Virus record (IMG/VR): IMGVR_UViG_2974610597_000001
Source: Escherichia virus ESCO5
Lineage: Duplodnaviria; Heunggongvirae; Uroviricota; Caudoviricetes
Direction: 5' to 3' (one strand)
DNA length: 64,000 nucleotides
Positions within the stretch are counted from its first letter, which is position 1; every line of letters begins with the position of its first letter. Positions 1 through 64,000 of this stretch are shown piece by piece. The notes beneath the pieces were generated by a model, which was given only the letters and a program-made list of their open reading frames with translations, did no database searches and had not been told where the DNA came from. Made by a program: the position numbers and the translations under genes.

Positions 1-1451
1 CTAGGGGTACTTCAACTTCTGCTGCTGGTTCTACATTAGCAATGAGTGCTGACCTTGGAGAAAACTGGAATTACTTAAGATTTCCTAACAACGTTCATCA
101 TACAAACCTACCATTTGCAAAAGTTGGTAACTACCTTTATATCTTTGGTACAGAACGTTCATTTGGAGAATGGGAAGGAGAAGAACTAGATAATAGATAT
201 AAAGGTACGTATCCTCGAACGTTTATGTGCAAGATTAATGTATCTGCATGGCCTGCATCTTTATCCGATGTTCAATGGTTTAATATCACCGATCAGATGT
301 ATCAAGGGCATATTGTTAATTCTGCATGTGGTGTTGGTTCGGTATGTGTTAAAGATGGTTGGTTATATTATATCTTTGGAGGCGAAGATTTCTTATCTCC
401 TTGGTCTATTGGGGATAATAGTAAAAAATTATGGTACAAGCACGATGGTCATCCAGCCGATTTATATAGCTATAGACTAAAGATTACCGAACATGATTTT
501 GTATCACGTGATTTCAAATATGGAGCTACGCCAAACCGTACATTGCCTGTATCTATGGGTACAGATGGGGTAAGGCATGTCTCAGCCCCTGTAACTTTTG
601 ATAATGATGTGCAAGTACACTCTTTAACAGTTACTGGTCTTGAGCATGATGGGACACAACAATCTGCCGTTAGAATAAAATTAGATGGTGATTATGGGGT
701 TGTTGCAAAAAATGTCCCAATAAAAAATCCTTCTGAACAGCGACTAATCTTATGTGGAGGAGAAACTCCTTACGTTACTGATGGATCGCTATTACAACTA
801 TATGGTTCAAACCATACGTATCCAAACAGAGCAGTTTTATATGCCCCAGGAGGAGCATATACCCAAAATAATTTCATGCCATATTTAGATGGACAAGTTG
901 CATTAGGTGGTGCATCTAACAGATGGTCAGAAGTGTACGCATCTACAGGAACCATTAATACTTCAGATGGAACATTAAAAACTAAACCTACAGAGATTGA
1001 AGATATTTTACTGAAAGCGTGGGAAGATATTCATGTAATCTCTTATCAATGGCTGAGTGCTATCGCGGAGAAAGGAGATTCTGCGCGTATTCATTTTGGT
1101 GTTATAGCTCAAGATGTAAGAGATATTCTGATTAATTATGGTTTAATGGATGAAAATAGCACTGATTGTAAGTATGCTTTTCTGTGTTATGATGAATACC
1201 CTGCTATGTACGATAGTGTTGTTACGGGACAAAAAGAAATCCCTTTATTTGATGATGAAGGGAATGTTGTAATTGATGAAGAAGGTAATCCAGTAACAAT
1301 CGTAGAAGATGTTGTAGAAACTATCGAAATAATTCCAGCAGGATCGCGATGGGGTATCCGCGCTGACCAAATGTTTTTTATTGAGATGGCTTATCAACGT
1401 AAAAAGTTAAAAGCTCTTGAAGAAAGACTTGCAACCCTGGAAAGTAAATAA
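1..1451 (+). CDS. Tail fiber/tailspike protein, C-terminal part with intramolecular-chaperone (peptidase S74-like) self-cleaving domain; 5' end outside window
   Basis: Frame of ORF 42..1451 stays open back to base 3, so gene is 5'-truncated. C-terminus (HFGVIAQDVRDILINYG ... coiled-coil KKLKALEERLATLESK) resembles the autoproteolytic C-terminal chaperone of phage L-shaped tail fibers/endosialidases. Confidence 0.55.
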   Translation, partial: RGTSTSAAGSTLAMSADLGENWNYLRFPNNVHHTNLPFAKVGNYLYIFGTERSFGEWEGEELDNRYKGTYPRTFMCKINVSAWPASLSDVQWFNITDQMYQGHIVNSACGVGSVCVKDGWLYYIFGGEDFLSPWSIGDNSKKLWYKHDGHPADLYSYRLKITEHDFVSRDFKYGATPNRTLPVSMGTDGVRHVSAPVTFDNDVQVHSLTVTGLEHDGTQQSAVRIKLDGDYGVVAKNVPIKNPSEQRLILCGGETPYVTDGSLLQLYGSNHTYPNRAVLYAPGGAYTQNNFMPYLDGQVALGGASNRWSEVYASTGTINTSDGTLKTKPTEIEDILLKAWEDIHVISYQWLSAIAEKGDSARIHFGVIAQDVRDILINYGLMDENSTDCKYAFLCYDEYPAMYDSVVTGQKEIPLFDDEGNVVIDEEGNPVTIVEDVVETIEIIPAGSRWGIRADQMFFIEMAYQRKKLKALEERLATLESK

Positions 1452-1499
1452 TACCGCTTAGGCGGTATTTCAATCTTTATATCTCACTTAGAGGTACTC

Positions 1500-1763
1500 A
1501 TGGTTAAAGAGAAAAACGGTTTTAAAAAATTTATTCGCGGAATGTTCTGCACTTACCCCGGCAACGGGGTAAGCTCTACGAAAGTCTGGAACGCTGTAGG
1601 CATGTCGGTTATGACAGGCATGTTTATCTTTTTAGGAATAGAAAAAGAAATTCCTGAATGGATGGGTTGGGCTTTTGTTTTCATGATAACCCCTTCTCGC
1701 CTCATGAAAAATCTTATTGATTTACGTTGGGGCAGATCACAATCTACCAAAGAGGATGACTAA
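1500..1763 (+). CDS. Small hypothetical protein, likely membrane-associated
   Basis: 87-aa ORF with hydrophobic stretch, between structural genes; stop overlaps next start. Confidence 0.3.
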   Translation: MVKEKNGFKKFIRGMFCTYPGNGVSSTKVWNAVGMSVMTGMFIFLGIEKEIPEWMGWAFVFMITPSRLMKNLIDLRWGRSQSTKEDD

Positions 1764-3250
1764 TGGACGAATATGGTTTGACAGATGCGGGATTTGTAAT
1801 CCCGACTTTTGACGATGTTTTAAACAACTACATGACAGCAGTAAAAAACACATTTGGTGCAGATGCAGCCACTTCGGAAGATACTGTGATCGGACAACTG
1901 TTTAGAATAATTGCATACACAGATTACACATTGTGGGAAGGTATGCAAGGGGTTTATAATACTCAAACACTGGATGGTGCAGAAGGTATTTATCTTGACG
2001 AAATCTTTTCTAAACGTGGTTTCTATCGAGCAGGGGCAGCAGCAAGTACAGGTTATGCATATGTTAAAAGTAATAACAAAGCAGCTTGGACTTACGAGTT
2101 AGGCACAGATATTTACTTCAACTCTGATAGCGATATGAACTACTATGTTAGCACACCAACTATGTTGAATGCTAAGATTGCAGCTTATCAAATTTCTCGT
2201 GCTAATGCCACTGCTACAGGTGTTCCAAATATTACTTTTTATGCACAAAGTGCGATAGATGGAGGACTAAACAGTAAAACACTTGCACCTGGTTCTTCTA
2301 CATTTATAGCCGATCTTGAAACTTTTATCAAGGCAAACTTAACAGAGGCTGATCGTAGTCTTGTATTTTCTGATTCTGGTAACTTGTCAATTGGTTTTAC
2401 TTCTTTAACCAGTGATACTCCAGTGGGACTAGTAACTCCTATCAAATTTTATGCTAGTGTTCCAGTTGGAACCAAATGGAGTGAAATTCCGGTAGTTGCA
2501 GCAGAGAAAGGATACAATCCGGTGGGTGTGGAGTCTATTACAGGGATATCTTCTACCTTTACAGGTTATCTTGATAGTGGTAACTTCTATTCGTTTTCTC
2601 CTGGTCGAGATGTTGAGACAGATGCAGAATTCCGCTCTCGTTTCAATGACAACGTTGACGAAGCTAACGCAGGGACACGAGCAGCTATTGTGAAAGCTCT
2701 GTTACTTACAGATGGTGTTACTAAGGTGAAGATTTATGATAACCCTACGTTACATGATCAAGAACATGCTCCAGCTATGACTTTCCAGACTATAGTCTAT
2801 GGAGGGAGTGCTGAAGAAGTTGCTGAAGTTATTTACAAAACTAAACCAATCAACAGTTTGACACATGGAACAACTAACATAACTGTTACAACGGAAGACG
2901 GAGGACAAGAAATTATTCGTTTTTCTCCTGGTGCTTCTGCTACGTATTCCGTAAAACTTGTTTATCAAACTGTCAACGGAACAACTTTAAGTGGAACAGA
3001 AAAACAAAACATTGTAGAAGCTTTACAAAACCTGCAAGCTTACTTTGAATTAGGTTCTTCAGTAACGAACGATCAAATCAAAGGTGTTATTTATGCAGCA
3101 CTTGCTTTTGGACGCTTGACTTCTCTTCGTGTTTATGTTAAACTTAATACTGAGGATGACAGTAAATATACAGAGAATAATATAGTTCCTGCTTATAATG
3201 TTGTCCCTTCTTTTGACCTTGATAACATTTCTTACGAGTATGGAGTGTAA
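1763..3250 (+). CDS. Virion structural protein (tail/baseplate component)
   Basis: 495-aa ORF, Ser/Thr/Asn-rich, in tightly packed plus-strand structural operon; no enzymatic motif. Confidence 0.4.
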   Translation: MDEYGLTDAGFVIPTFDDVLNNYMTAVKNTFGADAATSEDTVIGQLFRIIAYTDYTLWEGMQGVYNTQTLDGAEGIYLDEIFSKRGFYRAGAAASTGYAYVKSNNKAAWTYELGTDIYFNSDSDMNYYVSTPTMLNAKIAAYQISRANATATGVPNITFYAQSAIDGGLNSKTLAPGSSTFIADLETFIKANLTEADRSLVFSDSGNLSIGFTSLTSDTPVGLVTPIKFYASVPVGTKWSEIPVVAAEKGYNPVGVESITGISSTFTGYLDSGNFYSFSPGRDVETDAEFRSRFNDNVDEANAGTRAAIVKALLLTDGVTKVKIYDNPTLHDQEHAPAMTFQTIVYGGSAEEVAEVIYKTKPINSLTHGTTNITVTTEDGGQEIIRFSPGASATYSVKLVYQTVNGTTLSGTEKQNIVEALQNLQAYFELGSSVTNDQIKGVIYAALAFGRLTSLRVYVKLNTEDDSKYTENNIVPAYNVVPSFDLDNISYEYGV

Positions 3251-3252
3251 AA

Positions 3253-3882
3253 ATGGCAGTGAGTGTTGACCATGTAACAACTTGGGCCAGTATCAATGAA
3301 GATGTTAAAAACCTTCTGATTGAAGATTTTAAATCTTCTCCTAACATTGTCAAGCTCCTCTACATCGTATCCAGTGAAAAGCAAAAGATAGATCAGGCAA
3401 TGATCTATCTTGCTAAACACCGCTTGATCTCCACAGCCACAGGCAAATACCTAGATATCTTAGGAGAAGAAATGGGGATCGAACGTAATGGCTCTGATGA
3501 TGAAGAGTATAGAACAATATTAAAAATCAGGGCTTACCGCGTAGCCTCATCGGGGACTCGTGGTGACATAATTGATATCTTCGCCCGTTTCACAGGAACA
3601 GAGCGTGAAACGCTTAATACTTACGTAGGTTTGAATAAAACCTTTGATGTGTTTTTCTACAACCTGTGTCTTCAATCTGATCAAGCTTTAGAGCAGTTGC
3701 TAAGTGTTTTCCCTATTATTAGTAGCTACCGTCTTGGAGCAAAAGCAGGATCAGCTTTTGGTTTTAGTTCTTATTATGCTGCCAAACCGCCTCATGGTAT
3801 TGGTGGTTTAGGTTCCCTGTACATGGAATCTACTGGGGATGAAACAGGACGCATGTGTACGCTTCTCAAGCAAATAGATTAA
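3253..3882 (+). CDS. Hypothetical structural protein
   Basis: 209-aa ORF 2 bp after previous stop, same operon. Confidence 0.35.
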   Translation: MAVSVDHVTTWASINEDVKNLLIEDFKSSPNIVKLLYIVSSEKQKIDQAMIYLAKHRLISTATGKYLDILGEEMGIERNGSDDEEYRTILKIRAYRVASSGTRGDIIDIFARFTGTERETLNTYVGLNKTFDVFFYNLCLQSDQALEQLLSVFPIISSYRLGAKAGSAFGFSSYYAAKPPHGIGGLGSLYMESTGDETGRMCTLLKQID

Positions 3883-3891
3883 GGAGTTTAA

Positions 3892-4953
3892 ATGGCGAAG
3901 CCAATATATTATCCTGACTGGGCTACACAAACTGTAACGCTCCCAGGAACTTTAAACACAAACAAAATTAGACCTAAAGAAACCATCCGCACAATTGGTA
4001 TGGATTATGGTCAAATCATGACTTGCGAAGAAATGAACTGGATTCTTAATAATATCGGTTTATGGATTCGCTATTTGGTGGATGACTTTCTTCCAACTTT
4101 ACCTGATACTTACTTGCCTTTAATTGGAACTAAGATTACAATGGCAGGTGATGCTACTGGTGAGGCTACTTGGAATGGTAATAAAGAAGTTACTTTATCT
4201 ATCCAAGTTCAAGATAATAGTCATAATCACTTGTCGGCAAACATTACAGATGCCACTAGTTCAACAGTAACACCAAACGTGTTGGTAAAACGTGATGCAG
4301 GTGGTGCTATTTACGGTGGTGATATTTATGTTAATGGCACTTCCACAACAGATCCTGCAACACTGTTCTTCAAAAACTTTGCAGGACAAACGAATGGTGA
4401 GATTTCTGCCGAGTATCAAAGCGGAGGTCAGCTTTACATCTATCGTAGAAATCCTAGCACAGGTAGTGTATCGGCAGGTGTTCGTTTATATGATGCAGGT
4501 TATGTTCTAATAGATAATCCAAGATCAAACAGTGGACAAGACACTTCTAACGGAAATGCTTTAGTTCGTTTAGATTATCTGAACTCTCGTTTGACTTCCC
4601 TTCAGAATACATTGCAGACGAATATTAACACTGTTCAAAACAACTTGAATAATGTTAACAACAACCTCTCTTCTCGTATAAACAATGTAGAAAGTAATCA
4701 TCAAAGTCAGATTACAAATAACTACAACTATGCTAACGGAACCTTTGTAAGAGATATTCGTTATACTAGCCAAGGTGTGTATTATCCACCAGGGAACGAG
4801 GTTTCTTGGACTTATATCTGTTCTTCTGGTTATGTTCTTTCTGGTATTATCGTACAGGAAACAGGACGTAGCTCTGCGGATAACATCGGTGGGGTTTACT
4901 TCAAACGCCTCCAGCGCAACGTTAACGGAAACTGGTACGATATTGGAGGCTAA
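3892..4953 (+). CDS. Tail fiber protein (short fiber)
   Basis: 353 aa; Asn/Gln-rich heptad region (LQNTLQTNINTVQNNLNNVNNNLSSRINNVESN) typical of fiber shafts. Confidence 0.45.
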   Translation: MAKPIYYPDWATQTVTLPGTLNTNKIRPKETIRTIGMDYGQIMTCEEMNWILNNIGLWIRYLVDDFLPTLPDTYLPLIGTKITMAGDATGEATWNGNKEVTLSIQVQDNSHNHLSANITDATSSTVTPNVLVKRDAGGAIYGGDIYVNGTSTTDPATLFFKNFAGQTNGEISAEYQSGGQLYIYRRNPSTGSVSAGVRLYDAGYVLIDNPRSNSGQDTSNGNALVRLDYLNSRLTSLQNTLQTNINTVQNNLNNVNNNLSSRINNVESNHQSQITNNYNYANGTFVRDIRYTSQGVYYPPGNEVSWTYICSSGYVLSGIIVQETGRSSADNIGGVYFKRLQRNVNGNWYDIGG

Positions 4954-5499
4954 ATGATATTTACAAACTTTAAAAAATATATTCCTGAAGACCCTGAACT
5001 AAAAGAATTGGTAGAAGCAGAGAACATTCTTTTTCTTCGTTGCGATCAAGGTTACGATTGGTATGATTTACGTAGCACAGAATTCAATAACGATAAAATG
5101 AAAGTCGTTTTTGATGATCAAAATCGTATTGTGTTTTGGAATACTGATCCTACACTACTTTGCCCTGAAGATCTTTCTATAGCACAAGTAGACTTTAACA
5201 TAGATACTTTTGAGGATATTAGGAACAAGGTTCTGGATTTAGAAACCTTAACTCTTAAGAATAAAGAGTATTCCCGTGAAGAGTTGATGACACAAGCTAG
5301 TGCAAAAATTCGCTCTTTACAAGAAACAGCGGTAGCACTTATAACACCTTTACAGTATGCTAAAGATTTAGAAATGGCTACTGAAGACGAATTAGCTTAT
5401 CTTAAAAATCTTCAAGTTTATGTAGTTAAACTAAATCGTGTTCCGCTTCAAAAAGACTATCCTTACGCTATAGATTGGCCTACATTACCGACAGAATAA
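4954..5499 (+). CDS. Tail fiber assembly/chaperone-like protein
   Basis: 181-aa acidic protein immediately downstream of fiber gene (ATGA start/stop overlap); assignment by position only. Confidence 0.3.
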   Translation: MIFTNFKKYIPEDPELKELVEAENILFLRCDQGYDWYDLRSTEFNNDKMKVVFDDQNRIVFWNTDPTLLCPEDLSIAQVDFNIDTFEDIRNKVLDLETLTLKNKEYSREELMTQASAKIRSLQETAVALITPLQYAKDLEMATEDELAYLKNLQVYVVKLNRVPLQKDYPYAIDWPTLPTE

Positions 5500-5508
5500 G
5501 GGATCACT

Positions 5509-5844
5509 ATGGAATTTCAAGAAGCATGGGGACTTGCAAAGGATGCAATAATCCCTTTAATCGGAGTCATCTGGTTCTTTTTCAAACAAAAAATGGATAA
5601 ATTCGGCTCTGATCTTGAGGAAATGGAGGAGAAAAGTCGAGAGCTAGAGAAGAAGTTGGTCTTTGTTGAATCAACTTATGCAACTAAAGCCGAACTTACC
5701 CAGATGCTAAATCAAATTAACTCTACATTAATGGCAAATAATAACACTCTTGAGCAAAAAATTGAAAAGATTATGGACCTCAAGAATGCGACTATCCAAA
5801 TGATGCTAGATGACATAGTTAAACGTACACAGAATAAGGGGTAA
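5509..5844 (+). CDS. Small membrane-anchored coiled-coil protein
   Basis: 111 aa; N-terminal hydrophobic segment (IIPLIGVIWFFF) then coiled-coil. Confidence 0.3.
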   Translation: MEFQEAWGLAKDAIIPLIGVIWFFFKQKMDKFGSDLEEMEEKSRELEKKLVFVESTYATKAELTQMLNQINSTLMANNNTLEQKIEKIMDLKNATIQMMLDDIVKRTQNKG

Positions 5845-5847
5845 TTA

Positions 5848-8800
5848 ATGGCAACATTCCCAACATATCCAGCAACGTCTCTCGAACAGGGCGTAGACCT
5901 GGTTATTTTCTCATCTAACCAACTCCATGATGTTATTAATGGAAGTGCTACAGAGAGTATTGAAACAGAATCAGGGTTGATACCAACCCTGAGAAAATCC
6001 CTTGTTGACAACTTTTTCTTTAAAAGCCCATTGGATTGGGCGCAAGGCACAAACGAAACAGTTTTTAACCAACTACGTTATTTTCAGAATGGGGTATTGA
6101 GCGGTTATTATTATGCTCCTAATGCTACATTGGTAAACCCAATTCCTATGCAAGGGACTCCAGTAGGAGATAACAACTGGGTATTGTGGGGACTGAAGAC
6201 AGAACAACTAGCAACAGAAGTCACCCCTTGGGTATATTCTGGTGCAACTGGTTATGAAACAGTAATCAGTCCTCCCTACATCTTTGATAGTGCTATTGTT
6301 ACAATCAATGGTGTTATTCAGGTTCTGGGAGAAGCTTTCCGCATAGAAGATAGTAAAATCATTTTATCTGAACCTTTGGGACATGATCCTGCAACAGGAC
6401 TGCCAAACAAGCTTTTTGCCTATATTGGTAAAATCGTAGCTTCCGCAGATACAGATCCTAACTTAGAAAACCGTCTTGTCAGTTTAGAAACAAAAACTGA
6501 AGAACTGACAGAAAACATGGATAAAGTACCTTTACAAACTATTGCTCGTAAATACGGTTTGTTGGATGACGAAGTAGCTTACGCAACAGCGGGTCAATCA
6601 TTAACAGGGATTAAAGCTCTGTATGATCCGGTAGCACAATCTTCCTACACATTGCCTCCTAACATCACAGGGACTTTAACATCTTTGTCTGTTTCTGGAG
6701 TAATGACTTATTCTGGCGGATCTGTAGATCTTTCTGCATTAGCTGTTGAACGTGGACAGTTTGTTCATTTGCCTACAAGCTTTGGTAATAATGTAACTCT
6801 GACAGCTAAAAATCAGACGATTGGGCGTGGCGCTGGTCGCTATCGTTGGGCGGGAAGTTTACCAAAAAGTATTTTAGCTTCTGATACATTGGAAACAAGT
6901 GGTGGATTAGGTCCAAATGCATGGGTTCTAACTAATACAGAAGGACTGTTAACCCCTCGTGGTGGAACATACAACGATTTATTCGATGTTGTCCGCTTAT
7001 CAGAATTTGCTAACAATACAACTACCTATACCACACCAGAAGCAGCTTTCCAGGCGGCACTGTTAGCAGCAAAAGCTTCGAAAAGTAAGATTCTCGACGC
7101 TTACGGTTGTGATATGACTTTCACGACAAGCTCTTTTGATATTCAAGATATCACTTTGCGTGGGGGTGTGTTCCGTGGTCAACGCGATTATCGTGTGCAA
7201 AATGCTACAGTAGAAGGCACAACTTTCCGTAACTCTCGTGTTATGTATTGGGGTGGTGCTGTGCGCATGTTCGATTGTTTGTGGGACGGTGCTCCTCGCG
7301 CAGGTCAAGTTGGTAGCTTGGTATTCCAAGGAAACCCAATATCAGGTACTTTTGAAATTGATAATTGTACTTTTAAAAACGGGTTATATGGCATCCTTCA
7401 ACAAGGAACAGGGGAACCAGTAACACGCGGTGTCTTCCGTAACCTTACCTTCATGGACATGCAAGGTGATGCAATAGAACTGAACGTCATCAATAAACAT
7501 TATGATGATGGTTGTGTGATTGAGAATATTTACCTGTCTAATATTGATGGGACTAACGCTCCTATTCCTCTGTCCAACTGGGGTATCGGTATTGGTGTGG
7601 CTGGTAAAGGACCATATGGTTACGGAATTCCTGATGATCAATATTGCAAGAATATTACAATTCGTAACGTTTTTGCAAAACGTTGTCGTCAGATTGTCCA
7701 CGTAGAAGTTGGTCGTAATATTTCTATCGAAAACATTCATGGCGATCCAGATCAAACTGTATCTGTTGGGACAGGTTTGGCAACTGGCGCAGTTGTAATG
7801 TATGGAAGTAAAGATTTTACGATTGATGGTGTTTACGGAGAGCCTAAAACAGACGGTAGCACACTTGCAAGTAATATCCGTATGATTTATTTGGAGTGGG
7901 GAACTAACGCAGTTCTGGATGAAGAGGGCAATCCGGTAGTTCCGGCACAGGGCAGACCTTCAAACCCATGCTTTAACTATTCTGTTCGTAACATTCACAC
8001 CAAAACTGGGCGTGTTTTTGCAGGAGTTTCCGCTGGGCCAGGTTATGAAAACAGAGTCAGCTTTGAGAATATCCATTGTGCTGCGTTGCAGTTGTTCGGT
8101 GTAGCTTCTTGGCTTTCAATGTCTAACATCACCTGTAATATCTTTGATTGTGTTGGTCAACCTGAATCTGGTCCAGGGACATTTTATGATGGATTCTTCC
8201 GTAGAGAAAAATCTGTTCTTGAGATGGTTAACGTAAACTGTTACCCAGATGGCAAGACTATGGTTACTGGTCGCCCACAGTGGAGCCGTTGCCGTTACTC
8301 TGATATTCATCGTGTCAACTGTAATGTTGAAGCTAATATGTATACCAATATCGCAGGTGGTATTGGAGCTATTGTAGGGACAACTGGCAAAGTTTATTAC
8401 TTAGAGCCTAACCCTAGCCGAAACATTGATGGGATGCATTTCCCAACAGGGAAGGAGTTTGACAAAGGGGATATGATAGTCAAAGCGGATAATACGTTCT
8501 TCCTTGTAACAACAAGTGGGGCATACATTCCAGATATCCCAGCTTTCGGTATTCGAGCTACACAAGCAGGAGATACCTTCCTGACACAGAACTTGACTCC
8601 TAATGGGACAGCAACAAACGCTTCTTGGTTGTATCACTATCCTCTGTCAGCAGGAACACGTATCCGTATTCCTGGTGCTGGTGTAGGTGGAGCAGATTTG
8701 GACACAGTTATTACTCGTGCACCTTATCAAGATAATGATACGTGGACTAACCCAGTTAAAATAGACATTGCAGATCCAATTGTAACGCCTACGAGTGCTG

Positions 8801-8901
8801 GAGTTAGAATCAAAACCATACCTAACGATTCTAGTAATGTTTCTGTAGGTAATACTGCGGTTATTCGCCCAACACCAGTGGTAGATGTGCCAACAACCTA
8901 A
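5848..8901 (+). CDS. Tailspike-like protein with predicted parallel beta-helix (possible depolymerase)
   Basis: 1017 aa; recurring short N-I-x-x-x-N/V-x-I rungs (IENIYLSNIDGT, ITIRNVFAKRC, ISIENIHGD, SVRNIHTKTG, SFENIHCAA, MSNITCNIFDC) typical of pectate-lyase-fold tailspikes. Confidence 0.5.
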   Translation: MATFPTYPATSLEQGVDLVIFSSNQLHDVINGSATESIETESGLIPTLRKSLVDNFFFKSPLDWAQGTNETVFNQLRYFQNGVLSGYYYAPNATLVNPIPMQGTPVGDNNWVLWGLKTEQLATEVTPWVYSGATGYETVISPPYIFDSAIVTINGVIQVLGEAFRIEDSKIILSEPLGHDPATGLPNKLFAYIGKIVASADTDPNLENRLVSLETKTEELTENMDKVPLQTIARKYGLLDDEVAYATAGQSLTGIKALYDPVAQSSYTLPPNITGTLTSLSVSGVMTYSGGSVDLSALAVERGQFVHLPTSFGNNVTLTAKNQTIGRGAGRYRWAGSLPKSILASDTLETSGGLGPNAWVLTNTEGLLTPRGGTYNDLFDVVRLSEFANNTTTYTTPEAAFQAALLAAKASKSKILDAYGCDMTFTTSSFDIQDITLRGGVFRGQRDYRVQNATVEGTTFRNSRVMYWGGAVRMFDCLWDGAPRAGQVGSLVFQGNPISGTFEIDNCTFKNGLYGILQQGTGEPVTRGVFRNLTFMDMQGDAIELNVINKHYDDGCVIENIYLSNIDGTNAPIPLSNWGIGIGVAGKGPYGYGIPDDQYCKNITIRNVFAKRCRQIVHVEVGRNISIENIHGDPDQTVSVGTGLATGAVVMYGSKDFTIDGVYGEPKTDGSTLASNIRMIYLEWGTNAVLDEEGNPVVPAQGRPSNPCFNYSVRNIHTKTGRVFAGVSAGPGYENRVSFENIHCAALQLFGVASWLSMSNITCNIFDCVGQPESGPGTFYDGFFRREKSVLEMVNVNCYPDGKTMVTGRPQWSRCRYSDIHRVNCNVEANMYTNIAGGIGAIVGTTGKVYYLEPNPSRNIDGMHFPTGKEFDKGDMIVKADNTFFLVTTSGAYIPDIPAFGIRATQAGDTFLTQNLTPNGTATNASWLYHYPLSAGTRIRIPGAGVGGADLDTVITRAPYQDNDTWTNPVKIDIADPIVTPTSAGVRIKTIPNDSSNVSVGNTAVIRPTPVVDVPTT

Positions 8902-8965
8902 TGGAAATAGAGAGGGGGATTCCCCCTCTTCTTCCAATAGAATGGTCTAATAATAGGAGAGATAA

Positions 8966-10990
8966 ATGAATTTAACAAGACCTAATAGTGCGATAGCCGA
9001 TCTAGTAGAAGCTACTTATCGAAAACGTCGCAGTTTTGAGGCAGGTTTTACATTACGTAATTCCCGTGAAGTTTTGCTGTTAGCGGCAGAAGGGAATTAT
9101 TACCAATGGAAAGGAACTTTTCCTAAAGTAGTTCCAGCAAACTCTACGCCAGCCACCACAGGTGGTATTTCTTCCCTTGCATGGCAAAGTGTTGGGACCG
9201 CTGATGATATAGCAATTATCAATGCCAAGTTTACGGCAATGCAGCAACAGATTGATGATCTGTCGGAAACAATACCTGAAGCTGGTAAATCGGCTTATCA
9301 GATCGCACTTGATAATGGTTTTGTTGGAACAGAAGCACAATGGCTTGCTTCTTTGAAAGGGGATACTGGTGCTCAACTTAATATTAAAGGATCATTAGCA
9401 AGCACTAGTGAACTACCATCTACAGGTAACGTAGCAGGTGATGGTTATATTGTAGGAGATGTAATCTACGCTTGGGATGGGGCTGTTTGGAAACTTATCT
9501 CTTCTCTTGGGCCAGAAGGGAAATCAGCTTACGAGGTATGGTTAGCAGATGGTAATACAGGATCTGTTTATGACTTTCTTGCCTCTATAAAAGGTGATAA
9601 AGGAGACGTTGGTCCTACAGGTCCACAGGGTGCACCTGGTGTCAACGCTAATGGTTTTGATTACCGTGGAGATTTGCCTTCTACAAGTAACTTACCACAA
9701 CCTAACTCTGAAAACGTAAGCCAAGCTTATTCTATTAATGGTAATCTTTATGTCTCTAATGGGACAGCTTGGGTCAACATGGGTAATATTGTTGGTCCTC
9801 AAGGTCCACAAGGTGAGGCAGGTAAAGACGGTCTAGATGGAACAGATGGAGACGAAGGGAAATCTGCATATCAAAGTTGGCTGGATGCTGGTAATGAAGG
9901 GACAGAAGTAGATTTTATTGCCTCACTTAAAGGTCCAAAAGGAGACAAGGGTGATCAAGGAGAGCGAGGTCCACAAGGTGAACTAGGTCCACAAGGACCA
10001 GTGGGTGCAACAGGATCAGGTTTAGAGATTATCGGGGTTCTGAACAGCGAAGCTGAACTTCCTCCTACTGGAGAAGTAGGTGATGCATATAAAATTAATA
10101 ATGATTTGTATGTTTGGGTTCAAGATGCTACAGAATGGATGAATGTAGGCAGTCTTGGAGGAACATCAATTACAGCTAAAGGTCATGTTCCGAACAGTGA
10201 AGCTCTCCCTGTTTATAATAACTACGGTGATGCCTATTTAACTGAAGACACTAGTAATCTTTACATCTATACCTACGATCAAGACACCAATTCCGCATCT
10301 TTTGTTGACATGGGAAGTATTAAAGGCGACAAAGGTGAAAAAGGGGATAAAGGAGATAAGGGTGATCCTGGAACAAACGGAACCAACGGTACTGATGGGA
10401 CCAACGGTAAGGACGGCGCACAGTGGTTTGTAGCAACAACTAATCCAGTCACAGGAGACGGTGTTATCAATGATTACGCCTTCAATACTACCACTGGAGC
10501 AGTATTTAAGAAAACAGATTCTTCTACGTGGACACTTATAGGAACTCTTCCTAGTATACCAGAAGCCCCTCAAGACGGCTTGACGTATGGTCGTTCTGAT
10601 GGAAACTGGATCGAAATATCAGGATCAGATCCTACGGAAGCTATAACACCAACTAGAGTTACAGCAGGTTTCATGGAACTTGAAACAACTACTGCCAACT
10701 CTGGAGCATCTTGGACTCCTTCTGGAACTTCCAATATGTATGTTGTTACAGTAACTGACGCTCTGACAGTTGGAGCATGGCCTGGTGTCACTGGCTCTAC
10801 AAAACCTAAAGCGTTTTCAGCAATGATTTATTTGATTCAAGATACAACGGGACACACGGTTACACTAGATGCGTCTTATGGAGCACTAAATGATACAGAA
10901 ATAGCAACTACTGCTAACGCAGTAACAATTTTGCAATTAACGTATCCTGGTGTGGGTGATATCGTGGACATGGTTGTTGTAACACGATAA
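8966..10990 (+). CDS. Collagen-like repeat tail fiber protein
   Basis: 674 aa; Gly-X-Y runs (GPQGPQGEAGKDGLDGTDGDEG; KGDKGEKGDKGDKGDPGTNGTNGTDGTNGKDG) and three copies of a module GKSAYxxWLxxGxxG(T/S)xxDFxASxKG. Confidence 0.6.
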   Translation: MNLTRPNSAIADLVEATYRKRRSFEAGFTLRNSREVLLLAAEGNYYQWKGTFPKVVPANSTPATTGGISSLAWQSVGTADDIAIINAKFTAMQQQIDDLSETIPEAGKSAYQIALDNGFVGTEAQWLASLKGDTGAQLNIKGSLASTSELPSTGNVAGDGYIVGDVIYAWDGAVWKLISSLGPEGKSAYEVWLADGNTGSVYDFLASIKGDKGDVGPTGPQGAPGVNANGFDYRGDLPSTSNLPQPNSENVSQAYSINGNLYVSNGTAWVNMGNIVGPQGPQGEAGKDGLDGTDGDEGKSAYQSWLDAGNEGTEVDFIASLKGPKGDKGDQGERGPQGELGPQGPVGATGSGLEIIGVLNSEAELPPTGEVGDAYKINNDLYVWVQDATEWMNVGSLGGTSITAKGHVPNSEALPVYNNYGDAYLTEDTSNLYIYTYDQDTNSASFVDMGSIKGDKGEKGDKGDKGDPGTNGTNGTDGTNGKDGAQWFVATTNPVTGDGVINDYAFNTTTGAVFKKTDSSTWTLIGTLPSIPEAPQDGLTYGRSDGNWIEISGSDPTEAITPTRVTAGFMELETTTANSGASWTPSGTSNMYVVTVTDALTVGAWPGVTGSTKPKAFSAMIYLIQDTTGHTVTLDASYGALNDTEIATTANAVTILQLTYPGVGDIVDMVVVTR

Positions 10991-10992
10991 CA

Positions 10993-11019
10993 GAAGCCCC
11001 GAAAGGGGCTTTCTTTTTA
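10993..11019 (+). terminator. Rho-independent terminator
   Basis: GC stem GAAGCCCC-GAAA-GGGGCTTC followed by TTTTTAT, right after stop of collagen-like fiber gene. Confidence 0.6.
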
Positions 11020-11031
11020 TGGAGGGTTTAA

Positions 11032-13704
11032 ATGTTTCCAATTCCAATATTTACTATTATGACCAGCACTGGTGTCGTTCCTCTGCCAGCAGGTATTGTT
11101 AAAAAAGTAATCACTCTAGATTACCCAGATAATGCTGGCAATTCTAATAGCAGTTTAGCAATTTTGCTTAATGATGGTAGATTGTTTACTCAAGGCGCAA
11201 ACCTTTTTGGTGAGATTGCAGATGGAACTCGTAGTGCACGATTCAATAATTTCCACTTAGCTTCTACTGTAGTAGCGGATGTGTTTACCGCAGATCGTTG
11301 TTTTGTTATTAAAACTAACAGTGGGGGATGGCAATATTCAGGATTGACAGCAGGGTTGGTAGGATCTATAGCAGCAGGTGGTACGGATGCATGTGTAACT
11401 ACTTGGACCAGCTTTCCATCTGTAATAACAGGGACTATCTCTTTAGCCAATCTTAAAGAGGTTAAGGGAGGATATAACAACACTCTCTGGTTGATGAATA
11501 GTGGTGTTCTTTATGGATCAGGTCAAAACACAGTAGGCAGTTTAGGTGCAAGTACTACTAACGAAGTTTCTACTCCTCGTCAGATAACAAGTGCAGCAGT
11601 TGCTTTTGATGCAGGTTACAACCAATGCTCTTATGTCAACAATGTGGGAACCTTGCGTGTTTGTGGGGCTAGTAAAGGTTTAGCAGGTAATAATAACACA
11701 ACAACAGCTTTTGTCAATGCCAAGATATCCGCTACTGAAACAGTGTATGTCAAAGATTACATCAATACAGTTTCCCAGACAATAGTTGTAGGAGATACCT
11801 CCGGTGGCACGGGTACAGTAAACTACTTATATGTTAGATCTAATACAGAAACAACCTACACTAAACTGGACACCTTTGCAGCAGGTTTCTCAACATGGAA
11901 ATTTCCACCAAGCCGCCACTCTTTTTTCGTTGGGATCAATAATTCCTTGTGGGCTATTGGTAAGAACTACACTGCAAACTTAGGTTTGGGGTATGATTCT
12001 GCGAGCGGAGATCCACTCCAAGTGGGAAAACCAGTTAAACCTGAAGGAGTGGGTTCCTGGGATATAAACAAGCTCACAAGCGTTCATACACTGAATATGG
12101 ATGTTACTAACCAATTAGGTTATCAAGGAACCTTTTTCGTTTATAATGGAGATATGTATTATTCAGGTATTTGGAAAGATGGGAAAGCCTCGTATCTGTT
12201 CAATAGTGGTCTAAACTATAATAAATTCACACCAATAGCAAGCTCCGTGATTACAGGGGATGTTCTGGCAACTGGCTTAACTACAGATTCTTTAGGAATT
12301 TGTATTGTAGGTGGAACTAAACAGTTGACACATTCTGTTAGCCCAGAAGGAGGTAAACTTTTCAATATTAAATACACTTCTTCTGCCCCTGCAAACATGA
12401 CAATATCATCTACTGGTTTAATGACTTTCCATGCAGAAGGTGGTTTTGATGCAGGTATGACAGCCTTAAACGCTGAAGGAACAATTTTATCAGATACCTC
12501 TGGAGGATATGCTTCAACATTGAGTGTTTACACCCCTAGCTTATCTGCGATGGATGTAGGAACAACACAAACAATGGTAGCAGAAATAACACCAACAGGA
12601 GCAGCAAGCTTACCTGATATGGTTGTTGAGTATACAACTACAGATCCTAATGTTGCTACAGTAGATCCTACAACTGGTGTAATAACTGGTGTTGGTGATG
12701 GTGGTTGTAGGATTGGTTGCACAGCTACGTATCAAGGTGTTGTTACCGCTTCTGATAGTTCTTATTTAACGGTGAATGCTGTTGCGGGAAAGGAGTTAGC
12801 TCCATCTCCGAGTAGTAGTTTAACGGTTCTAAACGGATATTTCAACCACTCGGCAGATGGGGCAATTACGTTCCCAACTTTATCGGGTACTGTTACACCA
12901 GCTAACTTTGTAGTTAAGGTGGATGACGTTGTAGTTCCTTCAAGTAAAGTAATATTTAGAAACAAAGCTTTCTCTACAGTGGATAGTTATCCAGCAGGAG
13001 AATATAGACTGGCTATTGAATTTGCAAGTGCTTCAGTAGTTAATAGTGTGGAAGTGTCTATGGAAGCAAACCCAAGTCTTTTAGAACTTTGGGGCGGTAA
13101 TAGAATCAGTTATTCTACAAGCCCAGCCTCACAATTCTTAAAAGGTTGTGCTAACTTAAGACGAATAACTTCTGATTGTTTTAGTAACACATCTTACACC
13201 GGAACATCTATAAGCGGTATCTTCTCTGGCTGCACAAGTTTGACAGCTATCCCTGAAGGATTATTCAGTGATGCTTTATTTCCTTCAATGACAACAATGT
13301 CAAGCACGTTTGAAGGTTGTACATCTTTAACATCTATTCCTTCAGATTTATTTAAGAATCTGTCAAAAGTTACAAGATATTCTTACACCTTTAAAGATTG
13401 CACCTCTCTTGCAGAAGTTCCAGCAGGAATGTTTGATAATATTCCAACGAAAGTGACCTCTTTAACAGCTACATTCCAAGGTTGTTTAGGACTTACAGAT
13501 TTTAATAAGATCTTTAATGACAACCCAGGGTTAACTGTTTGTGGTAAACGTGGAGCATTATCTTCTTTCTTTAGTGGATGCACAAATCTTACAGGAACAG
13601 GAACAACATTAACAAATACATTAGGCGGAGTAGCTAATAGTTACCTATTCAGGTATTGCACAAAACTTTCTGATTATAACAACATTCCTTCCGGTTATAA
13701 ATAA
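11032..13704 (+). CDS. Tail fiber/receptor-binding protein with Big_2-like Ig domain and C-terminal BspA-type leucine-rich repeats
   Basis: 890 aa; VATVDPTTGVITGVGDGGCRIGCTATYQG (Big_2-like); C-terminus has 5+ repeats of F-x-GC-T-S/N-L-T-x-I/V-P (FSGCTSLTAIPEGLF, FEGCTSLTSIPSDLF, FKDCTSLAEVPAGMF, FQGCLGLTDF, FSGCTNLTGT). Confidence 0.55.
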   Translation: MFPIPIFTIMTSTGVVPLPAGIVKKVITLDYPDNAGNSNSSLAILLNDGRLFTQGANLFGEIADGTRSARFNNFHLASTVVADVFTADRCFVIKTNSGGWQYSGLTAGLVGSIAAGGTDACVTTWTSFPSVITGTISLANLKEVKGGYNNTLWLMNSGVLYGSGQNTVGSLGASTTNEVSTPRQITSAAVAFDAGYNQCSYVNNVGTLRVCGASKGLAGNNNTTTAFVNAKISATETVYVKDYINTVSQTIVVGDTSGGTGTVNYLYVRSNTETTYTKLDTFAAGFSTWKFPPSRHSFFVGINNSLWAIGKNYTANLGLGYDSASGDPLQVGKPVKPEGVGSWDINKLTSVHTLNMDVTNQLGYQGTFFVYNGDMYYSGIWKDGKASYLFNSGLNYNKFTPIASSVITGDVLATGLTTDSLGICIVGGTKQLTHSVSPEGGKLFNIKYTSSAPANMTISSTGLMTFHAEGGFDAGMTALNAEGTILSDTSGGYASTLSVYTPSLSAMDVGTTQTMVAEITPTGAASLPDMVVEYTTTDPNVATVDPTTGVITGVGDGGCRIGCTATYQGVVTASDSSYLTVNAVAGKELAPSPSSSLTVLNGYFNHSADGAITFPTLSGTVTPANFVVKVDDVVVPSSKVIFRNKAFSTVDSYPAGEYRLAIEFASASVVNSVEVSMEANPSLLELWGGNRISYSTSPASQFLKGCANLRRITSDCFSNTSYTGTSISGIFSGCTSLTAIPEGLFSDALFPSMTTMSSTFEGCTSLTSIPSDLFKNLSKVTRYSYTFKDCTSLAEVPAGMFDNIPTKVTSLTATFQGCLGLTDFNKIFNDNPGLTVCGKRGALSSFFSGCTNLTGTGTTLTNTLGGVANSYLFRYCTKLSDYNNIPSGYK

Positions 13705-13706
13705 GA

Positions 13707-13734
13707 AAAGGAGCCATTTGGCTCCTTTCTTTTA
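13707..13734. terminator. Bidirectional Rho-independent terminator between convergent structural (+) and replication (-) blocks
   Basis: Hairpin AAAGGAGCC-ATTT-GGCTCCTTT flanked by A-run upstream and T-run downstream. Confidence 0.55.
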
Positions 13735-13760
13735 TAAAAACTCTTTATAAATCAATAAGA

Positions 13761-14648
13761 TCAGAACGGAATATCATCATCGAAGTCCATCGGAGGTTCT
13801 TCTTGATTACTTGGAGTTGGTTCTGGTTGTGGTTCAGGCTTTTTAACTTCTTTCTTCTCTTCTTTCTTAGGTTGTTCTGCGGAACCACGAATGGCAGCAG
13901 CAACTTTATCAGACAGAGCCAGAACTTTACGAGCAGAATCAATCAGATCTTCTACAGATACAGTCTTAATGGTATGGTCTTTACAAGCATTAAGGATAGC
14001 GTGACCAACAGATGCCCCAAGATCATAATCATTAATATCAACGCCACGAGATTCAGCAATTTCAGATTTCAGCGTGACAGTTGCAGATTGAACAACCCCA
14101 GCGATATCGAAAGCATCGCCTTTAACACCATTACGAATCAGTTCCAGTGCACCATTTACTGCGTGACCAGTTTCCAGACCTACAGTATCACGTTTTTTAT
14201 AGGACTGTTTAGGAGCAGCATCGTTGGAACCTTTATTGCCAGAAGATTTGTTAGACTTCTGAACACCATCGGTAGACAATACTGTAATACGAGATTTTTT
14301 AGTATTGTAGTAAGTTTTACCGCCTTTATTATCAACGCGATCAATATCAATACTTACTTCTACACCTTTTTCAATAGTGATCCAGTTATCACCTTCTTTG
14401 ACTTGCAGGTTTTCATAACCTTCTTTCAGTTCAATGTCACCAAGAGAAATCCAAACACCTTTCTCCTCTGGTTTAGCACCTTTCTCTTTCAGAACAAGAG
14501 AAGCTCGGTGAGTTGAAACAATCGTTTTTCCTTCCCAATGAAAAGTTTTAGGTTCAGCGAATTTATCCAGTTTAACGTAGTCTACGATACCAGTTGCATA
14601 AGTTACGGTTTTGCCTTTACGATCAGTTTCAGTATTAATTACGGACAT
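13761..14648 (-). CDS. ssb: Single-stranded DNA-binding protein
   Basis: 295 aa; Gly/Ser/Lys-rich linker and acidic C-terminal tail ending MDFDDDIPF, the canonical SSB partner-binding tail. Confidence 0.6.
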   Translation of the reverse strand: MSVINTETDRKGKTVTYATGIVDYVKLDKFAEPKTFHWEGKTIVSTHRASLVLKEKGAKPEEKGVWISLGDIELKEGYENLQVKEGDNWITIEKGVEVSIDIDRVDNKGGKTYYNTKKSRITVLSTDGVQKSNKSSGNKGSNDAAPKQSYKKRDTVGLETGHAVNGALELIRNGVKGDAFDIAGVVQSATVTLKSEIAESRGVDINDYDLGASVGHAILNACKDHTIKTVSVEDLIDSARKVLALSDKVAAAIRGSAEQPKKEEKKEVKKPEPQPEPTPSNQEEPPMDFDDDIPF

Positions 14649-14664
14649 TATTATCTCCTCTATA

Positions 14665-15057
14665 TTACATTAATTTTGCACAGAAAGAGCGGAGTCTTTC
14701 CATATCATCTTGCTCTAACAGGTATTTACCTTTACCTATTCCAACTCCAATTTCACCGTTAGGGAAATGAACTATTTGCACTGGAAAACCTCCGAGTTTA
14801 ATTGTGGCAGCTTTGCCTTCTTCGTCTATAACGTTTCGGATTGTATCTTGCAGTGAAATGAATTCTTTGTTTGTAACAGTGGCTTCAATTATTTCAGAGG
14901 TTTCAACACGAGCCGTTAGCTTCTTGTCTCCACCTTGAATAATCAAAATTTGAAAATAAAAAGAGTTGTCAAGACCTACAACATTTTTCTCAACTAGTGT
15001 CAAACTGGTATAATTTCCATAAACAGTTTCAACAGCTATTTTAGAACGTTCAGTCAT
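14665..15057 (-). CDS. Hypothetical protein
   Basis: 130-aa ORF downstream of nucleotidyltransferase-like gene, same strand. Confidence 0.35.
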   Translation of the reverse strand: MTERSKIAVETVYGNYTSLTLVEKNVVGLDNSFYFQILIIQGGDKKLTARVETSEIIEATVTNKEFISLQDTIRNVIDEEGKAATIKLGGFPVQIVHFPNGEIGVGIGKGKYLLEQDDMERLRSFCAKLM

Positions 15058-15102
15058 TGAATGCTATCCTATCATAAAATGTTTAATATTGTCAAGCTTT
15101 AA

Positions 15103-15696
15103 TTACCAAGGAATATCTTCTTCTTCCAATTTGGTATCTACTTGAGGTGGACGTGGAACCTTAACCTCTTTAACAAAACGAAGATATGGAAAACGTGTAG
15201 CGATTTTAATAACATGTTTGGCATCTTCTCTAACATCTTTGTGCAAGAAGCAGATCCCTGTTTCCAAAGTTGTTTCAAAATCTTTAGAGTAATAACAATC
15301 CTTTCCATCAAATGCAGCCTGGCAGATGGACAGATCAAACTCATTCAGAAAGGTTGTCATTACATTTGGGTCCATAATCATAAGGTTGCAAAGCTGACCG
15401 TCACGTTCAAATTCAAAAACGTGTTTAAGACCAGTAACACCCTCGTAGTTATCAGAAGCCTCTTTGTTTCCTAGCTTACGAACATTAGTTCCCATTAAAG
15501 CAGATGCAATTAGTTCTTGTATTTGCTCTTCTGATCGATGTGCAGGAAGTGACGTATAGAAATCCAGATCACGTCCAGCAATATCAAGAATACGCCAATC
15601 ACGAACAGCACCGCCAGCCAAGACAGAATTAGGATCAGCGATCTTTAAGACAGTAAGAATTTCTTTGGCAATGTTGATTTGTTTTGATTTAGTCAT
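15103..15696 (-). CDS. Minimal nucleotidyltransferase-fold protein (Pol-beta superfamily, CCA-enzyme-like head motif)
   Basis: 197 aa; GGAVRDW ... DLDFYT matches the GG(A/S)VRD + DxD head motif of tRNA nucleotidyltransferase/polyA polymerase family; acidic C-terminal tail EEEDIPW resembles the SSB tail. Confidence 0.5.
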   Translation of the reverse strand: MTKSKQINIAKEILTVLKIADPNSVLAGGAVRDWRILDIAGRDLDFYTSLPAHRSEEQIQELIASALMGTNVRKLGNKEASDNYEGVTGLKHVFEFERDGQLCNLMIMDPNVMTTFLNEFDLSICQAAFDGKDCYYSKDFETTLETGICFLHKDVREDAKHVIKIATRFPYLRFVKEVKVPRPPQVDTKLEEEDIPW

Positions 15697-15907
15697 TGAT
15701 ACGCTCCACAGTTACTTTAACAATATCGTCCATATTAATCTCATCTCCCAAGACTTCAATAACACCTTCCTCATAAAGTCGAGCACATTCTTCCCATACT
15801 TCTGCTTCCGTCATTCCACCTTCAATCTTATTTGCAAGACCTTTAATAACATCTTCATTTTGTTCATCAATAAGAATTGAAACATTAAAGCTCACTAGTT
15901 TACGCAT
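15689..15907 (-). CDS. Small acidic hypothetical protein
   Basis: 72-aa ORF, start/stop overlaps with neighbours. Confidence 0.3.
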   Translation of the reverse strand: MRKLVSFNVSILIDEQNEDVIKGLANKIEGGMTEAEVWEECARLYEEGVIEVLGDEINMDDIVKVTVERIND

Positions 15908-16084
15908 TGTTTTCTCCTTATACCTCTAAACGGAAAGTTTCTTTAGATACAAAATCGTATCCACCTTTTTCAAGCCAGTCATTGTAAACCTCATCAGCTT
16001 GAGACTCTATCATAAAATACCGAGTGGTAATTTCGTCTCCGACAATACGCACAATTTTATAGCAAATCATGATACCATTTCCCA

Positions 16085-16276
16085 TTAATCTTCCTCCAGA
16101 TCAATTTCATTATAGCAATGTATGCAGTAGCCATCGTTGTGCATATGTTGTTCATAAGACATATCTTTACCACAAGACCAACAACGAATATCGCCATCGT
16201 CCCATTCACGTTCTTCTTCGCCTTCAAATGCATCTGGTAGGTAAGGCATACCAAGACAATCTAAATCGTAATGCAT
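16085..16276 (-). CDS. Small zinc-ribbon protein
   Basis: Start refined to ATG at 16276 (AGGAGG 6 nt upstream; the longer ORF 16085..16360 would run through the upstream hairpin); CWSCG ... CIHC pattern. Confidence 0.35.
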   Translation of the reverse strand: MHYDLDCLGMPYLPDAFEGEEEREWDDGDIRCWSCGKDMSYEQHMHNDGYCIHCYNEIDLEED

Positions 16277-16283
16277 ATCTCCT

Positions 16284-16308
16284 CCTATAAAGGGGCAGAA
16301 GCCCCTTA
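16284..16308 (-). terminator. Stem-loop/weak terminator downstream of DNA polymerase gene
   Basis: AAGGGGC-TTCT-GCCCCTT hairpin followed by short T tract on minus strand. Confidence 0.35.
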
Positions 16309-16325
16309 TAAAACAATATGTTAGA

Positions 16326-19300
16326 TCAATGACAGGATGCCCAGGAATTACCCACGTCATATCCGGCAGTAAGCTGAACGTTAAGATTGTAAAATTCTCC
16401 AGCCTTAGTAACAGCTAAAGCAGCAAGTTCACCTGCCCGACTATAAGCTGTAAACCATCCACCTTTGGGAGATTCATGAATGTTAGCCCAAATTTGCCCT
16501 GTCTCTTTTTCCTTATTATGCTTCCATTCTTCAACTTTAGCAAGGCATTCTTTATCAATTTTCTTTTGTTCTTCAGGATCGTCTACTTTCTTCCAACCTA
16601 ATGATTCAGGTGAAAACCATTTGAATTCTACAAGGTTACGAGAAACTTCAAGCTGGGCTTCATCGTGGTATGCAATCATTTGTTGCACGAAGTCTTTATT
16701 CTTCCAGTCATCTTTAAAGAAGTCAACACTTAGTCCTTCTTCTTCGATCATATCGTCATAAATAACCATTGCACGTTTAGCACAGATAACCCCACCACTT
16801 TGGAACAGAGAGTTAAGAATCGCGTGAGCAGAACGAGTAGGAACCTTACGACCGTCAATACCCAAAACATACTGTTTACCAGTCTTAACCCAGAAATCGT
16901 TTAAACGTTCTTTAAGACGCGCCAGTGGGAATGCAGCTTCCCAGAAAGCATCGAACACCAGTTGCCCTGTAAACTTATCGCTACCAATTGTTTTAGCAAC
17001 CTTGTCGGCTTGTGCACCATAGGTAATACCATACTTAACAGATTTAGCAGGACTACGTTCAAATTTACGTCCAATAGTTTCAGTGATACGTTTTGCCATC
17101 ATGGTATGAACATCGTTAGGCTTCTCTAACAAGAGAGCGTTACAGTATTCATGAGGCTCCGGTTCGTAGCGCCAACAGTTTCCTGTGATGGTAATGCAGT
17201 CTTTCTGACGCATGACCCACGTACCAAGTTCTGTTTGTGGACACCAAACATCCTCTACACCCCACTCTTCAATAGTCAAACTTTGAACAGGAATGTGAGA
17301 GCGGTTAGCCAATGTTACCACTTTTACTTTCTGCTCTTTTGTATTGAAAGCTACAGAGATATTGCCTCCATGCACCAGGTACGAGGCAGTTAAAGCTGCT
17401 TCAAAAAGTTCACCTGGGTTCTGCGCCCAACGCCAAACAGGTTTTTGTTTATGTTCATGCCAGTAACCATCTGCAATCAAGAAACCTTCCAAGAAAGCTA
17501 CACGCTCGGCATGAGACATATTAACTACACGCTCTACCCACGGAACATCCCATTTACCTTGTTGAACAGAAGTTAAACTATTTACCTGATCTTGTTCCAT
17601 GTTAAATGGAGCATTACAAATAATATTATCTCCTGTGCAAAGCTCGGCAGTTGTTCTGACTTTAGGCACATAAGTATTCCCTTTACTACGGGTATTAACA
17701 TACCAACGGTGATCTGCTGTTGCACGGTAAGTGTGTGATTTCCCTTTAATCTCAAACGTCTTACTATTTTTATAGAAGACCTTACCTTTTACTTTAGTCC
17801 ATTCTTTCAGACCTGTTTCAGCATTGTACCCTAAAATCTCATCCCCTTCCTTCAGGTCGTGATATCCTACCCAACCTTTACGAGTCAAAGCTTGAGCATC
17901 CATCGGCACACAGTAATGCGACTCAATCTTTGCTTCCAAAGAGTCGAAGTCATAACCGATCTGGAAATATTTAGGAACTTCTACACCAAACAAGTTACGC
18001 ATCTCCCATCCAAACAAAGATGTGACACGAGGGATATTGGCTACAGACCTATGCTTCATACGAGAGGTTGCAGCATCACATGTAGCGGCTGGGGTAGGAA
18101 TACGCCCATCTGCCCTTACTGCGGCTAAGAAACCTTTATCGTATTCTTGATCTTCTTCATCTTCTTCCCAATCAGCACCGCCACCTAAAATAGAGTTCCT
18201 ACGATGCTTATACGTTAAGTATTCTACAATCTGAGTAGCATAAGGAAATTTCTCACCCAAAGCTTGCAGGTTAGGACAGATTTCTTTTTCCTGACCTTTG
18301 GTAAAACATGGGTTAGTCAATACTTTAAGACCGCGACCTTTACCTTTTGCTATACGCTCTTGAATCTTCCTTTCCAAGGTTTCCGGTGCGCACTCCAGAT
18401 GATCACAACGGTCCTGACAAAAATTAGAAGATAAAGTTTGCTCAACGTAAGCTCGAATACCTTTCTGAAGTTCTTCCTCACTCTTTTTAATCTTGGTGCC
18501 AGATTTAAGAGTCAAATCTTTATCTTTATATTCCGATGGTACCCAACCTAATCCTACAAGCCAGTTTTTAATATGGGTTGTATCGTTCAATGTCGCAGGG
18601 ATGTTAGGATCACACAGAGGCTCATCTGCTGCAACTGGCAGTTTCCACTCTTTCCCCAACATAACTAACCACCAATCGCCATCCCTCTCTTCCAAATGAC
18701 CATCATGTTTTTTAGCAAAATTGATCATATGGTTAGTTGGTTCGAGGTTCTTTTTAATTTGCAATTTAGGCGGAATAAAAGCTTTAAGATAACCTTTTGT
18801 TGCTGGTTTAGGTGGCAAAATAGGCTCAACGAGTAAACGAAGACGCTCCATTTCTGCATCCAAAAAAGCAAGGTTCTCTTCTGCTTGCTTCATATTAAAA
18901 GCAAACCCACGGTGTTCCTGGCGCGTGATAATGTCTGCTACACGTTGTTCAAGTTCAAATGGACCTTCCCATTTATCATAATCACCCCATTCTTCCATAA
19001 GGTAGTTATATACGCTCGTATTGGCTTTGTTGTCATAGATACAGTAATAAAGCATATCCGCAGCAAAAGTCTTAAATCGATCTTCTTCTGGAATCTCTTT
19101 ACGGAAATCTATTTTTACATCACCACCTGCTTTTCGAGAAAGTGCTGCCAAGCTATGTCCTGATTTGCCCTCAATCTTTCGATCTGGGTTTAACACTTTA
19201 CTCAAAATCAAGGAGTCAATAAGTTTTACCTTATTTTTGCCCCACGTATTATATTTAACACTGTAATCTAATCCATAAAACAGTTTTGTAGCCAACCAGT

Positions 19301-19658
19301 CGTAGTTGATACCGTTGTGAGCCACAGCCATTTCAACCAGATATTCAGGCTTGTCTTTAAAATAACCTTCATGATTAATAAAGTCTGGGAAATCTTTTAG
19401 TTGAAAATGCGTGTAATCTTGCGCCACATACTCTTTAAGAACATATGTATATTTACCATCTGACTCTTCATAAGGACGCCCATCAAAGATGTATTTAGGG
19501 CCATCGTGGAAAGCTACTATTTCTCCTGTTTCATGGTTCTCTAAGACAATACAGTGCATTTGAAATGTGTCTTTGAGACGATAAGGACTAGCTAAATAAT
19601 CAATAGTGTCATTATTCAACAATCCGTTTGCTTCAATATCCCATGTAAACTTACTCAC
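16326..19658 (-). CDS. Family A DNA polymerase with 3'-5' exonuclease domain, interrupted by an intein
   Basis: 1110 aa; exo motif WDIEANGL; pol motif A IGYDFDSLEAKI; motif B RSPAKSVKYGITYG; motif C AYHDE; about 245-aa insertion between motifs A and B. Confidence 0.85.
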   Translation of the reverse strand: MSKFTWDIEANGLLNNDTIDYLASPYRLKDTFQMHCIVLENHETGEIVAFHDGPKYIFDGRPYEESDGKYTYVLKEYVAQDYTHFQLKDFPDFINHEGYFKDKPEYLVEMAVAHNGINYDWLATKLFYGLDYSVKYNTWGKNKVKLIDSLILSKVLNPDRKIEGKSGHSLAALSRKAGGDVKIDFRKEIPEEDRFKTFAADMLYYCIYDNKANTSVYNYLMEEWGDYDKWEGPFELEQRVADIITRQEHRGFAFNMKQAEENLAFLDAEMERLRLLVEPILPPKPATKGYLKAFIPPKLQIKKNLEPTNHMINFAKKHDGHLEERDGDWWLVMLGKEWKLPVAADEPLCDPNIPATLNDTTHIKNWLVGLGWVPSEYKDKDLTLKSGTKIKKSEEELQKGIRAYVEQTLSSNFCQDRCDHLECAPETLERKIQERIAKGKGRGLKVLTNPCFTKGQEKEICPNLQALGEKFPYATQIVEYLTYKHRRNSILGGGADWEEDEEDQEYDKGFLAAVRADGRIPTPAATCDAATSRMKHRSVANIPRVTSLFGWEMRNLFGVEVPKYFQIGYDFDSLEAKIESHYCVPMDAQALTRKGWVGYHDLKEGDEILGYNAETGLKEWTKVKGKVFYKNSKTFEIKGKSHTYRATADHRWYVNTRSKGNTYVPKVRTTAELCTGDNIICNAPFNMEQDQVNSLTSVQQGKWDVPWVERVVNMSHAERVAFLEGFLIADGYWHEHKQKPVWRWAQNPGELFEAALTASYLVHGGNISVAFNTKEQKVKVVTLANRSHIPVQSLTIEEWGVEDVWCPQTELGTWVMRQKDCITITGNCWRYEPEPHEYCNALLLEKPNDVHTMMAKRITETIGRKFERSPAKSVKYGITYGAQADKVAKTIGSDKFTGQLVFDAFWEAAFPLARLKERLNDFWVKTGKQYVLGIDGRKVPTRSAHAILNSLFQSGGVICAKRAMVIYDDMIEEEGLSVDFFKDDWKNKDFVQQMIAYHDEAQLEVSRNLVEFKWFSPESLGWKKVDDPEEQKKIDKECLAKVEEWKHNKEKETGQIWANIHESPKGGWFTAYSRAGELAALAVTKAGEFYNLNVQLTAGYDVGNSWASCH
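17178..17912 (-). mobile_element. Intein (Hint domain with LAGLIDADG homing-endonuclease motif) inside DNA polymerase
   Basis: Residues about 583-827 of the polymerase: starts Cys (CVPMDAQALT, block A), block B TADHRWY, LAGLIDADG-like LEGFLIADGY, ends ITGN followed by Cys; flanks ESHY / CWRYEPEPHEY..NDVH align to the contiguous T7-type motif A to motif B linker. Confidence 0.55.
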
Positions 19659-20452
19659 TATTCCTCCTTTCTAATGTTCTCCAGAACCCACTGAAGTTCT
19701 TTTAAACTTAAACTTCTTACTCCCGCAGTTTTACTAGCTTCAGCTTTAAGTAACGGGTAAGCCTCAATGATACGCGTTTTAAGATCAGAAGTCAAGGCTT
19801 TTAAAAAATAGGTAGATGCTTCAGATAAAGAATCTTCTTCTGATAACACTTTACCTGCACTTGCTCCCGCTCTCCTAACGGCTATATCGTAGTCTTTACT
19901 GTTACCTAATACGAATAGTCGATTCTCTCCTAAAACAACGGGAGAACGCTTCTCGTTGCGTTTAATCCATATCTGGAATACACAAGGAACATCCCAAGGT
20001 TCTCCATGAAGAATAAAAGATCCTTTTGGACATTCTTCTTCGTAAAGAAGATGCATGTGGGGATTTAGTTTGTGTGCAAAAAAGATTTTTTGAAATGTGC
20101 GAGGCAAGATAAAACAAATACCACCTTCGTTATCCAACATTTCAGCACAATGGTTAAAGAACTTAATGGCAAGACTAGCATTTTTTCCAAACGGAGGATT
20201 ACCGACAAAAGCAGTTACACTACCAACAGACTCAACAGATTGAGCTAAAAAATCTGCCTCAATACAATCTTCAAACTTAGGGTCAATATCAAAAGAAGTT
20301 ATGTTTTTAAAACAAGAAGAGAAAGCTCCTTCTCCCGCAGATGGTTCTACGTAGTTAGCTTCCTCTCCAAAAATTTCTTTGATCTTATCACATAAGAACC
20401 CCGCATAAGCGGGGTTAGTGTAATATTGATCAAGTGTGTTCAACTTGCTCAA
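19658..20452 (-). CDS. DNA N6-adenine (or N4-cytosine) methyltransferase
   Basis: 264 aa; SAM motif I VEPSAGEGAF and catalytic motif IV NPPF (D/N-P-P-Y/F). Confidence 0.6.
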   Translation of the reverse strand: MSKLNTLDQYYTNPAYAGFLCDKIKEIFGEEANYVEPSAGEGAFSSCFKNITSFDIDPKFEDCIEADFLAQSVESVGSVTAFVGNPPFGKNASLAIKFFNHCAEMLDNEGGICFILPRTFQKIFFAHKLNPHMHLLYEEECPKGSFILHGEPWDVPCVFQIWIKRNEKRSPVVLGENRLFVLGNSKDYDIAVRRAGASAGKVLSEEDSLSEASTYFLKALTSDLKTRIIEAYPLLKAEASKTAGVRSLSLKELQWVLENIRKEE

Positions 20453-20461
20453 TAGTCCTCC

Positions 20462-20893
20462 TTAGTTGTTAGCGAACTCAATAGTGAGGTCAACTTTACC
20501 ATCGTCAGAAATAACCATGTTTTTGGTATTTTTAAAGATGATATCTACTTTACCTTCACTTACACGACAGAATGCAACACCATCTGCAACTTTATCGATA
20601 TAATATTTGTAAGAAAGAATACCCACTTTACTACGACCAGCACCTTTTGTGAAAGAAGGGCTTACATCGAAACGGAAACCTTTAGAAGAAACAACACGGT
20701 AAGAACGTCCAGTTGGAAGATGTTCAATAACAGAGACATTGTTCTCAACAACTTTTACAGCAAACTCTTCAGGATGATCCTCAACAATCATATGTGGGAT
20801 GGCAAATGCCAACGCTTGTTTGTGTTTAATAACACCAGCACCCAGAGCACCAGCAGCTTTAACTTTTGCATTCAGATCGATTGTCATACGCAT
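20462..20893 (-). CDS. Hypothetical protein
   Basis: 143-aa ORF between primase-helicase and methyltransferase. Confidence 0.4.
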   Translation of the reverse strand: MRMTIDLNAKVKAAGALGAGVIKHKQALAFAIPHMIVEDHPEEFAVKVVENNVSVIEHLPTGRSYRVVSSKGFRFDVSPSFTKGAGRSKVGILSYKYYIDKVADGVAFCRVSEGKVDIIFKNTKNMVISDDGKVDLTIEFANN

Positions 20894-20959
20894 TTTTACT
20901 TCTCCTCTTGTTTGGTTGATGAGACAAGTATAAGTCCCTTCCGTAAAGTTGTCAACAGG

Positions 20960-20988
20960 TATTTTTAATAAAAGGGCCGAAGCCCTTA
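20960..20988 (-). terminator. Rho-independent terminator after primase-helicase gene
   Basis: Minus-strand hairpin AAGGGC-TTCG-GCCCTT followed by TTTTATTAAAAA. Confidence 0.5.
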
Positions 20989-22764
20989 ATAATTGCTATC
21001 CGTAGGCAAATTAGCAGGATTGTTGAAATACTGCTCTTTGTCATGCAGAGTTGCAGTTCTAATGTCATAGTAAAACTGCCCTGCCGGACCAGTTTCCGAG
21101 AACTCACGGTTTTTTAGGATAAAGCAATGAGTCGTATTGCGTTCTACAGGGTCTTCAGCGGCTTTATCTCGTTCCAAAGCCAAGGTAATACCAGCACCTT
21201 TAGCCAAGAAACTACTACCCATTGCATCGTCCTCTGTTAAGTGTTCATTGCCACCATTAGCCGATTTCTTAACGTGTGAGATGACGATAATAGTTATAGC
21301 ATACTCTTTCATGATGCGCTTCAACCATGTTGCTAACTCTTCCTGGGCTTGAACATCCATACCAGAAAGCAAATCAGAATAAGGGTCGATAACAAGAATT
21401 GTTACTCCAAAATAGATGATCATCTCCAAAACTTTTTCTTTGATAGACTCCACATCTGCTCCACGATCATCACACACATAAAAACGTGGTGATCCATCTT
21501 CTCTTTCGTAAAAATCCAGGATTTTTTCTTTATTCTCTTCCAAGATTTGAAATTTCTCTTCCGGTGTTTTCCTGTGTAGAGGAATATGCAGGAACGAGGA
21601 CAACAGGTTACGAGAATATTTCTTATAAGTTGCTTCCAAGGACAGAATACCTAGGGTATGTTCTGGGTGCGCAACAATAATATGTTTGGTGATCTCGTTC
21701 ACCATCAAAGTTTTACCGATACTGGTCTTTGCCAGGATGACTGTAATCTCTTCCTCTACTAAACCACCACCCAGCATATTTGCAGCAACACGCATAAAAG
21801 GAGGCAAGGTAATCATCTTGGATTCCAAGCATTCTAATGCAGCTTCATACAAGACATTAGAAGCATAAACACCTGCTGGGGTGTATAGACGAGCACTCCA
21901 AAAAGCTTTTACGAAATCTTTTGCACGACCTTCTTCCAGATACTGATTGGCATCCTTAAGATCCATCTGCATACGATAGACTTTGTTACGAGGCAGCACC
22001 TTAACAATATTTTCAAATGCCTCATTACCTGCTTTGTCGTTATCCATGCAAACAATAATCTTCTTAAATTTTTCAAAGAAAGGATATTGTGCCTGAACTT
22101 GTTTATACATACTGGTTTCACCAGTTGTGCCACTTACTACGGCTGGAAGCTCATATTTACTGTCCAAGTTTTCAGATAGCATTTGATAAGCTGCCAGAGC
22201 ATCGTGTTCACCACCTGTAATTACAACAGTATGAGAACGGTCTGCAAAACGAATTTGTCCAAAAAGATCTACATCTTTACCTACTTGACCAATAGGTTTA
22301 CTGAAATCTTTAGGATGAATACGACGCTTAAAACCAACCAATTCTTTACCGATGGTAGTCGGATATAAACAACTTTCTACTACCATCTGATCTCCTTCCT
22401 GACGGTATTCATAACGAACACCATAGAAAGATGAAACTTTTTCTTTAATGCCTCGATAACCACGTGGGTTGGTTGATGTTTCTTGAACAATTTTACGATG
22501 AATCTGTTTATTAAATTCCGAACCCACAATCTCCTCCTCTTCTTCTAAAACTTCACCATTTTCTCGTAACCATTCTACGCTAGGAATAGTGTATTCACAC
22601 GCAAAGCACTTAGCACCTTTATGCTCTCCATTAGAATCTAATCCGTAAACCATCAGGTTATTACGAGAGCGATCCTTGCCATTTTTCATGCAGCGCGGAC
22701 AACCTGTATGTCCTTCCTTGCTAAGATCAACATCAAATCCATATTTAGTTATAATGTGCGACAC
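20986..22764 (-). CDS. Bifunctional DNA primase-helicase (T7 gp4-like)
   Basis: 592 aa; N-terminal zinc ribbon CPRC...CFAC, TOPRIM-like middle, C-terminal DnaB-type helicase with Walker A (AKTSIGKT) and Walker B-like (VLVIDPYSD). Confidence 0.8.
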   Translation of the reverse strand: MSHIITKYGFDVDLSKEGHTGCPRCMKNGKDRSRNNLMVYGLDSNGEHKGAKCFACEYTIPSVEWLRENGEVLEEEEEIVGSEFNKQIHRKIVQETSTNPRGYRGIKEKVSSFYGVRYEYRQEGDQMVVESCLYPTTIGKELVGFKRRIHPKDFSKPIGQVGKDVDLFGQIRFADRSHTVVITGGEHDALAAYQMLSENLDSKYELPAVVSGTTGETSMYKQVQAQYPFFEKFKKIIVCMDNDKAGNEAFENIVKVLPRNKVYRMQMDLKDANQYLEEGRAKDFVKAFWSARLYTPAGVYASNVLYEAALECLESKMITLPPFMRVAANMLGGGLVEEEITVILAKTSIGKTLMVNEITKHIIVAHPEHTLGILSLEATYKKYSRNLLSSFLHIPLHRKTPEEKFQILEENKEKILDFYEREDGSPRFYVCDDRGADVESIKEKVLEMIIYFGVTILVIDPYSDLLSGMDVQAQEELATWLKRIMKEYAITIIVISHVKKSANGGNEHLTEDDAMGSSFLAKGAGITLALERDKAAEDPVERNTTHCFILKNREFSETGPAGQFYYDIRTATLHDKEQYFNNPANLPTDSNY

Positions 22765-22776
22765 TTTGTTCTCCTG

Positions 22777-23055
22777 TTAAAATGGTTCGTTAGTCTCCAT
22801 CATATATTCTGCTTCTAGTTCTTCCATGTGCTTTCTAAATTGGAAAGCAATTTCTGCTACAGTTACATTTAAATCTTTTTCAAAAACTTCTGTAGATCCT
22901 TCATAAAAACGAATACCGTCAATTAAAAGCCCTCCGTGGTAATCCCAATCGCTTTCACGAGAAAGTGGATTAGGTTCTTCATAATAGTAATCCACCTCCA
23001 CAACCAAGGCTTTCCCGTTACGAGTGGTGTATTCAAAATCAAAAGTGTTAATCAT
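22777..23055 (-). CDS. Hypothetical protein
   Basis: 92-aa ORF; stop overlaps downstream start. Confidence 0.35.
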   Translation of the reverse strand: MINTFDFEYTTRNGKALVVEVDYYYEEPNPLSRESDWDYHGGLLIDGIRFYEGSTEVFEKDLNVTVAEIAFQFRKHMEELEAEYMMETNEPF

Positions 23056-23999
23056 TATAGCTCCTCAAATAAAAGTCTACGACGCTCATTCAACACATCA
23101 ATGTGATAATGAGTCCTGACATACTTAGCTAATGCTAATCCTTTCTCCATGCAAACATCGGGAGCACTTAATAAGTATTCCGTAATATCTTTCCACTCGG
23201 AAGGTGTTTCAGCAAAGAATAACAAATCTTTAAACTCTTGTGTATGATAATTCTCACGAGGAGAGCAGATTAAAGGTAAACCCTTAGCACCTGCCTCAAG
23301 AATTTTAAGATTGCTTTTTGCATTATTAAACACGTTATCGATCAATGGTGCAAGACTGATTTGATGACCATCGTAAGATTCCATGTAGTAGGCATATGGT
23401 CTTACACCTTCATAAACACAAGTTGGTGCTACATTTTCCCTGATTAAAGACCATTCACGACTACTTAAAACTTCAGAATCCCTACGAAAACCACATATTG
23501 TAAGATCTTTACCAAAATCGGGCAAGATAGCCAAATCTTGTTTATGTGTTTCACTTCCAGCCCAGACTAATGGAGTTTTGGAGTAGCGATCACGGGTCAA
23601 CACAAATTGACCTTCATCGTAAGGAAGTCCATTAGGGATTATGTGCACATTATCATTGTATTGTGAAAGTTCAACTTGCAAGGCAGGTGTCGTAGTTGTA
23701 ACAAGATCACTGTGCTCTAAAAACCATTTTAAATGTTCACGAATACCTGATTCAAAAATACCTTCTAACATGTGTCCTTTTGGAATAACTAAAGAGTCAT
23801 CCAAATCCATAACCATTTTAAAGCCCAGGTTTTTAAGGGCTAAAAAGCCCTCTTTACCTTTTGTTGGCACTCCGTTAAAAACGAAAACGTTGTGTTTAGG
23901 TTGTGAAGAGAACTGCCTTGAGTAAGGCAGCACTACCCTATGGAAATCGCAGACACTATAATTGATTCCGTTACGATTGTCAAGAATTATTTGTCCCAT
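23055..23999 (-). CDS. Glycosyltransferase (GT-B fold, GT1/GT4-like), paralog 1
   Basis: 314 aa; C-terminal nucleotide-sugar motif NAKSNLKILEAGAKGLPLICS; paralogous to next gene. Confidence 0.5.
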   Translation of the reverse strand: MGQIILDNRNGINYSVCDFHRVVLPYSRQFSSQPKHNVFVFNGVPTKGKEGFLALKNLGFKMVMDLDDSLVIPKGHMLEGIFESGIREHLKWFLEHSDLVTTTTPALQVELSQYNDNVHIIPNGLPYDEGQFVLTRDRYSKTPLVWAGSETHKQDLAILPDFGKDLTICGFRRDSEVLSSREWSLIRENVAPTCVYEGVRPYAYYMESYDGHQISLAPLIDNVFNNAKSNLKILEAGAKGLPLICSPRENYHTQEFKDLLFFAETPSEWKDITEYLLSAPDVCMEKGLALAKYVRTHYHIDVLNERRRLLFEEL

Positions 24000-24006
24000 A
24001 CTTCAC

Positions 24007-24954
24007 CTACAAACTTTCAATAACCTGGCGTCGCAATTCGTTTGCATCTGCCAGATTATAATGTGTTCGAACATGTTCCGCTAAGAACAAGCCGCGATCT
24101 TCCCGATAGTTCGGATTGCGAAGAAGCTTAACAATTTCGTAATGCCATTCAGCTTTATTCTCTGCGTAAGCAACAGCGCGAGCATCTACAGGGTTAAAAT
24201 AAGGTAATACCTTAGAACAAACAATCGGAATACCTTTTGCCCCAGCTTCAAGGATTTTGAGATTACTTTTACAATTATTAAAATCATTGTCTACCAAAGG
24301 AGCTATAGCAATAGCATGACTTTCGTAAACACTCATGTAATTATCTAAATCTTTTACAGCAGCTTTATATTTGGCGTTTGGTAAATTTCTACGGATCTTA
24401 ATCCACTCTTGCCCTGTGATACTCTGCGATGCTTCATATCCTGCAATAGTAAGAAGTTCATCATCGAAAGTATTAGAGACTAGTCGTAAATCGGGTTCGT
24501 GACTAGCACCGCCAGCCCATACAACAGGGGTACCGGATGAACGATCATTTGACAAAGTGAATTGTCCGCTATCAAAAGGAAGTGCATTTCGGATCACAAC
24601 AACATTCCTATTTAAGTGACGGATCTTATATGCCAAATATTCCGTAGTCACAATGACCACATCGGCAAGCTTAACCATAGCTACAATAGCATGAGTGTTT
24701 GACTCATATAAACTTGCTAAATAATGTTCTGGATTAAGTTGGTAGAAATCATCTAAATCTACAACAATCTTAACACCTTGACGTTTCAGTGACAGAACAT
24801 ATTCTGCCCCTTTAGAATGAATACGGTTAAACACGACAACATCTTTCTTAGGCTGAAAATTATTGTTGTTAAATGGTATAACAATACGATGATAATCACA
24901 ACCACTGTGAGGTTTTGCATCAATTTTCAGTTTAGTCCATTTTTTATTTGACAT
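24007..24954 (-). CDS. Glycosyltransferase (GT-B fold, GT1/GT4-like), paralog 2
   Basis: Start refined to internal ATG at 24954 (GGAGG about 9 nt upstream); motif KSNLKILEAGAKGIPIVCS; N-terminus SGCDYHRIVIP parallels SVCDFHRVVLP of paralog 1. Confidence 0.5.
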   Translation of the reverse strand: MSNKKWTKLKIDAKPHSGCDYHRIVIPFNNNNFQPKKDVVVFNRIHSKGAEYVLSLKRQGVKIVVDLDDFYQLNPEHYLASLYESNTHAIVAMVKLADVVIVTTEYLAYKIRHLNRNVVVIRNALPFDSGQFTLSNDRSSGTPVVWAGGASHEPDLRLVSNTFDDELLTIAGYEASQSITGQEWIKIRRNLPNAKYKAAVKDLDNYMSVYESHAIAIAPLVDNDFNNCKSNLKILEAGAKGIPIVCSKVLPYFNPVDARAVAYAENKAEWHYEIVKLLRNPNYREDRGLFLAEHVRTHYNLADANELRRQVIESL

Positions 24955-25627
24955 GTGCCAGTGCCTCCTCATAAGAAATTCGGATTTTCCCATTTTTAAT
25001 ATCTTCTAAAGACGCTTTATATTCTTCCCAGTTAATGCCAATAGCAACTTCTTTCTCTTCTTTTGTCAGATTAGCAAAAGGCATAGGATTGTTTCCAAAA
25101 ACATCGTCTGGGTGGATATAAGCCATGATACGAAGTGGACAAGGTATTGCCTGAATGCCCTGATTCAAACCAGCAGCTTTCAAACGGTGTACCCATTCAG
25201 CATCTTCAAAACCATAGCCGTGAGTGTAAGGGCGGAAATAACCCATCTTCTCAACAACGGCACGAGAATACATTGCAAATTGACACATTGCAAGTTCCCA
25301 GAGAATAACTTCTCCTTTACTCCCAACAACTTTATCTTTGAAATACTCCGGCATACCAAAGAAATCCCATCCTCCAGAGACAGCTTGATCTACAAAATAT
25401 GTTTCCCATCCCTCCATGATTGGGTAGCAATCGTCGTCAAAAATAAACCAATAATCATAACCTTCTTCATAAAACTGGTGCATAAGTTCATTCCTGGCGT
25501 AAGCTACACCTTTACGATCTGGATCGTTGAATACTCGAAAATCTGCATGTGGATCTGTTACAAGGTAGTCTTTAAGTGGACGGACACCTACAGTGATAAC
25601 ACCCACTCCGATTTTAATATTTTCCAT
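24944..25627 (-). CDS. Glycosyltransferase-like protein (GT-A-like, acidic DDD motif)
   Basis: 227 aa; YDYWFIFDDDCYP resembles the DxD-containing core of GT-A enzymes. Confidence 0.4.
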   Translation of the reverse strand: MENIKIGVGVITVGVRPLKDYLVTDPHADFRVFNDPDRKGVAYARNELMHQFYEEGYDYWFIFDDDCYPIMEGWETYFVDQAVSGGWDFFGMPEYFKDKVVGSKGEVILWELAMCQFAMYSRAVVEKMGYFRPYTHGYGFEDAEWVHRLKAAGLNQGIQAIPCPLRIMAYIHPDDVFGNNPMPFANLTKEEKEVAIGINWEEYKASLEDIKNGKIRISYEEALAHVK

Positions 25628-25635
25628 TTTCTCTC

Positions 25636-26199
25636 CTAAATAGTTTTACTGTGATCGTGACAGTGTAATAAATGATGTATAGACCGTTGAGGATTTGTTT
25701 GACCTAATCTGTAAATGTGAAACAGATACATTCCCCGCATCAATCCTAACCTCTTTCCTTTTTCATGTAAAGTGCGAGAGAAAATTAAGTCGAATTGGAT
25801 AGATTTTTCTTCGAAAGGAATTTCATTCCACAATGATTTTCTAAAAAGCAAAAAGAAACCTGCCAGAGGTGTTCCGAAAGGAACTTCTTCAACACTCACT
25901 TTATGATATTCTCTTGCAATCTTAGCATATTCTATATGGTTTAGAATATCTGGATCATCGTTAATTTGGTTAGAGAAAAGCTGATAACCACTACCTAACC
26001 TGTTACAAGTTGCACCTATTACATCAAAAGGCGGGTTTGACATAACAAGCTCTTCAAGCATAGATGGTTGATCAGGCAGGAGGAACATTGTATCGGTATC
26101 TCTTAAGCACACCCAACTATCATCTGGAAGAACGGCAATAGCTTCATTGATAGCCTTGCCGATATTTCCTGTCAGATAGGGAGTAATATAATAAATCAT
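25636..26199 (-). CDS. Glycosyltransferase-like protein
   Basis: 187 aa; N-terminal Rossmann-like start MIYYITPYLTGNIGKAINEAI and CLRDTDTMF acidic motif; fourth member of cluster. Confidence 0.35.
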   Translation of the reverse strand: MIYYITPYLTGNIGKAINEAIAVLPDDSWVCLRDTDTMFLLPDQPSMLEELVMSNPPFDVIGATCNRLGSGYQLFSNQINDDPDILNHIEYAKIAREYHKVSVEEVPFGTPLAGFFLLFRKSLWNEIPFEEKSIQFDLIFSRTLHEKGKRLGLMRGMYLFHIYRLGQTNPQRSIHHLLHCHDHSKTI

Positions 26200-26215
26200 T
26201 CTCCCCTCCGTTATA

Positions 26216-26407
26216 TTAACTGTCAGCTACAATCCCACGTTTAATCATTTCTTGTTGGATTTGGATGACACGATCTCGTGCTTCCATATATTCTTTAAAA
26301 GATTCTTGGAGATGGTCACGAGCTACATCCCGTAGTTTAATCAGCTTGTCGTTTGTCACTTCTTGAAGAGAGATCTCGCCAGTTTCATTGGTCCCAAGCG
26401 TTTTCAT
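26216..26407 (-). CDS. Small hypothetical protein
   Basis: 63-aa ORF. Confidence 0.3.
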   Translation of the reverse strand: MKTLGTNETGEISLQEVTNDKLIKLRDVARDHLQESFKEYMEARDRVIQIQQEMIKRGIVADS

Positions 26408-26663
26408 TTACAACCTCCTTAATAGCTACTGCACAGTTCTTACAAATACATTGACCTTTGTTCTTAGAAATTTCAATGTAAGGTTCATTTTCGTTTTCTC
26501 CGCGTCGTGAATCGTATATTACAGTATTGAAGCAGACAACGCAAATGTTTTTAATAACAACATATTTTTGCACTTTTTGTTTAGTGCGAAAATTTACTTC
26601 AATGACTTCTCCCATCAGTGAATCTCCCCTAAAATGTTGTTTTGAGACATTACTGCGGAGCAT
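26385..26663 (-). CDS. Small zinc-ribbon protein
   Basis: CVVC ... CICKNC pattern; exact start uncertain. Confidence 0.3.
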   Translation of the reverse strand: MLRSNVSKQHFRGDSLMGEVIEVNFRTKQKVQKYVVIKNICVVCFNTVIYDSRRGENENEPYIEISKNKGQCICKNCAVAIKEVVNENAWDQ

Positions 26664-26962
26664 TCTACAGCATCATGAGTCCTTGCAAAACGCTCCCACA
26701 GCACAGCATCTACTTTAAGAACCACACAAGGATAAATACTGTCGTTGATCATATCAATGCTATATTTATCTACATCCTTTTCATCTTCCATAAACAAAGT
26801 AGCGTATGCTTCCAAATGTTTACGGGTGTAGTATACGTCCTCTTCGGTAAGACCGACAACCAGGTAACTTGCTACAACAACAGTATTATCTTCTTGCATT
26901 TTAACTCCCCTTTGGTAGATAGAAACCATGCACTTTATCTCGATAAACAAGACGCATATCAC
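26615..26962 (-). CDS. Hypothetical protein
   Basis: 115-aa ORF. Confidence 0.3.
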   Translation of the reverse strand: MICVLFIEIKCMVSIYQRGVKMQEDNTVVVASYLVVGLTEEDVYYTRKHLEAYATLFMEDEKDVDKYSIDMINDSIYPCVVLKVDAVLWERFARTHDAVECSAVMSQNNILGEIH

Positions 26963-27422
26963 GCTCCCAGTGTGTCCTTATATTCCGTTTCTTGAAGTAT
27001 AGAGCACCTTTAGTAACATCTAAAACAGACCGCAATTCAGGAAAATGTTTCTCTAAATAAAGTAAACGCTCCGCTATTGCTTTTGCTTCCTGCCATTTAT
27101 CTTTCTCTGTCACGTTAAAAGTTTTCGCATATGAGAATTGCCCTTTCTGGAACAAGACTCCCTTGACTGTGTTAGGGAAGTAGGCATCATTTCTTCTGTT
27201 GATTACCACATTCCCAACGGCATTCATTCCTTTTTTACCCAGACCGCGACCTTCTGCGTAAATTGCACAAGCTAATAGAATTTTATCATTATATTGCTTT
27301 GTACATTTGTGAACTACTTTAGCGGTTTTTACGTTTGCAGCTTCGGCTTTCGCCACAACAGGTGTAAATGTAAAAGCAGTTAAGGATAGTAACGCAACTG
27401 TTACAAAGTTTTTTATCAGCAA
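26901..27422 (-). CDS. Secreted cell-wall hydrolase, SleB-like (candidate endolysin)
   Basis: 173 aa; N-terminal signal/anchor MLIKNFVTVALLSLTAFTFTPVVAKA; LLACAIYAEGRG ... GNVVINRRNDAYFPNTVKGVLFQKGQFS matches SleB/Hydrolase_2 core. Confidence 0.6.
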   Translation of the reverse strand: MLIKNFVTVALLSLTAFTFTPVVAKAEAANVKTAKVVHKCTKQYNDKILLACAIYAEGRGLGKKGMNAVGNVVINRRNDAYFPNTVKGVLFQKGQFSYAKTFNVTEKDKWQEAKAIAERLLYLEKHFPELRSVLDVTKGALYFKKRNIRTHWERDMRLVYRDKVHGFYLPKGS

Positions 27423-27483
27423 ATTTTGCCTCCTTTTTAAGTTAACGAATTTCTAGTATAACACGATAGAGGCTTTATTGCAA

Positions 27484-27503
27484 GAGGGGGATTTCTCCCC
27501 CTC
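27484..27503. other. GC stem-loop in intergenic region (possible terminator after terD)
   Basis: GAGGGGGA-TTTC-TCCCCCTC perfect inverted repeat; no strong T-run. Confidence 0.3.
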
Positions 27504-27518
27504 AAAATCATTTGTTAA

Positions 27519-28121
27519 TTATGGACATTCATACCATTCTTTTTTACCACCGAAGGCCATTACCACATCGCAAATATCCAGACCAGCTTTACCTACACCA
27601 TATGCTTTCAGCTTCCATTCTCCATCTTCACGAACCAGGGAAGCCACGTGGCAGATTGTGTTGCCAGCTACTTCAGGAGCCAGGAAGTCAAAATCCAGAA
27701 TTTCCACATTACGCTCGGAGTCGAAGATTTTAAGCATACCTTCAGAAGCATGACCAAAACGTTTCAGACCTGTATCATCATCAATAGTCAGAACAAAGGC
27801 AATCTCTTGTGCATCAGGAGAGATTTTAGCCAGAGTAATATCAATCTGCTCCATGCTGCCAGTTCCATCACGAACATCGTCACCAGCAAAGGTAGAACGT
27901 TCAGGATCAAACTTATTAGCATAGCAAACCAGATGACGTGCAGACAGCATTTCAGGATTGCCAGCGGCATTGTGACGACAAACCAGTGCACTTACATCCA
28001 GATCCAGTTTAGAATCAGATTTCCAAGAGAACTCCAGGCGTAGTTCTTTCAGAGCCGGAGCAACTTTCTTCAGGGAAATTTTTTCGCTAGAGCCTTTTTT
28101 CAGGGAAATTTTATCAGTCAT
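27519..28121 (-). CDS. terD: TerD-family stress protein
   Basis: 200 aa; N-terminal ISLKKG...EKISLKK, DLDVSA, GDDVRDG, IAFVLTIDD, REDGEWKLKAYG match conserved TerD-domain blocks. Confidence 0.8.
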   Translation of the reverse strand: MTDKISLKKGSSEKISLKKVAPALKELRLEFSWKSDSKLDLDVSALVCRHNAAGNPEMLSARHLVCYANKFDPERSTFAGDDVRDGTGSMEQIDITLAKISPDAQEIAFVLTIDDDTGLKRFGHASEGMLKIFDSERNVEILDFDFLAPEVAGNTICHVASLVREDGEWKLKAYGVGKAGLDICDVVMAFGGKKEWYECP

Positions 28122-28136
28122 CTTTTGTCTCCTCTA

Positions 28137-28406
28137 TTATTTAAGTGTAATACCAGTTACAGTCAATTCTACTTCCAAAAGCTTAGATGTGTTTTGGATT
28201 GATACTAATTGTGCATGATGGTTTAGTTCTACAGCAGAATAATCATTTTCCCCATCATCTACTTTTAAATAAACAATGATTTCACTAAGGTCTAAACCAT
28301 TTTCGTCAAATGCATTTTCATAGACGAAAGTATCTCCTACATCCAAATCTTTAATGGTAAGGCATCGTTTATTTACTTTTTGCTCATCAATTTCGAAGTT
28401 TAACAC
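28137..28406 (-). CDS. Hypothetical protein (paralog of 29428..29772)
   Basis: 89 aa; shares DLDVGDTF(V/M)Y..A(F/Y)(D/E)(E/D)(N/A)GLD core with the 114-aa paralog. Confidence 0.35.
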   Translation of the reverse strand: MLNFEIDEQKVNKRCLTIKDLDVGDTFVYENAFDENGLDLSEIIVYLKVDDGENDYSAVELNHHAQLVSIQNTSKLLEVELTVTGITLK

Positions 28407-28635
28407 TTCTTCCTCCTAATATTATCTCCGGTTTATATATACGAAGAATTATAGCATTTTCATTTTCTTTGTCAACCCATTCTTCATAATCAGGCCATAC
28501 ATGAATCTCTACTCTACTTACAATATCTTCCATTCGCACAGTCCCAATGAAATACTCTTTGAGACTGCACATAATGAAAGCTTCTCTCTCGCGCCAATAA
28601 TTTTCTATGACTTGAGAGGCAAGCTCGTCGATCAT
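28387..28635 (-). CDS. Hypothetical protein
   Basis: 82-aa ORF with start/stop overlaps. Confidence 0.3.
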   Translation of the reverse strand: MIDELASQVIENYWREREAFIMCSLKEYFIGTVRMEDIVSRVEIHVWPDYEEWVDKENENAIILRIYKPEIILGGRSVKLRN

Positions 28636-29426
28636 TTTTTAGCACCTACTTTAACAACCCACTCTCCGAACTCTTCAGATAAGAGTTTGTCATAAAGCTC
28701 TGAATCTGTCAAGTCTAAATCTTTAATGCCAATAAAACCAACATTATCATAAGCATTTGCCAGTTCTTTCAGGAAGCCAAACTTCTCATTACCAACGCCA
28801 ACCATGAACCAATAAATAGGTTTATTCTTATTCTCTTCAATAAGACGACGAACAGCACTAGGATCACCATTCTCACCATCCGTCTGGAAGAATACAACAC
28901 CAGGGGTAACGTCAGCACCTGGTTCAGACACAGCTACAACCTTTTCACGCTCTACAGATACTGTTTCAGTTTTACCAAGCAGACGATTAAAGAAGCCTTT
29001 CTTTGGAGCCTCTTCTTGTACCACTTGTTTAGTGGTAATATATTTGGTAACAGTGCCAAAATACTCATCGTAGATATCTGCCATTACAGGGGCGTAATTT
29101 GTTCCACCTCCGATACGAACATTACGCATACATTTACCAACATAGTCATCGTAAACGTCTGCTGTTGCTGGAGTAAGCTCTTGGGAACTCGTATTGAAGG
29201 CCCACATATCAATTTGTTGATTATCGTCGAACAGCATACCAAAAGGAAGCAGTTTACCTACAAAATCACTCACTACCCCACTAGAATATAGACCATGCAT
29301 ACTACCAGAAATATCTAGAGCACATGCTACACGAAGAACAATCTTACCTTCATTCAGGTTCTTATTCTTTTTCAGAGAGAAAGCAAGGTTTTCTTGACGT
29401 TTTTTCAGGCTGATTTTATCGGACAT
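28632..29426 (-). CDS. von Willebrand factor A domain protein with TerD-like N-terminus (TerY-like)
   Basis: 264 aa; N-terminus MSDKISLKK near-identical to terD start; MIDAS motif ALDISGSM. Confidence 0.6.
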   Translation of the reverse strand: MSDKISLKKRQENLAFSLKKNKNLNEGKIVLRVACALDISGSMHGLYSSGVVSDFVGKLLPFGMLFDDNQQIDMWAFNTSSQELTPATADVYDDYVGKCMRNVRIGGGTNYAPVMADIYDEYFGTVTKYITTKQVVQEEAPKKGFFNRLLGKTETVSVEREKVVAVSEPGADVTPGVVFFQTDGENGDPSAVRRLIEENKNKPIYWFMVGVGNEKFGFLKELANAYDNVGFIGIKDLDLTDSELYDKLLSEEFGEWVVKVGAKK

Positions 29427-29427
29427 A

Positions 29428-29772
29428 TTATTTCTCCTTCTTAAGTGTAATGTTGGTAACTTCTAAATCTACTTCCACCATATTTGTATCTGGCGGGATG
29501 CAATGAGTATAGCCTCGTTGTGCTAGTGATCCATTAATACAAATCGCACTGTTTGTGGAATTTTTAATGAACACCAAGTTACGGTAGGTATCCAACCCTG
29601 CGTCTTCATAGGCATCATAATACATGAATGTGTCCCCTACGTCAAGATCTTCGAAAGCAATAGGTAAATCCTGACCTTTTTCTTCTTGAATATTGAATCT
29701 AAACACGCATACCTCCTCTACCAATTTTGAAGCCCAAATCGTAAGCTTCCTTAGTAATCTTTTGTAACTCAC
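29428..29772 (-). CDS. Hypothetical protein (paralog of 28137..28406)
   Basis: 114 aa; FEDLDVGDTFMYYDAYEDAGLD core shared with paralog. Confidence 0.35.
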   Translation of the reverse strand: MSYKRLLRKLTIWASKLVEEVCVFRFNIQEEKGQDLPIAFEDLDVGDTFMYYDAYEDAGLDTYRNLVFIKNSTNSAICINGSLAQRGYTHCIPPDTNMVEVDLEVTNITLKKEK

Positions 29773-30262
29773 TTATAGGAAGTGTTACAAGAGGATCATC
29801 TTCTTCAATTTCCATCTTGTCATCTTCTGTTTCAATGAGAGTATTATGCACTTTGTGATAAGGGTTGTCAACACGTTTAAACTTATTCTTTTCTGTGCTG
29901 AAAAAACAATCTGGATCTTCTTCACCATCACCCCAACCTTGATTAGGATCTCCGTCAGATTGTTCTGTAGGGATTTCACCTGTAAAGTACTCTTCCAGCA
30001 CCATAGCAATACCGTCCCTTGGATTTGAGGAATGCATTAAATCACAAACCTTACCCCAATCCATAGCCCATTCGAACCGTTCACGAACGCCATTTTCATC
30101 CTCTTTTCCAGAGAAAACACAACCATAACTATCATAGTTGCCATACATCTCTTCAATAACAACACCGTCTTTCAAAAGAAAGAGGTAGCAAGGTGATCCG
30201 TCGAAAGAAGTAGAAAGGGCAGCTTTGCCCGATTCTTTGCACAAAAAACTAAAACAACCCAT
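29699..30262 (-). CDS. Hypothetical acidic protein
   Basis: 187-aa ORF, Asp/Glu-rich C-terminal half. Confidence 0.35.
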   Translation of the reverse strand: MGCFSFLCKESGKAALSTSFDGSPCYLFLLKDGVVIEEMYGNYDSYGCVFSGKEDENGVRERFEWAMDWGKVCDLMHSSNPRDGIAMVLEEYFTGEIPTEQSDGDPNQGWGDGEEDPDCFFSTEKNKFKRVDNPYHKVHNTLIETEDDKMEIEEDDPLVTLPISELQKITKEAYDLGFKIGRGGMRV

Positions 30263-30465
30263 TACAAACCCTCCTTCAGATTATCAAGAGCTACAGTGGT
30301 TTCACAAAATTCTCCATAAGCTTTATGATGTTCCAGAAAAGCTTCGGGTCCACCCCAGTCATTATCTTGTGTATTCCAACCATCAATAAAAGCATCTTCA
30401 ATGATTGTGATCAGTTCTTGTCGGGTTAACTGGATAATATTAGGATCGTTATCGTAGTTAAACAT
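30262..30465 (-). CDS. Small hypothetical protein
   Basis: 67-aa ORF. Confidence 0.3.
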   Translation of the reverse strand: MFNYDNDPNIIQLTRQELITIIEDAFIDGWNTQDNDWGGPEAFLEHHKAYGEFCETTVALDNLKEGL

Positions 30466-30631
30466 CTTCTTCCTCCTCTAAAATATGAAACCCGTAATTA
30501 CAATAGTCCTGAAAGGTTTCGTGCGCAAGATCTTCTATATCCTCTTGAGACATATCATCTTCAATTTCGATATCCACAACCTCATTGCATCCACACCAAG
30601 CAGTTTCAATATTCACTCGTAATATTTTCAT
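30458..30631 (-). CDS. Small acidic protein (missed by ORF track, 57 aa)
   Basis: ATG at 30631 overlaps upstream stop (TAATG); MKILRVNIETAWCGCNEVVDIEIEDDMSQ...; fills an otherwise empty 170-bp gap. Confidence 0.3.
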   Translation of the reverse strand: MKILRVNIETAWCGCNEVVDIEIEDDMSQEDIEDLAHETFQDYCNYGFHILEEEEDV

Positions 30632-30828
30632 TACTCCTCCTCCTCATTGAAGTCAATATCTGCAAGGAGTTCGAATTTACGGAAGTTACGACAACCTTCA
30701 TAAATATAACAATCACGACAAACTGCTAGAACACTTGGGGGATATATGCCTCCCATCGGTGCGAATCGTTTTTCGTCATCATAACGGACACCAATGTCTT
30801 CATCAATTATATAGATACGGATTCTCAT
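30631..30828 (-). CDS. Small hypothetical protein
   Basis: 65-aa ORF. Confidence 0.3.
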   Translation of the reverse strand: MRIRIYIIDEDIGVRYDDEKRFAPMGGIYPPSVLAVCRDCYIYEGCRNFRKFELLADIDFNEEEE

Positions 30829-31937
30829 TTACCAAGCCCTCGTTTCACAGCAGCTACCATCCCGTCTTCCAGAGATTGAACTTCATTAATATAATCAACA
30901 CGAGCAGCACGGGCTTCCGTATTGATGCGGTTAGTTTCTTCCAACATCTTAACCAAGTTTTCCTGATCGTGACGCAGAGTTTCAATATCCAACACTTGAC
31001 GGTTAGCCAGTGCTGCTGCTTCGATCTGATTCTGTGTGGCAAGATCGCTACCTAGTTTAATTGCCAGGTTAAATTCATCAAGAACGTTATTCTGCGTCTC
31101 TGCTGCTTTCATTTGACGTAAGCTCTCGATATACATTGAGAAGTTAGCAGAGTAAGCAGGAATAACATTATTTACTATGTTACGCGCAGATCGCATTAAG
31201 CTTGCAGAAACTTTTTGCATACCTTGTACACGCGGTCCCATTTGGACACACAGTAGGCGCAACGCCTTTAAATCTGCAATACGAATCTCCAGGAGATCCA
31301 AAGTATCTCGGATCACTTGTCGCTGTTCTACGGCATCTTCTGGAAGAGCAGCCAAAGCTTGTTCTTCTTTTTCATAGGTTGCTGTTAGAAGCTGCATATC
31401 TCGGTTCAAACTTGCAGCATATTGTCCAATAGCTTGGTGTAGCTTTTCAAGATATACCAAGGAATCTTCTTCTTTGCGAATATCCATTTGAAGGTTCTTT
31501 ACCAACTCTTCAATACGGTTATTAACATTATCAAACTCCCCAAACAGGTCTTCTTTCATACCCATAACTTTTTTAATGAGTTTAGTAATACCCTTGCTTT
31601 GTTTAATAGAGTTTGGATCAAGTTGTTTTGCCTGTTTAATCAAGGCTGTGAGTCGTTCACTCATCTGATCGCCTTGATTACTACGTTGATGTTTTAACAC
31701 CTCGGCATTCAAGGAACGCAAGGTTGTTCCTGCCTCTGCCCCAATCTCTTCGATCTCTTGTCGGGTCATAGAAGGTAAAACTGGAACTTCTTGCGGTGCT
31801 GCTGGTGCATAAACAGGACTGGCATCTAACACACTTGGAGCAAATACAGATTTACTTGCATCTGTTGTTGCAGCGAATACACTCATTTCAGACTTCTTCT
31901 GACCACCAGTAGCTGCTTTTAAAAATGGACTTGTCAT
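30825..31937 (-). CDS. TelA-like (toxic anion resistance family) coiled-coil protein, tentative
   Basis: 370 aa, long alpha-helical/coiled-coil architecture with Ala/Pro-rich N-terminus; size, composition and Ter-gene context suggest TelA/KlaA family; no diagnostic motif verified. Confidence 0.3.
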   Translation of the reverse strand: MTSPFLKAATGGQKKSEMSVFAATTDASKSVFAPSVLDASPVYAPAAPQEVPVLPSMTRQEIEEIGAEAGTTLRSLNAEVLKHQRSNQGDQMSERLTALIKQAKQLDPNSIKQSKGITKLIKKVMGMKEDLFGEFDNVNNRIEELVKNLQMDIRKEEDSLVYLEKLHQAIGQYAASLNRDMQLLTATYEKEEQALAALPEDAVEQRQVIRDTLDLLEIRIADLKALRLLCVQMGPRVQGMQKVSASLMRSARNIVNNVIPAYSANFSMYIESLRQMKAAETQNNVLDEFNLAIKLGSDLATQNQIEAAALANRQVLDIETLRHDQENLVKMLEETNRINTEARAARVDYINEVQSLEDGMVAAVKRGLGK

Positions 31938-32524
31938 TCTTCATTCTCCTCTTCTGCATCTCTTATATATGGTGAAACACCGTACTCTTTAGCTACTTTA
32001 ACCCAATCATCCCATTTATACAACCATAATTTTCCTTCAGTTCCTTCTTTATCTGATTTCAACCACATGTTAGGTTGCTTGCCTGGGTACATGCGATTAG
32101 GTTTACGATTATAACCTCTAACACATCTTGTCGCAAACCTATCTACCAGAACAAGAACATATTTATATTCGTGGTTCAACGGCTCTTTGGAAGTGGCTTT
32201 AGGATTAGCTCCTAATTCTGCTGCCAGTTTTTGCCAATGAGCACCGTGTCTACTAAACTTACCCATACAACCATCAATAGCATGAGCAATTTCGTGCTTC
32301 ATTGTATCCACGATCATATCTCTTGTAGAGTTCTTATGCAAGTGCCAATTTACAACAACAATTTTATCTCGGTAGTTGCACCAACCGAAAGAGTTATTAA
32401 CTTTGTTTCTAACACAAGCTTTATATCCTGCTTCACGTAACATGTTGTAGTAAACAGGAAAATCTTCTTTTATTTCCTGCATCACTTCCCACCACAAGAG
32501 TTGCAAGTCTCTCTCGGTATGCAT
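31934..32524 (-). CDS. SprT-like zinc metallopeptidase domain protein
   Basis: 196 aa; HExxH motif in MKHEIAHAIDGCMGKFSRHGAHW, preceded by conserved Trp-rich N-terminus. Confidence 0.5.
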   Translation of the reverse strand: MHTERDLQLLWWEVMQEIKEDFPVYYNMLREAGYKACVRNKVNNSFGWCNYRDKIVVVNWHLHKNSTRDMIVDTMKHEIAHAIDGCMGKFSRHGAHWQKLAAELGANPKATSKEPLNHEYKYVLVLVDRFATRCVRGYNRKPNRMYPGKQPNMWLKSDKEGTEGKLWLYKWDDWVKVAKEYGVSPYIRDAEEENEE

Positions 32525-32527
32525 AAC

Positions 32528-33121
32528 TTACACCTTAAAAGCGAAATGCGTGGTCGTGGCTTCAAAATCAGGGCCAGATAAACTTGCACTGAAATCTGAA
32601 ATATTTGTAATTAAAAAGCTTTTATGCATACCTAACACAGCCACGCTTTCAATATCTTCTACTAACATTTCAATCATGTTAGAAACATGGCTGAACGTAG
32701 AGTTTTGTTTTTTGATGGTGTAGAAAGAAAGATTCCCACCTGCTATATAAGACACCTCTTCAAAATCTTTAATCGTATATTGTGTGCCATCAGTAAAGAA
32801 AATGGTAGCTTTATTAGTAGCACGTTTCTTGTTTTTTGGTCCTTTTTTACGTTTACTGCGAGTAGGCAAACCGTTTGGAAATACCGTAGCTACAAATTCT
32901 TCAGGAGAAACCTCCTTACCGAAATCATAACCGTAAGAAACAGCGTCTATAAACTCGTCGTCTTCATTTTTAAAATAATGAAAATAGGGCCAATTTGAGA
33001 GATTATCGAGCATCTTATGCTCATCCACAGCAGAGAACGTATCCCTCAAAGCACGTGTGATTTGCAAAGCATTAGGCAAACTTTTAACACCTGTAATGGA
33101 AGTACGAATAGAAATTGTCAT
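32528..33121 (-). CDS. Hypothetical protein
   Basis: 197-aa ORF with KR-rich central patch. Confidence 0.35.
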   Translation of the reverse strand: MTISIRTSITGVKSLPNALQITRALRDTFSAVDEHKMLDNLSNWPYFHYFKNEDDEFIDAVSYGYDFGKEVSPEEFVATVFPNGLPTRSKRKKGPKNKKRATNKATIFFTDGTQYTIKDFEEVSYIAGGNLSFYTIKKQNSTFSHVSNMIEMLVEDIESVAVLGMHKSFLITNISDFSASLSGPDFEATTTHFAFKV

Positions 33122-33135
33122 TGTTTTTCTCCTTA

Positions 33136-33573
33136 TTAACGTCGCTTGCTACGAGATGAACTCTTTTTACTTAAAGGACTATTGTAAGATTTACGAGTTG
33201 TATAGCTACTATTTGTTTTAAAAGTTTGTCTCGGCTTTTCATAAGTTTTTATCTCTTGTTTAGGCTTACTATAAAAATTAGTTTTCGGTTTAGGTGTATT
33301 ATAATGCTTATTAATAATCGTTCTGTTATCGTTATAATCCCCACTGCTACGATTACTACCGCCACTCATCATATGCCCTAACAACATACCTGTAGCAAAC
33401 TCACCAACACCGCTACTACTAGAACCGCCACCATTGTTGATAATAGTTGTATCTCCGTCAGATCCTTGTTGAGCGTATTGTTGAGGAGGTTGTTGGTATT
33501 GTGCAGGATTTGTTTCATCCTCGCAAGCTGTTAAAAAGATACAACCAATTAAAATCAGGGCTAGTTTTTTCAT
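33136..33573 (-). CDS. Lipoprotein, Gln/Gly/Ser-rich
   Basis: Start refined to ATG at 33573 giving MKKLALILIGCIFLTAC (signal peptide plus lipobox LTAC). Confidence 0.45.
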   Translation of the reverse strand: MKKLALILIGCIFLTACEDETNPAQYQQPPQQYAQQGSDGDTTIINNGGGSSSSGVGEFATGMLLGHMMSGGSNRSSGDYNDNRTIINKHYNTPKPKTNFYSKPKQEIKTYEKPRQTFKTNSSYTTRKSYNSPLSKKSSSRSKRR

Positions 33574-33760
33574 ATTTGCTTTCCTCGTTTTGGCTATTAA
33601 TACATCTGTGTTTGAAATCTCCAGAGAAGCAATAAAGTTGCTCTCCATCTCGGTATAAACTCACTTTACTGCCGTTGATTACGCTTGTCAATACAAAAAT
33701 TACAACAAACAACCCTATTGCAAAACAAATATTTTCAAACACAACCAACAAGTATTTCAT
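33515..33760 (-). CDS. Small membrane protein
   Basis: 81 aa with one hydrophobic helix (VVFENICFAIGLFVVIFVL). Confidence 0.3.
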   Translation of the reverse strand: MKYLLVVFENICFAIGLFVVIFVLTSVINGSKVSLYRDGEQLYCFSGDFKHRCINSQNEESKYEKTSPDFNWLYLFNSLRG

Positions 33761-34107
33761 TTTAAAAATACCTCATCATCAGTTTCATTATCCCAGAAGA
33801 ACAAGTCCCAACCATTCGGATCATTCCATTTAGCTGCTGGAGAAGTCCATATTTGCTCGATATCAATATTCAAAACTTCACCGTTTCGTTTTGAAACAGC
33901 TTTAGTTAATTCCCAACGGGATACAGGCTCCACTTCCCCTGAACCACTCCCACAACAAGCTACCACATTAGGAGGCAAATTAATTGGATCTTTGGTCACA
34001 ATCATAACGCTTACCCCAGGGTAAACTTTTGAAAGATAATCTAAAACGTAATCCACATCACCAGATAAATCCCAAACAAGTTCTTGAATTTCATCAAAAT
34101 TATTCAT
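33757..34107 (-). CDS. Hypothetical protein
   Basis: 116-aa ORF. Confidence 0.35.
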   Translation of the reverse strand: MNNFDEIQELVWDLSGDVDYVLDYLSKVYPGVSVMIVTKDPINLPPNVVACCGSGSGEVEPVSRWELTKAVSKRNGEVLNIDIEQIWTSPAAKWNDPNGWDLFFWDNETDDEVFLK

Positions 34108-34149
34108 AAGTCTCTCCTATAAAATAGCCTCCCGAAGGAGGCTCATCTA

Positions 34150-35223
34150 TTAAACAGCAGCTTCTTCTTTTTCAGGGAAGATAAAGCTTGCAATAACACC
34201 AAGAGATAATGTGCCTAGAACAATCATCAGACTTACGTTAGGGGAAATATCATGCGGGAGGAATGACCACTTGGCATGAAGTGTTTCACCGAACGGGTGA
34301 TACATAAGTTTAGCACCAACAAACACCAGAACCACAGCAACAGCTTTCTCTAAGTGAACCAGATATTTCACAGCTACACTTAACACAAAGAAAAGTGCAC
34401 GTAAACCAAGAACAGCCATCAGCATTGCAGAATAAACTAGCAGAGGTTCTTGTGTCACACCGATTACAGCCGGAACTGAATCAAAAGAGAAGACAATATC
34501 TGTAAGCTCAATAACAAACACACAAAGAAGAGCAGGAGTTGCATATTTAATACCATTCTTAATGGTAATGAACTTTTCACCATCTAGTGCATTGTGCACA
34601 GGCAGAACTTTACCTACTAAACGAACAGCCCAATGCTTAGAGTAATCAATATCCTCTTCTTCGTCACCACCTTTGATGATAGCCACGGCAGACCAAGCTA
34701 CAATCAAACCGAACAACACTTGGACCGACCAATGAAGGTTAAACAAAGCGGTCCCTGCTGCAACAAAAATACCTCGGAAGACAATGGCTCCTGCAATCCC
34801 CCAAAGTAAAATCTTATGTTGAAGATGTGTGCTCTTAATTCCAAAGCTTGCAAAAATTGCCATGAATACCATCAGGTTATCTACAGAAAGACTCTTTTCC
34901 AACACATAGCCACTTAGGAAAAGCGCGGCAAACTCTTTACCATGTTCTACCCAAATGAATGCGTAATATCCTAAAGCTAAAGCAATCCAAAAAACAGACC
35001 AAAGCAAAGCAGATTTAATTCCAATTTCTTTATTTTTACCATGTTCTACCCAAATGAATGCGTAATATCCTAAAGCTAAAGCAATCCAAAAAACAGACCA
35101 AAGCAAAGCAGATTTAATTCCAATTTCTTTATTCTCTTTATGACCAAAGAAATCGATACCAATAGACAATGCCAAAATACCAACTAAAACAACTACATCA
35201 ATAATTGGGAAACCGAGTTGCAT
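34150..35223 (-). CDS. terC: TerC-family integral membrane protein, containing an in-frame 33-aa tandem duplication
   Basis: 357 aa, multiple TM helices; signature LEKSLSVDNLMVF; segment KNKEIGIKSALLWSVFWIALALGYYAFIWVEHG occurs twice consecutively. Confidence 0.75.
   Translation of the reverse strand: MQLGFPIIDVVVLVGILALSIGIDFFGHKENKEIGIKSALLWSVFWIALALGYYAFIWVEHGKNKEIGIKSALLWSVFWIALALGYYAFIWVEHGKEFAALFLSGYVLEKSLSVDNLMVFMAIFASFGIKSTHLQHKILLWGIAGAIVFRGIFVAAGTALFNLHWSVQVLFGLIVAWSAVAIIKGGDEEEDIDYSKHWAVRLVGKVLPVHNALDGEKFITIKNGIKYATPALLCVFVIELTDIVFSFDSVPAVIGVTQEPLLVYSAMLMAVLGLRALFFVLSVAVKYLVHLEKAVAVVLVFVGAKLMYHPFGETLHAKWSFLPHDISPNVSLMIVLGTLSLGVIASFIFPEKEEAAV
34939..35136. repeat. Near-perfect 99-bp tandem direct duplication inside terC coding sequence
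   Basis: 34939..35037 and 35038..35136 identical over about 95 bp (accatgttctacccaaatgaatgcgtaatatcctaaagctaaagcaatcc...), diverging only in last few bases. Confidence 0.9.
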
Positions 35224-35240
35224 TCTTTTCTCCTCTCTTT

Positions 35241-35301
35241 GCGGGGAACTATTCCCCGCTTCATTTGATATATATCTTACTCTTTTTAAGAACTATGTCA
35301 A
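35241..35301 (-). promoter_or_regulatory. Promoter plus 5'-UTR hairpin cassette driving terC
   Basis: Minus-strand reading: TTGACA - 16 nt - TAAGAT, then hairpin GCGGGGAA-TAG-TTCCCCGC, then SD AGAGGAG and ATG; same architecture and near-identical hairpin as cassette at 57455..57510. Confidence 0.5.
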
Positions 35302-35304
35302 CAC

Positions 35305-35526
35305 TTATTTTGTTGAATGAGAGGAAAAGATTCCTCGTAATACCGCCAGAATAAACGAAACACAAACCACGGTCCAGAAGGTTACTGGGACAGTGATATC
35401 TGCATGACCCATAACTTCAGCAACATAGTTGTAAGCCAGCAACAGTAACCAAGCTGGAATCAAACTAAGCATAAAAGCAATAACAAAAAAGCTTACCACC
35501 GCAATAATACCTGCAAAAACACCCAT
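35305..35526 (-). CDS. Small membrane protein
   Basis: 73 aa, two hydrophobic helices. Confidence 0.3.
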   Translation of the reverse strand: MGVFAGIIAVVSFFVIAFMLSLIPAWLLLLAYNYVAEVMGHADITVPVTFWTVVCVSFILAVLRGIFSSHSTK

Positions 35527-35538
35527 ACTAATCTCCTC

Positions 35539-36012
35539 TTAAAGTTTATAAATAGTCACATCGTGACCTGTTTTTACTAAAGTTTCTTCAATCATCACTT
35601 GGATGATAGCCCAATTACCTCCAGCATATCCAGCGCCAATCATAGGTAAGCCGATCTTACATTTTTGGTCACGGAGAAGCACATCATTAGCCATAGCTAT
35701 TAGTGCATCGTAAAGTGCATCATAGTCCAACTGACGACCTTTAGCATTGTATCCGTAACGGTATTGCCCGTATAGATTATATACCAAAGGGTCTGATTGT
35801 TCGTCTGGCACCCCTAAACTAAAAGAACCTAACTTACTTTGATCACCAGCCATTGTGTCTAAATCTGCCGCATATGCATAAGGGAATGCTCGTTTAATTT
35901 GCGGAGCAATTCCTGCCCCCATATTACACATACAATTGCAACAATGAGCAATAACAGTTACTTCACCTGCTTTAGCGGCATCAATAAGATTACCTGTTTT
36001 CATTTTAAGCAT
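35539..36012 (-). CDS. Macro-domain protein (ADP-ribose binding/hydrolase family)
   Basis: Start refined to ATG at 36012 (TAAGGAG 6 nt upstream); VIAHCCNCMCNMGAGIAPQI and KIGLPMIGAGYAGGNW correspond to the two Gly-rich ADP-ribose-binding loops of macro domains. Confidence 0.55.
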   Translation of the reverse strand: MLKMKTGNLIDAAKAGEVTVIAHCCNCMCNMGAGIAPQIKRAFPYAYAADLDTMAGDQSKLGSFSLGVPDEQSDPLVYNLYGQYRYGYNAKGRQLDYDALYDALIAMANDVLLRDQKCKIGLPMIGAGYAGGNWAIIQVMIEETLVKTGHDVTIYKL

Positions 36013-36025
36013 TTTTAGCTCCTTA

Positions 36026-36853
36026 TTACAGAATGTGTTGTTTTGTGTAACGATCCAAGAATTCAAAGTTTTCAGCATACTTTGAAATTCGGTTGTAACC
36101 TTCTCCCAAACATCCGAAGAAAAGTTGCTCTACATAGTAGTGTGGCAATTGGCTAAGAATGATTTTGAAGTCTTCGTGATTTTGGCCCATAAGATACTTA
36201 ATAGGACGAACAAGACACTGTGCATCACGTTCTTCATTAATCATTTTAACAAACGCTTCTGGTGTATTGATATAGTTAAAATTCAGTTTAGCTTCAGTAT
36301 CTGCTTGATTACCTTCATATTTTGCAAAATACAAGAAGTAAACATCATTTTTAACTTGATTTTCATCAAGAATCTCAATCAGTTTGTCTTCATGAGTTCC
36401 GGTGATATTTACATCATCAATGAACACAAGCTTCTTATCACCCCAGAATTCTTTGTTGCAGTAGAATGTATCCCCATCAATAAGTTTCTTACGACTAGCT
36501 TTATCCAAGAAACCATAATCGTTGATATAGCTAACTTTACGATGAATAATATCCAGTTCTGCTGAACGACCTTGATCATATTGTGCTTGCAACATATTAA
36601 AGTAATTAATAAAATGATCTGTCATCATTGTTGCAGCATTGTGCACATGGTTATAAGGAGAAGGGATGATAACAAATTGTTCCCCAATATGTTTCATTGC
36701 CACTTGAGCAAAAAACTGAAGTACCAATTCTTTACCCATACGACGCGCAGCTTGGTTACTACCAAATTTCAATTTTGAATAGTCTTTGATATCAAAAGTA
36801 GCAGTTTCCAGGTCATCAAATTTATTTGCAAAAATTTGAGTTTGATTACGCAT
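36026..36853 (-). CDS. Phosphoribosyltransferase-like protein (type I PRT fold)
   Basis: 275 aa; PRPP-binding-type motif KKLVFIDDVNITGTHED (hydrophobic run, two acidic residues, then T-G-T). Confidence 0.45.
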   Translation of the reverse strand: MRNQTQIFANKFDDLETATFDIKDYSKLKFGSNQAARRMGKELVLQFFAQVAMKHIGEQFVIIPSPYNHVHNAATMMTDHFINYFNMLQAQYDQGRSAELDIIHRKVSYINDYGFLDKASRKKLIDGDTFYCNKEFWGDKKLVFIDDVNITGTHEDKLIEILDENQVKNDVYFLYFAKYEGNQADTEAKLNFNYINTPEAFVKMINEERDAQCLVRPIKYLMGQNHEDFKIILSQLPHYYVEQLFFGCLGEGYNRISKYAENFEFLDRYTKQHIL

Positions 36854-37502
36854 TTACAATTTCTCCTCTTTTAAGTTTCTCTAGTAAGTCGTTAGGGTTC
36901 TTAATATGACAGAAGTTAATCCCTATGTCAACACATTTACCATCAAATTCTTCGCTGTCCCCAACATGTAAAATCTCTTCAGCCTTCAAAGGAATGCTTG
37001 AATATGTGGCGGTCCTAACAAAGAATCTAGGATCTGGTTTACATAACAGATGTTCGTCTGAAAAATGCATAAATTCAAAACAATTCCAACTGTCGAACAT
37101 ACAAGCACGACGCAAAATATCCCCAGATATAAAATTAGTATTGCTTTTAATACTAAGATCATATTTACCAGACAAGTATAGCAAACAAACTGGCAAATCT
37201 AAAGCGATATGTGGAGGAAATTTAAGAAACCATTGCTCACAATCAAAACGCATTTGTGCAGATTCTACAGGGGTTAAACCTATCTTTCTTCCCAACATAT
37301 TCCATGCATATGCTACACCTTCTGCACACCCATTTAGTGCAGCATTATCCATAATTTCTTTGGCATCTTTATATGCTTCTTTTGCCGCACGTTCAGACAT
37401 TCTACCATATGTAGCAATAGTGTGCGTACGTGCATCTGCATAGTTTTGATTGGCAGAAATAAGAGTATTCCATACATCAAAAGAAATATGTTTTATTGTC
37501 AT
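36846..37502 (-). CDS. HAD-superfamily hydrolase-like protein
   Basis: N-terminal ISFDVWNTL (degenerate motif I), CKPDP (motif III Lys), HVGDSEEFD (motif IV); start codon uncertain (ATG at 37502 or 37520). Confidence 0.4.
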   Translation of the reverse strand: MTIKHISFDVWNTLISANQNYADARTHTIATYGRMSERAAKEAYKDAKEIMDNAALNGCAEGVAYAWNMLGRKIGLTPVESAQMRFDCEQWFLKFPPHIALDLPVCLLYLSGKYDLSIKSNTNFISGDILRRACMFDSWNCFEFMHFSDEHLLCKPDPRFFVRTATYSSIPLKAEEILHVGDSEEFDGKCVDIGINFCHIKNPNDLLEKLKRGEIVNA

Positions 37503-37503
37503 A

Positions 37504-38109
37504 CTAGGCCCACCACGCATCAAGATTTAAGTTACTGTCTACCACAACTTGTTCTATGTGGTAGCCTTTTATCTGTATCCCACTGTTCAAGAGCATATCA
37601 TATGCTTCATTGAAACGCAACTTATCTTCTGCGGAATATAAGCGAGCATTGTAAAATCGGTAATCAAGTTCTTCAGCATTAGAAGAAATACGGAAGAAGT
37701 TTGTTTCTACTTCAGGATCACTTGCTGAAGTTTTAATGTGAACTTCTCCGTAATTTTCTTTGCTTAGATCCATGAAAAGAACACAGGCAACATGTTTAAA
37801 CATTCGTTCCAGTTTGTAACGAACAACATTGAAACCTGCGTTCTCAAGTTTTTCTACACATTGCAACATTAACGTAGTGTCGAGATCGCTTTGATACTTT
37901 GTTAACATACGATCACGTTGAGACTTTGTATCCCGATGTAAATCAATTGTTGTGCATTTGGCACCAATGATCTTAGCTGCTTTCATCAACTCTTCAGAAC
38001 TAACGTTAGATAAAGTAAGATGAAAATGGGCTTTCCACACTTTTTTAGCAGGGACACCAAAAGATTTATCCCCACTATTCGGCATGTTGACTACTACACT
38101 ATGTTGCAT
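37504..38109 (-). CDS. Hypothetical protein (weak 2H-phosphoesterase-like features)
   Basis: 201 aa; one clear H-x-T-x motif (HFHLTLS), second motif degenerate (VHIKTS). Confidence 0.25.
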   Translation of the reverse strand: MQHSVVVNMPNSGDKSFGVPAKKVWKAHFHLTLSNVSSEELMKAAKIIGAKCTTIDLHRDTKSQRDRMLTKYQSDLDTTLMLQCVEKLENAGFNVVRYKLERMFKHVACVLFMDLSKENYGEVHIKTSASDPEVETNFFRISSNAEELDYRFYNARLYSAEDKLRFNEAYDMLLNSGIQIKGYHIEQVVVDSNLNLDAWWA

Positions 38110-38124
38110 TACTTATCTCCTCAC

Positions 38125-38349
38125 TTAAAATGGAAGTCTTTGAAGTTCATCTCCTCCGATATCAAGTAATTTAGCAACATCTCGATCAGAAAGCAACTCT
38201 TTTCTTTGTAAAATATCCACAAGGGTTGCAAGAATGTCCTTAACGTCCCGATCACTGTTCTTCAAAAGTTCTCCTGCCGTCCCTACCCTATCTCCTACAG
38301 CAAAATATGTAACCATAAAACCTCCTACGCTAATCTGATTGCCAACCAC
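38125..38349 (-). CDS. Small hypothetical protein
   Basis: 74-aa ORF downstream of nrdG. Confidence 0.3.
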   Translation of the reverse strand: MVGNQISVGGFMVTYFAVGDRVGTAGELLKNSDRDVKDILATLVDILQRKELLSDRDVAKLLDIGGDELQRLPF

Positions 38350-38800
38350 TCGCCGTTTTGGTCCATAATCTTTGATTATCTGACCCTCTGAAAGGTTTTG
38401 TGGTTGGATTGTTTATTTCATACTTTCCGTCTACAATAATGTCAACAAGATTTTTAATATACAAAGGCACTTCCTCAAAAGTATATCCTGTATACACCAT
38501 TATATCTTTGCTTGACCCATAAACGTCTCTAACCTTTTCTATAAGGTTTTTAACATTGTAAATATTCTGCGGATCTAATGGTTCTCCTCCTAAAATTGTT
38601 AAACCTTTTACAAACGGTCTTGACAAATCTTTTAAAACTTGCTCTACATTTTCGTTAGTGAACGGTTTCCCATAAGAATAAGACCAGGCTTTCTGGTTAA
38701 AACAGCCACGACAACCGTGGCTACAACCACTAACCCAGAGGGAGCACCTAACTCCCTCACCATTAATAAGATCTACAGGTTCATATCCTGCAAAATTCAA
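38330..38800 (-). CDS. nrdG: Anaerobic ribonucleotide reductase activating protein (radical SAM)
   Basis: 156 aa; radical-SAM cluster motif CSHGCRGC (Cx3Cx2C) near N-terminus; overlaps nrdD stop (ATGA). Confidence 0.75.
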   Translation of the reverse strand: MNFAGYEPVDLINGEGVRCSLWVSGCSHGCRGCFNQKAWSYSYGKPFTNENVEQVLKDLSRPFVKGLTILGGEPLDPQNIYNVKNLIEKVRDVYGSSKDIMVYTGYTFEEVPLYIKNLVDIIVDGKYEINNPTTKPFRGSDNQRLWTKTASGWQSD

Positions 38801-40611
38801 AGATGTTTCTCCCTTTGCAAAACTTCCTGCATTTTACCTTTGTTATAAGGCCGTGAATTAGGGGCAGAAAGATACCCTGATACACGTCTAACTACAGAAA
38901 TAGTTTCTTCTTCATGGTTGCCACAATTAGGACACTCAAACCCTTTAGCCGTTGCCTTAAATTCTCCATGAAAACCACACTTAAAGCATTGATCCACGGG
39001 CTGATTAATACCAAAATAGTGAATATGTTCATAAGCGTAGTCTACTAAAGTCTCCAAAGCTTCTAAGTTATTCTTTAAGTTTGGTGTTTCGACATAACTT
39101 ATGTTACCACCATTGCTAATCTGTGCAAAACCTGCTTCATAATCCCATTTTTCAAAAGGATTTGTTACCAACCATACAGGTTGATGAAAAGAATTAGTAA
39201 GATAGTCTCTTTCTACCAGACCTGGATATTTTTCATTTAAAGCTGTTGCAAATTTATAGCACAAGGATTCTGCTGGAGTTCCATAAAGACTAAATGCCAA
39301 CTTAGATCGTTCTTTAAACACAGCACACACATCTTTCATATGTTGCAGAATGTTTTTACCTAGTTCCTTTTTATCTTTTTCCTCTGGATAAAGGATTTCC
39401 AAAGCTTCGGCAAGACCTACATAACCAATACTAATAGAAGCATAACCACCTTCAAACAAAGCACCAATTTCATCGTTGGCATTTAAACGCGCTAAAGCCC
39501 CTTCCATGAAAAGAATAGGGTTTTCAGATGCTTTGGTATGTCTGATACGGTTTACACGTAGCATGTGAGCATCGTAGGCTATCTCCATATGTTTATTAAG
39601 AAGATCGGTGAAAGATTCTCCTTTACTTCTCGCTTCCGCAGCAATCAGAGGCAAGTTGATAGAAACTACTCCAAGGTTGAATCGTCCATCATATTTTTCT
39701 CCTTGTTCGGTGGCATAGTACGACAAAAAGGAACGACAACCCATACTCGTAACGGTACCATCTGCTGATCCCGTAACTTCTTTGTTCAAAGGAACAGAAA
39801 TAAAATCTGGATAAATACGATCAGCACAACATGCCAAAGCTTGTTGCTTAAGGTCGTAGTTAGGATCACTAGGTTTCATGTTAACACCTTCTTGTAAAAA
39901 GAAAATAACTTTAGGGAATACAGGCGTTACATGATCTTTACCTAGACCGTTACTATGCACTTTAAGATAGTTAGCTGTGATCATTCTGCCAAAAACAGAG
40001 GTATCCAGACCCATACTGATTGTAATAAAAGGAGATTGTCCATTAACACTCATTAAAGTGTTAACCTGATACAAAAGAGTTTGCATAGCGTCATATACAT
40101 CTTGTTCGGTCATTTCTAGGGCTTCTTTCCTTGCATAACAACCGTAGCGACGTTTGGTTATCTCCATGTTTTTAAGGAAACTGGCTTCAACATAAGGACT
40201 AAGACCTTTATCAATGTGCGCACACGTCTGACCTCCATACTGACTGGAGGCAACAGCTTGGATGATTTGAGTTAGCACTGTAGTAGCTACTCCAATAGAT
40301 TTTGGTTTTTCTATCTGTGCAGCACCGATCTTAAAACCATTCTCTAACATATCTTGATAATTAACAAGACAACAGTTTGTAAGAGGAGAGAGCAGATAAT
40401 CCAAGTCGTGAATATGTCCAAAACCTTCTGTATGCCATTCTGACAAGTTTTTTGGCAGTATCTGTGTCATTGCCATATGTTTGCTTAAAATCCCCGCCAA
40501 GAGATCCCTGTGCGTGTTAACAAGGTGGGAAGGTTTGTTTGCATTCTCTCTAGTGTATGTTTCTGAAGTGCGATCTAAAAAAGAAAAAACATCTTGGTAC
40601 AAATCTTTCAT
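38797..40611 (-). CDS. nrdD: Anaerobic ribonucleoside-triphosphate reductase (class III RNR)
   Basis: 604 aa; C-terminal zinc ribbon CFKCGFHG...CPNCGNHE and glycyl-radical motif RRVSGYL. Confidence 0.85.
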   Translation of the reverse strand: MKDLYQDVFSFLDRTSETYTRENANKPSHLVNTHRDLLAGILSKHMAMTQILPKNLSEWHTEGFGHIHDLDYLLSPLTNCCLVNYQDMLENGFKIGAAQIEKPKSIGVATTVLTQIIQAVASSQYGGQTCAHIDKGLSPYVEASFLKNMEITKRRYGCYARKEALEMTEQDVYDAMQTLLYQVNTLMSVNGQSPFITISMGLDTSVFGRMITANYLKVHSNGLGKDHVTPVFPKVIFFLQEGVNMKPSDPNYDLKQQALACCADRIYPDFISVPLNKEVTGSADGTVTSMGCRSFLSYYATEQGEKYDGRFNLGVVSINLPLIAAEARSKGESFTDLLNKHMEIAYDAHMLRVNRIRHTKASENPILFMEGALARLNANDEIGALFEGGYASISIGYVGLAEALEILYPEEKDKKELGKNILQHMKDVCAVFKERSKLAFSLYGTPAESLCYKFATALNEKYPGLVERDYLTNSFHQPVWLVTNPFEKWDYEAGFAQISNGGNISYVETPNLKNNLEALETLVDYAYEHIHYFGINQPVDQCFKCGFHGEFKATAKGFECPNCGNHEEETISVVRRVSGYLSAPNSRPYNKGKMQEVLQREKHL

Positions 40612-40689
40612 TATTAATCCTTATTTTGTGAGTAGAACTATTATTCTACCTCTTTCAACCGAAAAAAGCTTTGAGGGAAATCAAAAAAG

Positions 40690-40714
40690 GCGCAAAGTGC
40701 GCCTTTAAGTTTTA
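40690..40714 (-). terminator. Rho-independent terminator
   Basis: Minus-strand hairpin AAGGCGCACTTTGCGCCTT followed by TTTTTTGATTT, immediately after stop of 40715..42130. Confidence 0.5.
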
Positions 40715-42130
40715 TCATTTGGAGAGGAATTGTCTTCCCATGATCTTACCGTTCTTCACAGCGGTCCCATCGTGTCCATTGTAATCCCAGGTTCCATCGA
40801 TATTACGCAAGAAGCTATCACGAACAGTATAGGCTTTACCGTTCTCTACTTTACTTTCTTCCACAATGATTGCCATAACAAGCTTATTTTCAATTTCGGT
40901 AGTAACCGATTCTTTGATACCCTCTGTAACTTCACGATCATATTGGATATAAACTCGCTCCTCGGTTACTTGCACGTCTACCACATTTTTAAATGTGTAG
41001 GTCTGTTGCGTAGTGTAGAGGACACGAACGACACTCTTCTTACCTACCGGAGGCTTCTTACGAGGCTTACGGTAACGTGGTTTAGGGTTGTTAGTTGGAA
41101 GCCAACCAACAATATCCCGATCATATCCAACATGACCCCAAGTGAAATGCGTAGCCGATCCACTATCCGTAGTTCCGTCACGAAAGAGAACTTCTACGTG
41201 ACCACCACAAGGGCGGTGTCCACCATTATTATAGTTGTATTTTGCCGTGCGCGGGAGAATGAAGTATTCTTTAATCGCCCACTCTTCCAGATTGTCGATA
41301 TTCCAAGTGAATACTGTTCCCTTAGCAACATCTGTTTGACCATTGTTGAAGCGAACCTGCACGAAATCTTCCGAAGGCATAACACCTGTGTTCGGCAGAT
41401 ATTCAAATGCAGTATCTTCCGCTACAAACTGTTCTTCCTCTTGCTCCTCAATACTTGGCACAGGCGCAGCTTCATCGTATTTCGCAGCAAACATATTTTT
41501 AAATTCTTGAGCCGTGACTTCTACAAGGCCGCGATCACCAGTAGCAGCAGAGTGTGGGCGTGGTAAATCCCCAACTTCAATATGCATTGCATCTAAGCCT
41601 GCTTGACGATCAAAGAAGATAACCTTGCGGAATTGTTTATCTTTATATTGTGGCAGTTCATACATACTTGGATCGATTGTCTTCAAACGTTCAGCATCTT
41701 CTGGCTTCCAGAAGCTTTTACCTGTTGCAAATCTAAAGTCTACCAGTAGTTTAACAACATCTCCTAATGATAAACTATCTGCATCTACGAAAACGTCTTC
41801 GATTCCCAATAACCCTGATTTCTTAAGAATCAAATCTAACATGTAACCTCCTGTGGTTTGTTCTGCGTCTGGATAACGATCAACACTGGTGCTGGTTACA
41901 CCGTTTATTTCACCAGTGGAGGCATTGTAGGAAATATATGGGAAGGTCATATCGTTCATTGCAAAATCACCTGAACAGGTTGGATCATCTTCTCCCTCCC
42001 AGCCATACACCTTCACAATACCTTCACACAATTTGTCATACACACCAGCGCGACGTGCTGCTTCAGCAACTTCCTGTTTACGGGCAAATTTATTAATCAT
42101 GATTCCTCCTGTTAATTGCCATAGATGCAC
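40715..42130 (-). CDS. Hypothetical protein (471 aa)
   Basis: Long ORF, no recognisable catalytic motif; basic C-terminal patch PKPRYRKPRKKPPVGKK. Confidence 0.4.
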   Translation of the reverse strand: MHLWQLTGGIMINKFARKQEVAEAARRAGVYDKLCEGIVKVYGWEGEDDPTCSGDFAMNDMTFPYISYNASTGEINGVTSTSVDRYPDAEQTTGGYMLDLILKKSGLLGIEDVFVDADSLSLGDVVKLLVDFRFATGKSFWKPEDAERLKTIDPSMYELPQYKDKQFRKVIFFDRQAGLDAMHIEVGDLPRPHSAATGDRGLVEVTAQEFKNMFAAKYDEAAPVPSIEEQEEEQFVAEDTAFEYLPNTGVMPSEDFVQVRFNNGQTDVAKGTVFTWNIDNLEEWAIKEYFILPRTAKYNYNNGGHRPCGGHVEVLFRDGTTDSGSATHFTWGHVGYDRDIVGWLPTNNPKPRYRKPRKKPPVGKKSVVRVLYTTQQTYTFKNVVDVQVTEERVYIQYDREVTEGIKESVTTEIENKLVMAIIVEESKVENGKAYTVRDSFLRNIDGTWDYNGHDGTAVKNGKIMGRQFLSK

Positions 42131-42650
42131 GAGGTTCGGCTATGGCTGTTGCATAAATATATGGATGACCTTGTGGGGACAATCTTGTTCCGAATGACCC
42201 TAATTCTAAACCATTCATGTCTTCCACGTCAAGCCCTATTTCTGTTTCTACAATTCTTGTTTGGACTTTGTAGTAGGTCCAGAAGAAGTATCGCATTTCT
42301 TCGGCATACTCTTTCACTTCACCAAAGCTGGGATAGAACTCAATCAACTCCAGCTTCAAGAAGATGTTGAAGTGAGAATCATCCAACACTTCCTCTGTGC
42401 GGTAACATGGTGTCAGGGCCATGTAGGGATGACCAGCGATAAACTCGTAGCCATCCTTTTCCATTTGCAAGAATGATTGCTCGGCACTGGCAACATAAAA
42501 CTTCCCATTAGGATGCCCCAAAGGAGCATCTTCTTTGCCAGGTGGCAGTGTGAATGCCAAAATATCTGCATCCACTAAATAAGGAACATCTAACATTTCA
42601 GCAAAGCGTCCATAACTCTGGATGGCTTCGGCAATCACACCTGTGTTCAT
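42093..42650 (-). CDS. Hypothetical protein
   Basis: 185-aa ORF. Confidence 0.35.
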   Translation of the reverse strand: MNTGVIAEAIQSYGRFAEMLDVPYLVDADILAFTLPPGKEDAPLGHPNGKFYVASAEQSFLQMEKDGYEFIAGHPYMALTPCYRTEEVLDDSHFNIFLKLELIEFYPSFGEVKEYAEEMRYFFWTYYKVQTRIVETEIGLDVEDMNGLELGSFGTRLSPQGHPYIYATAIAEPRASMAINRRNHD

Positions 42651-42898
42651 GACCTTCCTCCTGTGCGGAAAGCGCGTTTAGTAATGTTGGACATAATGAT
42701 TAAATCTTGTAAAGTCATATCTGGGAACTGTTGTTCTAAAACTCCCTCGACAGCCCCTATAATATCTGACAATTCAACAAGTTGCATTATTTTGCAATCC
42801 TGCTCAACAGCATCAAAAAGTTCTTCTACTTCCTCTTTAATCTTTTCTATGCTGCCATAAGGTTGTTTCTTAATGTCTGTTATGTGATACCCTGCCAT
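42647..42898 (-). CDS. Small all-alpha NTP pyrophosphohydrolase-like (MazG-like) protein, tentative
   Basis: 83 aa; acidic helix pattern EEVEELFDAVEQ ... ELSDIIGAVE reminiscent of the EExxE/D metal-binding helices of MazG-like enzymes. Confidence 0.3.
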   Translation of the reverse strand: MAGYHITDIKKQPYGSIEKIKEEVEELFDAVEQDCKIMQLVELSDIIGAVEGVLEQQFPDMTLQDLIIMSNITKRAFRTGGRS

Positions 42899-44491
42899 TT
42901 AACGATCCTCTCTGATTTGATTAATCTTACGAGCAAGGGCAGCTATAAGCTTATCTTCTTCAGATACAGGAGCCGTGCTCTTACCTAAACGATGCATGTC
43001 TAAAATCTCTTGAACAGTTCGGTTCCATTGCAGACATTTAATACAACGTGTATGTGCAACATACAGAAGATTTCGTTCTGATTCTTCAAGACCTACCCAC
43101 TCACCCTTCTTATCGTAATTAGAAGGGAAGTCATTTGCAACAATAACCTGATCCCATTCCAAACCTTTTGATTTGTGGGCTGTAGTTAAAGTAACTTTAG
43201 CCGTTGGAGAGTTACGGTGCATACGTAAAGTGTATGCAATATTATTAGCTTTACCAGAAACAACAATGTTTAAAAGTCGTTTTGCATCAGGATCTGATTC
43301 TGCACACTCTACAAATTCTTCCCAAGAAGTGTAAGGTAGAACTGTCTCATGCTTAACTTTGTCCAAATCACCTCTACGTAAAGCATTAACACTATCAACC
43401 ATAGAAATGAAATCTTTGGTATCTACGTTAATAATAATCTCTTCTCCGTTAGCGATTCGGTCCATAGCTTCGAGCAACAGGGTCAAATTCTTACGGAAAA
43501 TAATGGTGTAAGGTTTACTATAATCTACCACATCAGAATGAAAACTTCCAGTGACAGTATCATAACCTTTCCCTACCAGCGGATGCTTCAGAGGTGAGCG
43601 ATCAGAAAGGATCGCATTAGCAATGTCCGCAACTTTAGGACCAAAGCGAAAACAAGCTGTCAGAGGCAACTCAACCCCATATGTAGCCGTTTGCTTCATC
43701 ATGTTCTGGCTTCCACGGAACTGATAAATACTCTGAAACTCATCACCCACAACAACAATACGTTTAGCCGATTTAGCATTGCGAAGGATAGACAGGAATG
43801 CAGGGTTAACATCCTGGAATTCATCTCCAAAAATAATATCGTATCCTAAATCTTCTTTACTCAATTCAAAGAGTTTCACATAGGTGTCATGAGTCATAAT
43901 GGTTTCTGATTTAGGATCAATACGCTCACGCCAAAGTTGCTTCGCATATTTAACAACTTCGTTAATAAGTTTTTGTTCGTTGATGTTCTTACGTTTAAGA
44001 TCTGACATATGCACTTTAGGAAAATGTTTATGTCCAATATATTCATCGTCAGAAAACTCGTATTTAGCTAAAGTTTGTTTTACCATTAACCCGATCATTG
44101 CACGAGTCAGTAGCACTTTACCATTCTTATCAATCAAGTTCTGAATCTTGAATTTTTTGGCAATCTCACTACCAGTTCCAGCTACGTTAACATATTGACC
44201 TTCTGGACGAGACAATTTGTGTCGAAGGTTTTGTGGAAGACGCTGGTAACAGATTGAATGTAGCGTTCGGCACATAACATTAGGCGGCATTTTACGTCGA
44301 GCTTCCTCTGCCATACTTTTGTTAAACGCCAAGTATAGAATACTATCATTTGTGCCATTAGCCAACATATACAGCGTTGACGTTTTACCTGATCCAGATT
44401 TAGCTTGAATTGTAACGAAACGATTTTCTTGATACCCACTTTCAATAGCGTATTGTTCGTCGGTAGGTGTAAAACTCAATTGTGTAGACAC
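42899..44491 (-). CDS. Superfamily 1 DNA helicase (UvrD/Dda-like)
   Basis: 530 aa; Walker A AKSGSGKTST, Walker B-like FGDEFQD, C-terminal motif VI LYVAHTRC. Confidence 0.75.
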   Translation of the reverse strand: MSTQLSFTPTDEQYAIESGYQENRFVTIQAKSGSGKTSTLYMLANGTNDSILYLAFNKSMAEEARRKMPPNVMCRTLHSICYQRLPQNLRHKLSRPEGQYVNVAGTGSEIAKKFKIQNLIDKNGKVLLTRAMIGLMVKQTLAKYEFSDDEYIGHKHFPKVHMSDLKRKNINEQKLINEVVKYAKQLWRERIDPKSETIMTHDTYVKLFELSKEDLGYDIIFGDEFQDVNPAFLSILRNAKSAKRIVVVGDEFQSIYQFRGSQNMMKQTATYGVELPLTACFRFGPKVADIANAILSDRSPLKHPLVGKGYDTVTGSFHSDVVDYSKPYTIIFRKNLTLLLEAMDRIANGEEIIINVDTKDFISMVDSVNALRRGDLDKVKHETVLPYTSWEEFVECAESDPDAKRLLNIVVSGKANNIAYTLRMHRNSPTAKVTLTTAHKSKGLEWDQVIVANDFPSNYDKKGEWVGLEESERNLLYVAHTRCIKCLQWNRTVQEILDMHRLGKSTAPVSEEDKLIAALARKINQIREDR

Positions 44492-44505
44492 GTATTTCTC
44501 CTCTC

Positions 44506-45015
44506 TTAATAAAAACTCTTGACAATCCTCATCATTTCCTTAGCTCTGCTGGCATAAGGTTCTTTTAGATTAGGTGGCAAATGTGCATTAATGTATCCCA
44601 TTTGTTTTTCCCATGTCCACTTATCTTTAAATCTTGGCATGGTATCTCCTGCTAAACTGTTTTCTTTTCGTGTTTGAATAATCCAATTACATGGAAAATG
44701 CACACCACCTTTACGGAAGGGAATATAATGTCCCAATGTGAATGCCTTATTGTTCTTTAAACGTCCAGCTAAATTAAGATTAACAATAAGACTACGAAAC
44801 ACATAGTATTGATAAAGATTGTCAACAGTATATACAGAGTAGTATGCTCTAAGTGCATTATCTCTACTAAGATTACCAACATCCAAACTGCACCAGTTTA
44901 AATTACTTGGATCATAGTTGTGATTATCAATCCATTCTTCTCTTTCCTCAAATTCTGCATTAACAGCAGATTGCCCTGCTGTAGATACAAAAAGAGAATT
45001 TGCATCAAAGAACAT
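44506..45015 (-). CDS. Hypothetical protein with HNH-like spacing, tentative
   Basis: 169 aa; LGHYIPFRKGGVHFPCNWIIQTRKEN resembles H...GG...N...N spacing of HNH nucleases. Confidence 0.25.
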   Translation of the reverse strand: MFFDANSLFVSTAGQSAVNAEFEEREEWIDNHNYDPSNLNWCSLDVGNLSRDNALRAYYSVYTVDNLYQYYVFRSLIVNLNLAGRLKNNKAFTLGHYIPFRKGGVHFPCNWIIQTRKENSLAGDTMPRFKDKWTWEKQMGYINAHLPPNLKEPYASRAKEMMRIVKSFY

Positions 45016-45025
45016 ACTCCCTCCT

Positions 45026-45436
45026 TTAGTTTACATCGTTTAGAGCATTACCAATCTTTAAGATAATAACATCGTTAAGGGCTTCTTCTCCATTAAGGCC
45101 AGAGAAAGCAGGAGTAACGAAAGTTACCATATAATAATGGTCTTCTTGTAGGATTGCGATAACGCCGTCTAGTTTAACATCTCCTGTGAAACGAAAAACT
45201 TTCAACTTTTGTTCTAAAGGAAGATCTCCTTCAACATTTAAAACCATATCTCCAACACCAAACTTTTCTGCCCCGATGTAGATGTAAGCTTGGTCCTCTT
45301 TTTTATGATAATACAGTGTTGCTTGTTTGTCTTGTAGTGTTGTGATACCAAACACATCTACATCAATAATATTTTTCAAAAATTCTCCTCCCAAATCCAA
45401 TAATTGTCTACATAAGTAGGATGCCTTTTGTCCCAC
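45026..45436 (-). CDS. Hypothetical protein
   Basis: 136-aa ORF. Confidence 0.3.
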   Translation of the reverse strand: MGQKASYLCRQLLDLGGEFLKNIIDVDVFGITTLQDKQATLYYHKKEDQAYIYIGAEKFGVGDMVLNVEGDLPLEQKLKVFRFTGDVKLDGVIAILQEDHYYMVTFVTPAFSGLNGEEALNDVIILKIGNALNDVN

Positions 45437-45744
45437 TCTTTTCTAGCCCAAGCCACGGCTGCTATCAATACATCTCCATGACAAGGTTGAGGGGAGCAGA
45501 AGCAAACTAAATCTTTCCCTTCTAGCTCTAATAAATCTTCAAGAGTGATCTTACCACAACGAATTTGCTCCCACAACCACTCTTTATACCTTTGTATAGT
45601 TGATCCTCGTGGTTCATCATCTTTTAACTTAAAAGGGTTTGCAAACTTGGAGGCTTTTAGTCCCATGTGTGGCATTGCTCTACCAATATAAACAGCACCT
45701 TCTGGGATTGTTTTGCCTAAATGGTAAAAGTTTAATACCTTCAT
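45376..45744 (-). CDS. Hypothetical protein with conserved Cys-x-Cys...Cys-His motif
   Basis: 122 aa; DLVCFCSPQPCHGDVL motif recalls a small domain common in phage genomes; function unknown. Confidence 0.3.
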   Translation of the reverse strand: MKVLNFYHLGKTIPEGAVYIGRAMPHMGLKASKFANPFKLKDDEPRGSTIQRYKEWLWEQIRCGKITLEDLLELEGKDLVCFCSPQPCHGDVLIAAVAWARKEWDKRHPTYVDNYWIWEENF

Positions 45745-45745
45745 A

Positions 45746-46108
45746 TTAACCTAAACACATACGTGCGATCAGACCTTGAATTAGTTTATCTGCTTCTTCT
45801 CGATCATAGTCGGTATCTTCTATACCACCATCTTCGTCACGATAAACTTTACCTTCCAGGTACCCAGCATCGATCAAACCAATAATCAAATCGAACTGCC
45901 AACAAGAATTACCGAAAGGACGTTTTCCACTGAAACTGTCTTCTTCTTCCCAAAGTGTAGAGAGCAGTCGTCTGAAATATTCACGCACAGTAACAGTGCC
46001 AAGATCATCGTCTTCAAAAACAACATCTAAAGCATCTGGTTCAGCTTTATCTACAACAGGCACATAACGTTGACCATTAATAACAACATCTACAATCGTT
46101 TCTCTCAT
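45746..46108 (-). CDS. Hypothetical acidic protein
   Basis: 120-aa ORF. Confidence 0.3.
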   Translation of the reverse strand: MRETIVDVVINGQRYVPVVDKAEPDALDVVFEDDDLGTVTVREYFRRLLSTLWEEEDSFSGKRPFGNSCWQFDLIIGLIDAGYLEGKVYRDEDGGIEDTDYDREEADKLIQGLIARMCLG

Positions 46109-46467
46109 TTTTCCTCCTTCTTGTATTCTAAGAACATGTCAACTTCATAAGCTGCCCGTTCATTAAATTTACTAGGATCTACTAAAATAAAAAGTTGTTT
46201 ATTTATATCTTGAAACTCTTTTACTACAATGTAAAGGTGTTTCTTACAAGAGAAGCCTGTTGCTTGATAAGCATCGCCCCAATCATCCACACCTTTTAAT
46301 GTTTCTACATACTTACATTTTATTTTATCTTTACCGTCTTGGTAAAGTGCTTCACCTCCGAACCATGTGAAGAATTTAGTGCGATCTGCCCCAACCTTAA
46401 AGCCGTCACGAGCAAAAACACCAGTAGAGGCTAATAACAGCAAGGCAAACAGCACTTTTCTCATCAC
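46105..46467 (-). CDS. Secreted hypothetical protein
   Basis: 120 aa; signal peptide MMRKVLFALLLLASTGVFA. Confidence 0.35.
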   Translation of the reverse strand: MMRKVLFALLLLASTGVFARDGFKVGADRTKFFTWFGGEALYQDGKDKIKCKYVETLKGVDDWGDAYQATGFSCKKHLYIVVKEFQDINKQLFILVDPSKFNERAAYEVDMFLEYKKEEK

Positions 46468-46775
46468 ATCTCCTCGTCGGACTTCAAGGCTTTAGAGAAT
46501 ACTACATTAAACATTTCACCGCAACCATTATTAACATAATACATGATGTAATTATCATCTTCGTCTACAGGCGCACGATACTCCAATTCATAACTATACA
46601 GATTAGAATTACTTGTGCAACCTTGTGGATACCAAAAGTAAAGTTCACCACAAGATTCTACCCATTTAAGACCAGTCCGATCTTCAAACACCAATGTAGA
46701 AGGGTTTTCTGAATCTTTCACAGCTTCTTCATACTGTTGATGTACCATAACTGCTAATGATAATGTACTCATCAC
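46464..46775 (-). CDS. Hypothetical protein
   Basis: 103-aa ORF. Confidence 0.3.
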   Translation of the reverse strand: MMSTLSLAVMVHQQYEEAVKDSENPSTLVFEDRTGLKWVESCGELYFWYPQGCTSNSNLYSYELEYRAPVDEDDNYIMYYVNNGCGEMFNVVFSKALKSDEEM

Positions 46776-46988
46776 GCCTCCAAATAGTGTTTACAAATGA
46801 CAAAACGCCATGTTTGTTTATAATAGTTTCTTTTTTCAAGAGCCTCTTTGTAAGAGGGTATACGTTGCGACAGAAGCATCCATTCACAATCTGCACCCAT
46901 TCTTCCATAAAGCGCGTAACGGATGTTACTTTGTTTATCTCCCATAAATGCCTCCTTAATCTTGTTTACAAGTATACCCTCTAATTAG

Positions 46989-47186
46989 TTACACTTTTTC
47001 CCAAGTACCAAAAGCACAGGAAGGGTAGATTCCAACTTGAGGGTTTCCGTTATCATCTTTGAAAGTAAAACTGTTGTTGTCTTTATCAAGAACTGTAGAA
47101 TAAATCTTACCAACAGTAACGCAGTTGGAAGCTTGACCCAGTTCAGTAAGAGTAAGACATTTCATTTTCTGTTTCTTTGTAGCCAT
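46989..47186 (-). CDS. Small hypothetical protein
   Basis: 65-aa ORF. Confidence 0.25.
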   Translation of the reverse strand: MATKKQKMKCLTLTELGQASNCVTVGKIYSTVLDKDNNSFTFKDDNGNPQVGIYPSCAFGTWEKV

Positions 47187-47268
47187 TTATAAAGTCTCCT
47201 TAGTAAGTGAATCTTTATTCTACACAAAGAGCTTTGCACATGTCAAGTAACTCTTTGTGAGATTAATC

Positions 47269-47538
47269 TTAATGATTGATGATGTTGATGACGATCTTAG
47301 TTTCAACCTTAGCCCAACAGGAATCTGCTTCATTAAAACGACTATTTGCAATGTATTCTCCTGCACGAGAACCTGTTAAGCAAACTGCACCTGTATCTGT
47401 AGCTAAGTAGTAGTCCCGTTCTTGTTCATTTACTTCTGAGTTGTAGTAATAGAAAACAGACATAGGTTCAATTTCAGATAAACGGTATAACTTTGGAACA
47501 GGGGATTTCTCGATAAACTCAACAGAAGTTTTACTCAT
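47269..47538 (-). CDS. Small hypothetical protein
   Basis: 89-aa ORF. Confidence 0.3.
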   Translation of the reverse strand: MSKTSVEFIEKSPVPKLYRLSEIEPMSVFYYYNSEVNEQERDYYLATDTGAVCLTGSRAGEYIANSRFNEADSCWAKVETKIVINIINH

Positions 47539-47771
47539 TTGTTTTCTCCTAGATCTAAACTAATTAAGAAGTCACGAAGGATGATCATTTGTTCTGTAGA
47601 CAATGATAATACACCTTCTCCATAAATATCACCAGACCATTCAGCAGTTAGATCTAGTGTACCAGTACCAGGAAACCAATCAATAGTGATCTGATTACCA
47701 TTAGAGTCAGGTAGTATTTCACTGACTAACATAACACACTCTCCTATTATTGTTCTTGATCTTACGATCAT
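47535..47771 (-). CDS. Small hypothetical protein
   Basis: 78-aa ORF. Confidence 0.3.
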   Translation of the reverse strand: MIVRSRTIIGECVMLVSEILPDSNGNQITIDWFPGTGTLDLTAEWSGDIYGEGVLSLSTEQMIILRDFLISLDLGENK

Positions 47772-47901
47772 CTACCGATAAGAACAAGTACTTAAATCTC
47801 TGTTCTTCGAACATCTAACGATAGAGATTAATCTATTACATAATCTATACTCGCTATCGCTCGACCCTTCGGGGTTAGGGTAGCATATTTTTTGAAAAAA
47901 G

Positions 47902-48258
47902 TCAACACTTATTTTTGGTAAGTAGATAAATCAATTGTTCACCTGCTTCTGGTGCATATAGTGCTTTAGTATCGAAGTCAAAGAAGTGAGTGACTCCTGT
48001 TACTTTGGATGCCTGAATAGATAATCGTGCAAGCTTAAGCAGATTATCCATTTCTGCAATCTTTGCACGAAACACTGCACGTGTAGCGTCAAAAGCTGCA
48101 TGTGGCATGTATTTACGATTTAGACTACTACGTTTAAATTTACGATAATCTGCAATGATCTTGTTACGTTCTTTGTTCAAGTGCTTTACCAGTGCAGTGT
48201 ATACATGTGGTTCTTTGTTAGCCATTGTTAATCTCCTCTTCATATGTTGGTAGTGCAT
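47902..48258 (-). CDS. Hypothetical basic protein
   Basis: 118 aa, Lys/Arg-rich. Confidence 0.3.
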   Translation of the reverse strand: MHYQHMKRRLTMANKEPHVYTALVKHLNKERNKIIADYRKFKRSSLNRKYMPHAAFDATRAVFRAKIAEMDNLLKLARLSIQASKVTGVTHFFDFDTKALYAPEAGEQLIYLLTKNKC

Positions 48259-48430
48259 GGTATGCGATCACAGGTGCCAAGTCAAAATAAAAATGACCAT
48301 TGATAACAGCTATCGTGCCATTGCGTGTTTTGTTAACTTCACAGAATCCCTTCTTGCCGTTTGCCATGATTACAAGCCACTCTCCGATAGGAACATCCTC
48401 GGTACCAGATACTTTAATCCATCCACTCAC
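48218..48430 (-). CDS. Small hypothetical protein
   Basis: 70-aa ORF. Confidence 0.3.
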   Translation of the reverse strand: MSGWIKVSGTEDVPIGEWLVIMANGKKGFCEVNKTRNGTIAVINGHFYFDLAPVIAYHALPTYEEEINNG

Positions 48431-48684
48431 TTTACTTCCCCTTTGTAATCGGACACTATACCAGGTCTTACTTTTGCCTTAAGATGTTTCAACTCTACCA
48501 TAGGAGTTGCCACTTGTATAGGGCTAACTTCAACCTTGTAGATAGTATATTCATAAGTCGCATATTTACCGATGGAATGCAAATACTTAATTGCGTGTTC
48601 AGGGGAATCTGCTTCAACATACCCTAAATCTTTCGTAGTGCGGCCTTCACAGTCGCCTTCTGTAGTTACGTGATAAAGTGTCAT
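48427..48684 (-). CDS. Small hypothetical protein
   Basis: 85-aa ORF. Confidence 0.3.
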   Translation of the reverse strand: MTLYHVTTEGDCEGRTTKDLGYVEADSPEHAIKYLHSIGKYATYEYTIYKVEVSPIQVATPMVELKHLKAKVRPGIVSDYKGEVK

Positions 48685-49004
48685 AAAACCTCCTTCTTGT
48701 TGGCTGCTTCAATCATAGCGTTAAGAGTCTCCATACCGCTTTCAACTGCTTGAGCAATCTCTTGGAACACAGACTTCTTAAAGATGTATAAAGACCCTGC
48801 CTGTAAGCGTTGCACACAGCATAAGATCGCTTGGTGATCCATCAGGAAGTCGCCGTAGGCTGAATCAATCTTACCTGTAATTGGGTTGTCTCGTGAGCGA
48901 GGATCGTATTCTAATGTGATATGCGTTACACCAGGTAAAGTAACAAACTGACAACGGATGTTGACACGTGGTGCAATTGACACGCTAAACAGACTGTTTG
49001 ACAT
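48681..49004 (-). CDS. Hypothetical protein
   Basis: 107-aa ORF. Confidence 0.3.
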   Translation of the reverse strand: MSNSLFSVSIAPRVNIRCQFVTLPGVTHITLEYDPRSRDNPITGKIDSAYGDFLMDHQAILCCVQRLQAGSLYIFKKSVFQEIAQAVESGMETLNAMIEAANKKEVL

Positions 49005-49151
49005 TTAAACCTCCTCATAGTAAGGCAAAGCTTTAATCAACTGTTCTGAAATGCCATTCTCTGTCCATGTAACCCCGTTGTCAAGAGAAACATACCCTTT
49101 CTTATCGATAAATTTACGGAGACAACCAGTGAACTTGTTTTTGTAGATCAT
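49005..49151 (-). CDS. Small protein (missed by ORF track, 48 aa)
   Basis: ATG overlaps upstream stop, own stop abuts next ATG (TAAATG); MIYKNKFTGCLRKFIDKKGYVSLDNGVTWTENG... Confidence 0.3.
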   Translation of the reverse strand: MIYKNKFTGCLRKFIDKKGYVSLDNGVTWTENGISEQLIKALPYYEEV

Positions 49152-49591
49152 TTCTTCTTTCCTTTCTTTAATTTGTTGTGACCTTTACCCTTGTAAAGCT
49201 TGTGATTACGAGCAGACGGGTTATTTTGGTTCTCCAGTCGGCTAACAGGTGTCTTCCAAAGATTCCCTGCTACAAAAGAGGCTGCCACAAGTTCTTCCAG
49301 GCATACAAAATCCAAAGCAGGCATCTTTGTTTCCCTCATCTCGCGTTCTACATTAGACAACACTCCTTCTTCCTTACTGTCTTCTTTTTCAATTACAGAC
49401 CAACCCTGTTCCTGCCAAGCTTCCCCTCTGAACCAAGTTTCCATGTTATAACCGTGTTCGTCGAGAATAACACCATCTCGCATCTCAAACCATTCGCCAC
49501 CACAAAAATGGCGGTGCTCAACACGTCTACCTTCCTTCATTGCTTCTTTAGCTTCGGGCCAAGTCAGTTTGATGTTTTGGATGTTTTGCAT
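49148..49591 (-). CDS. Hypothetical protein with basic C-terminal tail
   Basis: 147 aa; first gene of the minus-strand block, C-terminus KLYKGKGHNKLKKGKKK. Confidence 0.35.
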   Translation of the reverse strand: MQNIQNIKLTWPEAKEAMKEGRRVEHRHFCGGEWFEMRDGVILDEHGYNMETWFRGEAWQEQGWSVIEKEDSKEEGVLSNVEREMRETKMPALDFVCLEELVAASFVAGNLWKTPVSRLENQNNPSARNHKLYKGKGHNKLKKGKKK

Positions 49592-49705
49592 TTGTTTTCT
49601 CCTTTTGTTTGGTAGGAGTTGATCTTAACAAGATTAAAAAGTATGTCAATACTTGATCTGAAATTATTTTCAGGTATCATGTATGAACATTAACAAGAGA
49701 GGTAG
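49592..49705. promoter_or_regulatory. Divergent promoter region at strand switch
   Basis: Minus-strand reading gives TTGACA - 16 nt - TAAGAT upstream of 49591 start; plus strand has TTGATC - 16 nt - TATCAT and SD AGAGAGG before 49706. Confidence 0.4.
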
Positions 49706-49999
49706 ATGATGAACATTACTTTAGCAACTAAGAATATTTCTGAAACAATTAACGGTTTTGGTGTGATTGTAGCCTTGCACGGTAACAATGAGAAATGGTT
49801 GGCTTCTTTTGAAGAGGATCGTCAACACAACATTATTTTAGATGCCCCTATAAAAGTTATGCATATCGTTGGTGAAAGCAAAGTGCTCACTTCCTCCCGT
49901 TCAAAAGAACAAATTACAAATGAATTAGTAAAACTGCTTGACAATGTTCTTAACATGTTTGATAATGCACCCATCGATACAAAACGTGTCTTAATGTGA
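49706..49999 (+). CDS. Hypothetical protein
   Basis: 97-aa ORF, first gene of plus-strand operon. Confidence 0.35.
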   Translation: MMNITLATKNISETINGFGVIVALHGNNEKWLASFEEDRQHNIILDAPIKVMHIVGESKVLTSSRSKEQITNELVKLLDNVLNMFDNAPIDTKRVLM

Positions 50000-50011
50000 G
50001 AGGAGAACAAA

Positions 50012-50299
50012 ATGTACTATTCACAAGACGAAGTAGCAAACATTAAACTGGCAGTGGGAGATCTTATTGTGTCACCTAACTACTATTGGGATAACACAGA
50101 TTTGGTTGAAGTAGTAACCCATGTTGGAGTTGAAGGTATTGTGCTCTACACACTAGGTGGAGGTGTTGTTGGGGAAATGGAACGTTATACGACAACGAAG
50201 AAACTGGTAAGCTCTTATCACATGTTTTTACACCAAGGTTCGGAAGAGTATACAGCTTTCTTGTTGAAATTAGATGCAGATCGGGAGAAGGCACGATGA
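50012..50299 (+). CDS. Hypothetical protein
   Basis: 95-aa ORF. Confidence 0.35.
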   Translation: MYYSQDEVANIKLAVGDLIVSPNYYWDNTDLVEVVTHVGVEGIVLYTLGGGVVGEMERYTTTKKLVSSYHMFLHQGSEEYTAFLLKLDADREKAR

Positions 50300-50652
50300 A
50301 AATTGTACACGATGAAATTCAAATAGAAGAAAGTGACCTGATGGATTTGGATGCAGCTTTGGGGAAGGTAATCTATGCAGGAATTAAAGCCTTCCGTGAG
50401 AAGGCAAACAATAGCACGTTTGTCATGATCCCCACTAAACTGATGCGTGTTTTGTATCCAAATAGAAGTGCGCCGTATACAGATGAAGAAGAGGAGACAG
50501 GTAGAAGAGAGTGGTTAAATATTTTAGAAAAGATGGAGAATGCTTTTATTGATAGTGGTAATCCAGAAATCGTGTATGCTGAAGATCAAAGGAAGGCACG
50601 GTTAGAGGGCCGTCTTTTATTCGCTAGTTATTTTGATAATCTTTGGAGCTAA
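50296..50652 (+). CDS. Hypothetical protein
   Basis: 118-aa ORF, ATGA overlap. Confidence 0.35.
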   Translation: MKIVHDEIQIEESDLMDLDAALGKVIYAGIKAFREKANNSTFVMIPTKLMRVLYPNRSAPYTDEEEETGRREWLNILEKMENAFIDSGNPEIVYAEDQRKARLEGRLLFASYFDNLWS

Positions 50653-50831
50653 ATATGTCTGAATTCTTCACAATGGCTTTCTTAGGGATCTATCTGATTA
50701 TTAGTGCTGTTGGCTTAATCATGTCTCTAATAGAGGAAATGGGAATTAAGTGGAATTGTGCATTCGGTATAGCTCTTATGCTCACTCCAGTTTGGATCTA
50801 CATTTGCAAATCGGTTGAACTAATTGGTTAA
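50643..50831 (+). CDS. Small membrane protein
   Basis: 62 aa, two hydrophobic helices. Confidence 0.3.
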   Translation: MELNMSEFFTMAFLGIYLIISAVGLIMSLIEEMGIKWNCAFGIALMLTPVWIYICKSVELIG

Positions 50832-51180
50832 TGGAGGTAATATGTTTAGTAAAGAAATGAGAGAGGTGATCGCTACTCTGGTAGTTGATCATGGTGTTGA
50901 AGTTGAGCGTCACGTTTGGAAAGACGAGCCTCCTTTCTTTGATTTGGCATCACGGGCTAAAAGTCACATGTATCTCCTTGAAGATGATAAGGATTTTATT
51001 CTGCGTATGCGTTATGATCGAGAGTTTAGAATTCCTCTTGACACAGATCCTGATGATGTAGTATTGTGGTTGGCAGAGCATTTCGCATTTAACGCTCTAC
51101 ATGGAAGAAGTTTTGGTAATGAACGTTGGGATACCATTTGTCGTAAACATAATATTGAACCAGAATACGGGAGTATGTAA
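50824..51180 (+). CDS. Hypothetical protein
   Basis: 118-aa ORF. Confidence 0.35.
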   Translation: MVNGGNMFSKEMREVIATLVVDHGVEVERHVWKDEPPFFDLASRAKSHMYLLEDDKDFILRMRYDREFRIPLDTDPDDVVLWLAEHFAFNALHGRSFGNERWDTICRKHNIEPEYGSM

Positions 51181-51431
51181 TGTTAAGTATCAAACCTAAA
51201 ATGATTACTGAAGATCAAAAAGATTACATTTATAAATGTGGTCGGGTGTGGAAAGAATACACTAAAGGTAATGAAGTTATTGTAGTTACGGAACATGCTA
51301 TTTCTTTATCAGATCTTTTTGGTGATTATTTGCAAGTCATTAAAATTGGTATTGACAGAGGTTTGGTGCAGGTGTTAACATTATCCCAAGTTGAAGCAGA
51401 ACACTTAGACAAAATCATTGTCGAGTTCTAA
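51180..51431 (+). CDS. Hypothetical protein
   Basis: 83-aa ORF. Confidence 0.35.
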   Translation: MLSIKPKMITEDQKDYIYKCGRVWKEYTKGNEVIVVTEHAISLSDLFGDYLQVIKIGIDRGLVQVLTLSQVEAEHLDKIIVEF

Positions 51432-51609
51432 GAGGAGAAAGAATATGATCTCTTTAGAATCAATAGCTTTTAAGAAAGGGTATACCGCAGGGTTCAAGTT
51501 TGGTATGTTTAATAAAGTAAATCCATATTGTCCAATGACACACAAAAAGGAATTCGAAGAATGGGAAGATGGATTTTCTAAAGGCTATCAGGCAAAGGGT
51601 TGGTTGTAA
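51418..51609 (+). CDS. Small hypothetical protein
   Basis: 63-aa ORF; start may be ATG at 51435 after GAGGAGAAAG. Confidence 0.3.
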   Translation: MSSSKRRKNMISLESIAFKKGYTAGFKFGMFNKVNPYCPMTHKKEFEEWEDGFSKGYQAKGWL

Positions 51610-51618
51610 GGAGAGAAT

Positions 51619-51783
51619 ATGATTTTAAACTTCATCATCAACTTGTGTTTGACATTGGGACTACTTTGTGCAATAGTATCCCCTTTGGTTGGTGAATATT
51701 GTTCTGAATTGGCGATGTTTATAGTTCTTGGTGCGGCTATTGCTAATATGTTTGTCGCTGCGATTTGTATGTTGTGGGAATAG
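51619..51783 (+). CDS. Small membrane protein (missed by ORF track, 54 aa)
   Basis: SD AGGAGAG then ATG at 51619; MILNFIINLCLTLGLLCAIVSPLVGEYCSELAMFIVLGAAIANMFVAAICMLWE. Confidence 0.35.
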   Translation: MILNFIINLCLTLGLLCAIVSPLVGEYCSELAMFIVLGAAIANMFVAAICMLWE

Positions 51784-51794
51784 GAGGGAAGTTT

Positions 51795-52151
51795 ATGAAA
51801 AAATTAATCTTAGCCACATTGCTGGCTACCGTAAGCTTCACCACTTACGCTCAAAAATTTGTAGCAGTTAAAACGGATATTGGTAAAGATGTTGTGATCA
51901 CAGGCAACAAGTTTTACTATACACCTGGAAATGGTGTTCTAGAAGAGTGTAAAGATGTTGAGGCATATACAGGAAAAGAAGATAACACGGAACGTCCTTT
52001 TTATTCGATTATAGCTACTTGCAAAAATGAAATAGTAGCTATTAAACAATACAAAGATGCCCCTGGAGGAGAGTACTTATTAATCAAGAATATTAAGAGT
52101 GAAAAAACTGCAAAGTTTACAGTAATTATTTTAAAAGGAGAAACGTTCTAA
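51795..52151 (+). CDS. Secreted protein
   Basis: Start refined to ATG at 51795 after AGGAGGGAAG; signal peptide MKKLILATLLATVSFTTYAQ. Confidence 0.4.
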   Translation: MKKLILATLLATVSFTTYAQKFVAVKTDIGKDVVITGNKFYYTPGNGVLEECKDVEAYTGKEDNTERPFYSIIATCKNEIVAIKQYKDAPGGEYLLIKNIKSEKTAKFTVIILKGETF

Positions 52152-53290
52152 TGAAATACACTATTTTTGGAGATGTGGCTGTTGTAAATAAGGAATATGG
52201 CGTTGAAGCTAATAAACTTCCTGCTGGAGTTTGGGTTGTCAACTGCGATCCGCACGGTAACTACTCTTTAGTGCGTGGTGAAAGTTTCTCTCTTCCGAAC
52301 ACTCTTTATGGGGAAACTAAAGACCGCGCCGCACATGTTATTAAAACATTTGCTCGTCGTAGTAAAGAAGGTAAAAATACTGGGGTGTTACTGACAGGGA
52401 CAAAGGGCAGTGGTAAGACGATGTTAGCTAAACTGATTAGCATGTCCCTAATGTCCACAGAAGGTTTAGGTATTCCAACCATTTTGGTGACACAGCCTTA
52501 CACAGATGCTGGATTCTTAGAATTTATGAGCAAAATTACAGATCGTGCTGTTGTTTTATTTGACGAGTTTGATAAAGTGTACGCTAAGAAAGAAGATCAG
52601 GAAGCACTGTTGACCTTGTTGGATGGAACAGGAAGTGGAAATAAACTTTACATCCTCACTAAAAATAGTGGCTATATCTCGGAATATTTTGTAAACCGTC
52701 CTAGTCGTATCTATTACAGTTTCAATTACGATAAACTGTCTAGTGAAACTATGTTAGATTACTTGGATAAGAACTTGGTAAATAAAAAACACGTAGATAA
52801 CTTCCAACGTTTATGGGATGTTAGCACAGAGTTGTCTTTCGATGTTATTCAAGGCATTGTAGAAGAATTGAATTTCTATCCAAAAATGACTTTTAAAGAA
52901 TGTCTTGAAATGATGGGTATTTCTTTAGGGAACGATGCTAAATGGAATGTGGCTTCTATCGTAGCTAATGGCAAAACCTTGAAGGTGAATTGGATCAATA
53001 ACTGGCACGACTTCACCCCTACTAAGTTTTTGTCGGGTGCTTGTTCCCTGAACATCTATCTACAAAGTTTGAAAGATGATGAAGTGGAAGCAATGGAAAC
53101 CAACAGTTATGTTATCCTGGATGAAGATGGTGATCCACATATTGATCTATGTGCAACGGCTGATGGTCTAACTTGTGATCTGATTGAAGGTGGTAAGATT
53201 CTGGTTATGAGCACTACACCAGGAAACACTCTGCGAGTGGTGCTGGAGCCTGTAACACAACGTTCCACCACACTGGGTAGCGTGTTCTAA
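52151..53290 (+). CDS. AAA+ ATPase
   Basis: 379 aa; Walker A LTGTKGSGKTMLAKLI, Walker B VVLFDEFDK. Confidence 0.6.
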   Translation: MKYTIFGDVAVVNKEYGVEANKLPAGVWVVNCDPHGNYSLVRGESFSLPNTLYGETKDRAAHVIKTFARRSKEGKNTGVLLTGTKGSGKTMLAKLISMSLMSTEGLGIPTILVTQPYTDAGFLEFMSKITDRAVVLFDEFDKVYAKKEDQEALLTLLDGTGSGNKLYILTKNSGYISEYFVNRPSRIYYSFNYDKLSSETMLDYLDKNLVNKKHVDNFQRLWDVSTELSFDVIQGIVEELNFYPKMTFKECLEMMGISLGNDAKWNVASIVANGKTLKVNWINNWHDFTPTKFLSGACSLNIYLQSLKDDEVEAMETNSYVILDEDGDPHIDLCATADGLTCDLIEGGKILVMSTTPGNTLRVVLEPVTQRSTTLGSVF

Positions 53291-53294
53291 TAAA

Positions 53295-53320
53295 GATGCC
53301 CCGCAAGGGGCATTTCTTAT
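53295..53320 (+). terminator. Rho-independent terminator
   Basis: GATGCCCC-GCAA-GGGGCATT then TCTTAT directly after ATPase stop. Confidence 0.5.
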
Positions 53321-53331
53321 AGGATGAAATC

Positions 53332-54540
53332 ATGAGTAAAGCTAAAAGTTGGGAAGAATATAAAGCAGAATGCGAGATCATAGCTCTCTCTAAAGGATAT
53401 AAAATTTTAGGCCATAAAGAATGGAAAGGGTGTGAGACTAAACTCCTGATAGAATGTCCTGTGCACGGTGTATGGGATACTTGTAAAATATCTAACTTTA
53501 AAAGTGGGAAGTCTTGCCCTTCTTGTGGTGAATTAACAAAAAGGGAGAAGAGAACGAAGAGCAGAGAGGACCAAGAGAAAGAGTGTGAAGAAGAAGCGTT
53601 AAAAAGAGGTTGGCGCTTCTTGGGTATCTACGGAGAATGGCTGAAAGCTAAAAAGACACGAGTAATCTTACGTTGTGATAGGGGTCACGAGTTTAACACA
53701 TCTACCATAGACAACTTTAAGAATAATAAACAAGGTTGTCCAGTTTGTCGTTTAGAGGATATAGGTAAACACAATAAGCTTTCAGACGATCAGCACATAC
53801 AAGATTTCATGAGTACGGGTGTGTTTCCCGAAGGCACTACCTTCACTAATACAGGGGAAAAAGCTGGGAGGAGCGAAATACTTTGGAGTGTATTTTGCCC
53901 TATCTGTGCTATAGATGAGTTTTCCAAAGCTGGGGTAGGAACGGGATATTTTATCGGTAGAGGTAGTTCATTAAAACAGGGTATGCGCCCTTGTCGTTGT
54001 TCTGCCAGTTACAAATATTCTGAAGAAGAGATGACATTTAGAGCAAAAAGTGACGTAGAACGTAGAGGGTACGTGTGGTTGGGGTGGATTGGGAAAGCTT
54101 CTATACTTGGGGATTTTGAATATGGTTGCAAGGATCATGGGAAACATGTGTGTAGTGCTAACAATTGGTTAAATAAGGGGTGTGGTTGCCCTGGTTGTGC
54201 AGGTATGAATCAACAACAAGCCTACATTAATTATATTTACGATGAGCAAGATATTATCTGTGCACTGAAGTTTGGTATTGCTAATAATAGTAATCGCCGT
54301 ATGAAAGAACAAAATAGTCGTAATGTGTTTACTATGAAACAGAGCCAAGTGTGGCACTTCCCTACTGTGAAGCAATGCAAAGATGCAGAAAAGCGTTGTA
54401 AGCGTGTCCTTCACACGGAAGCAGTGAGCAAATATTCTATGCCAGATGGCTACACAGAGACAGTGGAGTTATCTTGCATGGCATCAATACAAAATATTTA
54501 TAAACTTTATGGTGGAACATTACAGGAGGAAACATGTTAG
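53332..54540 (+). CDS. Cys/His-rich repeat protein (three zinc-binding modules) with possible T5orf172/GIY-YIG-like C-terminal domain
   Basis: 402 aa; three repeats of K(G/R)(Y/W)..LG...W.G......C..HG ... GCP.C; C-terminal YINYIYDEQDIICALKFGIANNSNRRMKEQ. Confidence 0.35.
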   Translation: MSKAKSWEEYKAECEIIALSKGYKILGHKEWKGCETKLLIECPVHGVWDTCKISNFKSGKSCPSCGELTKREKRTKSREDQEKECEEEALKRGWRFLGIYGEWLKAKKTRVILRCDRGHEFNTSTIDNFKNNKQGCPVCRLEDIGKHNKLSDDQHIQDFMSTGVFPEGTTFTNTGEKAGRSEILWSVFCPICAIDEFSKAGVGTGYFIGRGSSLKQGMRPCRCSASYKYSEEEMTFRAKSDVERRGYVWLGWIGKASILGDFEYGCKDHGKHVCSANNWLNKGCGCPGCAGMNQQQAYINYIYDEQDIICALKFGIANNSNRRMKEQNSRNVFTMKQSQVWHFPTVKQCKDAEKRCKRVLHTEAVSKYSMPDGYTETVELSCMASIQNIYKLYGGTLQEETC

Positions 54541-54899
54541 TTGACGTTCAAATTATGCGCAACGAAAGAATGGACTTCTTTGAAGCAGTAGAGAAACATC
54601 TGATCCGATGGGACTATGAATTTGTTCCTGCTGGATGTGGACCAGTAGAGCATTTAGCGGAAGACGACGATGTATACATGATCATTCGTCAAGTGTACCA
54701 GACAGACCAGTGTGAAGAAACTCCCGAACTGATTTTGTTTGAGTGTAAAGATCTTGCAAAATATTTTGACTATGGTGGAAAAGAGGGTCATAATCTCTCC
54801 AGATACAATAAACGTCTACTTATCTTAGACTACATGCGGAACAACAAACACAAACTCATCGACGCAGACGCAGTTTATGGCTACTGGTGGATGGACTAA
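54534..54899 (+). CDS. Hypothetical protein
   Basis: 121-aa ORF. Confidence 0.35.
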   Translation: MLVDVQIMRNERMDFFEAVEKHLIRWDYEFVPAGCGPVEHLAEDDDVYMIIRQVYQTDQCEETPELILFECKDLAKYFDYGGKEGHNLSRYNKRLLILDYMRNNKHKLIDADAVYGYWWMD

Positions 54900-54912
54900 C
54901 AAAGGAGAAACT

Positions 54913-55092
54913 ATGGCACGTTTAGCAGACCATGAAATCTTTAAACCTATTCTGAACCACTATGATGAACTTAAGGCAGTGTTGGATTGTTATAGAGAGG
55001 ATGAAGAACGTTTGGAAGTGAATCTTAAGATAGTTCTGATGAAAGCTTTTCAAGACGGGCAAGCTGAAGTCTTAGGAGGCATGAAAAAATGA
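54913..55092 (+). CDS. Small hypothetical protein
   Basis: Start refined to ATG at 54913 after AAAGGAGAAA. Confidence 0.3.
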   Translation: MARLADHEIFKPILNHYDELKAVLDCYREDEERLEVNLKIVLMKAFQDGQAEVLGGMKK

Positions 55093-55631
55093 GAATAACT
55101 GATGAATATGTATTCTTCTTTTCACATAAAGATGTGTTTAGTAATTGGTATATTGCACCCTTTACAGAAACCGAACCAGGTTACAATCAGACATTTAATT
55201 GTGTCGAACAATACATGATGTGGCGTAAAGCTTTGCTTTTTAATGACCACAACACGGCACAGGCTATTCTGACTCATAGTTTGATACGGAAAGATGAGAA
55301 GATCCAAGCTTATTACAAACGTATGGGTAGGGCAGTGTCAGATTTTGATAACAACGTATGGGAAGAGAACCGTGAGCGTATTGTTATGCGAGGTTTATGC
55401 TTGAAATATGTACAGAATCCAGATTTGTATGCAGACTTACACCTTTACCAATACAAAACGTTTGTTGAAGCAAGTCCTTACGATAAGGTTTACGGTATTG
55501 GAATGGGAATGTATGAACCAGGGGTGCTAAATCCGGTCAACTGGAAAGGGCAAAATCTTTTAGGTAAATATCATAACAAACTGATCGAAATACTTTTCCC
55601 AGACAAAATACCGCAAAGACGATATTTGTGA
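55089..55631 (+). CDS. NADAR-domain (YbiA-like) protein
   Basis: 180 aa; FFFSHKDVFSNWYIAPF ... GYNQTFNCVEQYMMWRKALLFND and C-terminal NWKGQNLLGKYHNKLIEIL match conserved NADAR/DUF1768 blocks. Confidence 0.55.
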   Translation: MRITDEYVFFFSHKDVFSNWYIAPFTETEPGYNQTFNCVEQYMMWRKALLFNDHNTAQAILTHSLIRKDEKIQAYYKRMGRAVSDFDNNVWEENRERIVMRGLCLKYVQNPDLYADLHLYQYKTFVEASPYDKVYGIGMGMYEPGVLNPVNWKGQNLLGKYHNKLIEILFPDKIPQRRYL

Positions 55632-55686
55632 TATTTTAACTTTTTTCATTTTTAGAACAAAGGCGTCACTTTGTAGCACAGAAATA

Positions 55687-55722
55687 AGGCTCCTACAGCA
55701 CCGTAGAGAGCCTATTATTTTG
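55687..55722 (+). terminator. Rho-independent terminator ending the plus-strand operon
   Basis: Hairpin AGGCTCCTACAGCACCGTAGAGAGCCT followed by ATTATTTTG. Confidence 0.45.
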
Positions 55723-55875
55723 TCCTATACAAACCCTTGTCTTTTTCAGTTTGCATCACTAGGATTCGATCTGAGTGGGTTCCTGAAGGTCTGCCAATAA
55801 GATTAAAGGTTATCTCAAATTCCCACTACCTATTATCTCAAAAATCCCTCAAATTATTTAAACTTTTTAAGAATT

Positions 55876-56060
55876 TACAAAAGTGAAAGTTGAAAACCAA
55901 AATTTAAAGTTTAGGAAAATTATCTTAAAATGTCAGATACAAAACAAAACTCAAAAGTCAAGGAAAATTTTAAAAATTTTGCGCGCCCACAGTATTTAAA
56001 GTTTTTTTGCTTTTACAAAAATGAAAGTACAAAAGCAAAATTTAAAGTTTACAAAAATTT
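55876..56060. repeat. AT-rich direct repeats (about 45 bp, 2 full plus 1 partial copy)
   Basis: acaaaagtgaaagttgaaaaccaaaatttaaagtttaggaaaat (55876-) and acaaaaatgaaagtacaaaagcaaaatttaaagtttacaaaaat (56013-), with related partial copy around 55940. Confidence 0.7.
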
Positions 56061-56069
56061 ATGCAGATG

Positions 56070-56185
56070 GGAATGAGAAGAGTTCTCATATGGAAATGCA
56101 AATGATAATGATTCGCATTTAGGTTTATAAATGAGATTGATTCTTATTTGATAAGGTAAATGATAATCATTCTCATTTAGAGAAT
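56070..56185. repeat. Array of four about 29-bp tandem repeats, each carrying an imperfect palindrome AAATGAnA...TTCnCATTT (iteron/operator-like)
   Basis: Units begin near 56072, 56101, 56129, 56158: aatgagaagagttctcat / aatgataatgattcgcattt / aatgagattgattcttattt / aatgataatcattctcattt. Confidence 0.7.
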
Positions 56186-56436
56186 GACGCGCAGGGGCGG
56201 TGTTTGTCTCGCGCTCCCGTGTCCCCTCGCCATGTAATAAGAATAACAGATCCAGCCAGGAAAGCAAGCGATTATTTTATCTTTACATTTCTTTACAAAT
56301 ATATAGCGCCCAGCCTACCGGCGATCAACCTTCCAACCAGCGCCCTGGTATGTTAGCCCCGCCTTTACGCCGTGGGGGTGGCGCTTCCTCTTCTGTATGT
56401 AAAACAGTATAAGCCCGATCCCTGGGCTTGTCAAGA

Positions 56437-56703
56437 TTATTTTTTGTTTTCTTGCCAGGATAGGACACCTAACCAAAAATGCATATCGCCCCGCGCCCCT
56501 GGTGGGATCTTGCTTTCCCCGCCGCCACTGCAAGCCCATAAATAACCATCAGCGAACGGATCAAAGTTTTCTATTTCTTCCACCTTATGATCGCCCAGGT
56601 TGAGAACTGTTTCAACCTTTAAGCCCGTTGCGCTTGCTACCTGGTGCACCGTGCCGCCTTGCCAGCCTAATGAGTGCATAAGGTGTAATGTAGTATTCGT
56701 CAT
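56437..56703 (-). CDS. Hypothetical protein encoded in GC-rich island, opposite strand to flanking genes
   Basis: 88-aa ORF MTNTTLHLMHSLGWQGGTVHQVASATG...; ATG at 56703 preceded by AAAGAAAGGG; local GC clearly above phage average. Confidence 0.3.
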   Translation of the reverse strand: MTNTTLHLMHSLGWQGGTVHQVASATGLKVETVLNLGDHKVEEIENFDPFADGYLWACSGGGESKIPPGARGDMHFWLGVLSWQENKK

Positions 56704-56811
56704 GGTGTCGCCCTTTCTTTGTTGTGCGCCCTGGTTGGCGCGGTAGAAAGATGATAGCCCTTTCTTTTATATATAGCAAGCAAAAAGAAAATAAAAAGAT
56801 TGAAAAAGTGA

Positions 56812-56870
56812 TTGACGTTCGCCAGGTGGCGGCATAATATTTACCACGTAGGGCGGCAATGGTGCCGCTC
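56812..56870 (+). promoter_or_regulatory. Promoter-hairpin cassette 1
   Basis: TTGACG - 17 nt - TAATAT, then TTACCACGTA and hairpin GGGCGGCA-ATGG-TGCCGCTC. Confidence 0.55.
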
Positions 56871-56889
56871 ATTATTTGGAGTTAAAATC

Positions 56890-57087
56890 ATGGCAACATT
56901 GCACATTGTGGCGAAAGCTGGACAAATAAACGTGGTAGTAAACGGTTTTACTGAGTTCAGTCATCCCCAGGATGATCATGAAACGGTTTTATCTTTCATT
57001 GATTCTCTGTTAGAAATGGGAGTCATTACAGAAGACCAGCACGCTACAAAATGCAAGCGCGTTAATCAAATTGCAGGGATAGAATAA
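56890..57087 (+). CDS. Small early-type protein
   Basis: Start refined to ATG 56890 (SD GGAG upstream); ORF-track start 56812 would lie within the promoter. Confidence 0.4.
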   Translation: MATLHIVAKAGQINVVVNGFTEFSHPQDDHETVLSFIDSLLEMGVITEDQHATKCKRVNQIAGIE

Positions 57088-57093
57088 AAAGTA

Positions 57094-57155
57094 TTGACAA
57101 CAAACAACAACCTGATAAGATGTATCACATAGGGCGGCGGAATGGTCCACCGCTC
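57094..57155 (+). promoter_or_regulatory. Promoter-hairpin cassette 2
   Basis: TTGACA - 16 nt - TAAGAT, then GTATCACATA and hairpin GGGCGGCGG...CCACCGCTC. Confidence 0.5.
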
Positions 57156-57178
57156 ACAACAGAAGAGAGATTATAATC

Positions 57179-57451
57179 ATGGCATCATATAGCGCAACAA
57201 TGATCGTAGCTGGCACCACTGGTAAACCTATGAGCGGTGGCGGATCTTTCGCAAATATCAACATTGACGGGCGTTTATCCCTGGACGCAGCGATCACCGT
57301 GGCGCGGGAAACATTTAAGAAAGAATGTAAATTCAATAAACAAGATTATCTCGGTTTTGCTATTGAAAAAACCGCGCGCTTTGTTGATTATAAAAGCCCG
57401 AAGATGGTTGATACTACACTAAAAGCGCAAGATGTAGCGTTTTTGCTTTAA
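57179..57451 (+). CDS. Small early-type protein
   Basis: 90-aa ORF after SD AGAGAGA. Confidence 0.4.
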   Translation: MASYSATMIVAGTTGKPMSGGGSFANINIDGRLSLDAAITVARETFKKECKFNKQDYLGFAIEKTARFVDYKSPKMVDTTLKAQDVAFLL

Positions 57452-57454
57452 GGC

Positions 57455-57510
57455 TTGACATTAACGAATAATTTGTTAATATGTTACATAAAGCGGGAAT
57501 AGTTCCCGCT
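57455..57510 (+). promoter_or_regulatory. Promoter-hairpin cassette 3
   Basis: TTGACA - 17 nt - TAATAT, hairpin AGCGGGAA-TAG-TTCCCGCT. Confidence 0.5.
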
Positions 57511-57527
57511 ATTTGTAAGGTGGTAGA

Positions 57528-57785
57528 ATGTTTTACATCAAATTAAAAGGTCACGTGATCGCGTTCAAAGATAACGCTTTTTACAGATTAGCAAAATATG
57601 CGTTAATACATCCCCACTATGTTTATATAAGGGGGCGTGATGAAATAAATATCTTTGATCAAACAACATGCGAGAACATCGAGATCCGCAAGGTTGGCGT
57701 ACGTGATTATCGTACATCTTTCTACCCTTGCAAGGATTCAGCAAGTCTTTTTAAAGTATGCCAATTGTTGAAAAAAGGTGGTTAA
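57528..57785 (+). CDS. Small early-type protein
   Basis: 85-aa ORF after SD AAGGTGG. Confidence 0.4.
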   Translation: MFYIKLKGHVIAFKDNAFYRLAKYALIHPHYVYIRGRDEINIFDQTTCENIEIRKVGVRDYRTSFYPCKDSASLFKVCQLLKKGG

Positions 57786-57786
57786 T

Positions 57787-58344
57787 ATGGGCCGCGAATA
57801 TGTGATCCAGTCTTGGGTAAAACATGAAGCAGATGATCCGCGCATCATTCCCGATCATCTTATCGATGAATCCACGGGATATAGCGGTGAGCAAATAGGT
57901 AACAGATTAGCACGTAGTAACGGCAACGTAAAAGCGCGTTATGTGCGCCCTGGCTGGCTGGCAAATGGTAACGCTGATTTATCCAGTGCGGAAGATGCGA
58001 GCGACGGCGCGAAAGATAATCCTTTGTACAAAGTTGATCCGGCTTTTCGTGTCCTGGATGAATACCCCAGCAAGATAGCGGCGCTCGATCAGGCCCTGGA
58101 AAGTCAGCGCATCACCTGGACCGCTTACAACATGGCAAAAAACGTACTTGATGGTAAATTGATTCAAGCTGAAAGAAAATTAGCCAAAATTGCAGCCATA
58201 GCCCAGGAGGAAGACGAGGAGACAACGGAAGAGGAAGAGTACGAAGAGATCCCGCCGTTGTTGTGTGTTGATGCTTTTCCTGATTATCAGCCGACAGAGG
58301 AAGAAAAAAGGATCGCACTAGAAAACTTTGAAAATAGTCTTTGA
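57787..58344 (+). CDS. Hypothetical protein with acidic C-terminal region
   Basis: Start refined to ATG 57787 (SD AAGGTGG); Glu-rich stretch QEEDEETTEEEEYEE. Confidence 0.4.
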   Translation: MGREYVIQSWVKHEADDPRIIPDHLIDESTGYSGEQIGNRLARSNGNVKARYVRPGWLANGNADLSSAEDASDGAKDNPLYKVDPAFRVLDEYPSKIAALDQALESQRITWTAYNMAKNVLDGKLIQAERKLAKIAAIAQEEDEETTEEEEYEEIPPLLCVDAFPDYQPTEEEKRIALENFENSL

Positions 58345-58399
58345 CATATCGCCGCCACTGGCATAATATTTACCACGTAGGGCGGCAATGGTGCCGCTC
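58341..58399 (+). promoter_or_regulatory. Promoter-hairpin cassette 4
   Basis: TTGACA - 17 nt - TAATAT + TTACCACGTA + GGGCGGCAATGGTGCCGCTC; near-identical to cassette 1. Confidence 0.55.
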
Positions 58400-58426
58400 A
58401 TAGTGAAATTATGCAAGAGGCTTACA

Positions 58427-58522
58427 ATGATTAATAAAGGAAATAGCTTGACGGTTGGAACGATTAACGCTATCATTCTCGCCGTTCCATTTTGGGTTGT
58501 AGTAGCGGCTATTATTTTCTAA
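58427..58522 (+). CDS. Small hydrophobic peptide (31 aa, missed by ORF track)
   Basis: Own cassette upstream, SD AGAGG; MINKGNSLTVGTINAIILAVPFWVVVAAIIF. Confidence 0.35.
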   Translation: MINKGNSLTVGTINAIILAVPFWVVVAAIIF

Positions 58523-58531
58523 AAAATATTC

Positions 58532-58591
58532 TTGACAACGTTTTTTAATCTGATAAGATGTATCACATAGGGCGGCGGAATACTTCCCCGC
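58532..58591 (+). promoter_or_regulatory. Promoter-hairpin cassette 5
   Basis: TTGACA - 16 nt - TAAGAT + GTATCACATA + GGGCGGCGGAATACTTCCCCGCC; spacer near-identical to cassette 2. Confidence 0.5.
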
Positions 58592-58613
58592 CAAAACAAA
58601 AAAGGGTAACACA

Positions 58614-58976
58614 ATGAGCAAGCAAATCAATACTATCATGTTAAACCTGGTATCCTTCCGCGATGATATGAAAAATTTACCACGTGAAACGGTTGATATT
58701 CATGTTTCAGCTTATCGCGCCCTTATTGACATGTTACCGCTAAAACGTGATCAACATGCCGCTAATATGATGCTTAATGCTATGCTTAAAAAAATGATTC
58801 AAACGGATCTCACTCTGGCGTATGAGTATCAAGGGCGCTTATATGCAACTTACAACAAGGCGGTACCTGGTCTGGGAAGTACCGAAGAGTTGCACGGCTT
58901 AAACCTGGATCAAAACACTTGGGATAGTATGCGCCGCGTTATGGTATGGGCCGAAAGCGGTAAAATTTACGAATAA
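58614..58976 (+). CDS. Small early-type protein
   Basis: 120-aa ORF after SD AAAGGG. Confidence 0.4.
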   Translation: MSKQINTIMLNLVSFRDDMKNLPRETVDIHVSAYRALIDMLPLKRDQHAANMMLNAMLKKMIQTDLTLAYEYQGRLYATYNKAVPGLGSTEELHGLNLDQNTWDSMRRVMVWAESGKIYE

Positions 58977-58982
58977 AAACGG

Positions 58983-59042
58983 TTGACACTGTTTAAAATT
59001 CTAGTATAGTTTACCACATAGGGCGGGAAGTGGTTTCCCGCC
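58983..59042 (+). promoter_or_regulatory. Promoter-hairpin cassette 6
   Basis: TTGACA - 17 nt - TATAGT + TTACCACATA + GGGCGGGAA-GTGGT-TTCCCGCC. Confidence 0.55.
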
Positions 59043-59064
59043 AACAATGAAAAAGGTTATCATC

Positions 59065-59430
59065 ATGGCTATTAATATTAATGTTTCCTCTTATGCTACC
59101 CTGGCTAACACGGCTAAAATTGAATTATCCAGCATTGAGGCGGTGCATATTAGCGCCCGTCGCTGGTTTCAACAGTCCTACGGTAACACATATTTTTCTT
59201 TAATGGTTGACGTTGAGATCGGCGGCAAACTGATTGAAGTGGTAAACGTGCCGTTCCAATATGGATACGGGGATCACTTTGACACTGTAGCAATGGAAGA
59301 ATTTAGCAAGGTTATTAATATGGAAGGTAAAGAGTTTTCACGCGGCGAGTATCTTTCCCGTTTTTGCCGTGACAATGGGATCACTGTATACAGTCATGCA
59401 AGCGATGTTAAACGTAAAAAAGATCTATAA
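59065..59430 (+). CDS. Small early-type protein
   Basis: Start set to ATG 59065 by analogy with 59851 gene (same AAAGGTTATCAT-ATGGCT context); ATG 59047 also possible. Confidence 0.4.
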   Translation: MAININVSSYATLANTAKIELSSIEAVHISARRWFQQSYGNTYFSLMVDVEIGGKLIEVVNVPFQYGYGDHFDTVAMEEFSKVINMEGKEFSRGEYLSRFCRDNGITVYSHASDVKRKKDL

Positions 59431-59436
59431 AAAGCA

Positions 59437-59496
59437 TTGACAGCACGAATAAAAAGAGTAAACTGTATTACATAGAGAGCGGGAACACTTCCCGCC
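59437..59496 (+). promoter_or_regulatory. Promoter-hairpin cassette 7
   Basis: TTGACA ... TAAACT/TATTAC, hairpin GAGCGGGAA-CAC-TTCCCGCC. Confidence 0.45.
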
Positions 59497-59519
59497 TCAC
59501 TGAAAAAGAGAGAAAAATC

Positions 59520-59759
59520 ATGGCTAAATCTAAAATTTACAACGGTCACAAAAACAAAACTCATTGGAATGTAAGCCTTTGGATCAACAACGATGAAGGT
59601 TTTTATAATCTTGCGCGTGAATTTATTGCAGCTAACACCAATAAGAATGACGCAGCGCGTGATATGATGTTATTTCTTGAAAGTATGGATCAAGATAAAA
59701 CGCCAGACGGTTACAAGTTCAGTAAAACTGCAATCCGTGCCGCTATGGTAGGAATGTAA
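59520..59759 (+). CDS. Small early-type protein
   Basis: 79-aa ORF after SD AAAGAGAGA. Confidence 0.4.
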   Translation: MAKSKIYNGHKNKTHWNVSLWINNDEGFYNLAREFIAANTNKNDAARDMMLFLESMDQDKTPDGYKFSKTAIRAAMVGM

Positions 59760-59768
59760 TAAAATAGC

Positions 59769-59829
59769 TTGACACTGATTTTTATTCTGGTATAGTTTAT
59801 CACATAGGGCGGGAAGTGGTTTCCCGCCA
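59769..59829 (+). promoter_or_regulatory. Promoter-hairpin cassette 8
   Basis: About 85 percent identical to cassette 6 over about 88 bp incl. GGGCGGGAAGTGGTTTCCCGCC. Confidence 0.55.
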
Positions 59830-59850
59830 AATCAAAGAAAGGTTATCATT

Positions 59851-60078
59851 ATGGCTATCGTTATTGTTCGCGTATCCGGCACGGTTGGAATCTCCCAGGT
59901 AGTAGCAGTTATCACCGAGAAGAAAGGGGATGATCTTCACTCTTCCTTGAATAGCTGGGCGGTCGCTAACTTCGGGCAATGGTCGAGCGTCGAGTACATC
60001 GAATCCTACCAGGTGCCGACGATTAGCCTAACCGATCTCAACGTTGATCGCTTGTTGTGCCTGGATGAATTAATCTGA
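59851..60078 (+). CDS. Small early-type protein
   Basis: 75-aa ORF. Confidence 0.4.
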   Translation: MAIVIVRVSGTVGISQVVAVITEKKGDDLHSSLNSWAVANFGQWSSVEYIESYQVPTISLTDLNVDRLLCLDELI

Positions 60079-60088
60079 AAAAAGATTA

Positions 60089-60146
60089 TTGACACCGGAA
60101 AGAAAAAGAGTAGAATATATTACATAGGGCGGCAATGGTGCCGCTC
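60089..60146 (+). promoter_or_regulatory. Promoter-hairpin cassette 9
   Basis: TTGACA - 17 nt - TAGAAT + hairpin GGGCGGCAATGGTGCCGCTC. Confidence 0.5.
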
Positions 60147-60167
60147 ACAACTAAAAGAGAAATCATC

Positions 60168-60362
60168 ATGGCGCTTAAAAAACTAACAAGCAATACTCGT
60201 TGGGATGAAATTGACGGGGAAGTATACATTTTCGCCCGTAAACCAGGTGATCAAAAATGGTCAAAGGCTTTTACTTGCCACCCTGCAACAATAGACCTGA
60301 TAAAAAGGGAAGGTTTACGTGAAGCGGTAGCAAGAAGTTTACTGATCCCTTATAAAAAATAG
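60168..60362 (+). CDS. Small early-type protein
   Basis: Start refined to ATG 60168 (SD AAAAGAGA). Confidence 0.4.
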   Translation: MALKKLTSNTRWDEIDGEVYIFARKPGDQKWSKAFTCHPATIDLIKREGLREAVARSLLIPYKK

Positions 60363-60363
60363 T

Positions 60364-60426
60364 TTGACAATATGCTGTTATCTGGTAAAGTGTACGACAT
60401 AGGGCGGGGCAATAAGGCAACGCCCA
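60364..60426 (+). promoter_or_regulatory. Promoter-hairpin cassette 10
   Basis: TTGACA - 17 nt - TAAAGT, hairpin GGGCGGGGCAATAAGGCAACGCCC. Confidence 0.45.
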
Positions 60427-60443
60427 TTAATGAGGGTAGAATC

Positions 60444-60548
60444 ATGTTAGAGAAAATTTTCACGGTTGTAATAGTTGGCCTGGCGTTATCGGTTGGATTG
60501 GTTGCAACTATGGCTAACATGATCCTATCTTCCCACGGTATTGGATAA
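60444..60548 (+). CDS. Small hydrophobic peptide (34 aa, missed by ORF track)
   Basis: SD GAGGGTAG then ATG 60444; MLEKIFTVVIVGLALSVGLVATMANMILSSHGIG. Confidence 0.35.
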   Translation: MLEKIFTVVIVGLALSVGLVATMANMILSSHGIG

Positions 60549-60558
60549 GGTGAATCAA

Positions 60559-60774
60559 ATGATCACGAATAAGACAGGTAAAACAGAATTTTTACGCGGC
60601 TTGCAAATAGGTAAACCTGAGATCTGGCATTGCACTAAATCCGCGCATAATGAAATGAAAGATTTTACCGCTACTTTACAACGTGTTAAAATATCTATCA
60701 CACAGAAAAAAGCCTTGTTAGTAGTAGAAAACGAGATCCCGCAAACTATTATTATTGTCGAGCGTACAGCATGA
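60559..60774 (+). CDS. Small early-type protein
   Basis: Start refined to ATG 60559 (SD TAAGGTGA); track start 60541 is a TTG codon. Confidence 0.35.
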   Translation: MITNKTGKTEFLRGLQIGKPEIWHCTKSAHNEMKDFTATLQRVKISITQKKALLVVENEIPQTIIIVERTA

Positions 60775-61157
60775 AAACAGAAATCATTATTGAAATCATC
60801 AACGGCTATAAAGAAGCCTTTATTTTTGCTGAATCAGCAAGGGATCATGAAGGTAATTTTATTGATAACTTAGACGATTATGATTTTTCTCCTAGCGCGG
60901 ACGAACGGATCGCCCAAGATGTAACAGCCTTTATTAATGCTAATCTTGCCGCTATCTCTGAGGCAATGAGCGACGGCGCAACAGCCAACCAGATCGGGAA
61001 TGATTTACATTTTACCCGTAACGGTCACGGCGTAGGCTTTTGGGATCGCCCTGAAATATACACCACTAACACGGCGAACCGCCTAACCAATGCAGCTAAG
61101 TTTATGCCGAACGTGTCGGCTTACATTGGTGAAGATAATTTGATTTATATTGAATAA
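60771..61157 (+). CDS. Hypothetical protein
   Basis: 128-aa ORF, ATGA overlap with previous gene. Confidence 0.4.
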   Translation: MKTEIIIEIINGYKEAFIFAESARDHEGNFIDNLDDYDFSPSADERIAQDVTAFINANLAAISEAMSDGATANQIGNDLHFTRNGHGVGFWDRPEIYTTNTANRLTNAAKFMPNVSAYIGEDNLIYIE

Positions 61158-61163
61158 AAAGTA

Positions 61164-61220
61164 TTGACACAGATCGCCAGTGTGCTAATATTTACCACGT
61201 AGGGCGGCAATGGTGCCGCC
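61164..61220 (+). promoter_or_regulatory. Promoter-hairpin cassette 11
   Basis: TTGACA - 17 nt - TAATAT + TTACCACGTA + GGGCGGCAATGGTGCCGCC. Confidence 0.55.
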
Positions 61221-61238
61221 GATAATGAGGAAAGTAAA

Positions 61239-61538
61239 ATGGAAACTATCGCTATTGTTACCGTAGAAAAACTGGTTGTTGGTGATGTATTCGCGTTAAT
61301 GGTGCCTAACAGCAGCAAGCTGGGCGCTTATGAAGTAATGGATCATAAAAATGAATCATTTGGCGACGGTTGCACAATGGCGGTAAAATCTTTAAAGGAT
61401 GGAATCATCCGCCAGGCTAACTGGCACAAAGGGAATCAAGTCGGTTTAATATCAGCTAATTTCTTGCCAGAAGAGCAAACGTTAGACCAACTATCAGGCG
61501 GTAAGACGTTAGCCGAACTACTGGAAACAGCGATCTAA
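61239..61538 (+). CDS. Small early-type protein
   Basis: 99-aa ORF after SD GAGGAAAG. Confidence 0.4.
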   Translation: METIAIVTVEKLVVGDVFALMVPNSSKLGAYEVMDHKNESFGDGCTMAVKSLKDGIIRQANWHKGNQVGLISANFLPEEQTLDQLSGGKTLAELLETAI

Positions 61539-61546
61539 TCAACAAA

Positions 61547-61562
61547 GGGGCGGCAACGCCCC
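61547..61562 (+). other. Promoter-less conserved GC hairpin (RNA structure or U-tract-less terminator)
   Basis: GGGGCGGCAACGCCCC perfect stem-loop right after stop codon. Confidence 0.4.
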
Positions 61563-61582
61563 ACATCAGAAAGGAAAAGATT

Positions 61583-61819
61583 ATGAGTATTGCAACAGTA
61601 TTAAACGCCGTTAAAACCGCTGAATCATCCGGCTTGCATGTTGAGCTTATAGATCAACCAGGTGGCGATCTCCTTGTCCAGGTTTACCCGCCGAAAGTAG
61701 GGGATGATTATTATTGGGCTTATTCTGATACGTTCGAACAAGTAGACACGAAAGCGATCACGGCTTTTATTTTAAAAACTATTGAAGAAAATAACTTTCA
61801 TCATAACATCAATCAATAA
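61583..61819 (+). CDS. Small early-type protein
   Basis: 78-aa ORF after SD AAAGGAAAAG. Confidence 0.4.
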   Translation: MSIATVLNAVKTAESSGLHVELIDQPGGDLLVQVYPPKVGDDYYWAYSDTFEQVDTKAITAFILKTIEENNFHHNINQ

Positions 61820-61828
61820 ACCATAAGC

Positions 61829-61844
61829 GGGGCGGTAACGCCCC
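61829..61844 (+). other. Promoter-less conserved GC hairpin, second copy
   Basis: GGGGCGGTAACGCCCC, one base different from 61547 copy. Confidence 0.4.
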
Positions 61845-61873
61845 ATTAAACGCAATAGGAAGAGGATAGACGC

Positions 61874-62164
61874 ATGAAAAAGATGATCGCAGTAGTTGCC
61901 CTGGTTGTTGGTATTAACGCGCCTGTACTGGCTAATGAGTTGCCAGAATCCATCACGCTAACCGATATCAACGCAATAAACCGGATCGGCGTTAATTATC
62001 GCCTATGCCTTGCCGCTAAAACTTTCCAGGACGGCACGACAGAATACCACGGATTCGAGGGTATCCGCTGCGGTGAGCTTGCACGCGACCTTAAGGAAGA
62101 TCCAGACCTTGAGGCCATACCGATGACCGTAAACGGTAAAGCTTACGTAAACCGCCAACAATGA
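61874..62164 (+). CDS. Secreted/periplasmic small protein
   Basis: 96 aa; signal peptide MKKMIAVVALVVGINAPVLA. Confidence 0.4.
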   Translation: MKKMIAVVALVVGINAPVLANELPESITLTDINAINRIGVNYRLCLAAKTFQDGTTEYHGFEGIRCGELARDLKEDPDLEAIPMTVNGKAYVNRQQ

Positions 62165-62295
62165 GAAAGGTAATCATCACAATGGGGATCGTAGTAGCAA
62201 CGCTGGCGCTTATCCCCTTCATGGTTGAACATGTGCTGATCAGTGTTGTCCTTGTAGTCAGTGACCTATTGGAAACGGTTGGCACCTGGTTTTAA
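62161..62295 (+). CDS. Small membrane peptide (44 aa, missed by ORF track)
   Basis: ATGA overlap with upstream stop; MRKVIITMGIVVATLALIPFMVEHVLISVVLVVSDLLETVGTWF. Confidence 0.35.
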   Translation: MRKVIITMGIVVATLALIPFMVEHVLISVVLVVSDLLETVGTWF

Positions 62296-62303
62296 GATAA
62301 TAA

Positions 62304-62331
62304 ATAGGGCTTGCAATAGTCCTATTTTTTG
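62304..62331 (+). terminator. Rho-independent terminator
   Basis: Hairpin TAGGGC-TTGCAATA-GTCCTA (one G-U pair) followed by TTTTTT. Confidence 0.5.
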
Positions 62332-62469
62332 TTATACTTATTGAACGGGCGGCACCTGGGAGCAGGGGAAGATAATCACCGGAAGACCCCGCTATATATT
62401 GATAACTAACGCCTATCAAACAACAAAACATCAAAGGAACAAACTATCAAATCTTTACAATTCTACCTA

Positions 62470-62528
62470 TTGACACCGGATCACGCTTACATTATTATTT
62501 ATCACGTAGGGCGGGAATGTTTCCCGCC
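62470..62528 (+). promoter_or_regulatory. Promoter-hairpin cassette 12
   Basis: TTGACA - 17 nt - TACATT/TATTAT + TTATCACGTA + GGGCGGGAATGTTTCCCGCC. Confidence 0.5.
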
Positions 62529-62546
62529 TGATTTAGGAGTCATATC

Positions 62547-62780
62547 ATGATCGAACAAATTAAAAGCACTAAACCAAATGTTAACGGTAATGTTTCTCAC
62601 TTTATCGGGGATAATGAAAGAGGTACACCGTACGCCGCCGTAACCGTTCAACCGAACGGGGATTATTGGTTTACCGTGTACGGATCTTACTCTTTTGGAC
62701 GTTCGGCACATGATAAGATCTTGCAAGTGGTTAAGCCTACTGGGAAGAATATCACAGCAGAAAAATTTTATAAAAAATAG
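62547..62780 (+). CDS. Small early-type protein
   Basis: 77-aa ORF after SD TAGGAG. Confidence 0.4.
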   Translation: MIEQIKSTKPNVNGNVSHFIGDNERGTPYAAVTVQPNGDYWFTVYGSYSFGRSAHDKILQVVKPTGKNITAEKFYKK

Positions 62781-62781
62781 C

Positions 62782-62842
62782 TTGCTTTATAGCTCCTGTT
62801 AACTTATAGTTATTGCGTAGGGCGAGCAATACAGCAAGCCCA
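62782..62842 (+). promoter_or_regulatory. Degenerate promoter-hairpin cassette 13
   Basis: TTGCTT ... TATAGT + TTATTGCGTA + GGGCGAGCAATACAGCAAGCCC. Confidence 0.35.
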
Positions 62843-62858
62843 CAAAGAGGAAAATAAA

Positions 62859-63227
62859 ATGAGCAAATCAGCAATTAAAGCACTTGAAAAAGCACAAGAA
62901 GTGATCGCAACGTCAACCACTGGCGCAAAGGTTAATCTCGTTTGTTATCTGACAGATGAAACTATCCGTAAAAATTGGCGTAATGCTGATTTACTGGCTT
63001 GCTTATTGATTAATAGTGTCGCTAATGCTTTCCAGTGTGAAACAGCCGAGAGCCTGGAGGAAAACTTGTTTGATAATATGGATCAAGCCATTGAAACCTA
63101 TATACAATCAAACCTGGATAGCTGGAACAGTAAAACATGGCCCGACAATTTACGCGATACAACTGATCAACTGATCCGCCTTGCCCTGATGGTTGAACGC
63201 GATAACGTTCACAACCGCACAAAGTAA
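62859..63227 (+). CDS. Hypothetical protein
   Basis: 122-aa ORF after SD AAAGAGGAAA. Confidence 0.4.
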   Translation: MSKSAIKALEKAQEVIATSTTGAKVNLVCYLTDETIRKNWRNADLLACLLINSVANAFQCETAESLEENLFDNMDQAIETYIQSNLDSWNSKTWPDNLRDTTDQLIRLALMVERDNVHNRTK

Positions 63228-63235
63228 GATTATAC

Positions 63236-63260
63236 AAGGGCGCACTAAGCGCCCTTTAAC
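63236..63260 (+). other. GC hairpin/weak terminator
   Basis: AAGGGCGCACTAAGCGCCCTT followed by TAACG; paralog of terminator at 63800. Confidence 0.35.
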
Positions 63261-63292
63261 GTAAAGAAATGTAAATAATGCGCTATCCCCTA

Positions 63293-63321
63293 TTGACAGG
63301 GGATCGGCGTTATATTATATT
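63293..63321 (+). promoter_or_regulatory. Sigma70-type promoter without downstream hairpin
   Basis: TTGACA - 17 nt - TATATT; -35 embedded in short palindrome CCCCTATTGACAGGGG. Confidence 0.4.
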
Positions 63322-63366
63322 TAACTCACTGGCAGCAAACAACGAAATGAAACAAAGGATAACAAC

Positions 63367-63786
63367 ATGAACATTAAATCAAATAATCCGGCTTACTCTT
63401 TCGATAATGCTTTTTGTCACGGGAGCGCCGCTAAAGGCTTCGAAATTGAGGGTAAGCTGGTTATTGTGAACGTTGACGGGGAAGAGGTTGCAGTATATCC
63501 GGCAAACGATGTTAAAAGCCGTCTACAATGCCGCATGGATGTTACCGCATATCAGCTTGATCCGATCCGTGTAGTTGCCCTGGTCCTGGAGGAAGAGATC
63601 AAAGCAATGCATCATAGCAATAAGTTTATTGGTGACGCGCAGGACAATATGAAAGTATGCCGCAGTAAAGTTAACGAAGCATTGAAAGAATACGGTTTTA
63701 AGGATCTGATGATTAAACGTGATGAAAAATTCCGCTTTCGTAATGACCTGGCGAACCGGATCTACTCAATCTATGAAGCGTTATAA
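63367..63786 (+). CDS. Hypothetical protein
   Basis: 139-aa ORF after SD AAAGGATAA. Confidence 0.4.
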   Translation: MNIKSNNPAYSFDNAFCHGSAAKGFEIEGKLVIVNVDGEEVAVYPANDVKSRLQCRMDVTAYQLDPIRVVALVLEEEIKAMHHSNKFIGDAQDNMKVCRSKVNEALKEYGFKDLMIKRDEKFRFRNDLANRIYSIYEAL

Positions 63787-63799
63787 TTGACAACAAAAC

Positions 63800-63828
63800 A
63801 AGGGCGCACCAAGCGCCCTTTCTTTTTG
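63800..63828 (+). terminator. Rho-independent terminator
   Basis: AGGGCGCACCAAGCGCCCT followed by TTCTTTTTG. Confidence 0.55.
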
Positions 63829-64000
63829 CCCGAACAATGTTGATAGATTCCGCCTATGAAAAACCGACACAGAACAAAATTGCATAATTTGCGCTATCGA
63901 GCTAATCAACCAGCAAACGAATAACCATACACCCCAGGGTTACAGGCTGTTAGAGAGCTATTTAGAGCGGTTAAAATCGATCAACAACCAACAACAAACA

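Follow-up and report, generated by a model that had tools for sequence, protein, structure and literature searches.

A perfect 99-bp tandem duplication inside the terC gene of Escherichia phage ESCO5, as read in the 64,000-nucleotide stretch of DNA analysed here (the window), is almost certainly an assembly artefact in a superseded ESCO5 record and not biology. The two copies are perfect and adjacent, the duplication is absent from the independent assembly KX664695.3 and from relatives, and a duplication of the same length is found in the sister genome ESCO13. The authentic terC contains the 99-bp unit once, is 975 nt long and encodes 324 aa; it is an ordinary gene, conserved across phapecoctaviruses.

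A perfect repeat within an open reading frame

Tandem Repeats Finder (TRF) reported an array at 34936..35133 with a period of 99, 2.0 copies, 100% matches and no indels, and a direct string comparison of 34936..35034 with 35035..35133 gave 99 of 99 identical bases in directly adjacent copies. The unit reads TTTACCATG...CTTTATT, and a perfect repeat of this length is far beyond chance. An exhaustive scan of the 64-kb window for exact tandem duplications with periods of 20-400 returned this one only, the remaining TRF arrays being short and 72-83% matched. The bases bordering the array differ (C versus T, on both sides), which leaves the junction without microhomology. The surplus copy is either 35035..35133 or 34936..35034, and the junction between them is the sole sequence that would be unique to a real duplication. 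A 30-mer specific to that junction had no matches in viral, metagenome and genome contig collections, a result that carries little weight, as copies of this terC number only 0, 1 and 1 in the three collections.

The array lies in frame within a minus-strand ORF, in which residues 31-63 and residues 64-96 are the same (NKEIGIKSALLWSVFWIALALGYYAFIWVEHGK). The initial annotation, which described an in-frame 99-bp tandem duplication of a 33-aa segment inside terC, is borne out by TRF, by string comparison and by the translation; its coordinates (34939..35136) are displaced by 3 bp, and its figure of about 95 identical base pairs is too low. Its assignment of the gene also holds. The ORF matches Pfam PF03741 (4e-40, 137.9 bits against a cut-off of 27.8) and TIGR03718, ‘TerC/Alx family metal homeostasis membrane protein’ (318-335 bits; cut-off 246.4). 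A single stretch of alignment with TIGR03718 covers residues 10-318 of the 324-aa form and positions 6-302 of the 303 in the profile (318.6 bits), whereas the match of the 357-aa form is split into two stretches, which indicates that the family architecture has the segment once. A Kyte-Doolittle scan, which gives a crude estimate of topology, found nine hydrophobic segments in the 324-aa form and ten in the 357-aa form, in keeping with the extra transmembrane helix proposed in the initial annotation; the real protein is predicted to be roughly a nine-helix membrane protein. If the duplication were real, the extra helix would, on the same crude estimate, follow helix 2, and the orientation of the conserved core's seven downstream helices would be reversed.

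Table 1 Features of the window discussed in the text (about, approximate coordinates)
Feature	Position in window	Strand	Remarks
TerC/Alx family membrane protein gene as read in the window	34150..35223	-	357 aa; ORF list, Pfam TerC 4e-40
99-bp unit, gene-proximal copy	35035..35133	-	residues 31-63 of the 357-aa ORF
99-bp unit, gene-distal copy	34936..35034	-	residues 64-96 of the 357-aa ORF
Copy-to-copy junction	35034..35035	.	alignment of the window with KX664695.3 breaks exactly here
TerD/TerE-like gene, ESCO5_00069 (annotated TerE in ESCO13)	about 27519..28121
TelA-like gene, ESCO5_00060	about 30825..31937

The cluster around terC (about 27500..37000) resembles a tellurite-resistance gene set. 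Its order is TerD/TerE-like, TelA-like, SprT-like and then terC, and upstream of terC lie a putative phosphatase gene and a PRTase_3 / orotate phosphoribosyltransferase-like gene (36026..36853).

The window is a superseded version of the ESCO5 record

A megablast search of window 34000..35400 against GenBank phages identified the window as Escherichia phage ESCO5 (Phapecoctavirus; KX664695.3 / NC_047776.2) at 100% identity. Positions 80000..149268 of the ESCO5 record were aligned with the whole window: window 1..35034 corresponds to KX664695.3 84347..119380, window 35035..61219 to 119282..145466 and window 61165..64000 to 145467..148302, each with zero mismatches. Across KX664695.3 84347..148302, the window therefore differs from the current record only in two copy numbers, having 99 bp more in terC and 55 bp less at 61165..61219. 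The genome size of ESCO5 was given as 149,312 bp by Trotereau et al. in 2017 (SPAdes 3.1.1, MiSeq 2x250 reads; PMC5374246) and as 149,268 bp by the same group under the same accession in 2023 (SPAdes 3.5.1, with each phage genome in one contig; PMC10269720). Since 149,268 + 99 - 55 = 149,312, the net difference of +44 bp is exactly the gap between the 2017 and the revised sizes, which means that the window is the superseded 2016/17 version and that the depositors themselves took out the terC duplication.

The CDS for TerC in KX664695.3 is 975 nt long and its protein has a new accession (UXM65509.1), whereas most neighbouring genes retain their AOT accessions. The 357-aa protein was found only in UniRef/MetaClust (UniRef100 A0A1D8EQC2 / UPI000864A13A), where it is labelled ‘TelA superfamily protein’; it is absent from current NCBI and is encoded by no contig on record. 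The label on A0A1D8EQC2 is a misnomer for a TerC/Alx protein, the actual TelA-like gene being the neighbouring ESCO5_00060 (Table 1). We caution against reading version 3 of the record as proof when taken alone, because an assembly of this kind, made at k = 55, might in principle merge the two copies of a genuine 99-bp tandem repeat.

Copy number in relatives and independent contigs

Comparison with terC in related phages, which the initial annotation had suggested as a check, found the duplication in none of them. Each of the 53 GenBank phage records with coverage of the 1401-bp query (window 34000..35400) has a span of 1299-1303 bp, corresponding to one copy. Besides ESCO5, these matches are to 50-odd other phapecoctaviruses at 97-99% identity, and every record is ~99 bp shorter than the query and aligns as two pieces. 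The exact 324-aa protein is present on 21 contigs (Logan, ENA and NCBI assemblies), and one copy of the unit was counted in each of the ten contigs examined. Phage REC, a laboratory recombinant of ESCO5 and ESCO37, was considered as a further witness to the ESCO5 terC and proved uninformative, its terC lying in the ESCO37-derived part according to the published breakpoints (PMC10269720).

Several records assigned to other hosts also resemble these genomes closely. Campylobacter phage B15, Acinetobacter phage vB_AbaM_ABPW7 and Klebsiella phage ZCKP1 show 98.6-98.9% identity to the region at window 34000..35400, and Pseudomonas phage PsgM04F has a 91% match to ESCO13 11100..11900; matches this close between phages of different host genera suggest that hosts were wrongly assigned or that coliphages were present as contaminants.

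A 99-bp duplication at an unrelated locus in ESCO13

The strongest evidence for an artefact was obtained from ESCO13 (KX552041.2 / NC_047770.1), which was published in one paper with ESCO5 and shares with it the type of sequencing run and the SPAdes 3.1.1 pipeline. The 148 kb of it that were scanned at periods of 20-400 contain one exact tandem duplication, which is 99 bp in length (11414..11612) and lies inside ESCO13_00047, a hypothetical gene unrelated to terC and away from the locus-tag origin. In all six relatives that cover this region, the sequence is 89-99 bp shorter (exactly 99 in four), in agreement with one copy. The occurrence in two sister genomes of one perfect 99-bp duplication each, at unrelated loci and absent from relatives, points to the pipeline and not to biology as the source, and the ESCO13 duplication is probably also an assembly artefact, left uncorrected in the current record.

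Origin of the terC duplication

The SPAdes k series is 21, 33, 55, 77, 99 and 127 and contains both 99 and 55, although our literature search found no explicit citation for it, and the 2017 and 2023 papers on ESCO5 give no k list. Artificial overlaps of k bases at SPAdes contig termini are documented (PMC5923482; PMC5481147, 2017), as are redundancies that end up mid-contig in circular-looking phage assemblies (Turner et al. 2021, Phage Annotation Guide, PMC8785237). A circularly permuted or terminally redundant phage genome assembles as a ‘circle’, from which SPAdes emits a single contig whose first k bases equal its last k bases. If, as we infer, the final k was 99, and the contig happened to end within terC, then re-orienting the contig or joining its ends with the 99-bp overlap presumably left untrimmed would yield a perfect 99-bp tandem duplication at 35034|35035, over which Prokka would then call the 357-aa ORF. 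The ORF remains open because 99 is divisible by 3; an open ORF would also be expected from a real in-frame duplication.

An alternative interpretation, in line with the recent biological event that the initial annotation put foremost, is that the ESCO5 stock sequenced in 2015-16 carried a genuine and very recent in-frame duplication, produced by replication slippage or unequal recombination, that altered TerC topology through an extra second transmembrane helix and was later lost from the stock or collapsed in the version 3 re-assembly. The intact ORF with its in-frame repeat is compatible with such an event, a disrupted allele could persist given that terC is probably dispensable in laboratory culture, and de Bruijn assembly at k = 55 can go wrong over a 99-bp tandem repeat; nevertheless, we consider a genuine duplication very improbable, because it is missing from the depositors’ current record, from the 53 relatives and from the independent contigs examined, and because no contig on record encodes its product. 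It would also require two independent events of 99 bp, a SPAdes k value, in ESCO5 and ESCO13, which is very unlikely. The short boundary homology that is usual for such events, if not obligatory, is missing at the junction, and an allele with seven inverted downstream helices would probably be non-functional. The more specific scenario of a fresh 33-codon duplication in the 2015 stock that added a tenth helix and was lost on passage, its length matching that in ESCO13 by coincidence, is extremely improbable; if true, it would represent a natural experiment in membrane-protein topology inversion.

An assembly artefact, which the initial annotation had mentioned in brackets, is favoured instead by the single-copy terC of KX664695.3 and of the relatives and by the 99-bp duplication in ESCO13. 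It might have arisen by another route, such as the pasting by hand of two contigs with a k overlap, a path-extension defect of SPAdes 3.1.1 or a chimeric library molecule. The data agree with any process in which an overlap of size k stays untrimmed, the rotation of a circular contig is itself conjectural, and the position of the ESCO13 duplication away from the locus-tag origin makes the order of rotation and annotation uncertain. We nonetheless regard these other routes as exceedingly unlikely, since the methods published in 2023 describe single-contig genomes (PMC10269720) and a random chimera would not yield exactly 99 bp in two genomes. Whether by rotation, by pasting of two contigs or by a path-extension quirk, the verdict is the same and the mechanical detail alone differs.

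A 55-bp repeat in the current ESCO5 record

A third case is supplied by KX664695.3, in which a 55-bp unit is present as two perfect tandem copies (145412..145521), against one in the window (61165..61219); no other exact tandem duplication turned up in the 69 kb scanned of version 3 (record positions 80000..149268). The repeat falls exactly at the locus-tag wrap-around, ESCO5_00001 / ESCO5_00274, which we take as the ends of the annotated contig. A natural origin was considered because the doubled unit also occurs in PP129558.1 and OQ031492.1, but it is disfavoured by the state of both records: in PP129558.1 (phage vB_EcoM_01; 145331..146286), a run of Ns lies exactly over the junction of the copies, and in OQ031492.1 (MRostami-2023b, ‘UNVERIFIED’; 144972..145927), the repeat has scattered mismatches that we read as miscalls. 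The coordinates in OQ031492.1 are almost those of ESCO5 version 3, and both records look like reference-guided consensus sequences on that version that inherited its duplication; such a pattern would be expected of a consensus of this kind if the junction were crossed by no reads. The 55-bp repeat is probably another end-overlap artefact, now in RefSeq, and is less certain than the terC case.

Within the 55-bp unit, TTGACA...TAATAT is promoter-like; the unit is single in most relatives, and some relatives have about 272 bp extra at the 61200 site. A 501-bp query around 61200 gave 2-3 matches per phapecoctavirus record, and two segments of ~100 bp in the early-gene region (58972..59072 and 59758..59858) have about 85% identity to other intergenic places in ESCO5. 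These look like repeated intergenic modules that carry promoters and separate small early genes. At 56100..56181 there is an AT-rich, imperfect tandem array (period 29, 2.8 copies, 72% matches).

Implications for databases

The duplication has no biological importance, as ESCO5 has an ordinary 324-aa TerC/Alx gene; its relevance is to data hygiene. The artefactual 357-aa protein is still circulating in UniRef/MetaClust (A0A1D8EQC2), and current RefSeq/GenBank records apparently still contain errors of this class, both in ESCO13 (NC_047770.1 / KX552041.2, 11414..11612) and in ESCO5 (NC_047776.2 / KX664695.3, 145412..145521), the latter seemingly passed on to two later records of a reference-like kind. 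In scans of phage genomes assembled with SPAdes, any perfect tandem duplication with a length of 55, 77, 99 or 127 bp is worth flagging automatically.

Comparison with known systems

The underlying phage gene is a full-length member of the TerC/Alx family (PF03741 / TIGR03718); it differs from the family in being phage-encoded, and its 357-aa form in having an insertion without counterpart in the family profile. The misplacement of terminal redundancy inside phage contigs (PMC8785237) offers a parallel in that a redundancy generated by assembly sits mid-sequence and disturbs annotation, but the repeats in that case are genuine terminal repeats of virion DNA, whereas the ESCO5 99-bp unit is no biological terminal repeat; it is located within a conserved gene and occurs once in all relatives. 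A further comparison is with the well-known k-mer overlap artefact at SPAdes contig ends. The ESCO5 repeat differs from it in being internal and tandem and not at the record ends, so that a rotation or joining step has to be supposed, and in measuring 99 bp where 127 or 55 is more commonly quoted. It resembles that artefact in being a perfect direct repeat whose length is a k value of SPAdes, the assembler named in the ESCO5 paper, in its absence from other assemblies and in that a repeat of equal length recurs in a sister genome that went through this pipeline.

Follow-up and report, generated by a model that had tools for sequence, protein, structure and literature searches.

The promoter and 5' hairpin of terC in Escherichia phage ESCO5 belong to the cassette family of the early-gene array

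We wanted to establish whether the terC gene of Escherichia phage ESCO5 is preceded by the same promoter-hairpin cassette as a distant early-gene array on the other strand, as a preliminary description had claimed, and how long such an element has stood there. The window, which is the whole stretch of DNA that was analysed, comprises 64,000 nucleotides. Its positions 33000-37500 matched Escherichia phage ESCO5 (KX664695.3; Phapecoctavirus, Stephanstirmvirinae) with 100% identity in megablast, and a full comparison with the ESCO5 GenBank record placed the window at record positions 84347-148302 with two differences only. The window terC carries an extra, perfect, in-frame 99-bp tandem copy relative to KX664695.3. 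The GenBank record has a 55-bp tandem copy of one array cassette, and the window is without that copy.

Upstream of terC we read TTGACA, 16 nt, TAAGAT, a hairpin, a Shine-Dalgarno sequence (SD) and ATG, with the sequence and coordinates as previously claimed. The features used in this study are the following:

35302..35316, minus strand: A-rich tract TCAACAAAATAAGTG, UP-element-like, 5' of the -35 hexamer; it aligns with the array tract AATAAAAAGTA in the profile
35296..35301, minus strand: -35 hexamer TTGACA; TTGAC in all relatives, with A or T as the sixth base
35280..35295, minus strand: 16-nt spacer with the 3' end AAAAAGAG, a motif also found in array cassettes c59437 and c60089
35274..35279, minus strand: -10 hexamer TAAGAT, identical in array cassettes c57094 and c58532
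35260..35273, minus strand: start-site region ATATATCAAATGAA, 14 nt, a degraded copy of the array motif TATCACAT
35241..35259, minus strand: 5'-UTR stem-loop GCGGGGAA-UAG-UUCCCCGC (DNA GCGGGGAATAGTTCCCCGC; 3' arm TTCCCCGC), with compensatory changes in relatives
35230..35234, minus strand: Shine-Dalgarno sequence AGGAG, 6 nt 5' of the ATG, invariant in the alignments
34150..35223, minus strand: terC coding sequence, a TerC/Alx family membrane protein (357-aa ORF, Pfam TerC PF03741, 4e-40)
34126..34143, minus strand: terminator-like stem-loop AGCCUCC-UUCG-GGAGGCU, then AUUUUAU, directly after the terC stop codon
56797..62545, plus strand: early-gene array with 12 promoter-hairpin cassettes of one family, from profile and motif scans
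57455..57510, plus strand: cassette 3 of the array, with hairpin AGCGGGAATAGTTCCCGCT at 57492-57510

The terC stem starts 14 nt after the -10 hexamer and has 8 bp and a loop of 3 nt (UAG). The hairpin folds with -13.1 kcal/mol, and none of 200 shuffled sequences was equally stable. It is followed by AAAGAG-AGGAG-AAAAGA and then by the ATG at 35223 (minus strand), 17 nt after the stem. The hairpin leaves the SD unpaired, and in the centroid fold the SD is mostly free. The Rfam scan of the whole window gave no match at or above the gathering score, including the yybP-ykoY/alx leader; therefore terC does not have a leader of the alx or yybP-ykoY type. In relatives, the orthologous gene carries the annotation TerC or Alx. 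Consensus sigma70 promoters also precede several further genes of the minus-strand block that contains terC.

The -35 hexamers of the array start, on the plus strand, at 56812, 57094, 57455, 58341, 58532, 58983, 59437, 59769, 60089, 60364, 61164 and 62470. The consensus of the array consists of an A-rich tract, TTGACA, 16-17 nt, TAnnnT, (T)TAYCAC(A/G)TAG, a GC-rich stem-loop, approximately 20 nt, an SD and ATG. A profile HMM of the array cassettes found the terC element at full length (E=8e-8), and all other consensus sigma70 promoters in the window obtained E values of 0.19 or worse. Further, we used an HMM of 11 array cassettes from which cassette 3 was left out. It matched the terC element at 35311-35230 over profile positions 6-85 with 27.1 bits (E=1.4e-7), which is above the 20.6 bits of the left-out cassette 3 itself. 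The next non-array matches of this HMM in the window had at most 10 bits, and consensus promoters without a hairpin at most 7 bits. Over the complete 149-kb ESCO5 genome the profile matched only the array and the terC site, and the remaining 84 kb of that genome lacked the array start-site motif.

The degenerate hairpin pattern had 4 matches in the window, where 0.01 were expected, and hairpins of the GCGG(G/C) type were found in the window only 9-14 nt after consensus promoters. The remaining strong GC-rich hairpins of the window were of the terminator type, with A/T-flanked stems and T tails. Four other consensus promoters of the terC block, each standing directly 5' of an SD and start codon (49649, 47246, 28475 and 20955), had no such hairpin. 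Based on the profile, motif and hairpin scans, the terC promoter is the sole member of the array family outside the array, and we regard its membership as established.

The terC element shows the layout of the family (TTGACA, a spacer of 16-17 nt, TAnnnT and an A-rich upstream tract). Outside the hexamers it resembles the array in the upstream A-tract, in the spacer end AAAAAGAGTA, which it has in common with c59437 and c60089, in the degraded start-site motif and in the stem. The resemblance thus goes beyond the sigma70 hexamers, and the alignment bears out the earlier claim of a shared cassette. One could argue that a generic strong sigma70 promoter and a generic GC hairpin came to look alike by coincidence or convergence, as the terC element, when compared up to and including the hairpin, is 56-70% identical to single array cassettes, a modest margin over the 46-58% of hairpin-less control promoters. 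We give this almost no credence, since the profile separates the terC element (27 bits) from the other consensus promoters (7 bits or fewer), AAAAAGAGTA and, in orthologues, TATCACAT are shared outside the hexamers, family hairpins adjoin promoters only, and terC has the sole extra copy in 149 kb.

The preliminary description had singled out cassette 3 (c57455) as the counterpart of the terC element. The two hairpins are indeed nearly identical: they have the 13-mer GGGAATAGTTCCC in common and differ in one extra G:C pair, and the hairpin of cassette 3 also has an 8-bp stem and a UAG loop (-11.4 kcal/mol). A special tie to cassette 3 was not supported. Measured from the -35 hexamer through the hairpin, the terC element was 70% identical to c58532 and 67% identical to each of c57455, c60089 and c59437; c58532 and c60089, and not cassette 3, were its best partners. 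The variant with the TAG loop is frequent in arrays (6181 and 8010 in alia, 8958 in 536P1), which makes the likeness to cassette 3 unspecific.

We compared the terC upstream regions of phAPEC8, ESCO37 and phiWec190 (Phapecoctavirus), muut (Justusliebigvirus), Klebsiella phage KP13-26 and Citrobacter phage Tr1, together with those of seven IMG/VR and metagenome contigs. Promoter, hairpin, AGGAG and terC were present in all Stephanstirmvirinae copies that we retrieved. The close relatives read TAAGAT(A/G)TATCACATGA(A/G)GCGGGG and thus have the array motif TAAGAT(G/A)TATCACAT intact. The window copy of terC reads ATATCAAATGAA and does not match TA(Y)CAC(R)TAG within 3 mismatches, while ESCO37, phAPEC8 and phiWec190 carry TATCACATGA. 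The start-site region of ESCO5 has a 2-nt AT insertion in the (AT)n run and a C>A change, and both are private to this phage. The terC elements of relatives are nearer to the array than the ESCO5 copy; the phAPEC8 element TAAGATGTATCACATGAGGCGGGG (TAAGATGTATCACAT...) has 77% identity to c58532 with an exact run of 15 nt.

The terC hairpins were of five types: GCGGGGAA-TAG-TTCCCCGC, GCGGGGAG-TGG-TTCCCCGC, GCGGAGGA-TTG-TCCTCCGC, AGAGGGAG-ATAGG-CTCCCTCT and AGGGAGAG-ATAGG-CTCTCCCT. All seven core pairs were paired in each of the ten terC hairpins of the alignment, and five of the seven were changed on both sides. The covariation score of this 10-sequence alignment was 0.546, compared with 0.231 for shuffled alignments (0 of 500 reached 0.546) and 0.05-0.18 for slid registers. 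Conservation and base-pair covariation are in our opinion established. Judging from these comparisons, the linkage of cassette and terC is old and under selection for pairing.

Among more distant TerC genes (at most 52% identity, from other phages and bacteria) the cassette was absent in the upstream regions that we inspected, which were those of the nine closest genes and of two phage contigs at 47-51% identity. A metagenome scan added one near-identical terC cassette and one of the Klebsiella type; the other loci were distant TerC homologues. In the phAPEC8 record (NC_020079.1) a 'putative host dependent promoter determined with MEME' is annotated exactly at the terC site. The 5' hairpin, the link to the array cassettes and the covariation are described neither in the annotation of phAPEC8 nor in that of phage Schickermooser.

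Like cassettes, mostly with GGCGGGAA-NNN-TTCCCGCC stems, were found in the early regions of Justusliebigvirus alia, Tr1 and KP13-26, and such cassettes are also present in rV5 (Vequintavirinae). In 34 cassettes from 4 phages the stem began 6-14 nt after the -10 hexamer (9-14 nt in 33 of the 34), which corresponds to approximately +1 to +7 of the RNA. Stems had 6-10 bp, loops 3-6 nt, and the stem ended 17-27 nt before the ATG. We used sequence profiles and hairpin calls made for each sequence in place of an alignment consensus. RNAalifold on a MAFFT alignment of the 12 array cassettes gave 4 pairs at -0.66 kcal/mol and no usable consensus, because MAFFT misaligns hairpins that differ in the length of stem and loop. 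The terC hairpins of KP13-26 and Tr1 were unlike the array hairpins of the same phages, so there is no general concerted evolution, and we rejected concerted evolution of terC and array hairpins for the Klebsiella and Citrobacter phages.

The ESCO5 array is highly mosaic, with no other phage covering more than 59% of it. In comparisons with four relatives, 19 of 36 homology-block ends fell in cassettes, while 17% would be expected from length alone (p about 1e-6). This enrichment of breakpoints in array cassettes is suggestive, as homology tends generally to end in intergenic DNA. In the interval from c60089 to c60364, relatives have additional genes that amount to 3.4-4.2 kb.

The preliminary description had hinted that the cassette moved or recombined into its position at terC, as a mobile regulatory element would. 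A recent move from the array, and from cassette 3 in particular, would agree with the hairpin core that the two sites have in common, with the share of array breakpoints that lie in cassettes and with the 55-bp tandem copy in the GenBank record. Such a move is nevertheless very unlikely. The unit was present at the same position in every Stephanstirmvirinae relative examined, across genera, and the comparison of presence and absence found terC and cassette together in all those retrieved. Moreover, c58532 is closer than cassette 3, the profile made without cassette 3 performs as well, the TAG-loop variant is frequent in other arrays, and the Klebsiella and Citrobacter phages show no concerted evolution. 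The unit of cassette and terC occurs in Phapecoctavirus, in Justusliebigvirus and in the Klebsiella and Citrobacter members; therefore any capture predates the subfamily, and the age of the linkage argues against a recent move.

The downstream end of the unit is formed by the stem-loop directly after the terC stop codon. It folds with -12.4 kcal/mol and shows compensatory changes in 9 relatives, and the annotation of phage Schickermooser gives it as an ARNold terminator. When ESCO5 was compared with Justusliebigvirus genomes, DNA homology covered query positions 412-1575, which is 35289-34126 of the window; it begins in the promoter spacer and stops at the final base of the terminator stem. 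Upstream of terC, Phapecoctavirus has a gene for a 73-aa membrane protein, unrelated to the protein of approximately 80 aa at the same place in muut, KP13-26 and Tr1, and the downstream neighbour of terC also differs between genera. As the homology is limited to the span from promoter to terminator and the neighbours are non-homologous, the terC unit forms a separate module whose flanks vary, and we regard its boundaries as established. The edges of the unit are the limits of intergeneric DNA homology, and this, together with the cassettes at homology breakpoints in the array, favours the view of a recombination module.

How would this unit work? We consider it somewhat more probable than not that terC is an autonomous unit driven by host RNA polymerase, with a 5' hairpin that stabilises or insulates its mRNA. 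The unit stands within a long minus-strand block whose genes serve replication and nucleotide metabolism. Its consensus host-sigma70 promoter, which by sequence belongs to one family with the immediate-early promoters of the array, would start transcription a few nucleotides 5' of the stem-loop. With a start just 5' of the hairpin, the terC mRNA would carry a stable hairpin at its 5' end, then an unpaired SD and terC, and would end at the intrinsic terminator with the UUCG tetraloop. The 5' hairpin would shield the transcript from decay that depends on the 5' end (RppH, RNase E) and would insulate the ribosome-binding site from upstream sequence. The outcome would be strong expression of terC by host RNA polymerase, as for the array genes. 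Since the promoter is an array-type consensus host-sigma70 promoter, it is reasonable to infer from the sequence that terC is tied to the early regulon, as the preliminary description proposed. Our literature searches found no transcriptome or start-site map for Stephanstirmvirinae and no description of these cassettes.

The predicted starts assume the usual distance of 7-8 nt from the -10 hexamer. By this distance the terC transcript is predicted to start at C35267 or A35266, and the array transcripts at the CA of CAC-A/G-TAG. This predicts an unpaired 5' leader of approximately 7 nt in ESCO5, against approximately 5 nt in ESCO37 and phAPEC8 and approximately 3 nt in the array. For KP13-26 and Tr1 the leader comes to 0-1 nt, and in the Klebsiella and Citrobacter phages pairing already includes the predicted first nucleotide. 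Work by Belasco reportedly indicates that a few unpaired 5' nucleotides still allow full protection, and the approximately 7 nt of ESCO5 exceed this. On balance, the hairpin probably stabilises or insulates the terC mRNA.

We looked for signs of the strand and of the kind of nucleic acid under selection. There was no G-U asymmetry between the strands (18 sense, 16 antisense), and the sense strand folded on average approximately 1 kcal/mol better than the antisense strand (41 versus 20, observations that are not independent). With symmetric G-U pairs and a mild difference in folding energy, the covariation is silent on the strand and on whether RNA or DNA is under selection. In the array, the 5' arm GGCGGGAA is conserved among paralogous cassettes far more than pairing needs, which a sequence-specific factor or gene conversion might explain. 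We disfavoured a dimeric operator with fixed spacing because loops vary from 3 to 6 nt, stems vary from 6 to 10 bp and the stem sequence is variable.

The hairpin, as RNA or as an inverted repeat in DNA, could be a site at which a phage or host protein co-regulates the array transcripts and terC. Such a factor might act, for example, in early-mRNA shut-off, processing or antitermination, and terC would then be part of a post-transcriptional early regulon. The arms GGCGGGAA...TTCCCGCC and the motif CAC(A/G)TAGGGCGG are kept in dozens of paralogous cassettes of three genera and rV5, and the start-site motif of terC follows the array type of its lineage, CACAT(G/A) in the E. coli phages and TCAAG in KP13-26 and Tr1. 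However, the terC arms of KP13-26 (AGAGGGAG/CTCCCTCT) and Tr1 (AGGGAGAG/CTCTCCCT) are unlike those of their own arrays, with perfect pairing. Loops vary in sequence and in length (3-6 nt), no loop is conserved in the manner of boxA/boxB, and we found no candidate factor. We regard a factor site as possible but unlikely.

A broader version of this proposal combines it with the mosaicism of the arrays: the cassette would be a hitherto undescribed, family-wide regulatory module of rV5-like and phAPEC8-like phages (Stephanstirmvirinae and Vequintavirinae), its conserved GGCGGGAA/UUCCCGCC hairpin would be read by a dedicated phage or host factor, and the cassettes would serve as recombination joints in gene shuffling. 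We hold this to be doubtful. If true, it would mean a post-transcriptional early regulon that includes terC and a functional analogue of the PeSL cassettes of T4-type phages with another architecture and mechanism.

Another alternative is that the stem-loop terminates or attenuates read-through from upstream, as in PeSL, and thereby isolates terC and each gene of the array, and that the adjacent promoter restarts transcription. Stem-loops of PeSL from T4-type phages cut reporter expression about as much as rrnB T1 (PMC2839356), the cassettes are intergenic and stand directly after upstream stop codons, and array indels are bounded by cassettes. We find this quite improbable, because the stem lies 3' of its own promoter and an efficient terminator there would abort the transcript of the cassette itself. 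In the terminator scan in sense orientation only 1 of the 12 array hairpins passed and the terC hairpin did not, and the true terminator-type hairpins of this genome look different, with their A/T-flanked stems and T tails. On the sense strand the terC stem has no T-run (tail AAAGAGAGGA) and is therefore not a canonical terminator. Only the antisense reading of the terC hairpin passed the scan, with the interrupted tail TTCATTTG. We rejected an antisense terminator, as the array hairpins are without antisense T-tails and there is no plus-strand transcription towards the hairpin.

A promoter-driven unit with a stabilising or insulating 5' hairpin, the reading that we prefer, gives a concrete and testable model in which a large virulent coliphage would express an accessory membrane protein of metal-homeostasis type (TerC/Alx family) from host RNA polymerase, without dependence on the operon around it. 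The results also show that the early promoters of the therapeutically used phAPEC8-, phi92- and rV5-like phages are cassettes of promoter plus 5' hairpin, of which the annotations miss the hairpin. These cassettes combine a structure supported by covariation with gene shuffling that is associated with breakpoints. For phage engineering, the cassette is a candidate for a compact, strong and insulated expression element, and annotators can take the terC unit as a clear case of a homology module that extends from promoter to terminator.

We compared the terC unit with known systems. Morons, reportedly described in 2000 by Juhala and co-workers and by Hendrix and co-workers, are units of promoter, gene and terminator inserted in phage operons. 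They are typically found in temperate phages, and their presence varies between close relatives. The terC unit is similar in having its own predicted sigma70 promoter and terminator, in encoding an accessory membrane protein and in having its edges at homology breakpoints. Unlike morons, it was present without exception in the relatives examined, and the subfamily is a virulent one.

The nut/boxB sites of lambda are likewise small hairpins in a promoter-proximal early transcript. Antitermination at boxB needs a conserved loop and a boxA partner, while the loops of the cassettes vary freely (UAG, UGG, CAC, UGU, AUGG, AUAGG). Since every short gene of the array has its own promoter, antitermination is not needed.

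5'-terminal stem-loops are known to stabilise E. coli mRNAs such as ompA and papA, an established device (Emory 1992; Bouvet & Belasco 1992; Arnold 1998; as listed in PMC3997798). The cassettes are similar in that a stable hairpin lies a few nucleotides from the predicted 5' end and the ribosome-binding site is accessible, and the terC orthologues keep the structure and not the sequence. They differ in two respects: the predicted leader of approximately 7 nt in ESCO5 is longer than what is usually deemed protective, and the array keeps the sequence as well, for which elements of the ompA type have no need.

The nearest described kind of element to the terC and array cassettes is the PeSL of T4-type phages (Arbiol et al. 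2010, PMC2839356; Comeau et al. 2014, PMC4122927). Both are short cassettes that end in an SD and a start codon and join a GC-rich stem-loop to a strong early promoter of sigma70 type, upstream of which lies an AT-rich tract. The array also resembles PeSL in its many copies before small ORFans in a variable early region and, suggestively, in cassettes at the breakpoints of indels and replacements. The stem-loop of PeSL usually lies between the -35 and -10 hexamers or over the -10 hexamer, and it acts as a terminator (PMC2839356). Here, in contrast, the stem always lies 3' of the -10 hexamer, by 6-14 nt in each of the 34 cassettes and likewise downstream in the orthologues of terC, and it has no T-tract. 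The lineage is also a different one (Stephanstirmvirinae/Vequintavirinae), and the copy at terC stands in a conserved block and not in a hyperplastic region. In summary, these results carry the PeSL concept over to a further lineage, in which the layout differs, and they do not overturn the current understanding.

The array of promoter-hairpin cassettes on the plus strand is not the same in all the sequences that we compared. In GenBank KX664695.3, the record that matches the window, one cassette (c61164, named by its -35 start) is tandemly duplicated over 55 bp, and the window lacks the second copy. The duplicated unit starts at the second base of the -35 element and ends in the 3' arm of the hairpin. 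Therefore, there would be two tandem promoter-hairpin units in the record. A further difference lies between cassettes c60089 and c60364, where the window has one short gene, while 3.4-4.2 kb of extra small genes are found in PD06, ESCO13 and 536P1. This length difference is an indel bounded by cassettes in the early array. A pair of near-identical hairpins, AAGGGCGC-NNNNN-GCGCCCTT, 564 nt apart, was seen at the array's distal end; one of the two is predicted as a bidirectional terminator.

Window 61165-61219 (record 145412-145521): 55-bp unit of c61164, single in the window
Window 60147-60363: c60089-c60364 interval, compared with the loci of PD06, ESCO13 and 536P1
Window 63236-63256 and 63800-63820: hairpin pair at the array's distal end

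Differences were also observed within terC, the TerC/Alx family gene that carries its own cassette. Owing to a perfect, in-frame tandem duplication of 99 bp, 33 amino acids of TerC (NKEIGIKSALLWSVFWIALALGYYAFIWVEHGK) occur twice. This duplication was not found in KX664695.3 or in any relative compared. It is either a real variant with an added transmembrane segment or an assembly artefact of an earlier record version. In ESCO37, the ESCO5-type cassette is present together with the ESCO5-type first ~30 codons of terC, and past approximately residue 33 the gene is of the Justusliebigvirus type (72-73% identity). This allele switch is a recombination junction within terC, and it lies close to the start of the ESCO5 99-bp duplication. 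The gene block of terC also includes, ~2 kb further downstream, a gene for a TelA-like protein; therefore, with TelA and TerC, ESCO5 has two homologues associated with tellurite resistance.

Window 34936-35034 and 35035-35133, minus strand: tandem 99-bp copies in terC
ESCO37 locus 1976-2947: terC, compared with that of the window
Window ~31.0-32.1 kb (record 115171-116283): TelA-like protein gene, ESCO5_00060

Repeats of other kinds were detected in the large AT-rich non-coding region between divergent transcription units. Four palindrome-like boxes of 21 bp (AAATGAnAAnnATTCnCATTT) are spaced by 29 bp, and the best of them (window 56156-56174, GTAAATGATAATCATTCTC) agrees in 16 of 19 positions with the consensus Fur box of E. 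coli. KX664695.3 begins with a similar box. The boxes may serve to bind or titrate Fur, or they may act as a repeat of an origin or regulatory kind. The same region contains two direct repeats, 82% identical and 138 nt apart.

Window ~56071-56178: four 21-bp boxes
Window 55850-55921 and 55988-56059: direct repeats of 72 nt each

Promoters of the form TTGACA-N16-TAnnnT, each followed by a hairpin (GGCGGGAA-NNN-TTCCCGCC), were also identified in rV5, a member of Vequintavirinae, where they are absent from the annotation. Since rV5 has such promoter-hairpin units, the cassette family reaches beyond Stephanstirmvirinae.

rV5 locus (DQ832317.1), locus positions 611 and 3170: promoter-hairpin cassettes

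Follow-up and report, generated by a model that had tools for sequence, protein, structure and literature searches.

Four adjacent genes of the lytic coliphage ESCO5 (Phapecoctavirus; genome 149 kb) raise the question of whether they serve one pathway or several. The original prediction saw in them a macro domain, a protein with a PRPP-binding-type motif, a HAD-like enzyme and a 201-aa protein, and read the run either as the biosynthetic arm of a Ter-like system or as a trio acting on ADP-ribose and NAD-derived metabolites, a choice that it considered undecidable from sequence alone. Ter systems are widespread and have been tied to phage, colicin and tellurite resistance. We analyzed the four genes within the 64,000-nt stretch of ESCO5 DNA that carries them (the window) and across homologous loci, and this comparative context decides for the Ter arm.

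Gene content and layout of the locus

The window matches ESCO5 at 100% identity. All four ORFs are real genes on the minus strand and correspond to ESCO5 gp189 to gp186. The co-orientation described originally was correct, but it does not constitute evidence for an operon because all genes of the window between ~14 kb and 50 kb read from the minus strand. The 3' end of the HAD gene overlaps the start of the PRTase gene by 8 nt, a 13-nt gap separates the PRTase and macro genes, and a single base lies between the gene for the 201-aa protein (p201) and the HAD gene; genes are packed tightly across the whole 36-kb minus-strand block. A promoter consensus scan returned 45 promoter-like sites versus 40.9 expected and was uninformative for operon definition. 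The annotated start of gp187 is the ATG at 37502 and not the TTG at 37523. The stretch appears to sit in the early/nucleotide-metabolism arm of ESCO5, and its features are as follows.

27519-28121, minus strand: gp206, TerD-domain protein, the member of the Ter set that binds a ligand or Ca (Pfam TerD, E 3.2e-28, 98.9 bits; phmmer hit on the locus L002 TerD)
28632-29426, minus strand: gp203, vWA-TerF-like protein (Pfam vWA-TerF-like, E 1.6e-37, 130 bits)
30825-31937, minus strand: gp197, TelA-like protein (Pfam TelA, E 3.2e-33; phrog_5890 'tellurite resistance', 1.6e-139)
34150-35223, minus strand: gp191, TerC/Alx-family membrane protein (Pfam TerC, 4e-40; TIGR03718 Alx, 4.4e-100)
35305-35526, minus strand: gp190 (p73), predicted membrane protein of 73 aa (phrog_16065, 5e-43; between macro and TerC in L007-L011)
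35539-36012, minus strand: gp189, stand-alone macro domain, predicted ADP-ribosyl glycohydrolase (Pfam, PADLOC and PDB matches)
36026-36853, minus strand: gp188, type I phosphoribosyltransferase, PRTase_3, 'ComF-like' (Pfam, motif and predicted fold)
36846-37502, minus strand: gp187, HAD-superfamily partner of the PRTase (conserved HAD motifs; pairing with PRTase_3)
37504-38109, minus strand: gp186 (p201), 201-aa protein of a virus-restricted uncharacterised family (conserved family)
38125-38349, minus strand: gp185, small conserved ORF between NrdG and gp186, annotated as 63 aa (phrog_17780, 1.1e-39; syntenic in L007-L011 and L022)

The TerC gene, gp191, contains a perfect in-frame 99-bp tandem duplication at 34936-35133 (TRF: 2.0 copies, 100% identity) which is not present in NC_047776.2. 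Rfam gave no match of any kind in the window at gathering thresholds, and a yybP-ykoY manganese riboswitch 5' of this TerC/Alx gene was rejected accordingly; the region 5' of the gene (35301-35241) holds a promoter-like site and a hairpin, and nothing more.

The phosphoribosyltransferase and its HAD partner

The PRPP-binding-type motif noticed originally belongs to a protein that matches Pfam PRTase_3 (PF15610) over residues 11-266 at 142.1 bits, against a cut-off of 28.7. The PRPP-binding loop of gp188, LVFIDDVNITGTHE, is made up of a hydrophobic strand, two acidic residues and a TG(T/S) phosphate-binding turn, and residues D146, D147, T151, G152 and T153 are invariant among 43 homologues. 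The PRT core fold is present in the predicted structure, which is nearest to ComF, together with a hood-like C-terminal helical domain (~residues 186-275) specific to the PRTase_3 family. As modelled, gp188 is a single-domain type I PRT, which answers whether the protein is Prs-like or a classical PRTase. A Prs-like or NARP1 identity was considered and is ruled out by the fold and the domain architecture, which is neither Prs- nor NAMPT-type. Within the portion of the genome that the window represents, gp188 is the sole annotated PRTase, and literature searches turned up no experimental work on PRTase_3/PF15610.

For gp187, the match to PF00702 scored 19.5 bits, below the threshold of 26.4; its homologue in locus L002 has a PF00702 hit on record. 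Despite the low score, the HAD assignment held, as motifs I-IV are kept across 38 partner sequences with D9, T13, S120, K155, D182 and D187 conserved. Motifs II (S/T), III (K) and IV (GDxxxxD), represented by S120, K155, D182 and D187, are found in 37-38 of the 38. Motif I reads FDVWNTL, a sequence shared by PDB 2om6, and retains the nucleophile Asp and the Thr, while position +2 is Trp in 35 of the partners. It thus departs from the canonical DxDx(T/V) in having no Asp+2 general acid/base. Because a conserved Trp replaces this residue, simple phosphomonoester hydrolysis by gp187 is not assured.

We took a census of the genes that neighbour PRTase_3 at 38 further phage and bacterial loci, counting Ter, macro and p201 genes within 7 kb. 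A HAD gene sits immediately upstream at 37 of them. After HAD, the commonest neighbours are Ter genes (TerC at 13 loci, TerD at 11, vWA-TerF at 11 and TelA at 9); the macro gene was counted at six loci and p201 at four. Adjacent, co-oriented HAD-PRTase_3 genes occur in phages (Stephanstirmvirinae, jumbo phage XaC1 and uncultured viral contigs) as well as in bacteria (rhizobia, Bacteroidales, Pedococcus and a Peribacteria MAG). At the rhizobial loci, Ter genes are absent within 10 kb. The ESCO5 window holds TerD, vWA-TerF, TelA and TerC, all within 9 kb of the pair. Because the two genes form a fixed pair and these four Ter genes accompany them in the window, we assign gp187 and gp188 to a putative Ter biosynthetic arm. 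Gene linkage supports such an arm of a phage Ter system, of a kind already predicted computationally, and in this respect the first of the two original alternatives has gained ground.

In the mechanism that we propose, gp187 and gp188 would act as an obligate two-enzyme pair that makes the small molecule of a Ter system encoded by the phage; the remaining putative parts of that system (TerC, TelA, vWA-TerF and TerD) are on the same strand, 1-9 kb further downstream. The PRTase would join PRPP and a base-like nucleophile, yielding an analogue of a ribonucleoside 5'-monophosphate whose phosphate the HAD enzyme may then act on. The nucleoside-like compound could serve as a ligand or signal for the membrane-associated TerD, TelA and TerC components, through which the phage may condition the infected cell envelope or exclude competitors. 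To our knowledge, the small-molecule product predicted for the Ter PRTase/HAD arm has never been identified. We also know of no substrate or product for any PRTase_3 protein or HAD partner, and the 'nucleoside-like metabolite' attributed to Ter systems has itself been predicted computationally.

The macro domain and the 201-aa protein

Judged by its sequence, gp189 is a macro domain of the TARG1/DarG/SCO6735 (ALC1-like) class. The Pfam Macro match is borderline (22.1 bits versus a cut-off of 22), and further matches were obtained to the PADLOC DarG profile (1.9e-10) and to the solved structures of SCO6735 (5e3b; 4.7e-13), TARG1 (~2e-6) and DarG (5m31; 4.6e-6), with BT1257 also in that range. 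Both Gly-rich ADP-ribose-binding loops reported originally are present, as NMGAGIA and IGAGYAGGNW. The Gln of 'NLYGQYRY' aligns with SCO6735 Q85 and TARG1 K84 (the DarG K80 position), the His and Asn in 'AHCCN' correspond to H24 and N27 of SCO6735, and the position of TARG1 D125 is Ala, as in SCO6735. Because of the Gln at the Q85/K84 position and this Ala, we place gp189 in the SCO6735 subtype. The DNA-positioning lysines of SCO6735, K34 and K89, correspond to Ala and Gly in gp189, and an Arg lies two residues before the K89 position. gp189 is a single domain of 157 aa, and with the NCBIfam DarG model it reaches 34.8 bits, the cut-off being 250.

SCO6735 cleaves thymidine-linked DNA ADP-ribosylation and requires Q85 and N27 to do so (PMC9411070). 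For gp189, the most plausible role is de-ADP-ribosylation of the anti-DarT kind by a stand-alone enzyme. It would most likely strip ADP-ribose from DNA (thymidine-linked, made by DarT2) or from proteins, and, independently of the Ter pair, may serve in counter-defence as an orphan 'antitoxin-like' enzyme. Homologues of the macro gene occur in 2,982 phage records (~6% of those sequenced) compared with 157 for PRTase_3, a ~19-fold difference, and in some Vibrio phages (H33, H35 and H36) they lie beside a ribose-phosphate pyrophosphokinase gene. Literature searches for Phapecoctavirus and macro domain found no experimental work.

The macro gene adjoins PRTase_3 (within ~1 kb) exclusively in Stephanstirmvirinae-type loci, where the order HAD-PRTase-macro-p73-TerC is kept down to ~62-64% PRTase identity. 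This conserved order leaves room for the macro and Ter genes to be linked in function within the lineage.

The 201-aa protein, gp186, carries a single HxT motif, H30-L-T32, as originally noted. Its family is conserved: it counts 250 representatives at E<1e-3, and phages have ~250 of its sequence clusters. A 2H phosphoesterase would show two H-x-T/S-x motifs on a LigT-like bilobed fold, and gp186 was rejected as such an enzyme. Its predicted fold has two ferredoxin-like halves which form an eight-stranded alpha+beta structure with conserved polar residues alternating along the strands, and its structural relatives are found among giant-virus proteins. Because relatives are fused to NUDIX (10 of 67), MazG-like and HD_4 phosphohydrolase domains, gp186 probably has a nucleotide or a phosphorylated metabolite as its ligand or substrate. 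Elsewhere, relatives lie beside Acb1 or near NADAR, DUF4326 or SIR2 genes, and in Rheinheimera phages the gp186 homologue is 26 kb from the macro gene. The Justusliebigvirus-type loci L007 and L011 have HAD-PRTase-macro-p73-TerC but no gp186; we regard gp186 as an optional accessory gene.

Alternative readings and known systems

We consider it reasonably probable that the locus is a composite of three functionally separate things: a HAD/PRTase_3 pair belonging to a Ter system, an independent macro-domain counter-defence enzyme and the optional gp186. The macro gene and gp186 would then be separate lineage-specific additions beside the Ter pair and not members of one ADP-ribose pathway. What the analysis establishes is domain identity, fold and linkage of the genes; every substrate and the biological role are inferred. 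The opposing proposal, that gp186-gp189 form one pathway in which ADP-ribose freed by the macro domain is then processed by the PRTase and HAD enzymes, with the rebuilding of NAD+ or the destruction of immune signals based on ADP-ribose as possible purposes, draws on the short intergenic distances of the four genes and on the synteny of the HAD-PRTase-macro block across Phapecoctavirus- and Justusliebigvirus-type loci. The Vibrio phage macro homologues beside a pyrophosphokinase gene likewise recall NAD-reconstitution pathways, and the p201 relatives near Acb1, NADAR and SIR2 genes point the same way. However, dense packing is general to the minus-strand block, and where the HAD-PRTase_3 pair is found outside Stephanstirmvirinae-type loci, neither macro nor p201 is next to it, ~30 such loci having Ter genes or nothing recurrent. 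The far wider spread of the macro gene among phage records and the single-domain, ComF-like architecture of gp188 also argue against one pathway, as does the annotation, in which the portion of the genome represented by the window contains neither Prs nor NAMPT nor NMNAT. We therefore consider a unit acting on ADP-ribose or NAD, the second of the original alternatives, unlikely. Somewhat harder still to credit is a role for the pair in making a modified nucleotide or nucleoside as a DNA or RNA modification precursor, with the Ter genes as independent membrane auxiliaries. The pair does lie immediately downstream of NrdD/NrdG, the genes for anaerobic ribonucleotide reductase, inside the replication module, and four glycosyltransferase genes are found ~11-14 kb away beside primase and polymerase genes. 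Yet the Ter linkage recurs in unrelated phages and bacteria that have no Nrd or replication context (L002, L012, L016, L017, L019, L020, L035, L038 and L040-L042), and no base-modifying or DNA-transferase gene co-varied with the pair in the neighbour census.

Two further proposals concern gp186. It could represent a new virus-specific enzyme or ligand-binding fold, with invariant His, Glu, Lys, Arg and Asp at alternating strand positions of the eight-stranded alpha+beta structure, that acts on nucleotides or nucleotide-derived immune signals, is deployed alone or fused to NUDIX, MazG-like or HD hydrolases, and in Phapecoctavirus cooperates with the HAD/PRTase and macro proteins to make or destroy a ribose-phosphate messenger; we hold this full version to be doubtful. 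All 67 sampled family members match the PADLOC profiles PDLC02277 and PDLC02279, both labelled 'AbiEi', at full length and to E 4e-49, which would suit an orphan antitoxin-like counter-defence protein directed against AbiE-type nucleotidyltransferase toxins. Such a function for gp186 seems to us very improbable.

The compact and strictly conserved two-gene Ter arm proposed for easily grown lytic coliphages (the ESCO5/phAPEC8 group) offers a tractable place to find the molecule, and with it one can ask what a 'host defence' module is doing in a virulent phage. Among broadly distributed genes that could erase ADP-ribosylation from DNA or protein, the SCO6735-type macro gene is a good candidate, and the gp186 family is an uncharacterised target with clear nucleotide-hydrolase associations and no solved fold.

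Anantharaman, Iyer and Aravind reportedly predicted in 2012 a Ter-associated biosynthetic module of a PRTase and a HAD phosphoesterase, and the full Ter module is said to contain an ATP-grasp protein and a second PRTase as well. A later description gives PRTases and HAD phosphoesterases as the Ter biosynthetic arm and reports Ter systems both from jumbo phages and from some that are smaller (Iyer et al. 2021, PMC7824862). ESCO5 has in common with this module a PRTase, here of the PRTase_3 family, and an adjacent HAD-fold enzyme linked to TerD, vWA-TerF, TelA and TerC. In contrast to known Ter modules on jumbo phages or plasmids, the ESCO5 set resides in a 149-kb lytic coliphage; its pair is peculiar in the Trp at Asp+2 of the HAD enzyme and in the macro and p201 genes inserted alongside. 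Neither an ATP-grasp gene nor a second PRTase was noticed in the ESCO5 cluster. With the competence protein ComF (PDB 7p0h), gp188 shares only 10% sequence identity. It has no counterpart of ComF's N-terminal zinc-finger region, carries a C-terminal helical domain of its own, and occurs beside HAD and Ter genes whereas ComF occurs with competence genes.

The NARP1 NAD+ reconstitution pathway consists of the Prs-like Adps and the NAMPT-like Namat. Similar to NARP1, gp188 represents phage-encoded ribose-phosphate chemistry that is in principle connectable to ADP-ribose, but NARP1 needs a Prs-like ADPR-pyrophosphate synthetase and a NAMPT-like transferase, and gp188 is neither. The best solved-structure sequence match of gp189 is the ALC1-like macrodomain SCO6735 of Streptomyces coelicolor, also a single domain of similar size; equivalents of Q85, N27 and H24 and the GxGxxGG loop are kept, while gp189 is phage-encoded, has lost the two lysines and has a predicted activity. 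Where DarG uses the catalytic Lys80, gp189 has Gln, and the C-terminal DarT-binding domain of DarG2 is missing. AdfM (PhiKZ gp104) is a phage macrodomain anti-DarT2 factor (PMC13309987), and its BLASTP match to gp189 is marginal (E 0.012 over 22 residues). Both are orphan phage macro domains of the same broad class for which removal of ADP-ribose from DNA is a plausible shared role, and the spread of the macro gene would extend the AdfM result past nucleus-forming phages.

Gene order around the Ter genes

Positions 30000–39000 of the window are 100% identical to NC_047776.2/KX664695.3, the deposited genome of ESCO5 (Phapecoctavirus, Stephanstirmvirinae), and in the compared flanks every base is the same except for two indels, both at repeats. 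Near 61220, 55 bp present in NC_047776.2 are missing at a short direct repeat (ATATTTACCACGTAGGGCGGCAATGGTGCCGC...), indicating that the window represents ESCO5 in a nearly identical variant or version, not the deposited record itself. The window carries a full Ter set, followed by the genes under study:

Ter genes (with E-value) and neighbouring genes in the window
27519–28121, minus strand, TerD (3.2e-28)
28632–29426, minus strand, vWA-TerF (1.6e-37)
30825–31937, minus strand, TelA (3.2e-33)
34150–35223, minus strand, TerC (4e-40)
35305–35526, minus strand, p73 (gp190), predicted 73-aa membrane protein
35539–36012, minus strand, gp189, macro domain
36026–36853, minus strand, gp188, PRTase of the PRTase_3 family
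36846–37502, minus strand, gp187, HAD protein
37504–38109, minus strand, gp186, 201-aa protein

The single co-oriented run of the original prediction is present from gp189 to gp186, but every gene between ~14 and 50 kb lies on the minus strand and co-orientation alone is therefore uninformative on function. The genes are nonetheless tightly packed: a single base separates the gp186 stop (37504) from the HAD start (37502), the HAD and PRTase genes overlap by 8 nt, and the PRTase–macro and macro–p73 spacings are 12–13 nt.

In the TerC gene, 99 bp (33 codons) are perfectly duplicated in tandem and in frame (34936–35133); the duplication repeats a predicted transmembrane segment (KNKEIGIKSALLWSVFWIALALGYYAFIWVEHG, present twice) and is not found in the deposited ESCO5 record. 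The best-matching 24 other phage records listed span ~8.9 kb of the 9,001-base query, which suggests that they likewise lack it. The 81-nt gap before this TerC/Alx-family gene holds, at 35241–35301 on the minus strand, a promoter-like site (TTGACA, 16 nt, TAAGAT) with a hairpin rich in GC (GCGGGGAATAGTTCCCCGC) after it, and a strong ribosome-binding site precedes the gene; no match to yybP-ykoY or any other Rfam family was found across the whole window. Additionally, directly downstream of the genes for primase/helicase, adenine methyltransferase and DNA polymerase come four consecutive genes annotated as glycosyltransferases (23055–26199); a weak match (1.3e-3) between one of them and the TET-associated glycosyltransferase family, TAGT, is a hint that DNA might be glycosylated. 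A gene annotated 'histidyl tRNA synthetase' (42093–42650), between a DNA helicase gene and an annotated ribonucleotide reductase gene, encodes 185 aa; since this is far below full HisRS length, the product may be a fragment resembling a class II aaRS or HisZ.

The PRTase–HAD pair

The block had been read either as the biosynthetic arm of a Ter-like system or as a trio acting on ADP-ribose and NAD metabolites. PRTase_3 loci were gathered from viral contigs, bacterial genomes and metagenomes, their ORFs were scored against seeds from the window and one further locus (L002), and the neighbours were clustered. With the window left out, 38 loci remained, covering Stephanstirmvirinae phages, jumbo phage XaC1, uncultured viral contigs (up to ~350 kb), rhizobia, Bacteroidales, a Peribacteria MAG and Pedococcus. 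A HAD gene lies directly upstream of, and co-oriented with, PRTase_3 in 37 of these 38 loci. The commonest neighbours after HAD are all Ter components: TerC (13 loci), TerD (11), vWA-TerF (11) and TelA (9). A macro gene is near PRTase_3 in only 6 of the 38, and the 201-aa gene in 4; on current evidence, the ADP-ribose/NAD trio does not form a coherent unit.

This linkage agrees with what published computational work proposes for Ter systems: PRTases and HAD phosphoesterases produce a signal resembling a nucleoside or nucleotide, ligands are bound by TerB and TerD, and the membrane is where TerC, TelA and TerF-vWA act; such systems were noted in jumbo phages as well as in some other, related tailed phages of smaller size (PMC7824862). 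Together, the Ter neighbours, the window's own Ter set and this fit support the Ter biosynthetic arm, for two of the four genes, PRTase and HAD. In such an arm the PRTase would join PRPP to some base, yielding a nucleotide analogue whose phosphate the HAD enzyme would then remove or transfer. The HAD protein itself scores weakly against Pfam (19.5 bits; threshold 26.4), and an alignment of 38 partner proteins shows conservation of the nucleophile Asp, Thr, motif II Ser, motif III Lys and motif IV GDxxxxD, bearing out the HAD call. In place of the usual Asp+2 general acid/base these partners have a conserved Trp (FDVWNTL), a variant shared with the archaeal HAD of PDB 2om6, which argues for caution in taking the HAD partner for a plain phosphatase.

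Right after HAD–PRTase_3, and ~0.8 kb downstream of the PRTase_3 gene, a ClpP-like serine protease gene recurs in rhizobia (L027, L029, L032 and L034; Sinorhizobium/Ensifer) and in two viral contigs (L014 and L015); in L029 it matches Pfam CLP_protease at 5.9e-18. Ter genes are absent within 10 kb there, and the pair may in these loci belong to another three-gene system.

The macro domain protein gp189

Although its Pfam score is borderline (22.1 against 22 bits), gp189 clearly matches solved macrodomain structures, bearing out the macro domain call: SCO6735 (4.7e-13), BT1257 (1e-8), TARG1 (~2e-6) and DarG (4.6e-6), as well as the PADLOC DarG model (1.9e-10). SCO6735 efficiently removes thymidine-linked ADP-ribose from DNA, requires Q85 and N27 to do so, and protects against DarT (PMC9411070). 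In the alignment to SCO6735 and TARG1, a gp189 Gln occupies the position of SCO6735 Q85, TARG1 K84 and DarG K80, and an Ala that of TARG1 D125; the His and Asn of its 'AHCCN' motif correspond to SCO6735 H24 and N27, whereas the DNA-positioning lysines K34 and K89 are not kept. Most likely, gp189 is a stand-alone de-ADP-ribosylase, probably with a role in counter-defence. Phage-encoded erasers are known to defeat DarTG, among them the NADAR-family enzyme AdfN (PMC11825919) and, reported in 2026, the macrodomain eraser AdfM of nucleus-forming phages (PMC13309987). Similarity of gp189 to PhiKZ AdfM is marginal (E 0.012), indicating that gp189 belongs to another branch of the class instead of being an AdfM orthologue.

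Of 50,697 phage records, 2,982 have gp189 homologues (those of T4-like, Felixounavirus, Vibrio, Acinetobacter and Rheinheimera phages, for example), and just 157 records have PRTase_3; the macro gene is therefore widespread and independent. Only in loci of the Phapecoctavirus and Justusliebigvirus types does it adjoin the Ter pair (within ~1 kb), and it may be linked to Ter genes in a lineage-specific way. Homologues with 35–41% identity adjoin or overlap an annotated ribose-phosphate pyrophosphokinase gene in NC_055801.1 (Vibrio phage Pontus), MG649967.1 (Thalassa) and OZ196903.1, a possible macro and Prs-like pairing in Vibrio phages that recalls NAD-reconstitution modules.

The 201-aa protein gp186 and comparison with known systems

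The predicted 201-aa ORF proved to be a real, conserved gene, with 250 relatives in a profile search of 1.8 billion representatives. Its invariant residues (H30, T32, R97, K99, E101, E122, H124, S142, N144, E186, D191 and D197) sit at alternating positions along predicted beta-strands. Among 67 sampled relatives, about 10 have a NUDIX domain at the N terminus and one has an HD_4 domain, while a large group of ~310-aa relatives has an N-terminal MazG-like domain; these domains point to a nucleotide or phosphorylated-metabolite function. Two PADLOC models named 'AbiEi' (PDLC02277 and PDLC02279) match all 67 sampled members of the family, with a best E of 4e-49. The AbiEi families of Pfam give no match, no AbiEii gene occurs in the genomic contexts seen, and those contexts all look phage-like. 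Either the models are mislabelled in the defence database or they describe an unrecognised antitoxin-like family.

Two Justusliebigvirus-type loci (L007 and L011) lack gp186 but retain the remainder of the block. Elsewhere among phages the gene adjoins Acb1 or is found near genes for NADAR, DUF4326, SIR2, PARG-like proteins, RNA ligase or dCMP deaminase; in Rheinheimera phages it is 26 kb from the macro gene. This absence and varied placement indicate an independent accessory gene. Like the macro gene, gp186 thus falls outside the Ter arm. In an uncultured 110-kb phage (L004/L005, 8001–9021), a homologue with 36% identity overlaps the start of the gene for Acb1, the anti-CBASS 2H phosphodiesterase, with a NADAR gene 4 kb downstream and, in L005, a DUF4326 gene ~8 kb upstream.

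Relative to known systems, the PRTase/HAD Ter arm is of a known, computationally predicted kind, for which ESCO5 offers a tractable coliphage model for finding the Ter metabolite. The macro domain also belongs to a known class, with anti-DarT activity recently shown for a related phage protein. The uncharacterised piece is gp186, a virus-specific domain.

Follow-up and report, generated by a model that had tools for sequence, protein, structure and literature searches.

NADAR proteins hydrolyse the guanine-N2-ADP-ribose that is made by DarT1 (Schuller 2023, PMC11543638). The original prediction on this locus had noted that NADAR enzymes are reported to remove the ADP-ribose added to guanine by DarT-type toxins, and the literature bears this out for DarT1 lesions. 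In vitro, hydrolysis of guanine-ADP-ribose (G-ADPr) has been reported for every NADAR subtype tested, across four families (PMC11125620, PMC12945103). In vivo, efficacy differs among the NADARs that are active in vitro (PMC11125620): Escherichia coli YbiA and T4 gp30.3 both hydrolyse G-ADPr in vitro, yet neither rescues cells from DarT1 (PMC11125620). The residue at the catalytic position is Glu in the YbiA-subfamily, Asp in DarG1-type and His in T4-type NADARs (PMC11543638). The Glu-carrying NADAR/YbiA-type enzymes also remove cytidine-ADP-ribose (C-ADPr) from DNA and RNA, whereas the DarG1- and T4-type enzymes do not (PMC12945103).

At the phage level, the closest described proteins come from the AdfN work of Johannesman, Awasthi, Carlson, and LeRoux (bioRxiv 2024, PMC11257639; Nat Commun 2025, PMC11825919). 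[quoted passage not shown] Two further phage proteins, AdfN^Bas32 and AdfN^Bas60, neutralised DarT1 in uninfected cells when they were ectopically expressed, and their ectopic expression also brought RB69, T5, and Bas25 back to full titre on DarTG1 hosts; DarTG2 was unaffected by either of them (PMC11825919). The evidence for AdfN^Bas60 comes from ectopic expression only, and the protein was placed among the non-YbiA-like NADARs (PMC11825919). Phages Bas60-62 are termed 'Vequintavirinae' in that study (PMC11825919) and phi92-like relatives in the BASEL paper. In GenBank, Bas60 (PaulScherrer, MZ501100) is assigned to Justusliebigvirus, within the subfamily Stephanstirmvirinae. The Bas60 NADAR gene, and thus AdfN^Bas60, is bas60_0111 (QXV83846.1), annotated as 'putative YbiA-like N-glycosidase'.

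Here, we analysed a NADAR gene in a 64-kb stretch of phage DNA (64,000 nucleotides, called the window from here on; its position 1 is position 84248 of the record). A 4.5-kb query around this gene matched Escherichia phage ESCO5 (NC_047776.2 / KX664695.3) with 100% identity and about 140 related records with 80-97%. ESCO5 belongs to the genus Phapecoctavirus and, like Bas60, to the subfamily Stephanstirmvirinae; its genome has 149,268 bp, and it was isolated on avian-pathogenic E. coli. The Phapecoctavirus phages phAPEC8, ESCO5, and 536_P1 are being studied for the therapy of infections by avian and extra-intestinal pathogenic E. coli. No tRNA genes were found in the 64-kb window.

The NADAR-domain gene lies at 55089..55631 on the plus strand; from its ATG start it codes for 180 aa, followed by the stop codon. 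It corresponds to HOR27_gp149 (YP_009787236.1), and we predict that its product, gp149, is an AdfN-type guanine-ADP-ribose glycohydrolase. The NADAR/YbiA blocks on which the gene had been recognised, FSNWYIAPF...FNCVEQYMMWRKALLF and NWKGQNLLGKY, can both be read in the translation of 55089-55631. A Shine-Dalgarno sequence (AGGAGG; 55074..55079, plus strand) was read directly from the sequence 9 nt 5' of the ATG, and the start is supported by the Bas60 orthologue, which aligns co-linearly from M1 (MRITD).

The gene is the last of 14 closely spaced genes that run in the same direction on the plus strand (49709..55631), with annotated inter-gene gaps of ≤41 nt. It had been described as the last gene of its operon, which agrees with this run of 14 annotated co-directional CDSs. 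Most members of the block are small and unannotated. Among the others are an AAA ATPase gene (52151-53290, plus strand) and a CapR-domain gene (53332-54540, plus strand), both syntenic with the Bas60 locus. The CapR gene is separated from the NADAR gene by two small ORFs. The second one (54913..55092, plus strand) encodes 59 aa as annotated and belongs to PHROG 22330, of unknown function. Its TGA overlaps the NADAR ATG (ATGA), and this stop/start overlap suggests that the NADAR gene is translationally coupled to the preceding ORF. When the ESCO5 neighbours were compared with the Bas60 locus by tblastn, this ORF had no counterpart there. No ART (ADP-ribosyltransferase) domain was seen among the neighbours of the NADAR gene –ATPase, CapR-domain protein, and small ORFs. 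No DarT or other ADP-ribosyltransferase gene lies near it, and none is annotated in the window. By Pfam and annotation, the window also lacks riboflavin-pathway genes and RibA/RibD fusions.

Downstream of the gene, an intrinsic-terminator-like hairpin occupies 55681..55721 (plus strand); its core stem (55687-55713) carries one bulged A and is followed by AUUAUUUU. When folded as RNA, the segment 55680-55725 formed a 16-pair hairpin with a dG of -16.2 kcal/mol and a z of -4.75, and 0 of 200 shuffles folded as well. A simple terminator scan called no site directly 3' of the NADAR gene, because the stem carries a bulge. The phAPEC8 record lists an ARNold terminator at this site, 56 nt 3' of the stop codon, and the element is nearly identical there. 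The original prediction had placed a terminator just after the gene, and it held: the folding gives a bulged hairpin with a U-tract, the phAPEC8 record annotates it, and only the simple scan missed it. The hairpin showed no recognisable conservation in Bas60, and an Rfam scan of the long gap downstream of the NADAR gene returned nothing credible.

At the protein level, the profile matches, the fold, and the active-site residues all identify gp149 as a NADAR. The search against the NADAR/DUF1768 profile that had been proposed as a check returned a clear match: the protein scored 123 bits against Pfam NADAR (PF08719 / DUF1768; E 1.8e-35), far above the gathering cutoff of 35.1, and covered profile positions 3-154 of 163. 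No other family was returned by the Pfam scan. It also matched TIGR02464 (112.3 bits, with a cutoff of 73.7) and PHROG 1017, of unknown function (E 5e-52). TIGR02464 is a NADAR domain model originally defined from RibA/RibD fusions and is titled riboflavin biosynthesis intermediates N-glycosidase. With 16.5 bits against a cutoff of 240, the protein is not a member of the NCBIfam family 'DS32_2 NADAR family anti-phage protein'.

Structure prediction and comparison of the active site, proposed as a further check, gave a concordant result, since the model has the alpha+beta fold of NADARs and matches only NADARs, and seven of the eight key residues are conserved. The AlphaFold2 model, built on an alignment of 69 homologues, reached a pLDDT of 95.4 and a pTM of 0.89. 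Its sole significant fold matches in the PDB (Foldseek) were 8BAU (E 6.3e-10, TM 0.79), a NADAR from Phytophthora nicotianae (PnNADAR) with bound ADP-ribose, and YbiA (2B3W; TM 0.66). In 8BAU, the ADP-ribose is held by K50, R79, W89, R93, W133, D130, E43, and E125 (Schuller 2023, PMC11543638). We mapped these residues through the phmmer alignment, with an offset of +2 in the chain numbering: E43, K50, R79, W89, R93, E125, and D130 correspond to E40, K47, R81, W91, R95, E127, and D132 in ESCO5. Within the 69 homologues, E40, K47, W91, E127, and D132 are invariant (69/69), R81 is kept in 67, and R95 in 42. The one contact residue that changed is W133, which is replaced by Tyr135; Tyr is also found at this position in AdfN^Bas60 and in 19 of the 69 homologues.

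Three codons of the plus strand mark the core of the predicted active site. The Glu40 codon (55206..55208) corresponds to PnNADAR E43, which contacts the distal ribose, and the Lys47 codon (55227..55229) to PnNADAR K50 and to the catalytic K95 of the E. coli C7 NADAR. The Glu127 codon (55467..55469) lies within a VEAS motif and corresponds to PnNADAR E125, the catalytic Glu of the YbiA-subfamily. Because of this Glu in 'VEAS', the aligned sequence places the protein in the Glu-type group (YbiA-subfamily sensu Aravind), and neither in the Asp-type of DarG1 nor in the His-type of T4.

When compared to Bas60, gp149 and the bas60_0111 product share 59% identity over 172 aa (E 4e-69) and are co-linear from Met1. 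By tblastn, the ESCO5 neighbours were found in a shared order at the Bas60 locus, with 64% identity for the ATPase, 46% for the CapR protein, and 59% for the NADAR protein. The genes downstream of the NADAR gene are also shared: a small minus-strand gene at 96% and others at 65-93%. Thus, judged by the 59% identity together with the conserved gene order, the ESCO5 gene is the positional orthologue of AdfN^Bas60, a validated anti-DarTG1 factor. The features of an AdfN are found together in this gene: it is phage-encoded, it has no adjacent ART toxin, and it is orthologous to a validated AdfN. The gene had been proposed as a plausible phage counter-defence gene, and the existence of a 59%-identical syntenic orthologue that counters DarTG1 supports this putative role. 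Our literature search brought up no study in which a Phapecoctavirus had been tested on DarTG1 hosts.

The NADAR family is widespread among phages. By tblastn, related NADARs were found in 719 phage records. Identities of at least 80% were seen in 71 records, belonging to Phapecoctavirus, and the phAPEC8 protein is identical to that of ESCO5. The Justusliebigvirus group follows at about 59%, the Vequintavirinae relatives (Klebsiella, Cronobacter, and 4MG) at 38-46%, and many Staphylococcus, Listeria, Enterococcus, and Bacillus myoviruses at 35-40%. About 128 Stephanstirmvirinae-type records retain an orthologue. Pairwise identities and synteny, on which our clade statements rest, indicate that the gene would have been present in the common ancestor of Stephanstirmvirinae. 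When 5,426 complete E. coli genomes were searched by blastn for a possible origin in the chromosome or in a prophage, no match was obtained. Homologues on contigs >300 kb lie in jumbo-phage-like single-strand gene arrays and are not bacterial; NAMPT and phosphoribosyltransferase (PRTase) genes were found nearby, in agreement with the NAD-salvage neighbourhoods that Iyer et al. 2022 described. No ART that could be a toxin partner was found next to P0057 and P0072, the nearest cellular homologues. On the PADLOC profile PDC-M42C, a candidate-defence component, the nearest cellular homologues score 147-164 bits, the ESCO5 and Bas60 proteins about 120, and YbiA 56.

At the functional level, we consider it likely that gp149 acts as an AdfN, an orphan NADAR glycohydrolase resembling an antitoxin, and that it reverses DarT1 lesions, with its activity and its DarTG1 target carried over from the orthologue. 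Its gene would be expressed at the end of a run of small genes, most of which carry no annotation. In an infected DarTG1 host, DarT1 would ADP-ribosylate guanine N2 in the replicating phage DNA and block its replication. Then, gp149 would bind the guanine-N2 ADP-ribose in DNA and cleave the N-glycosidic bond using Glu40, Lys47, and Glu127. Removing the lesion would restore the template, so that phage replication could continue.

The substrate is where other readings differ. The natural substrate might be something other than DarT1-modified DNA, either another ADP-ribose conjugate (cytidine-ADPr or RNA-ADPr from the action of other ART toxins, or the product of an uncharacterised defence system) or the soluble ADP-ribose-derived immune signals that Iyer and Aravind proposed as the main target of phage NADARs. 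The removal of C-ADPr from DNA and RNA by Glu-type NADARs (PMC12945103) is in line with it, as are the NAMPT and PRTase neighbourhoods of the jumbo-phage-like relatives, and the score of about 120 bits on PDC-M42C, compared with 56 for YbiA, may point to descent from a defence module that is not DarTG1. However, the orthologue neutralises DarT1 and rescues phages on DarTG1 hosts, which makes DarT1 lesions at least one of the competent substrates (PMC11825919). Moreover, hydrolysis of soluble signals was shown for no NADAR in the literature examined, the bacterial relatives that were inspected have no adjacent ART toxin, and a broader specificity would add to an anti-DarT1 role rather than exclude it. 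Altogether, we find a different natural substrate unlikely. A more specific version is that the Stephanstirmvirinae NADAR clade derived from the NADAR component of PDC-M42, an uncharacterised candidate defence module in PADLOC whose C component it matches, and not from DarG1. The main substrate would then be the toxin lesion of that system (e.g. cytidine-ADPr or RNA-ADPr), with DarT1 neutralisation as a side activity, and the protein might act with the two coupled small ORFs that are specific to Phapecoctavirus; to this scenario we give only about one chance in ten.

Reversal of DarT1 lesions also has to be weighed against readings that leave no room for defence. As a YbiA-like N-glycosidase of riboflavin intermediates, gp149 would serve in overflow or damage control, or else it could underlie a swarming phenotype of the kind linked to YbiA. 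The TIGR02464 score (112.3 bits vs. 73.7), the catalytic Glu of the YbiA-subfamily type, and the name 'putative YbiA-like N-glycosidase' chosen by the BASEL annotators for the Bas60 orthologue all fit such a role. Besides, the YbiA of the temperate Stenotrophomonas phage DLP4, which shares 34.8% identity with the ESCO5 NADAR, has been linked to host phenotypes (PMC6469090). Nevertheless, we regard it as very unlikely. The identity to K-12 YbiA is 29% over 96 aa and 2B3W was missed by phmmer, the window holds no rib gene or fusion, and the Bas60 protein was grouped with the non-YbiA-like NADARs (PMC11825919). It is not evident why a virulent phage of 149 kb would need to control riboflavin overflow, and K-12 YbiA itself hydrolyses G-ADPr (PMC11125620). 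Finally, the deposited ESCO5 RefSeq/GenBank product name, GTP cyclohydrolase II, can be set aside with near certainty: the name in NC_047776.2 / KX664695.3 and a few relatives is all that speaks for this activity, whereas the fold matches NADARs only and the NADAR domain accounts for all 180 aa. This candidate was rejected, as Pfam returned no such domain and NADAR alone.

The deposited name probably came from RibA-NADAR fusion proteins. Homologues are named 'ribA/ribD-fused uncharacterized protein' by JGI. Across the relatives, the names range from 'GTP cyclohydrolase II' and 'YbiA-like N-glycosidase' to 'DNA methyltransferase' and 'hypothetical'. Correcting a misannotation that is propagating is the main practical gain of this analysis. 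If the AdfN is functional, DarTG1 strains are predicted not to restrict Phapecoctavirus phages, and this would help both in predicting host range and in designing cocktails. The clade of AdfN^Bas60 is also extended to a second genus, and the 719 records, which include biocontrol myoviruses, suggest that phages very commonly use the reversal of ADP-ribosylation as a counter-measure.

Regarding novelty, the reversal of DarT1 damage by orphan NADARs of phages is already known, including for the orthologue from the sister genus, and the mechanism and the family were published between 2023 and 2025. The idea behind the original prediction is therefore sound but not new. The ESCO5 NADAR opens no new question, and a specialist would not be surprised by it.

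When compared to known systems, gp149 resembles AdfN^T4 (gp30.3), the first anti-DarTG1 NADAR from a phage, as an orphan phage enzyme of the NADAR superfamily, with removal of G-ADPr from phage DNA as the shared, here predicted, function. Kinship in sequence was considered and rejected, as BLASTP against gp30.3 gave E 4.2, with no detectable similarity. The T4 protein belongs to PF08010 (Phage_30_3) and the ESCO5 protein to PF08719, and His is reported for the T4-type where ESCO5 has Glu127. They are likely independent acquisitions. In addition, AdfN^T4 needs the setting of a T-even infection to work: unlike AdfN^Bas60, it fails to neutralise DarT1 when the cells are uninfected (PMC11825919).

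DarG1 (BC4488 subfamily; E. coli C7 and G. lovleyi) belongs to the same superfamily and shares the predicted hydrolysis of guanine-N2-ADP-ribose, so gp149 would act functionally as an orphan antitoxin. However, DarG1 has about 230 aa and its gene sits beside DarT1, while the ESCO5 protein has 180 aa and its gene is an orphan. Using the published residue rule (PMC11543638), D171-x-E173 of C7 compares with F125-V-E127 of ESCO5. An antitoxin of the DarG1/BC4488 type was rejected, given the lack of a DarT neighbour and Phe125 at the position of the catalytic Asp.

Among solved structures, PnNADAR (8BAU, with ADP-ribose) is the best match, with 59 bits in phmmer, a TM of 0.79, and 29% identity. It shares seven of the eight ligand-contact residues, with its W133 being Tyr in ESCO5, and it is a Glu-type G-ADPr hydrolase of the YbiA-subfamily (PMC11543638), but a eukaryotic orphan with no known role in phage defence. 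E. coli K-12 YbiA (2B3W) has in common with gp149 the NADAR fold (TM 0.66) and the conserved Glu, and it hydrolyses G-ADPr in vitro (PMC11125620). On the other hand, the two proteins share 29% identity over 96 aa, and phmmer of the ESCO5 protein against PDB sequences did not retrieve 2B3W at E ≤ 0.01. YbiA gives no protection against DarT1 in vivo (PMC11125620), and its gene, unlike that of ESCO5, is part of a chromosomal operon that is under LexA control and also contains dinG, rhlE, and ybiB.

AdfN^Bas60 remains the closest counterpart. It differs from gp149 in 41% of the residues, and the two extra small ORFs between the CapR gene and the NADAR gene are found only in ESCO5. Otherwise, both are stand-alone NADARs of about 180 aa, encoded after the AAA ATPase and CapR genes and before the same downstream genes, and they share the catalytic residues, including the Tyr at the W133 position, and the same behaviour on the Pfam and PADLOC profiles.

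At the lineage level, we scored NADAR proteins against PDC-M42C, a candidate defence component of PADLOC (model PDLC04643). The ESCO5 protein and its orthologue in Bas60 (phage PaulScherrer, from the sister genus Justusliebigvirus) both reached about 120 bits. The nearest cellular NADAR homologues scored 147-164 bits, YbiA of E. coli K-12 only 56 bits, and T4 AdfN gave no score against this model. These scores suggest that the phage clade is nearest to a NADAR lineage of defence islands other than DarTG1. At the two cellular homologues inspected, no toxin gene adjoined NADAR.

On the 5′ side, the NADAR gene has as neighbour a gene annotated as an endonuclease (53332-54540, 402 aa, PHROG 681). 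The protein has three matches to the CapR homology domain (80.6 bits), and its T5orf172 match was below threshold. The gene keeps its synteny with NADAR in both genera, with just 46% identity to the Bas60 protein, and its internal repeats align to several regions of that protein. In Phapecoctavirus, two small ORFs separate it from NADAR: 54534-54899 (PHROG 24465) and 54913-55092 (PHROG 22330), the latter overlapping the NADAR start codon (ATGA). Neither had a match in the Pfam search, and their counterparts are absent from the Justusliebigvirus locus. A functional tie of these two ORFs to NADAR is possible. Further upstream, the + strand block that NADAR closes opens with three genes (49709-50652) that lie on the opposite strand in Bas60 (positions 6-814 of the compared locus, L004). 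This is a local inversion between the two genera, at the divergent promoter region.

Past the terminator, about 800 nt contain no genes and include a very AT-rich block (55800-56200, 25-30% GC) with a repeat array in two parts. The first part consists of direct repeats in two or three copies, with a unit of 29-72 nt (AAAACCAAAATTTAAAGTTTAGGAAAATT, 55850-56059). The second comprises three palindromic 21-mers (AAATGAnAnnnATTCnCATTT, 56100-56178) spaced by exactly 29 nt; these three sites give six matches when both strands are counted, vs. 0.26 expected in the 64-kb window, and no further copies were found elsewhere in it. phAPEC8, Bas60, and inny share this two-part layout, which in some records is annotated as "repeat_region". 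It resembles an array of iterons or operators and may be a replication origin or regulatory hub.

The GC content then rises to 48-53% in 56200-56700, vs. about 39% around it. This block holds several GC-rich hairpins, and its Rfam scan gave no match. Its sole annotated gene (56437-56649, - strand, 70 aa) is 96% identical to the Bas60 counterpart, whereas the flanking genes are far less conserved (35-65%). Farther downstream, a perfect direct repeat of 42 nt (GGCATAATATTTACCACGTAGGGCGGCAATGGTGCCGCTCAT, 56831-56872 and 58360-58401) and a 45-nt repeat of 89% identity (57109-57153 and 58547-58591) are located just 5′ of small + strand genes. Both are probably phage-specific promoter/hairpin modules, since the phAPEC8 record has PHIRE-predicted phage promoters 5′ of small + strand genes in this downstream region, the correspondence with the ESCO5 repeats being at the level of the region.

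NADAR genes that share 97-99% identity with their coliphage counterparts (Justusliebigvirus or Phapecoctavirus) were found in records labelled as Campylobacter phage (A150, A145, C3, and A110a) or Acinetobacter phage vB_AbaM_ABPW7. These five records (MG065639, MG065645, MG065656, MG065689, and OP562383) are probably mislabelled for host or contain contaminating coliphage.

Apart from these, homologues with 43-45% identity were located on jumbo-phage-like contigs of 328-355 kb. On one of them, L010, NADAR has as neighbours adenylosuccinate synthetase and a weak match to phosphoribosyltransferase. On the JGI 354-kb contig, and on L008 with the same genes, the neighbours are NAD-salvage or nucleotide genes (NAMPT/NAPRTase, phosphoribosyltransferase, and nucleoside 2-deoxyribosyltransferase). 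NAD-salvage surroundings of this latter kind have already been noted for phage NADARs (Iyer et al. 2022).
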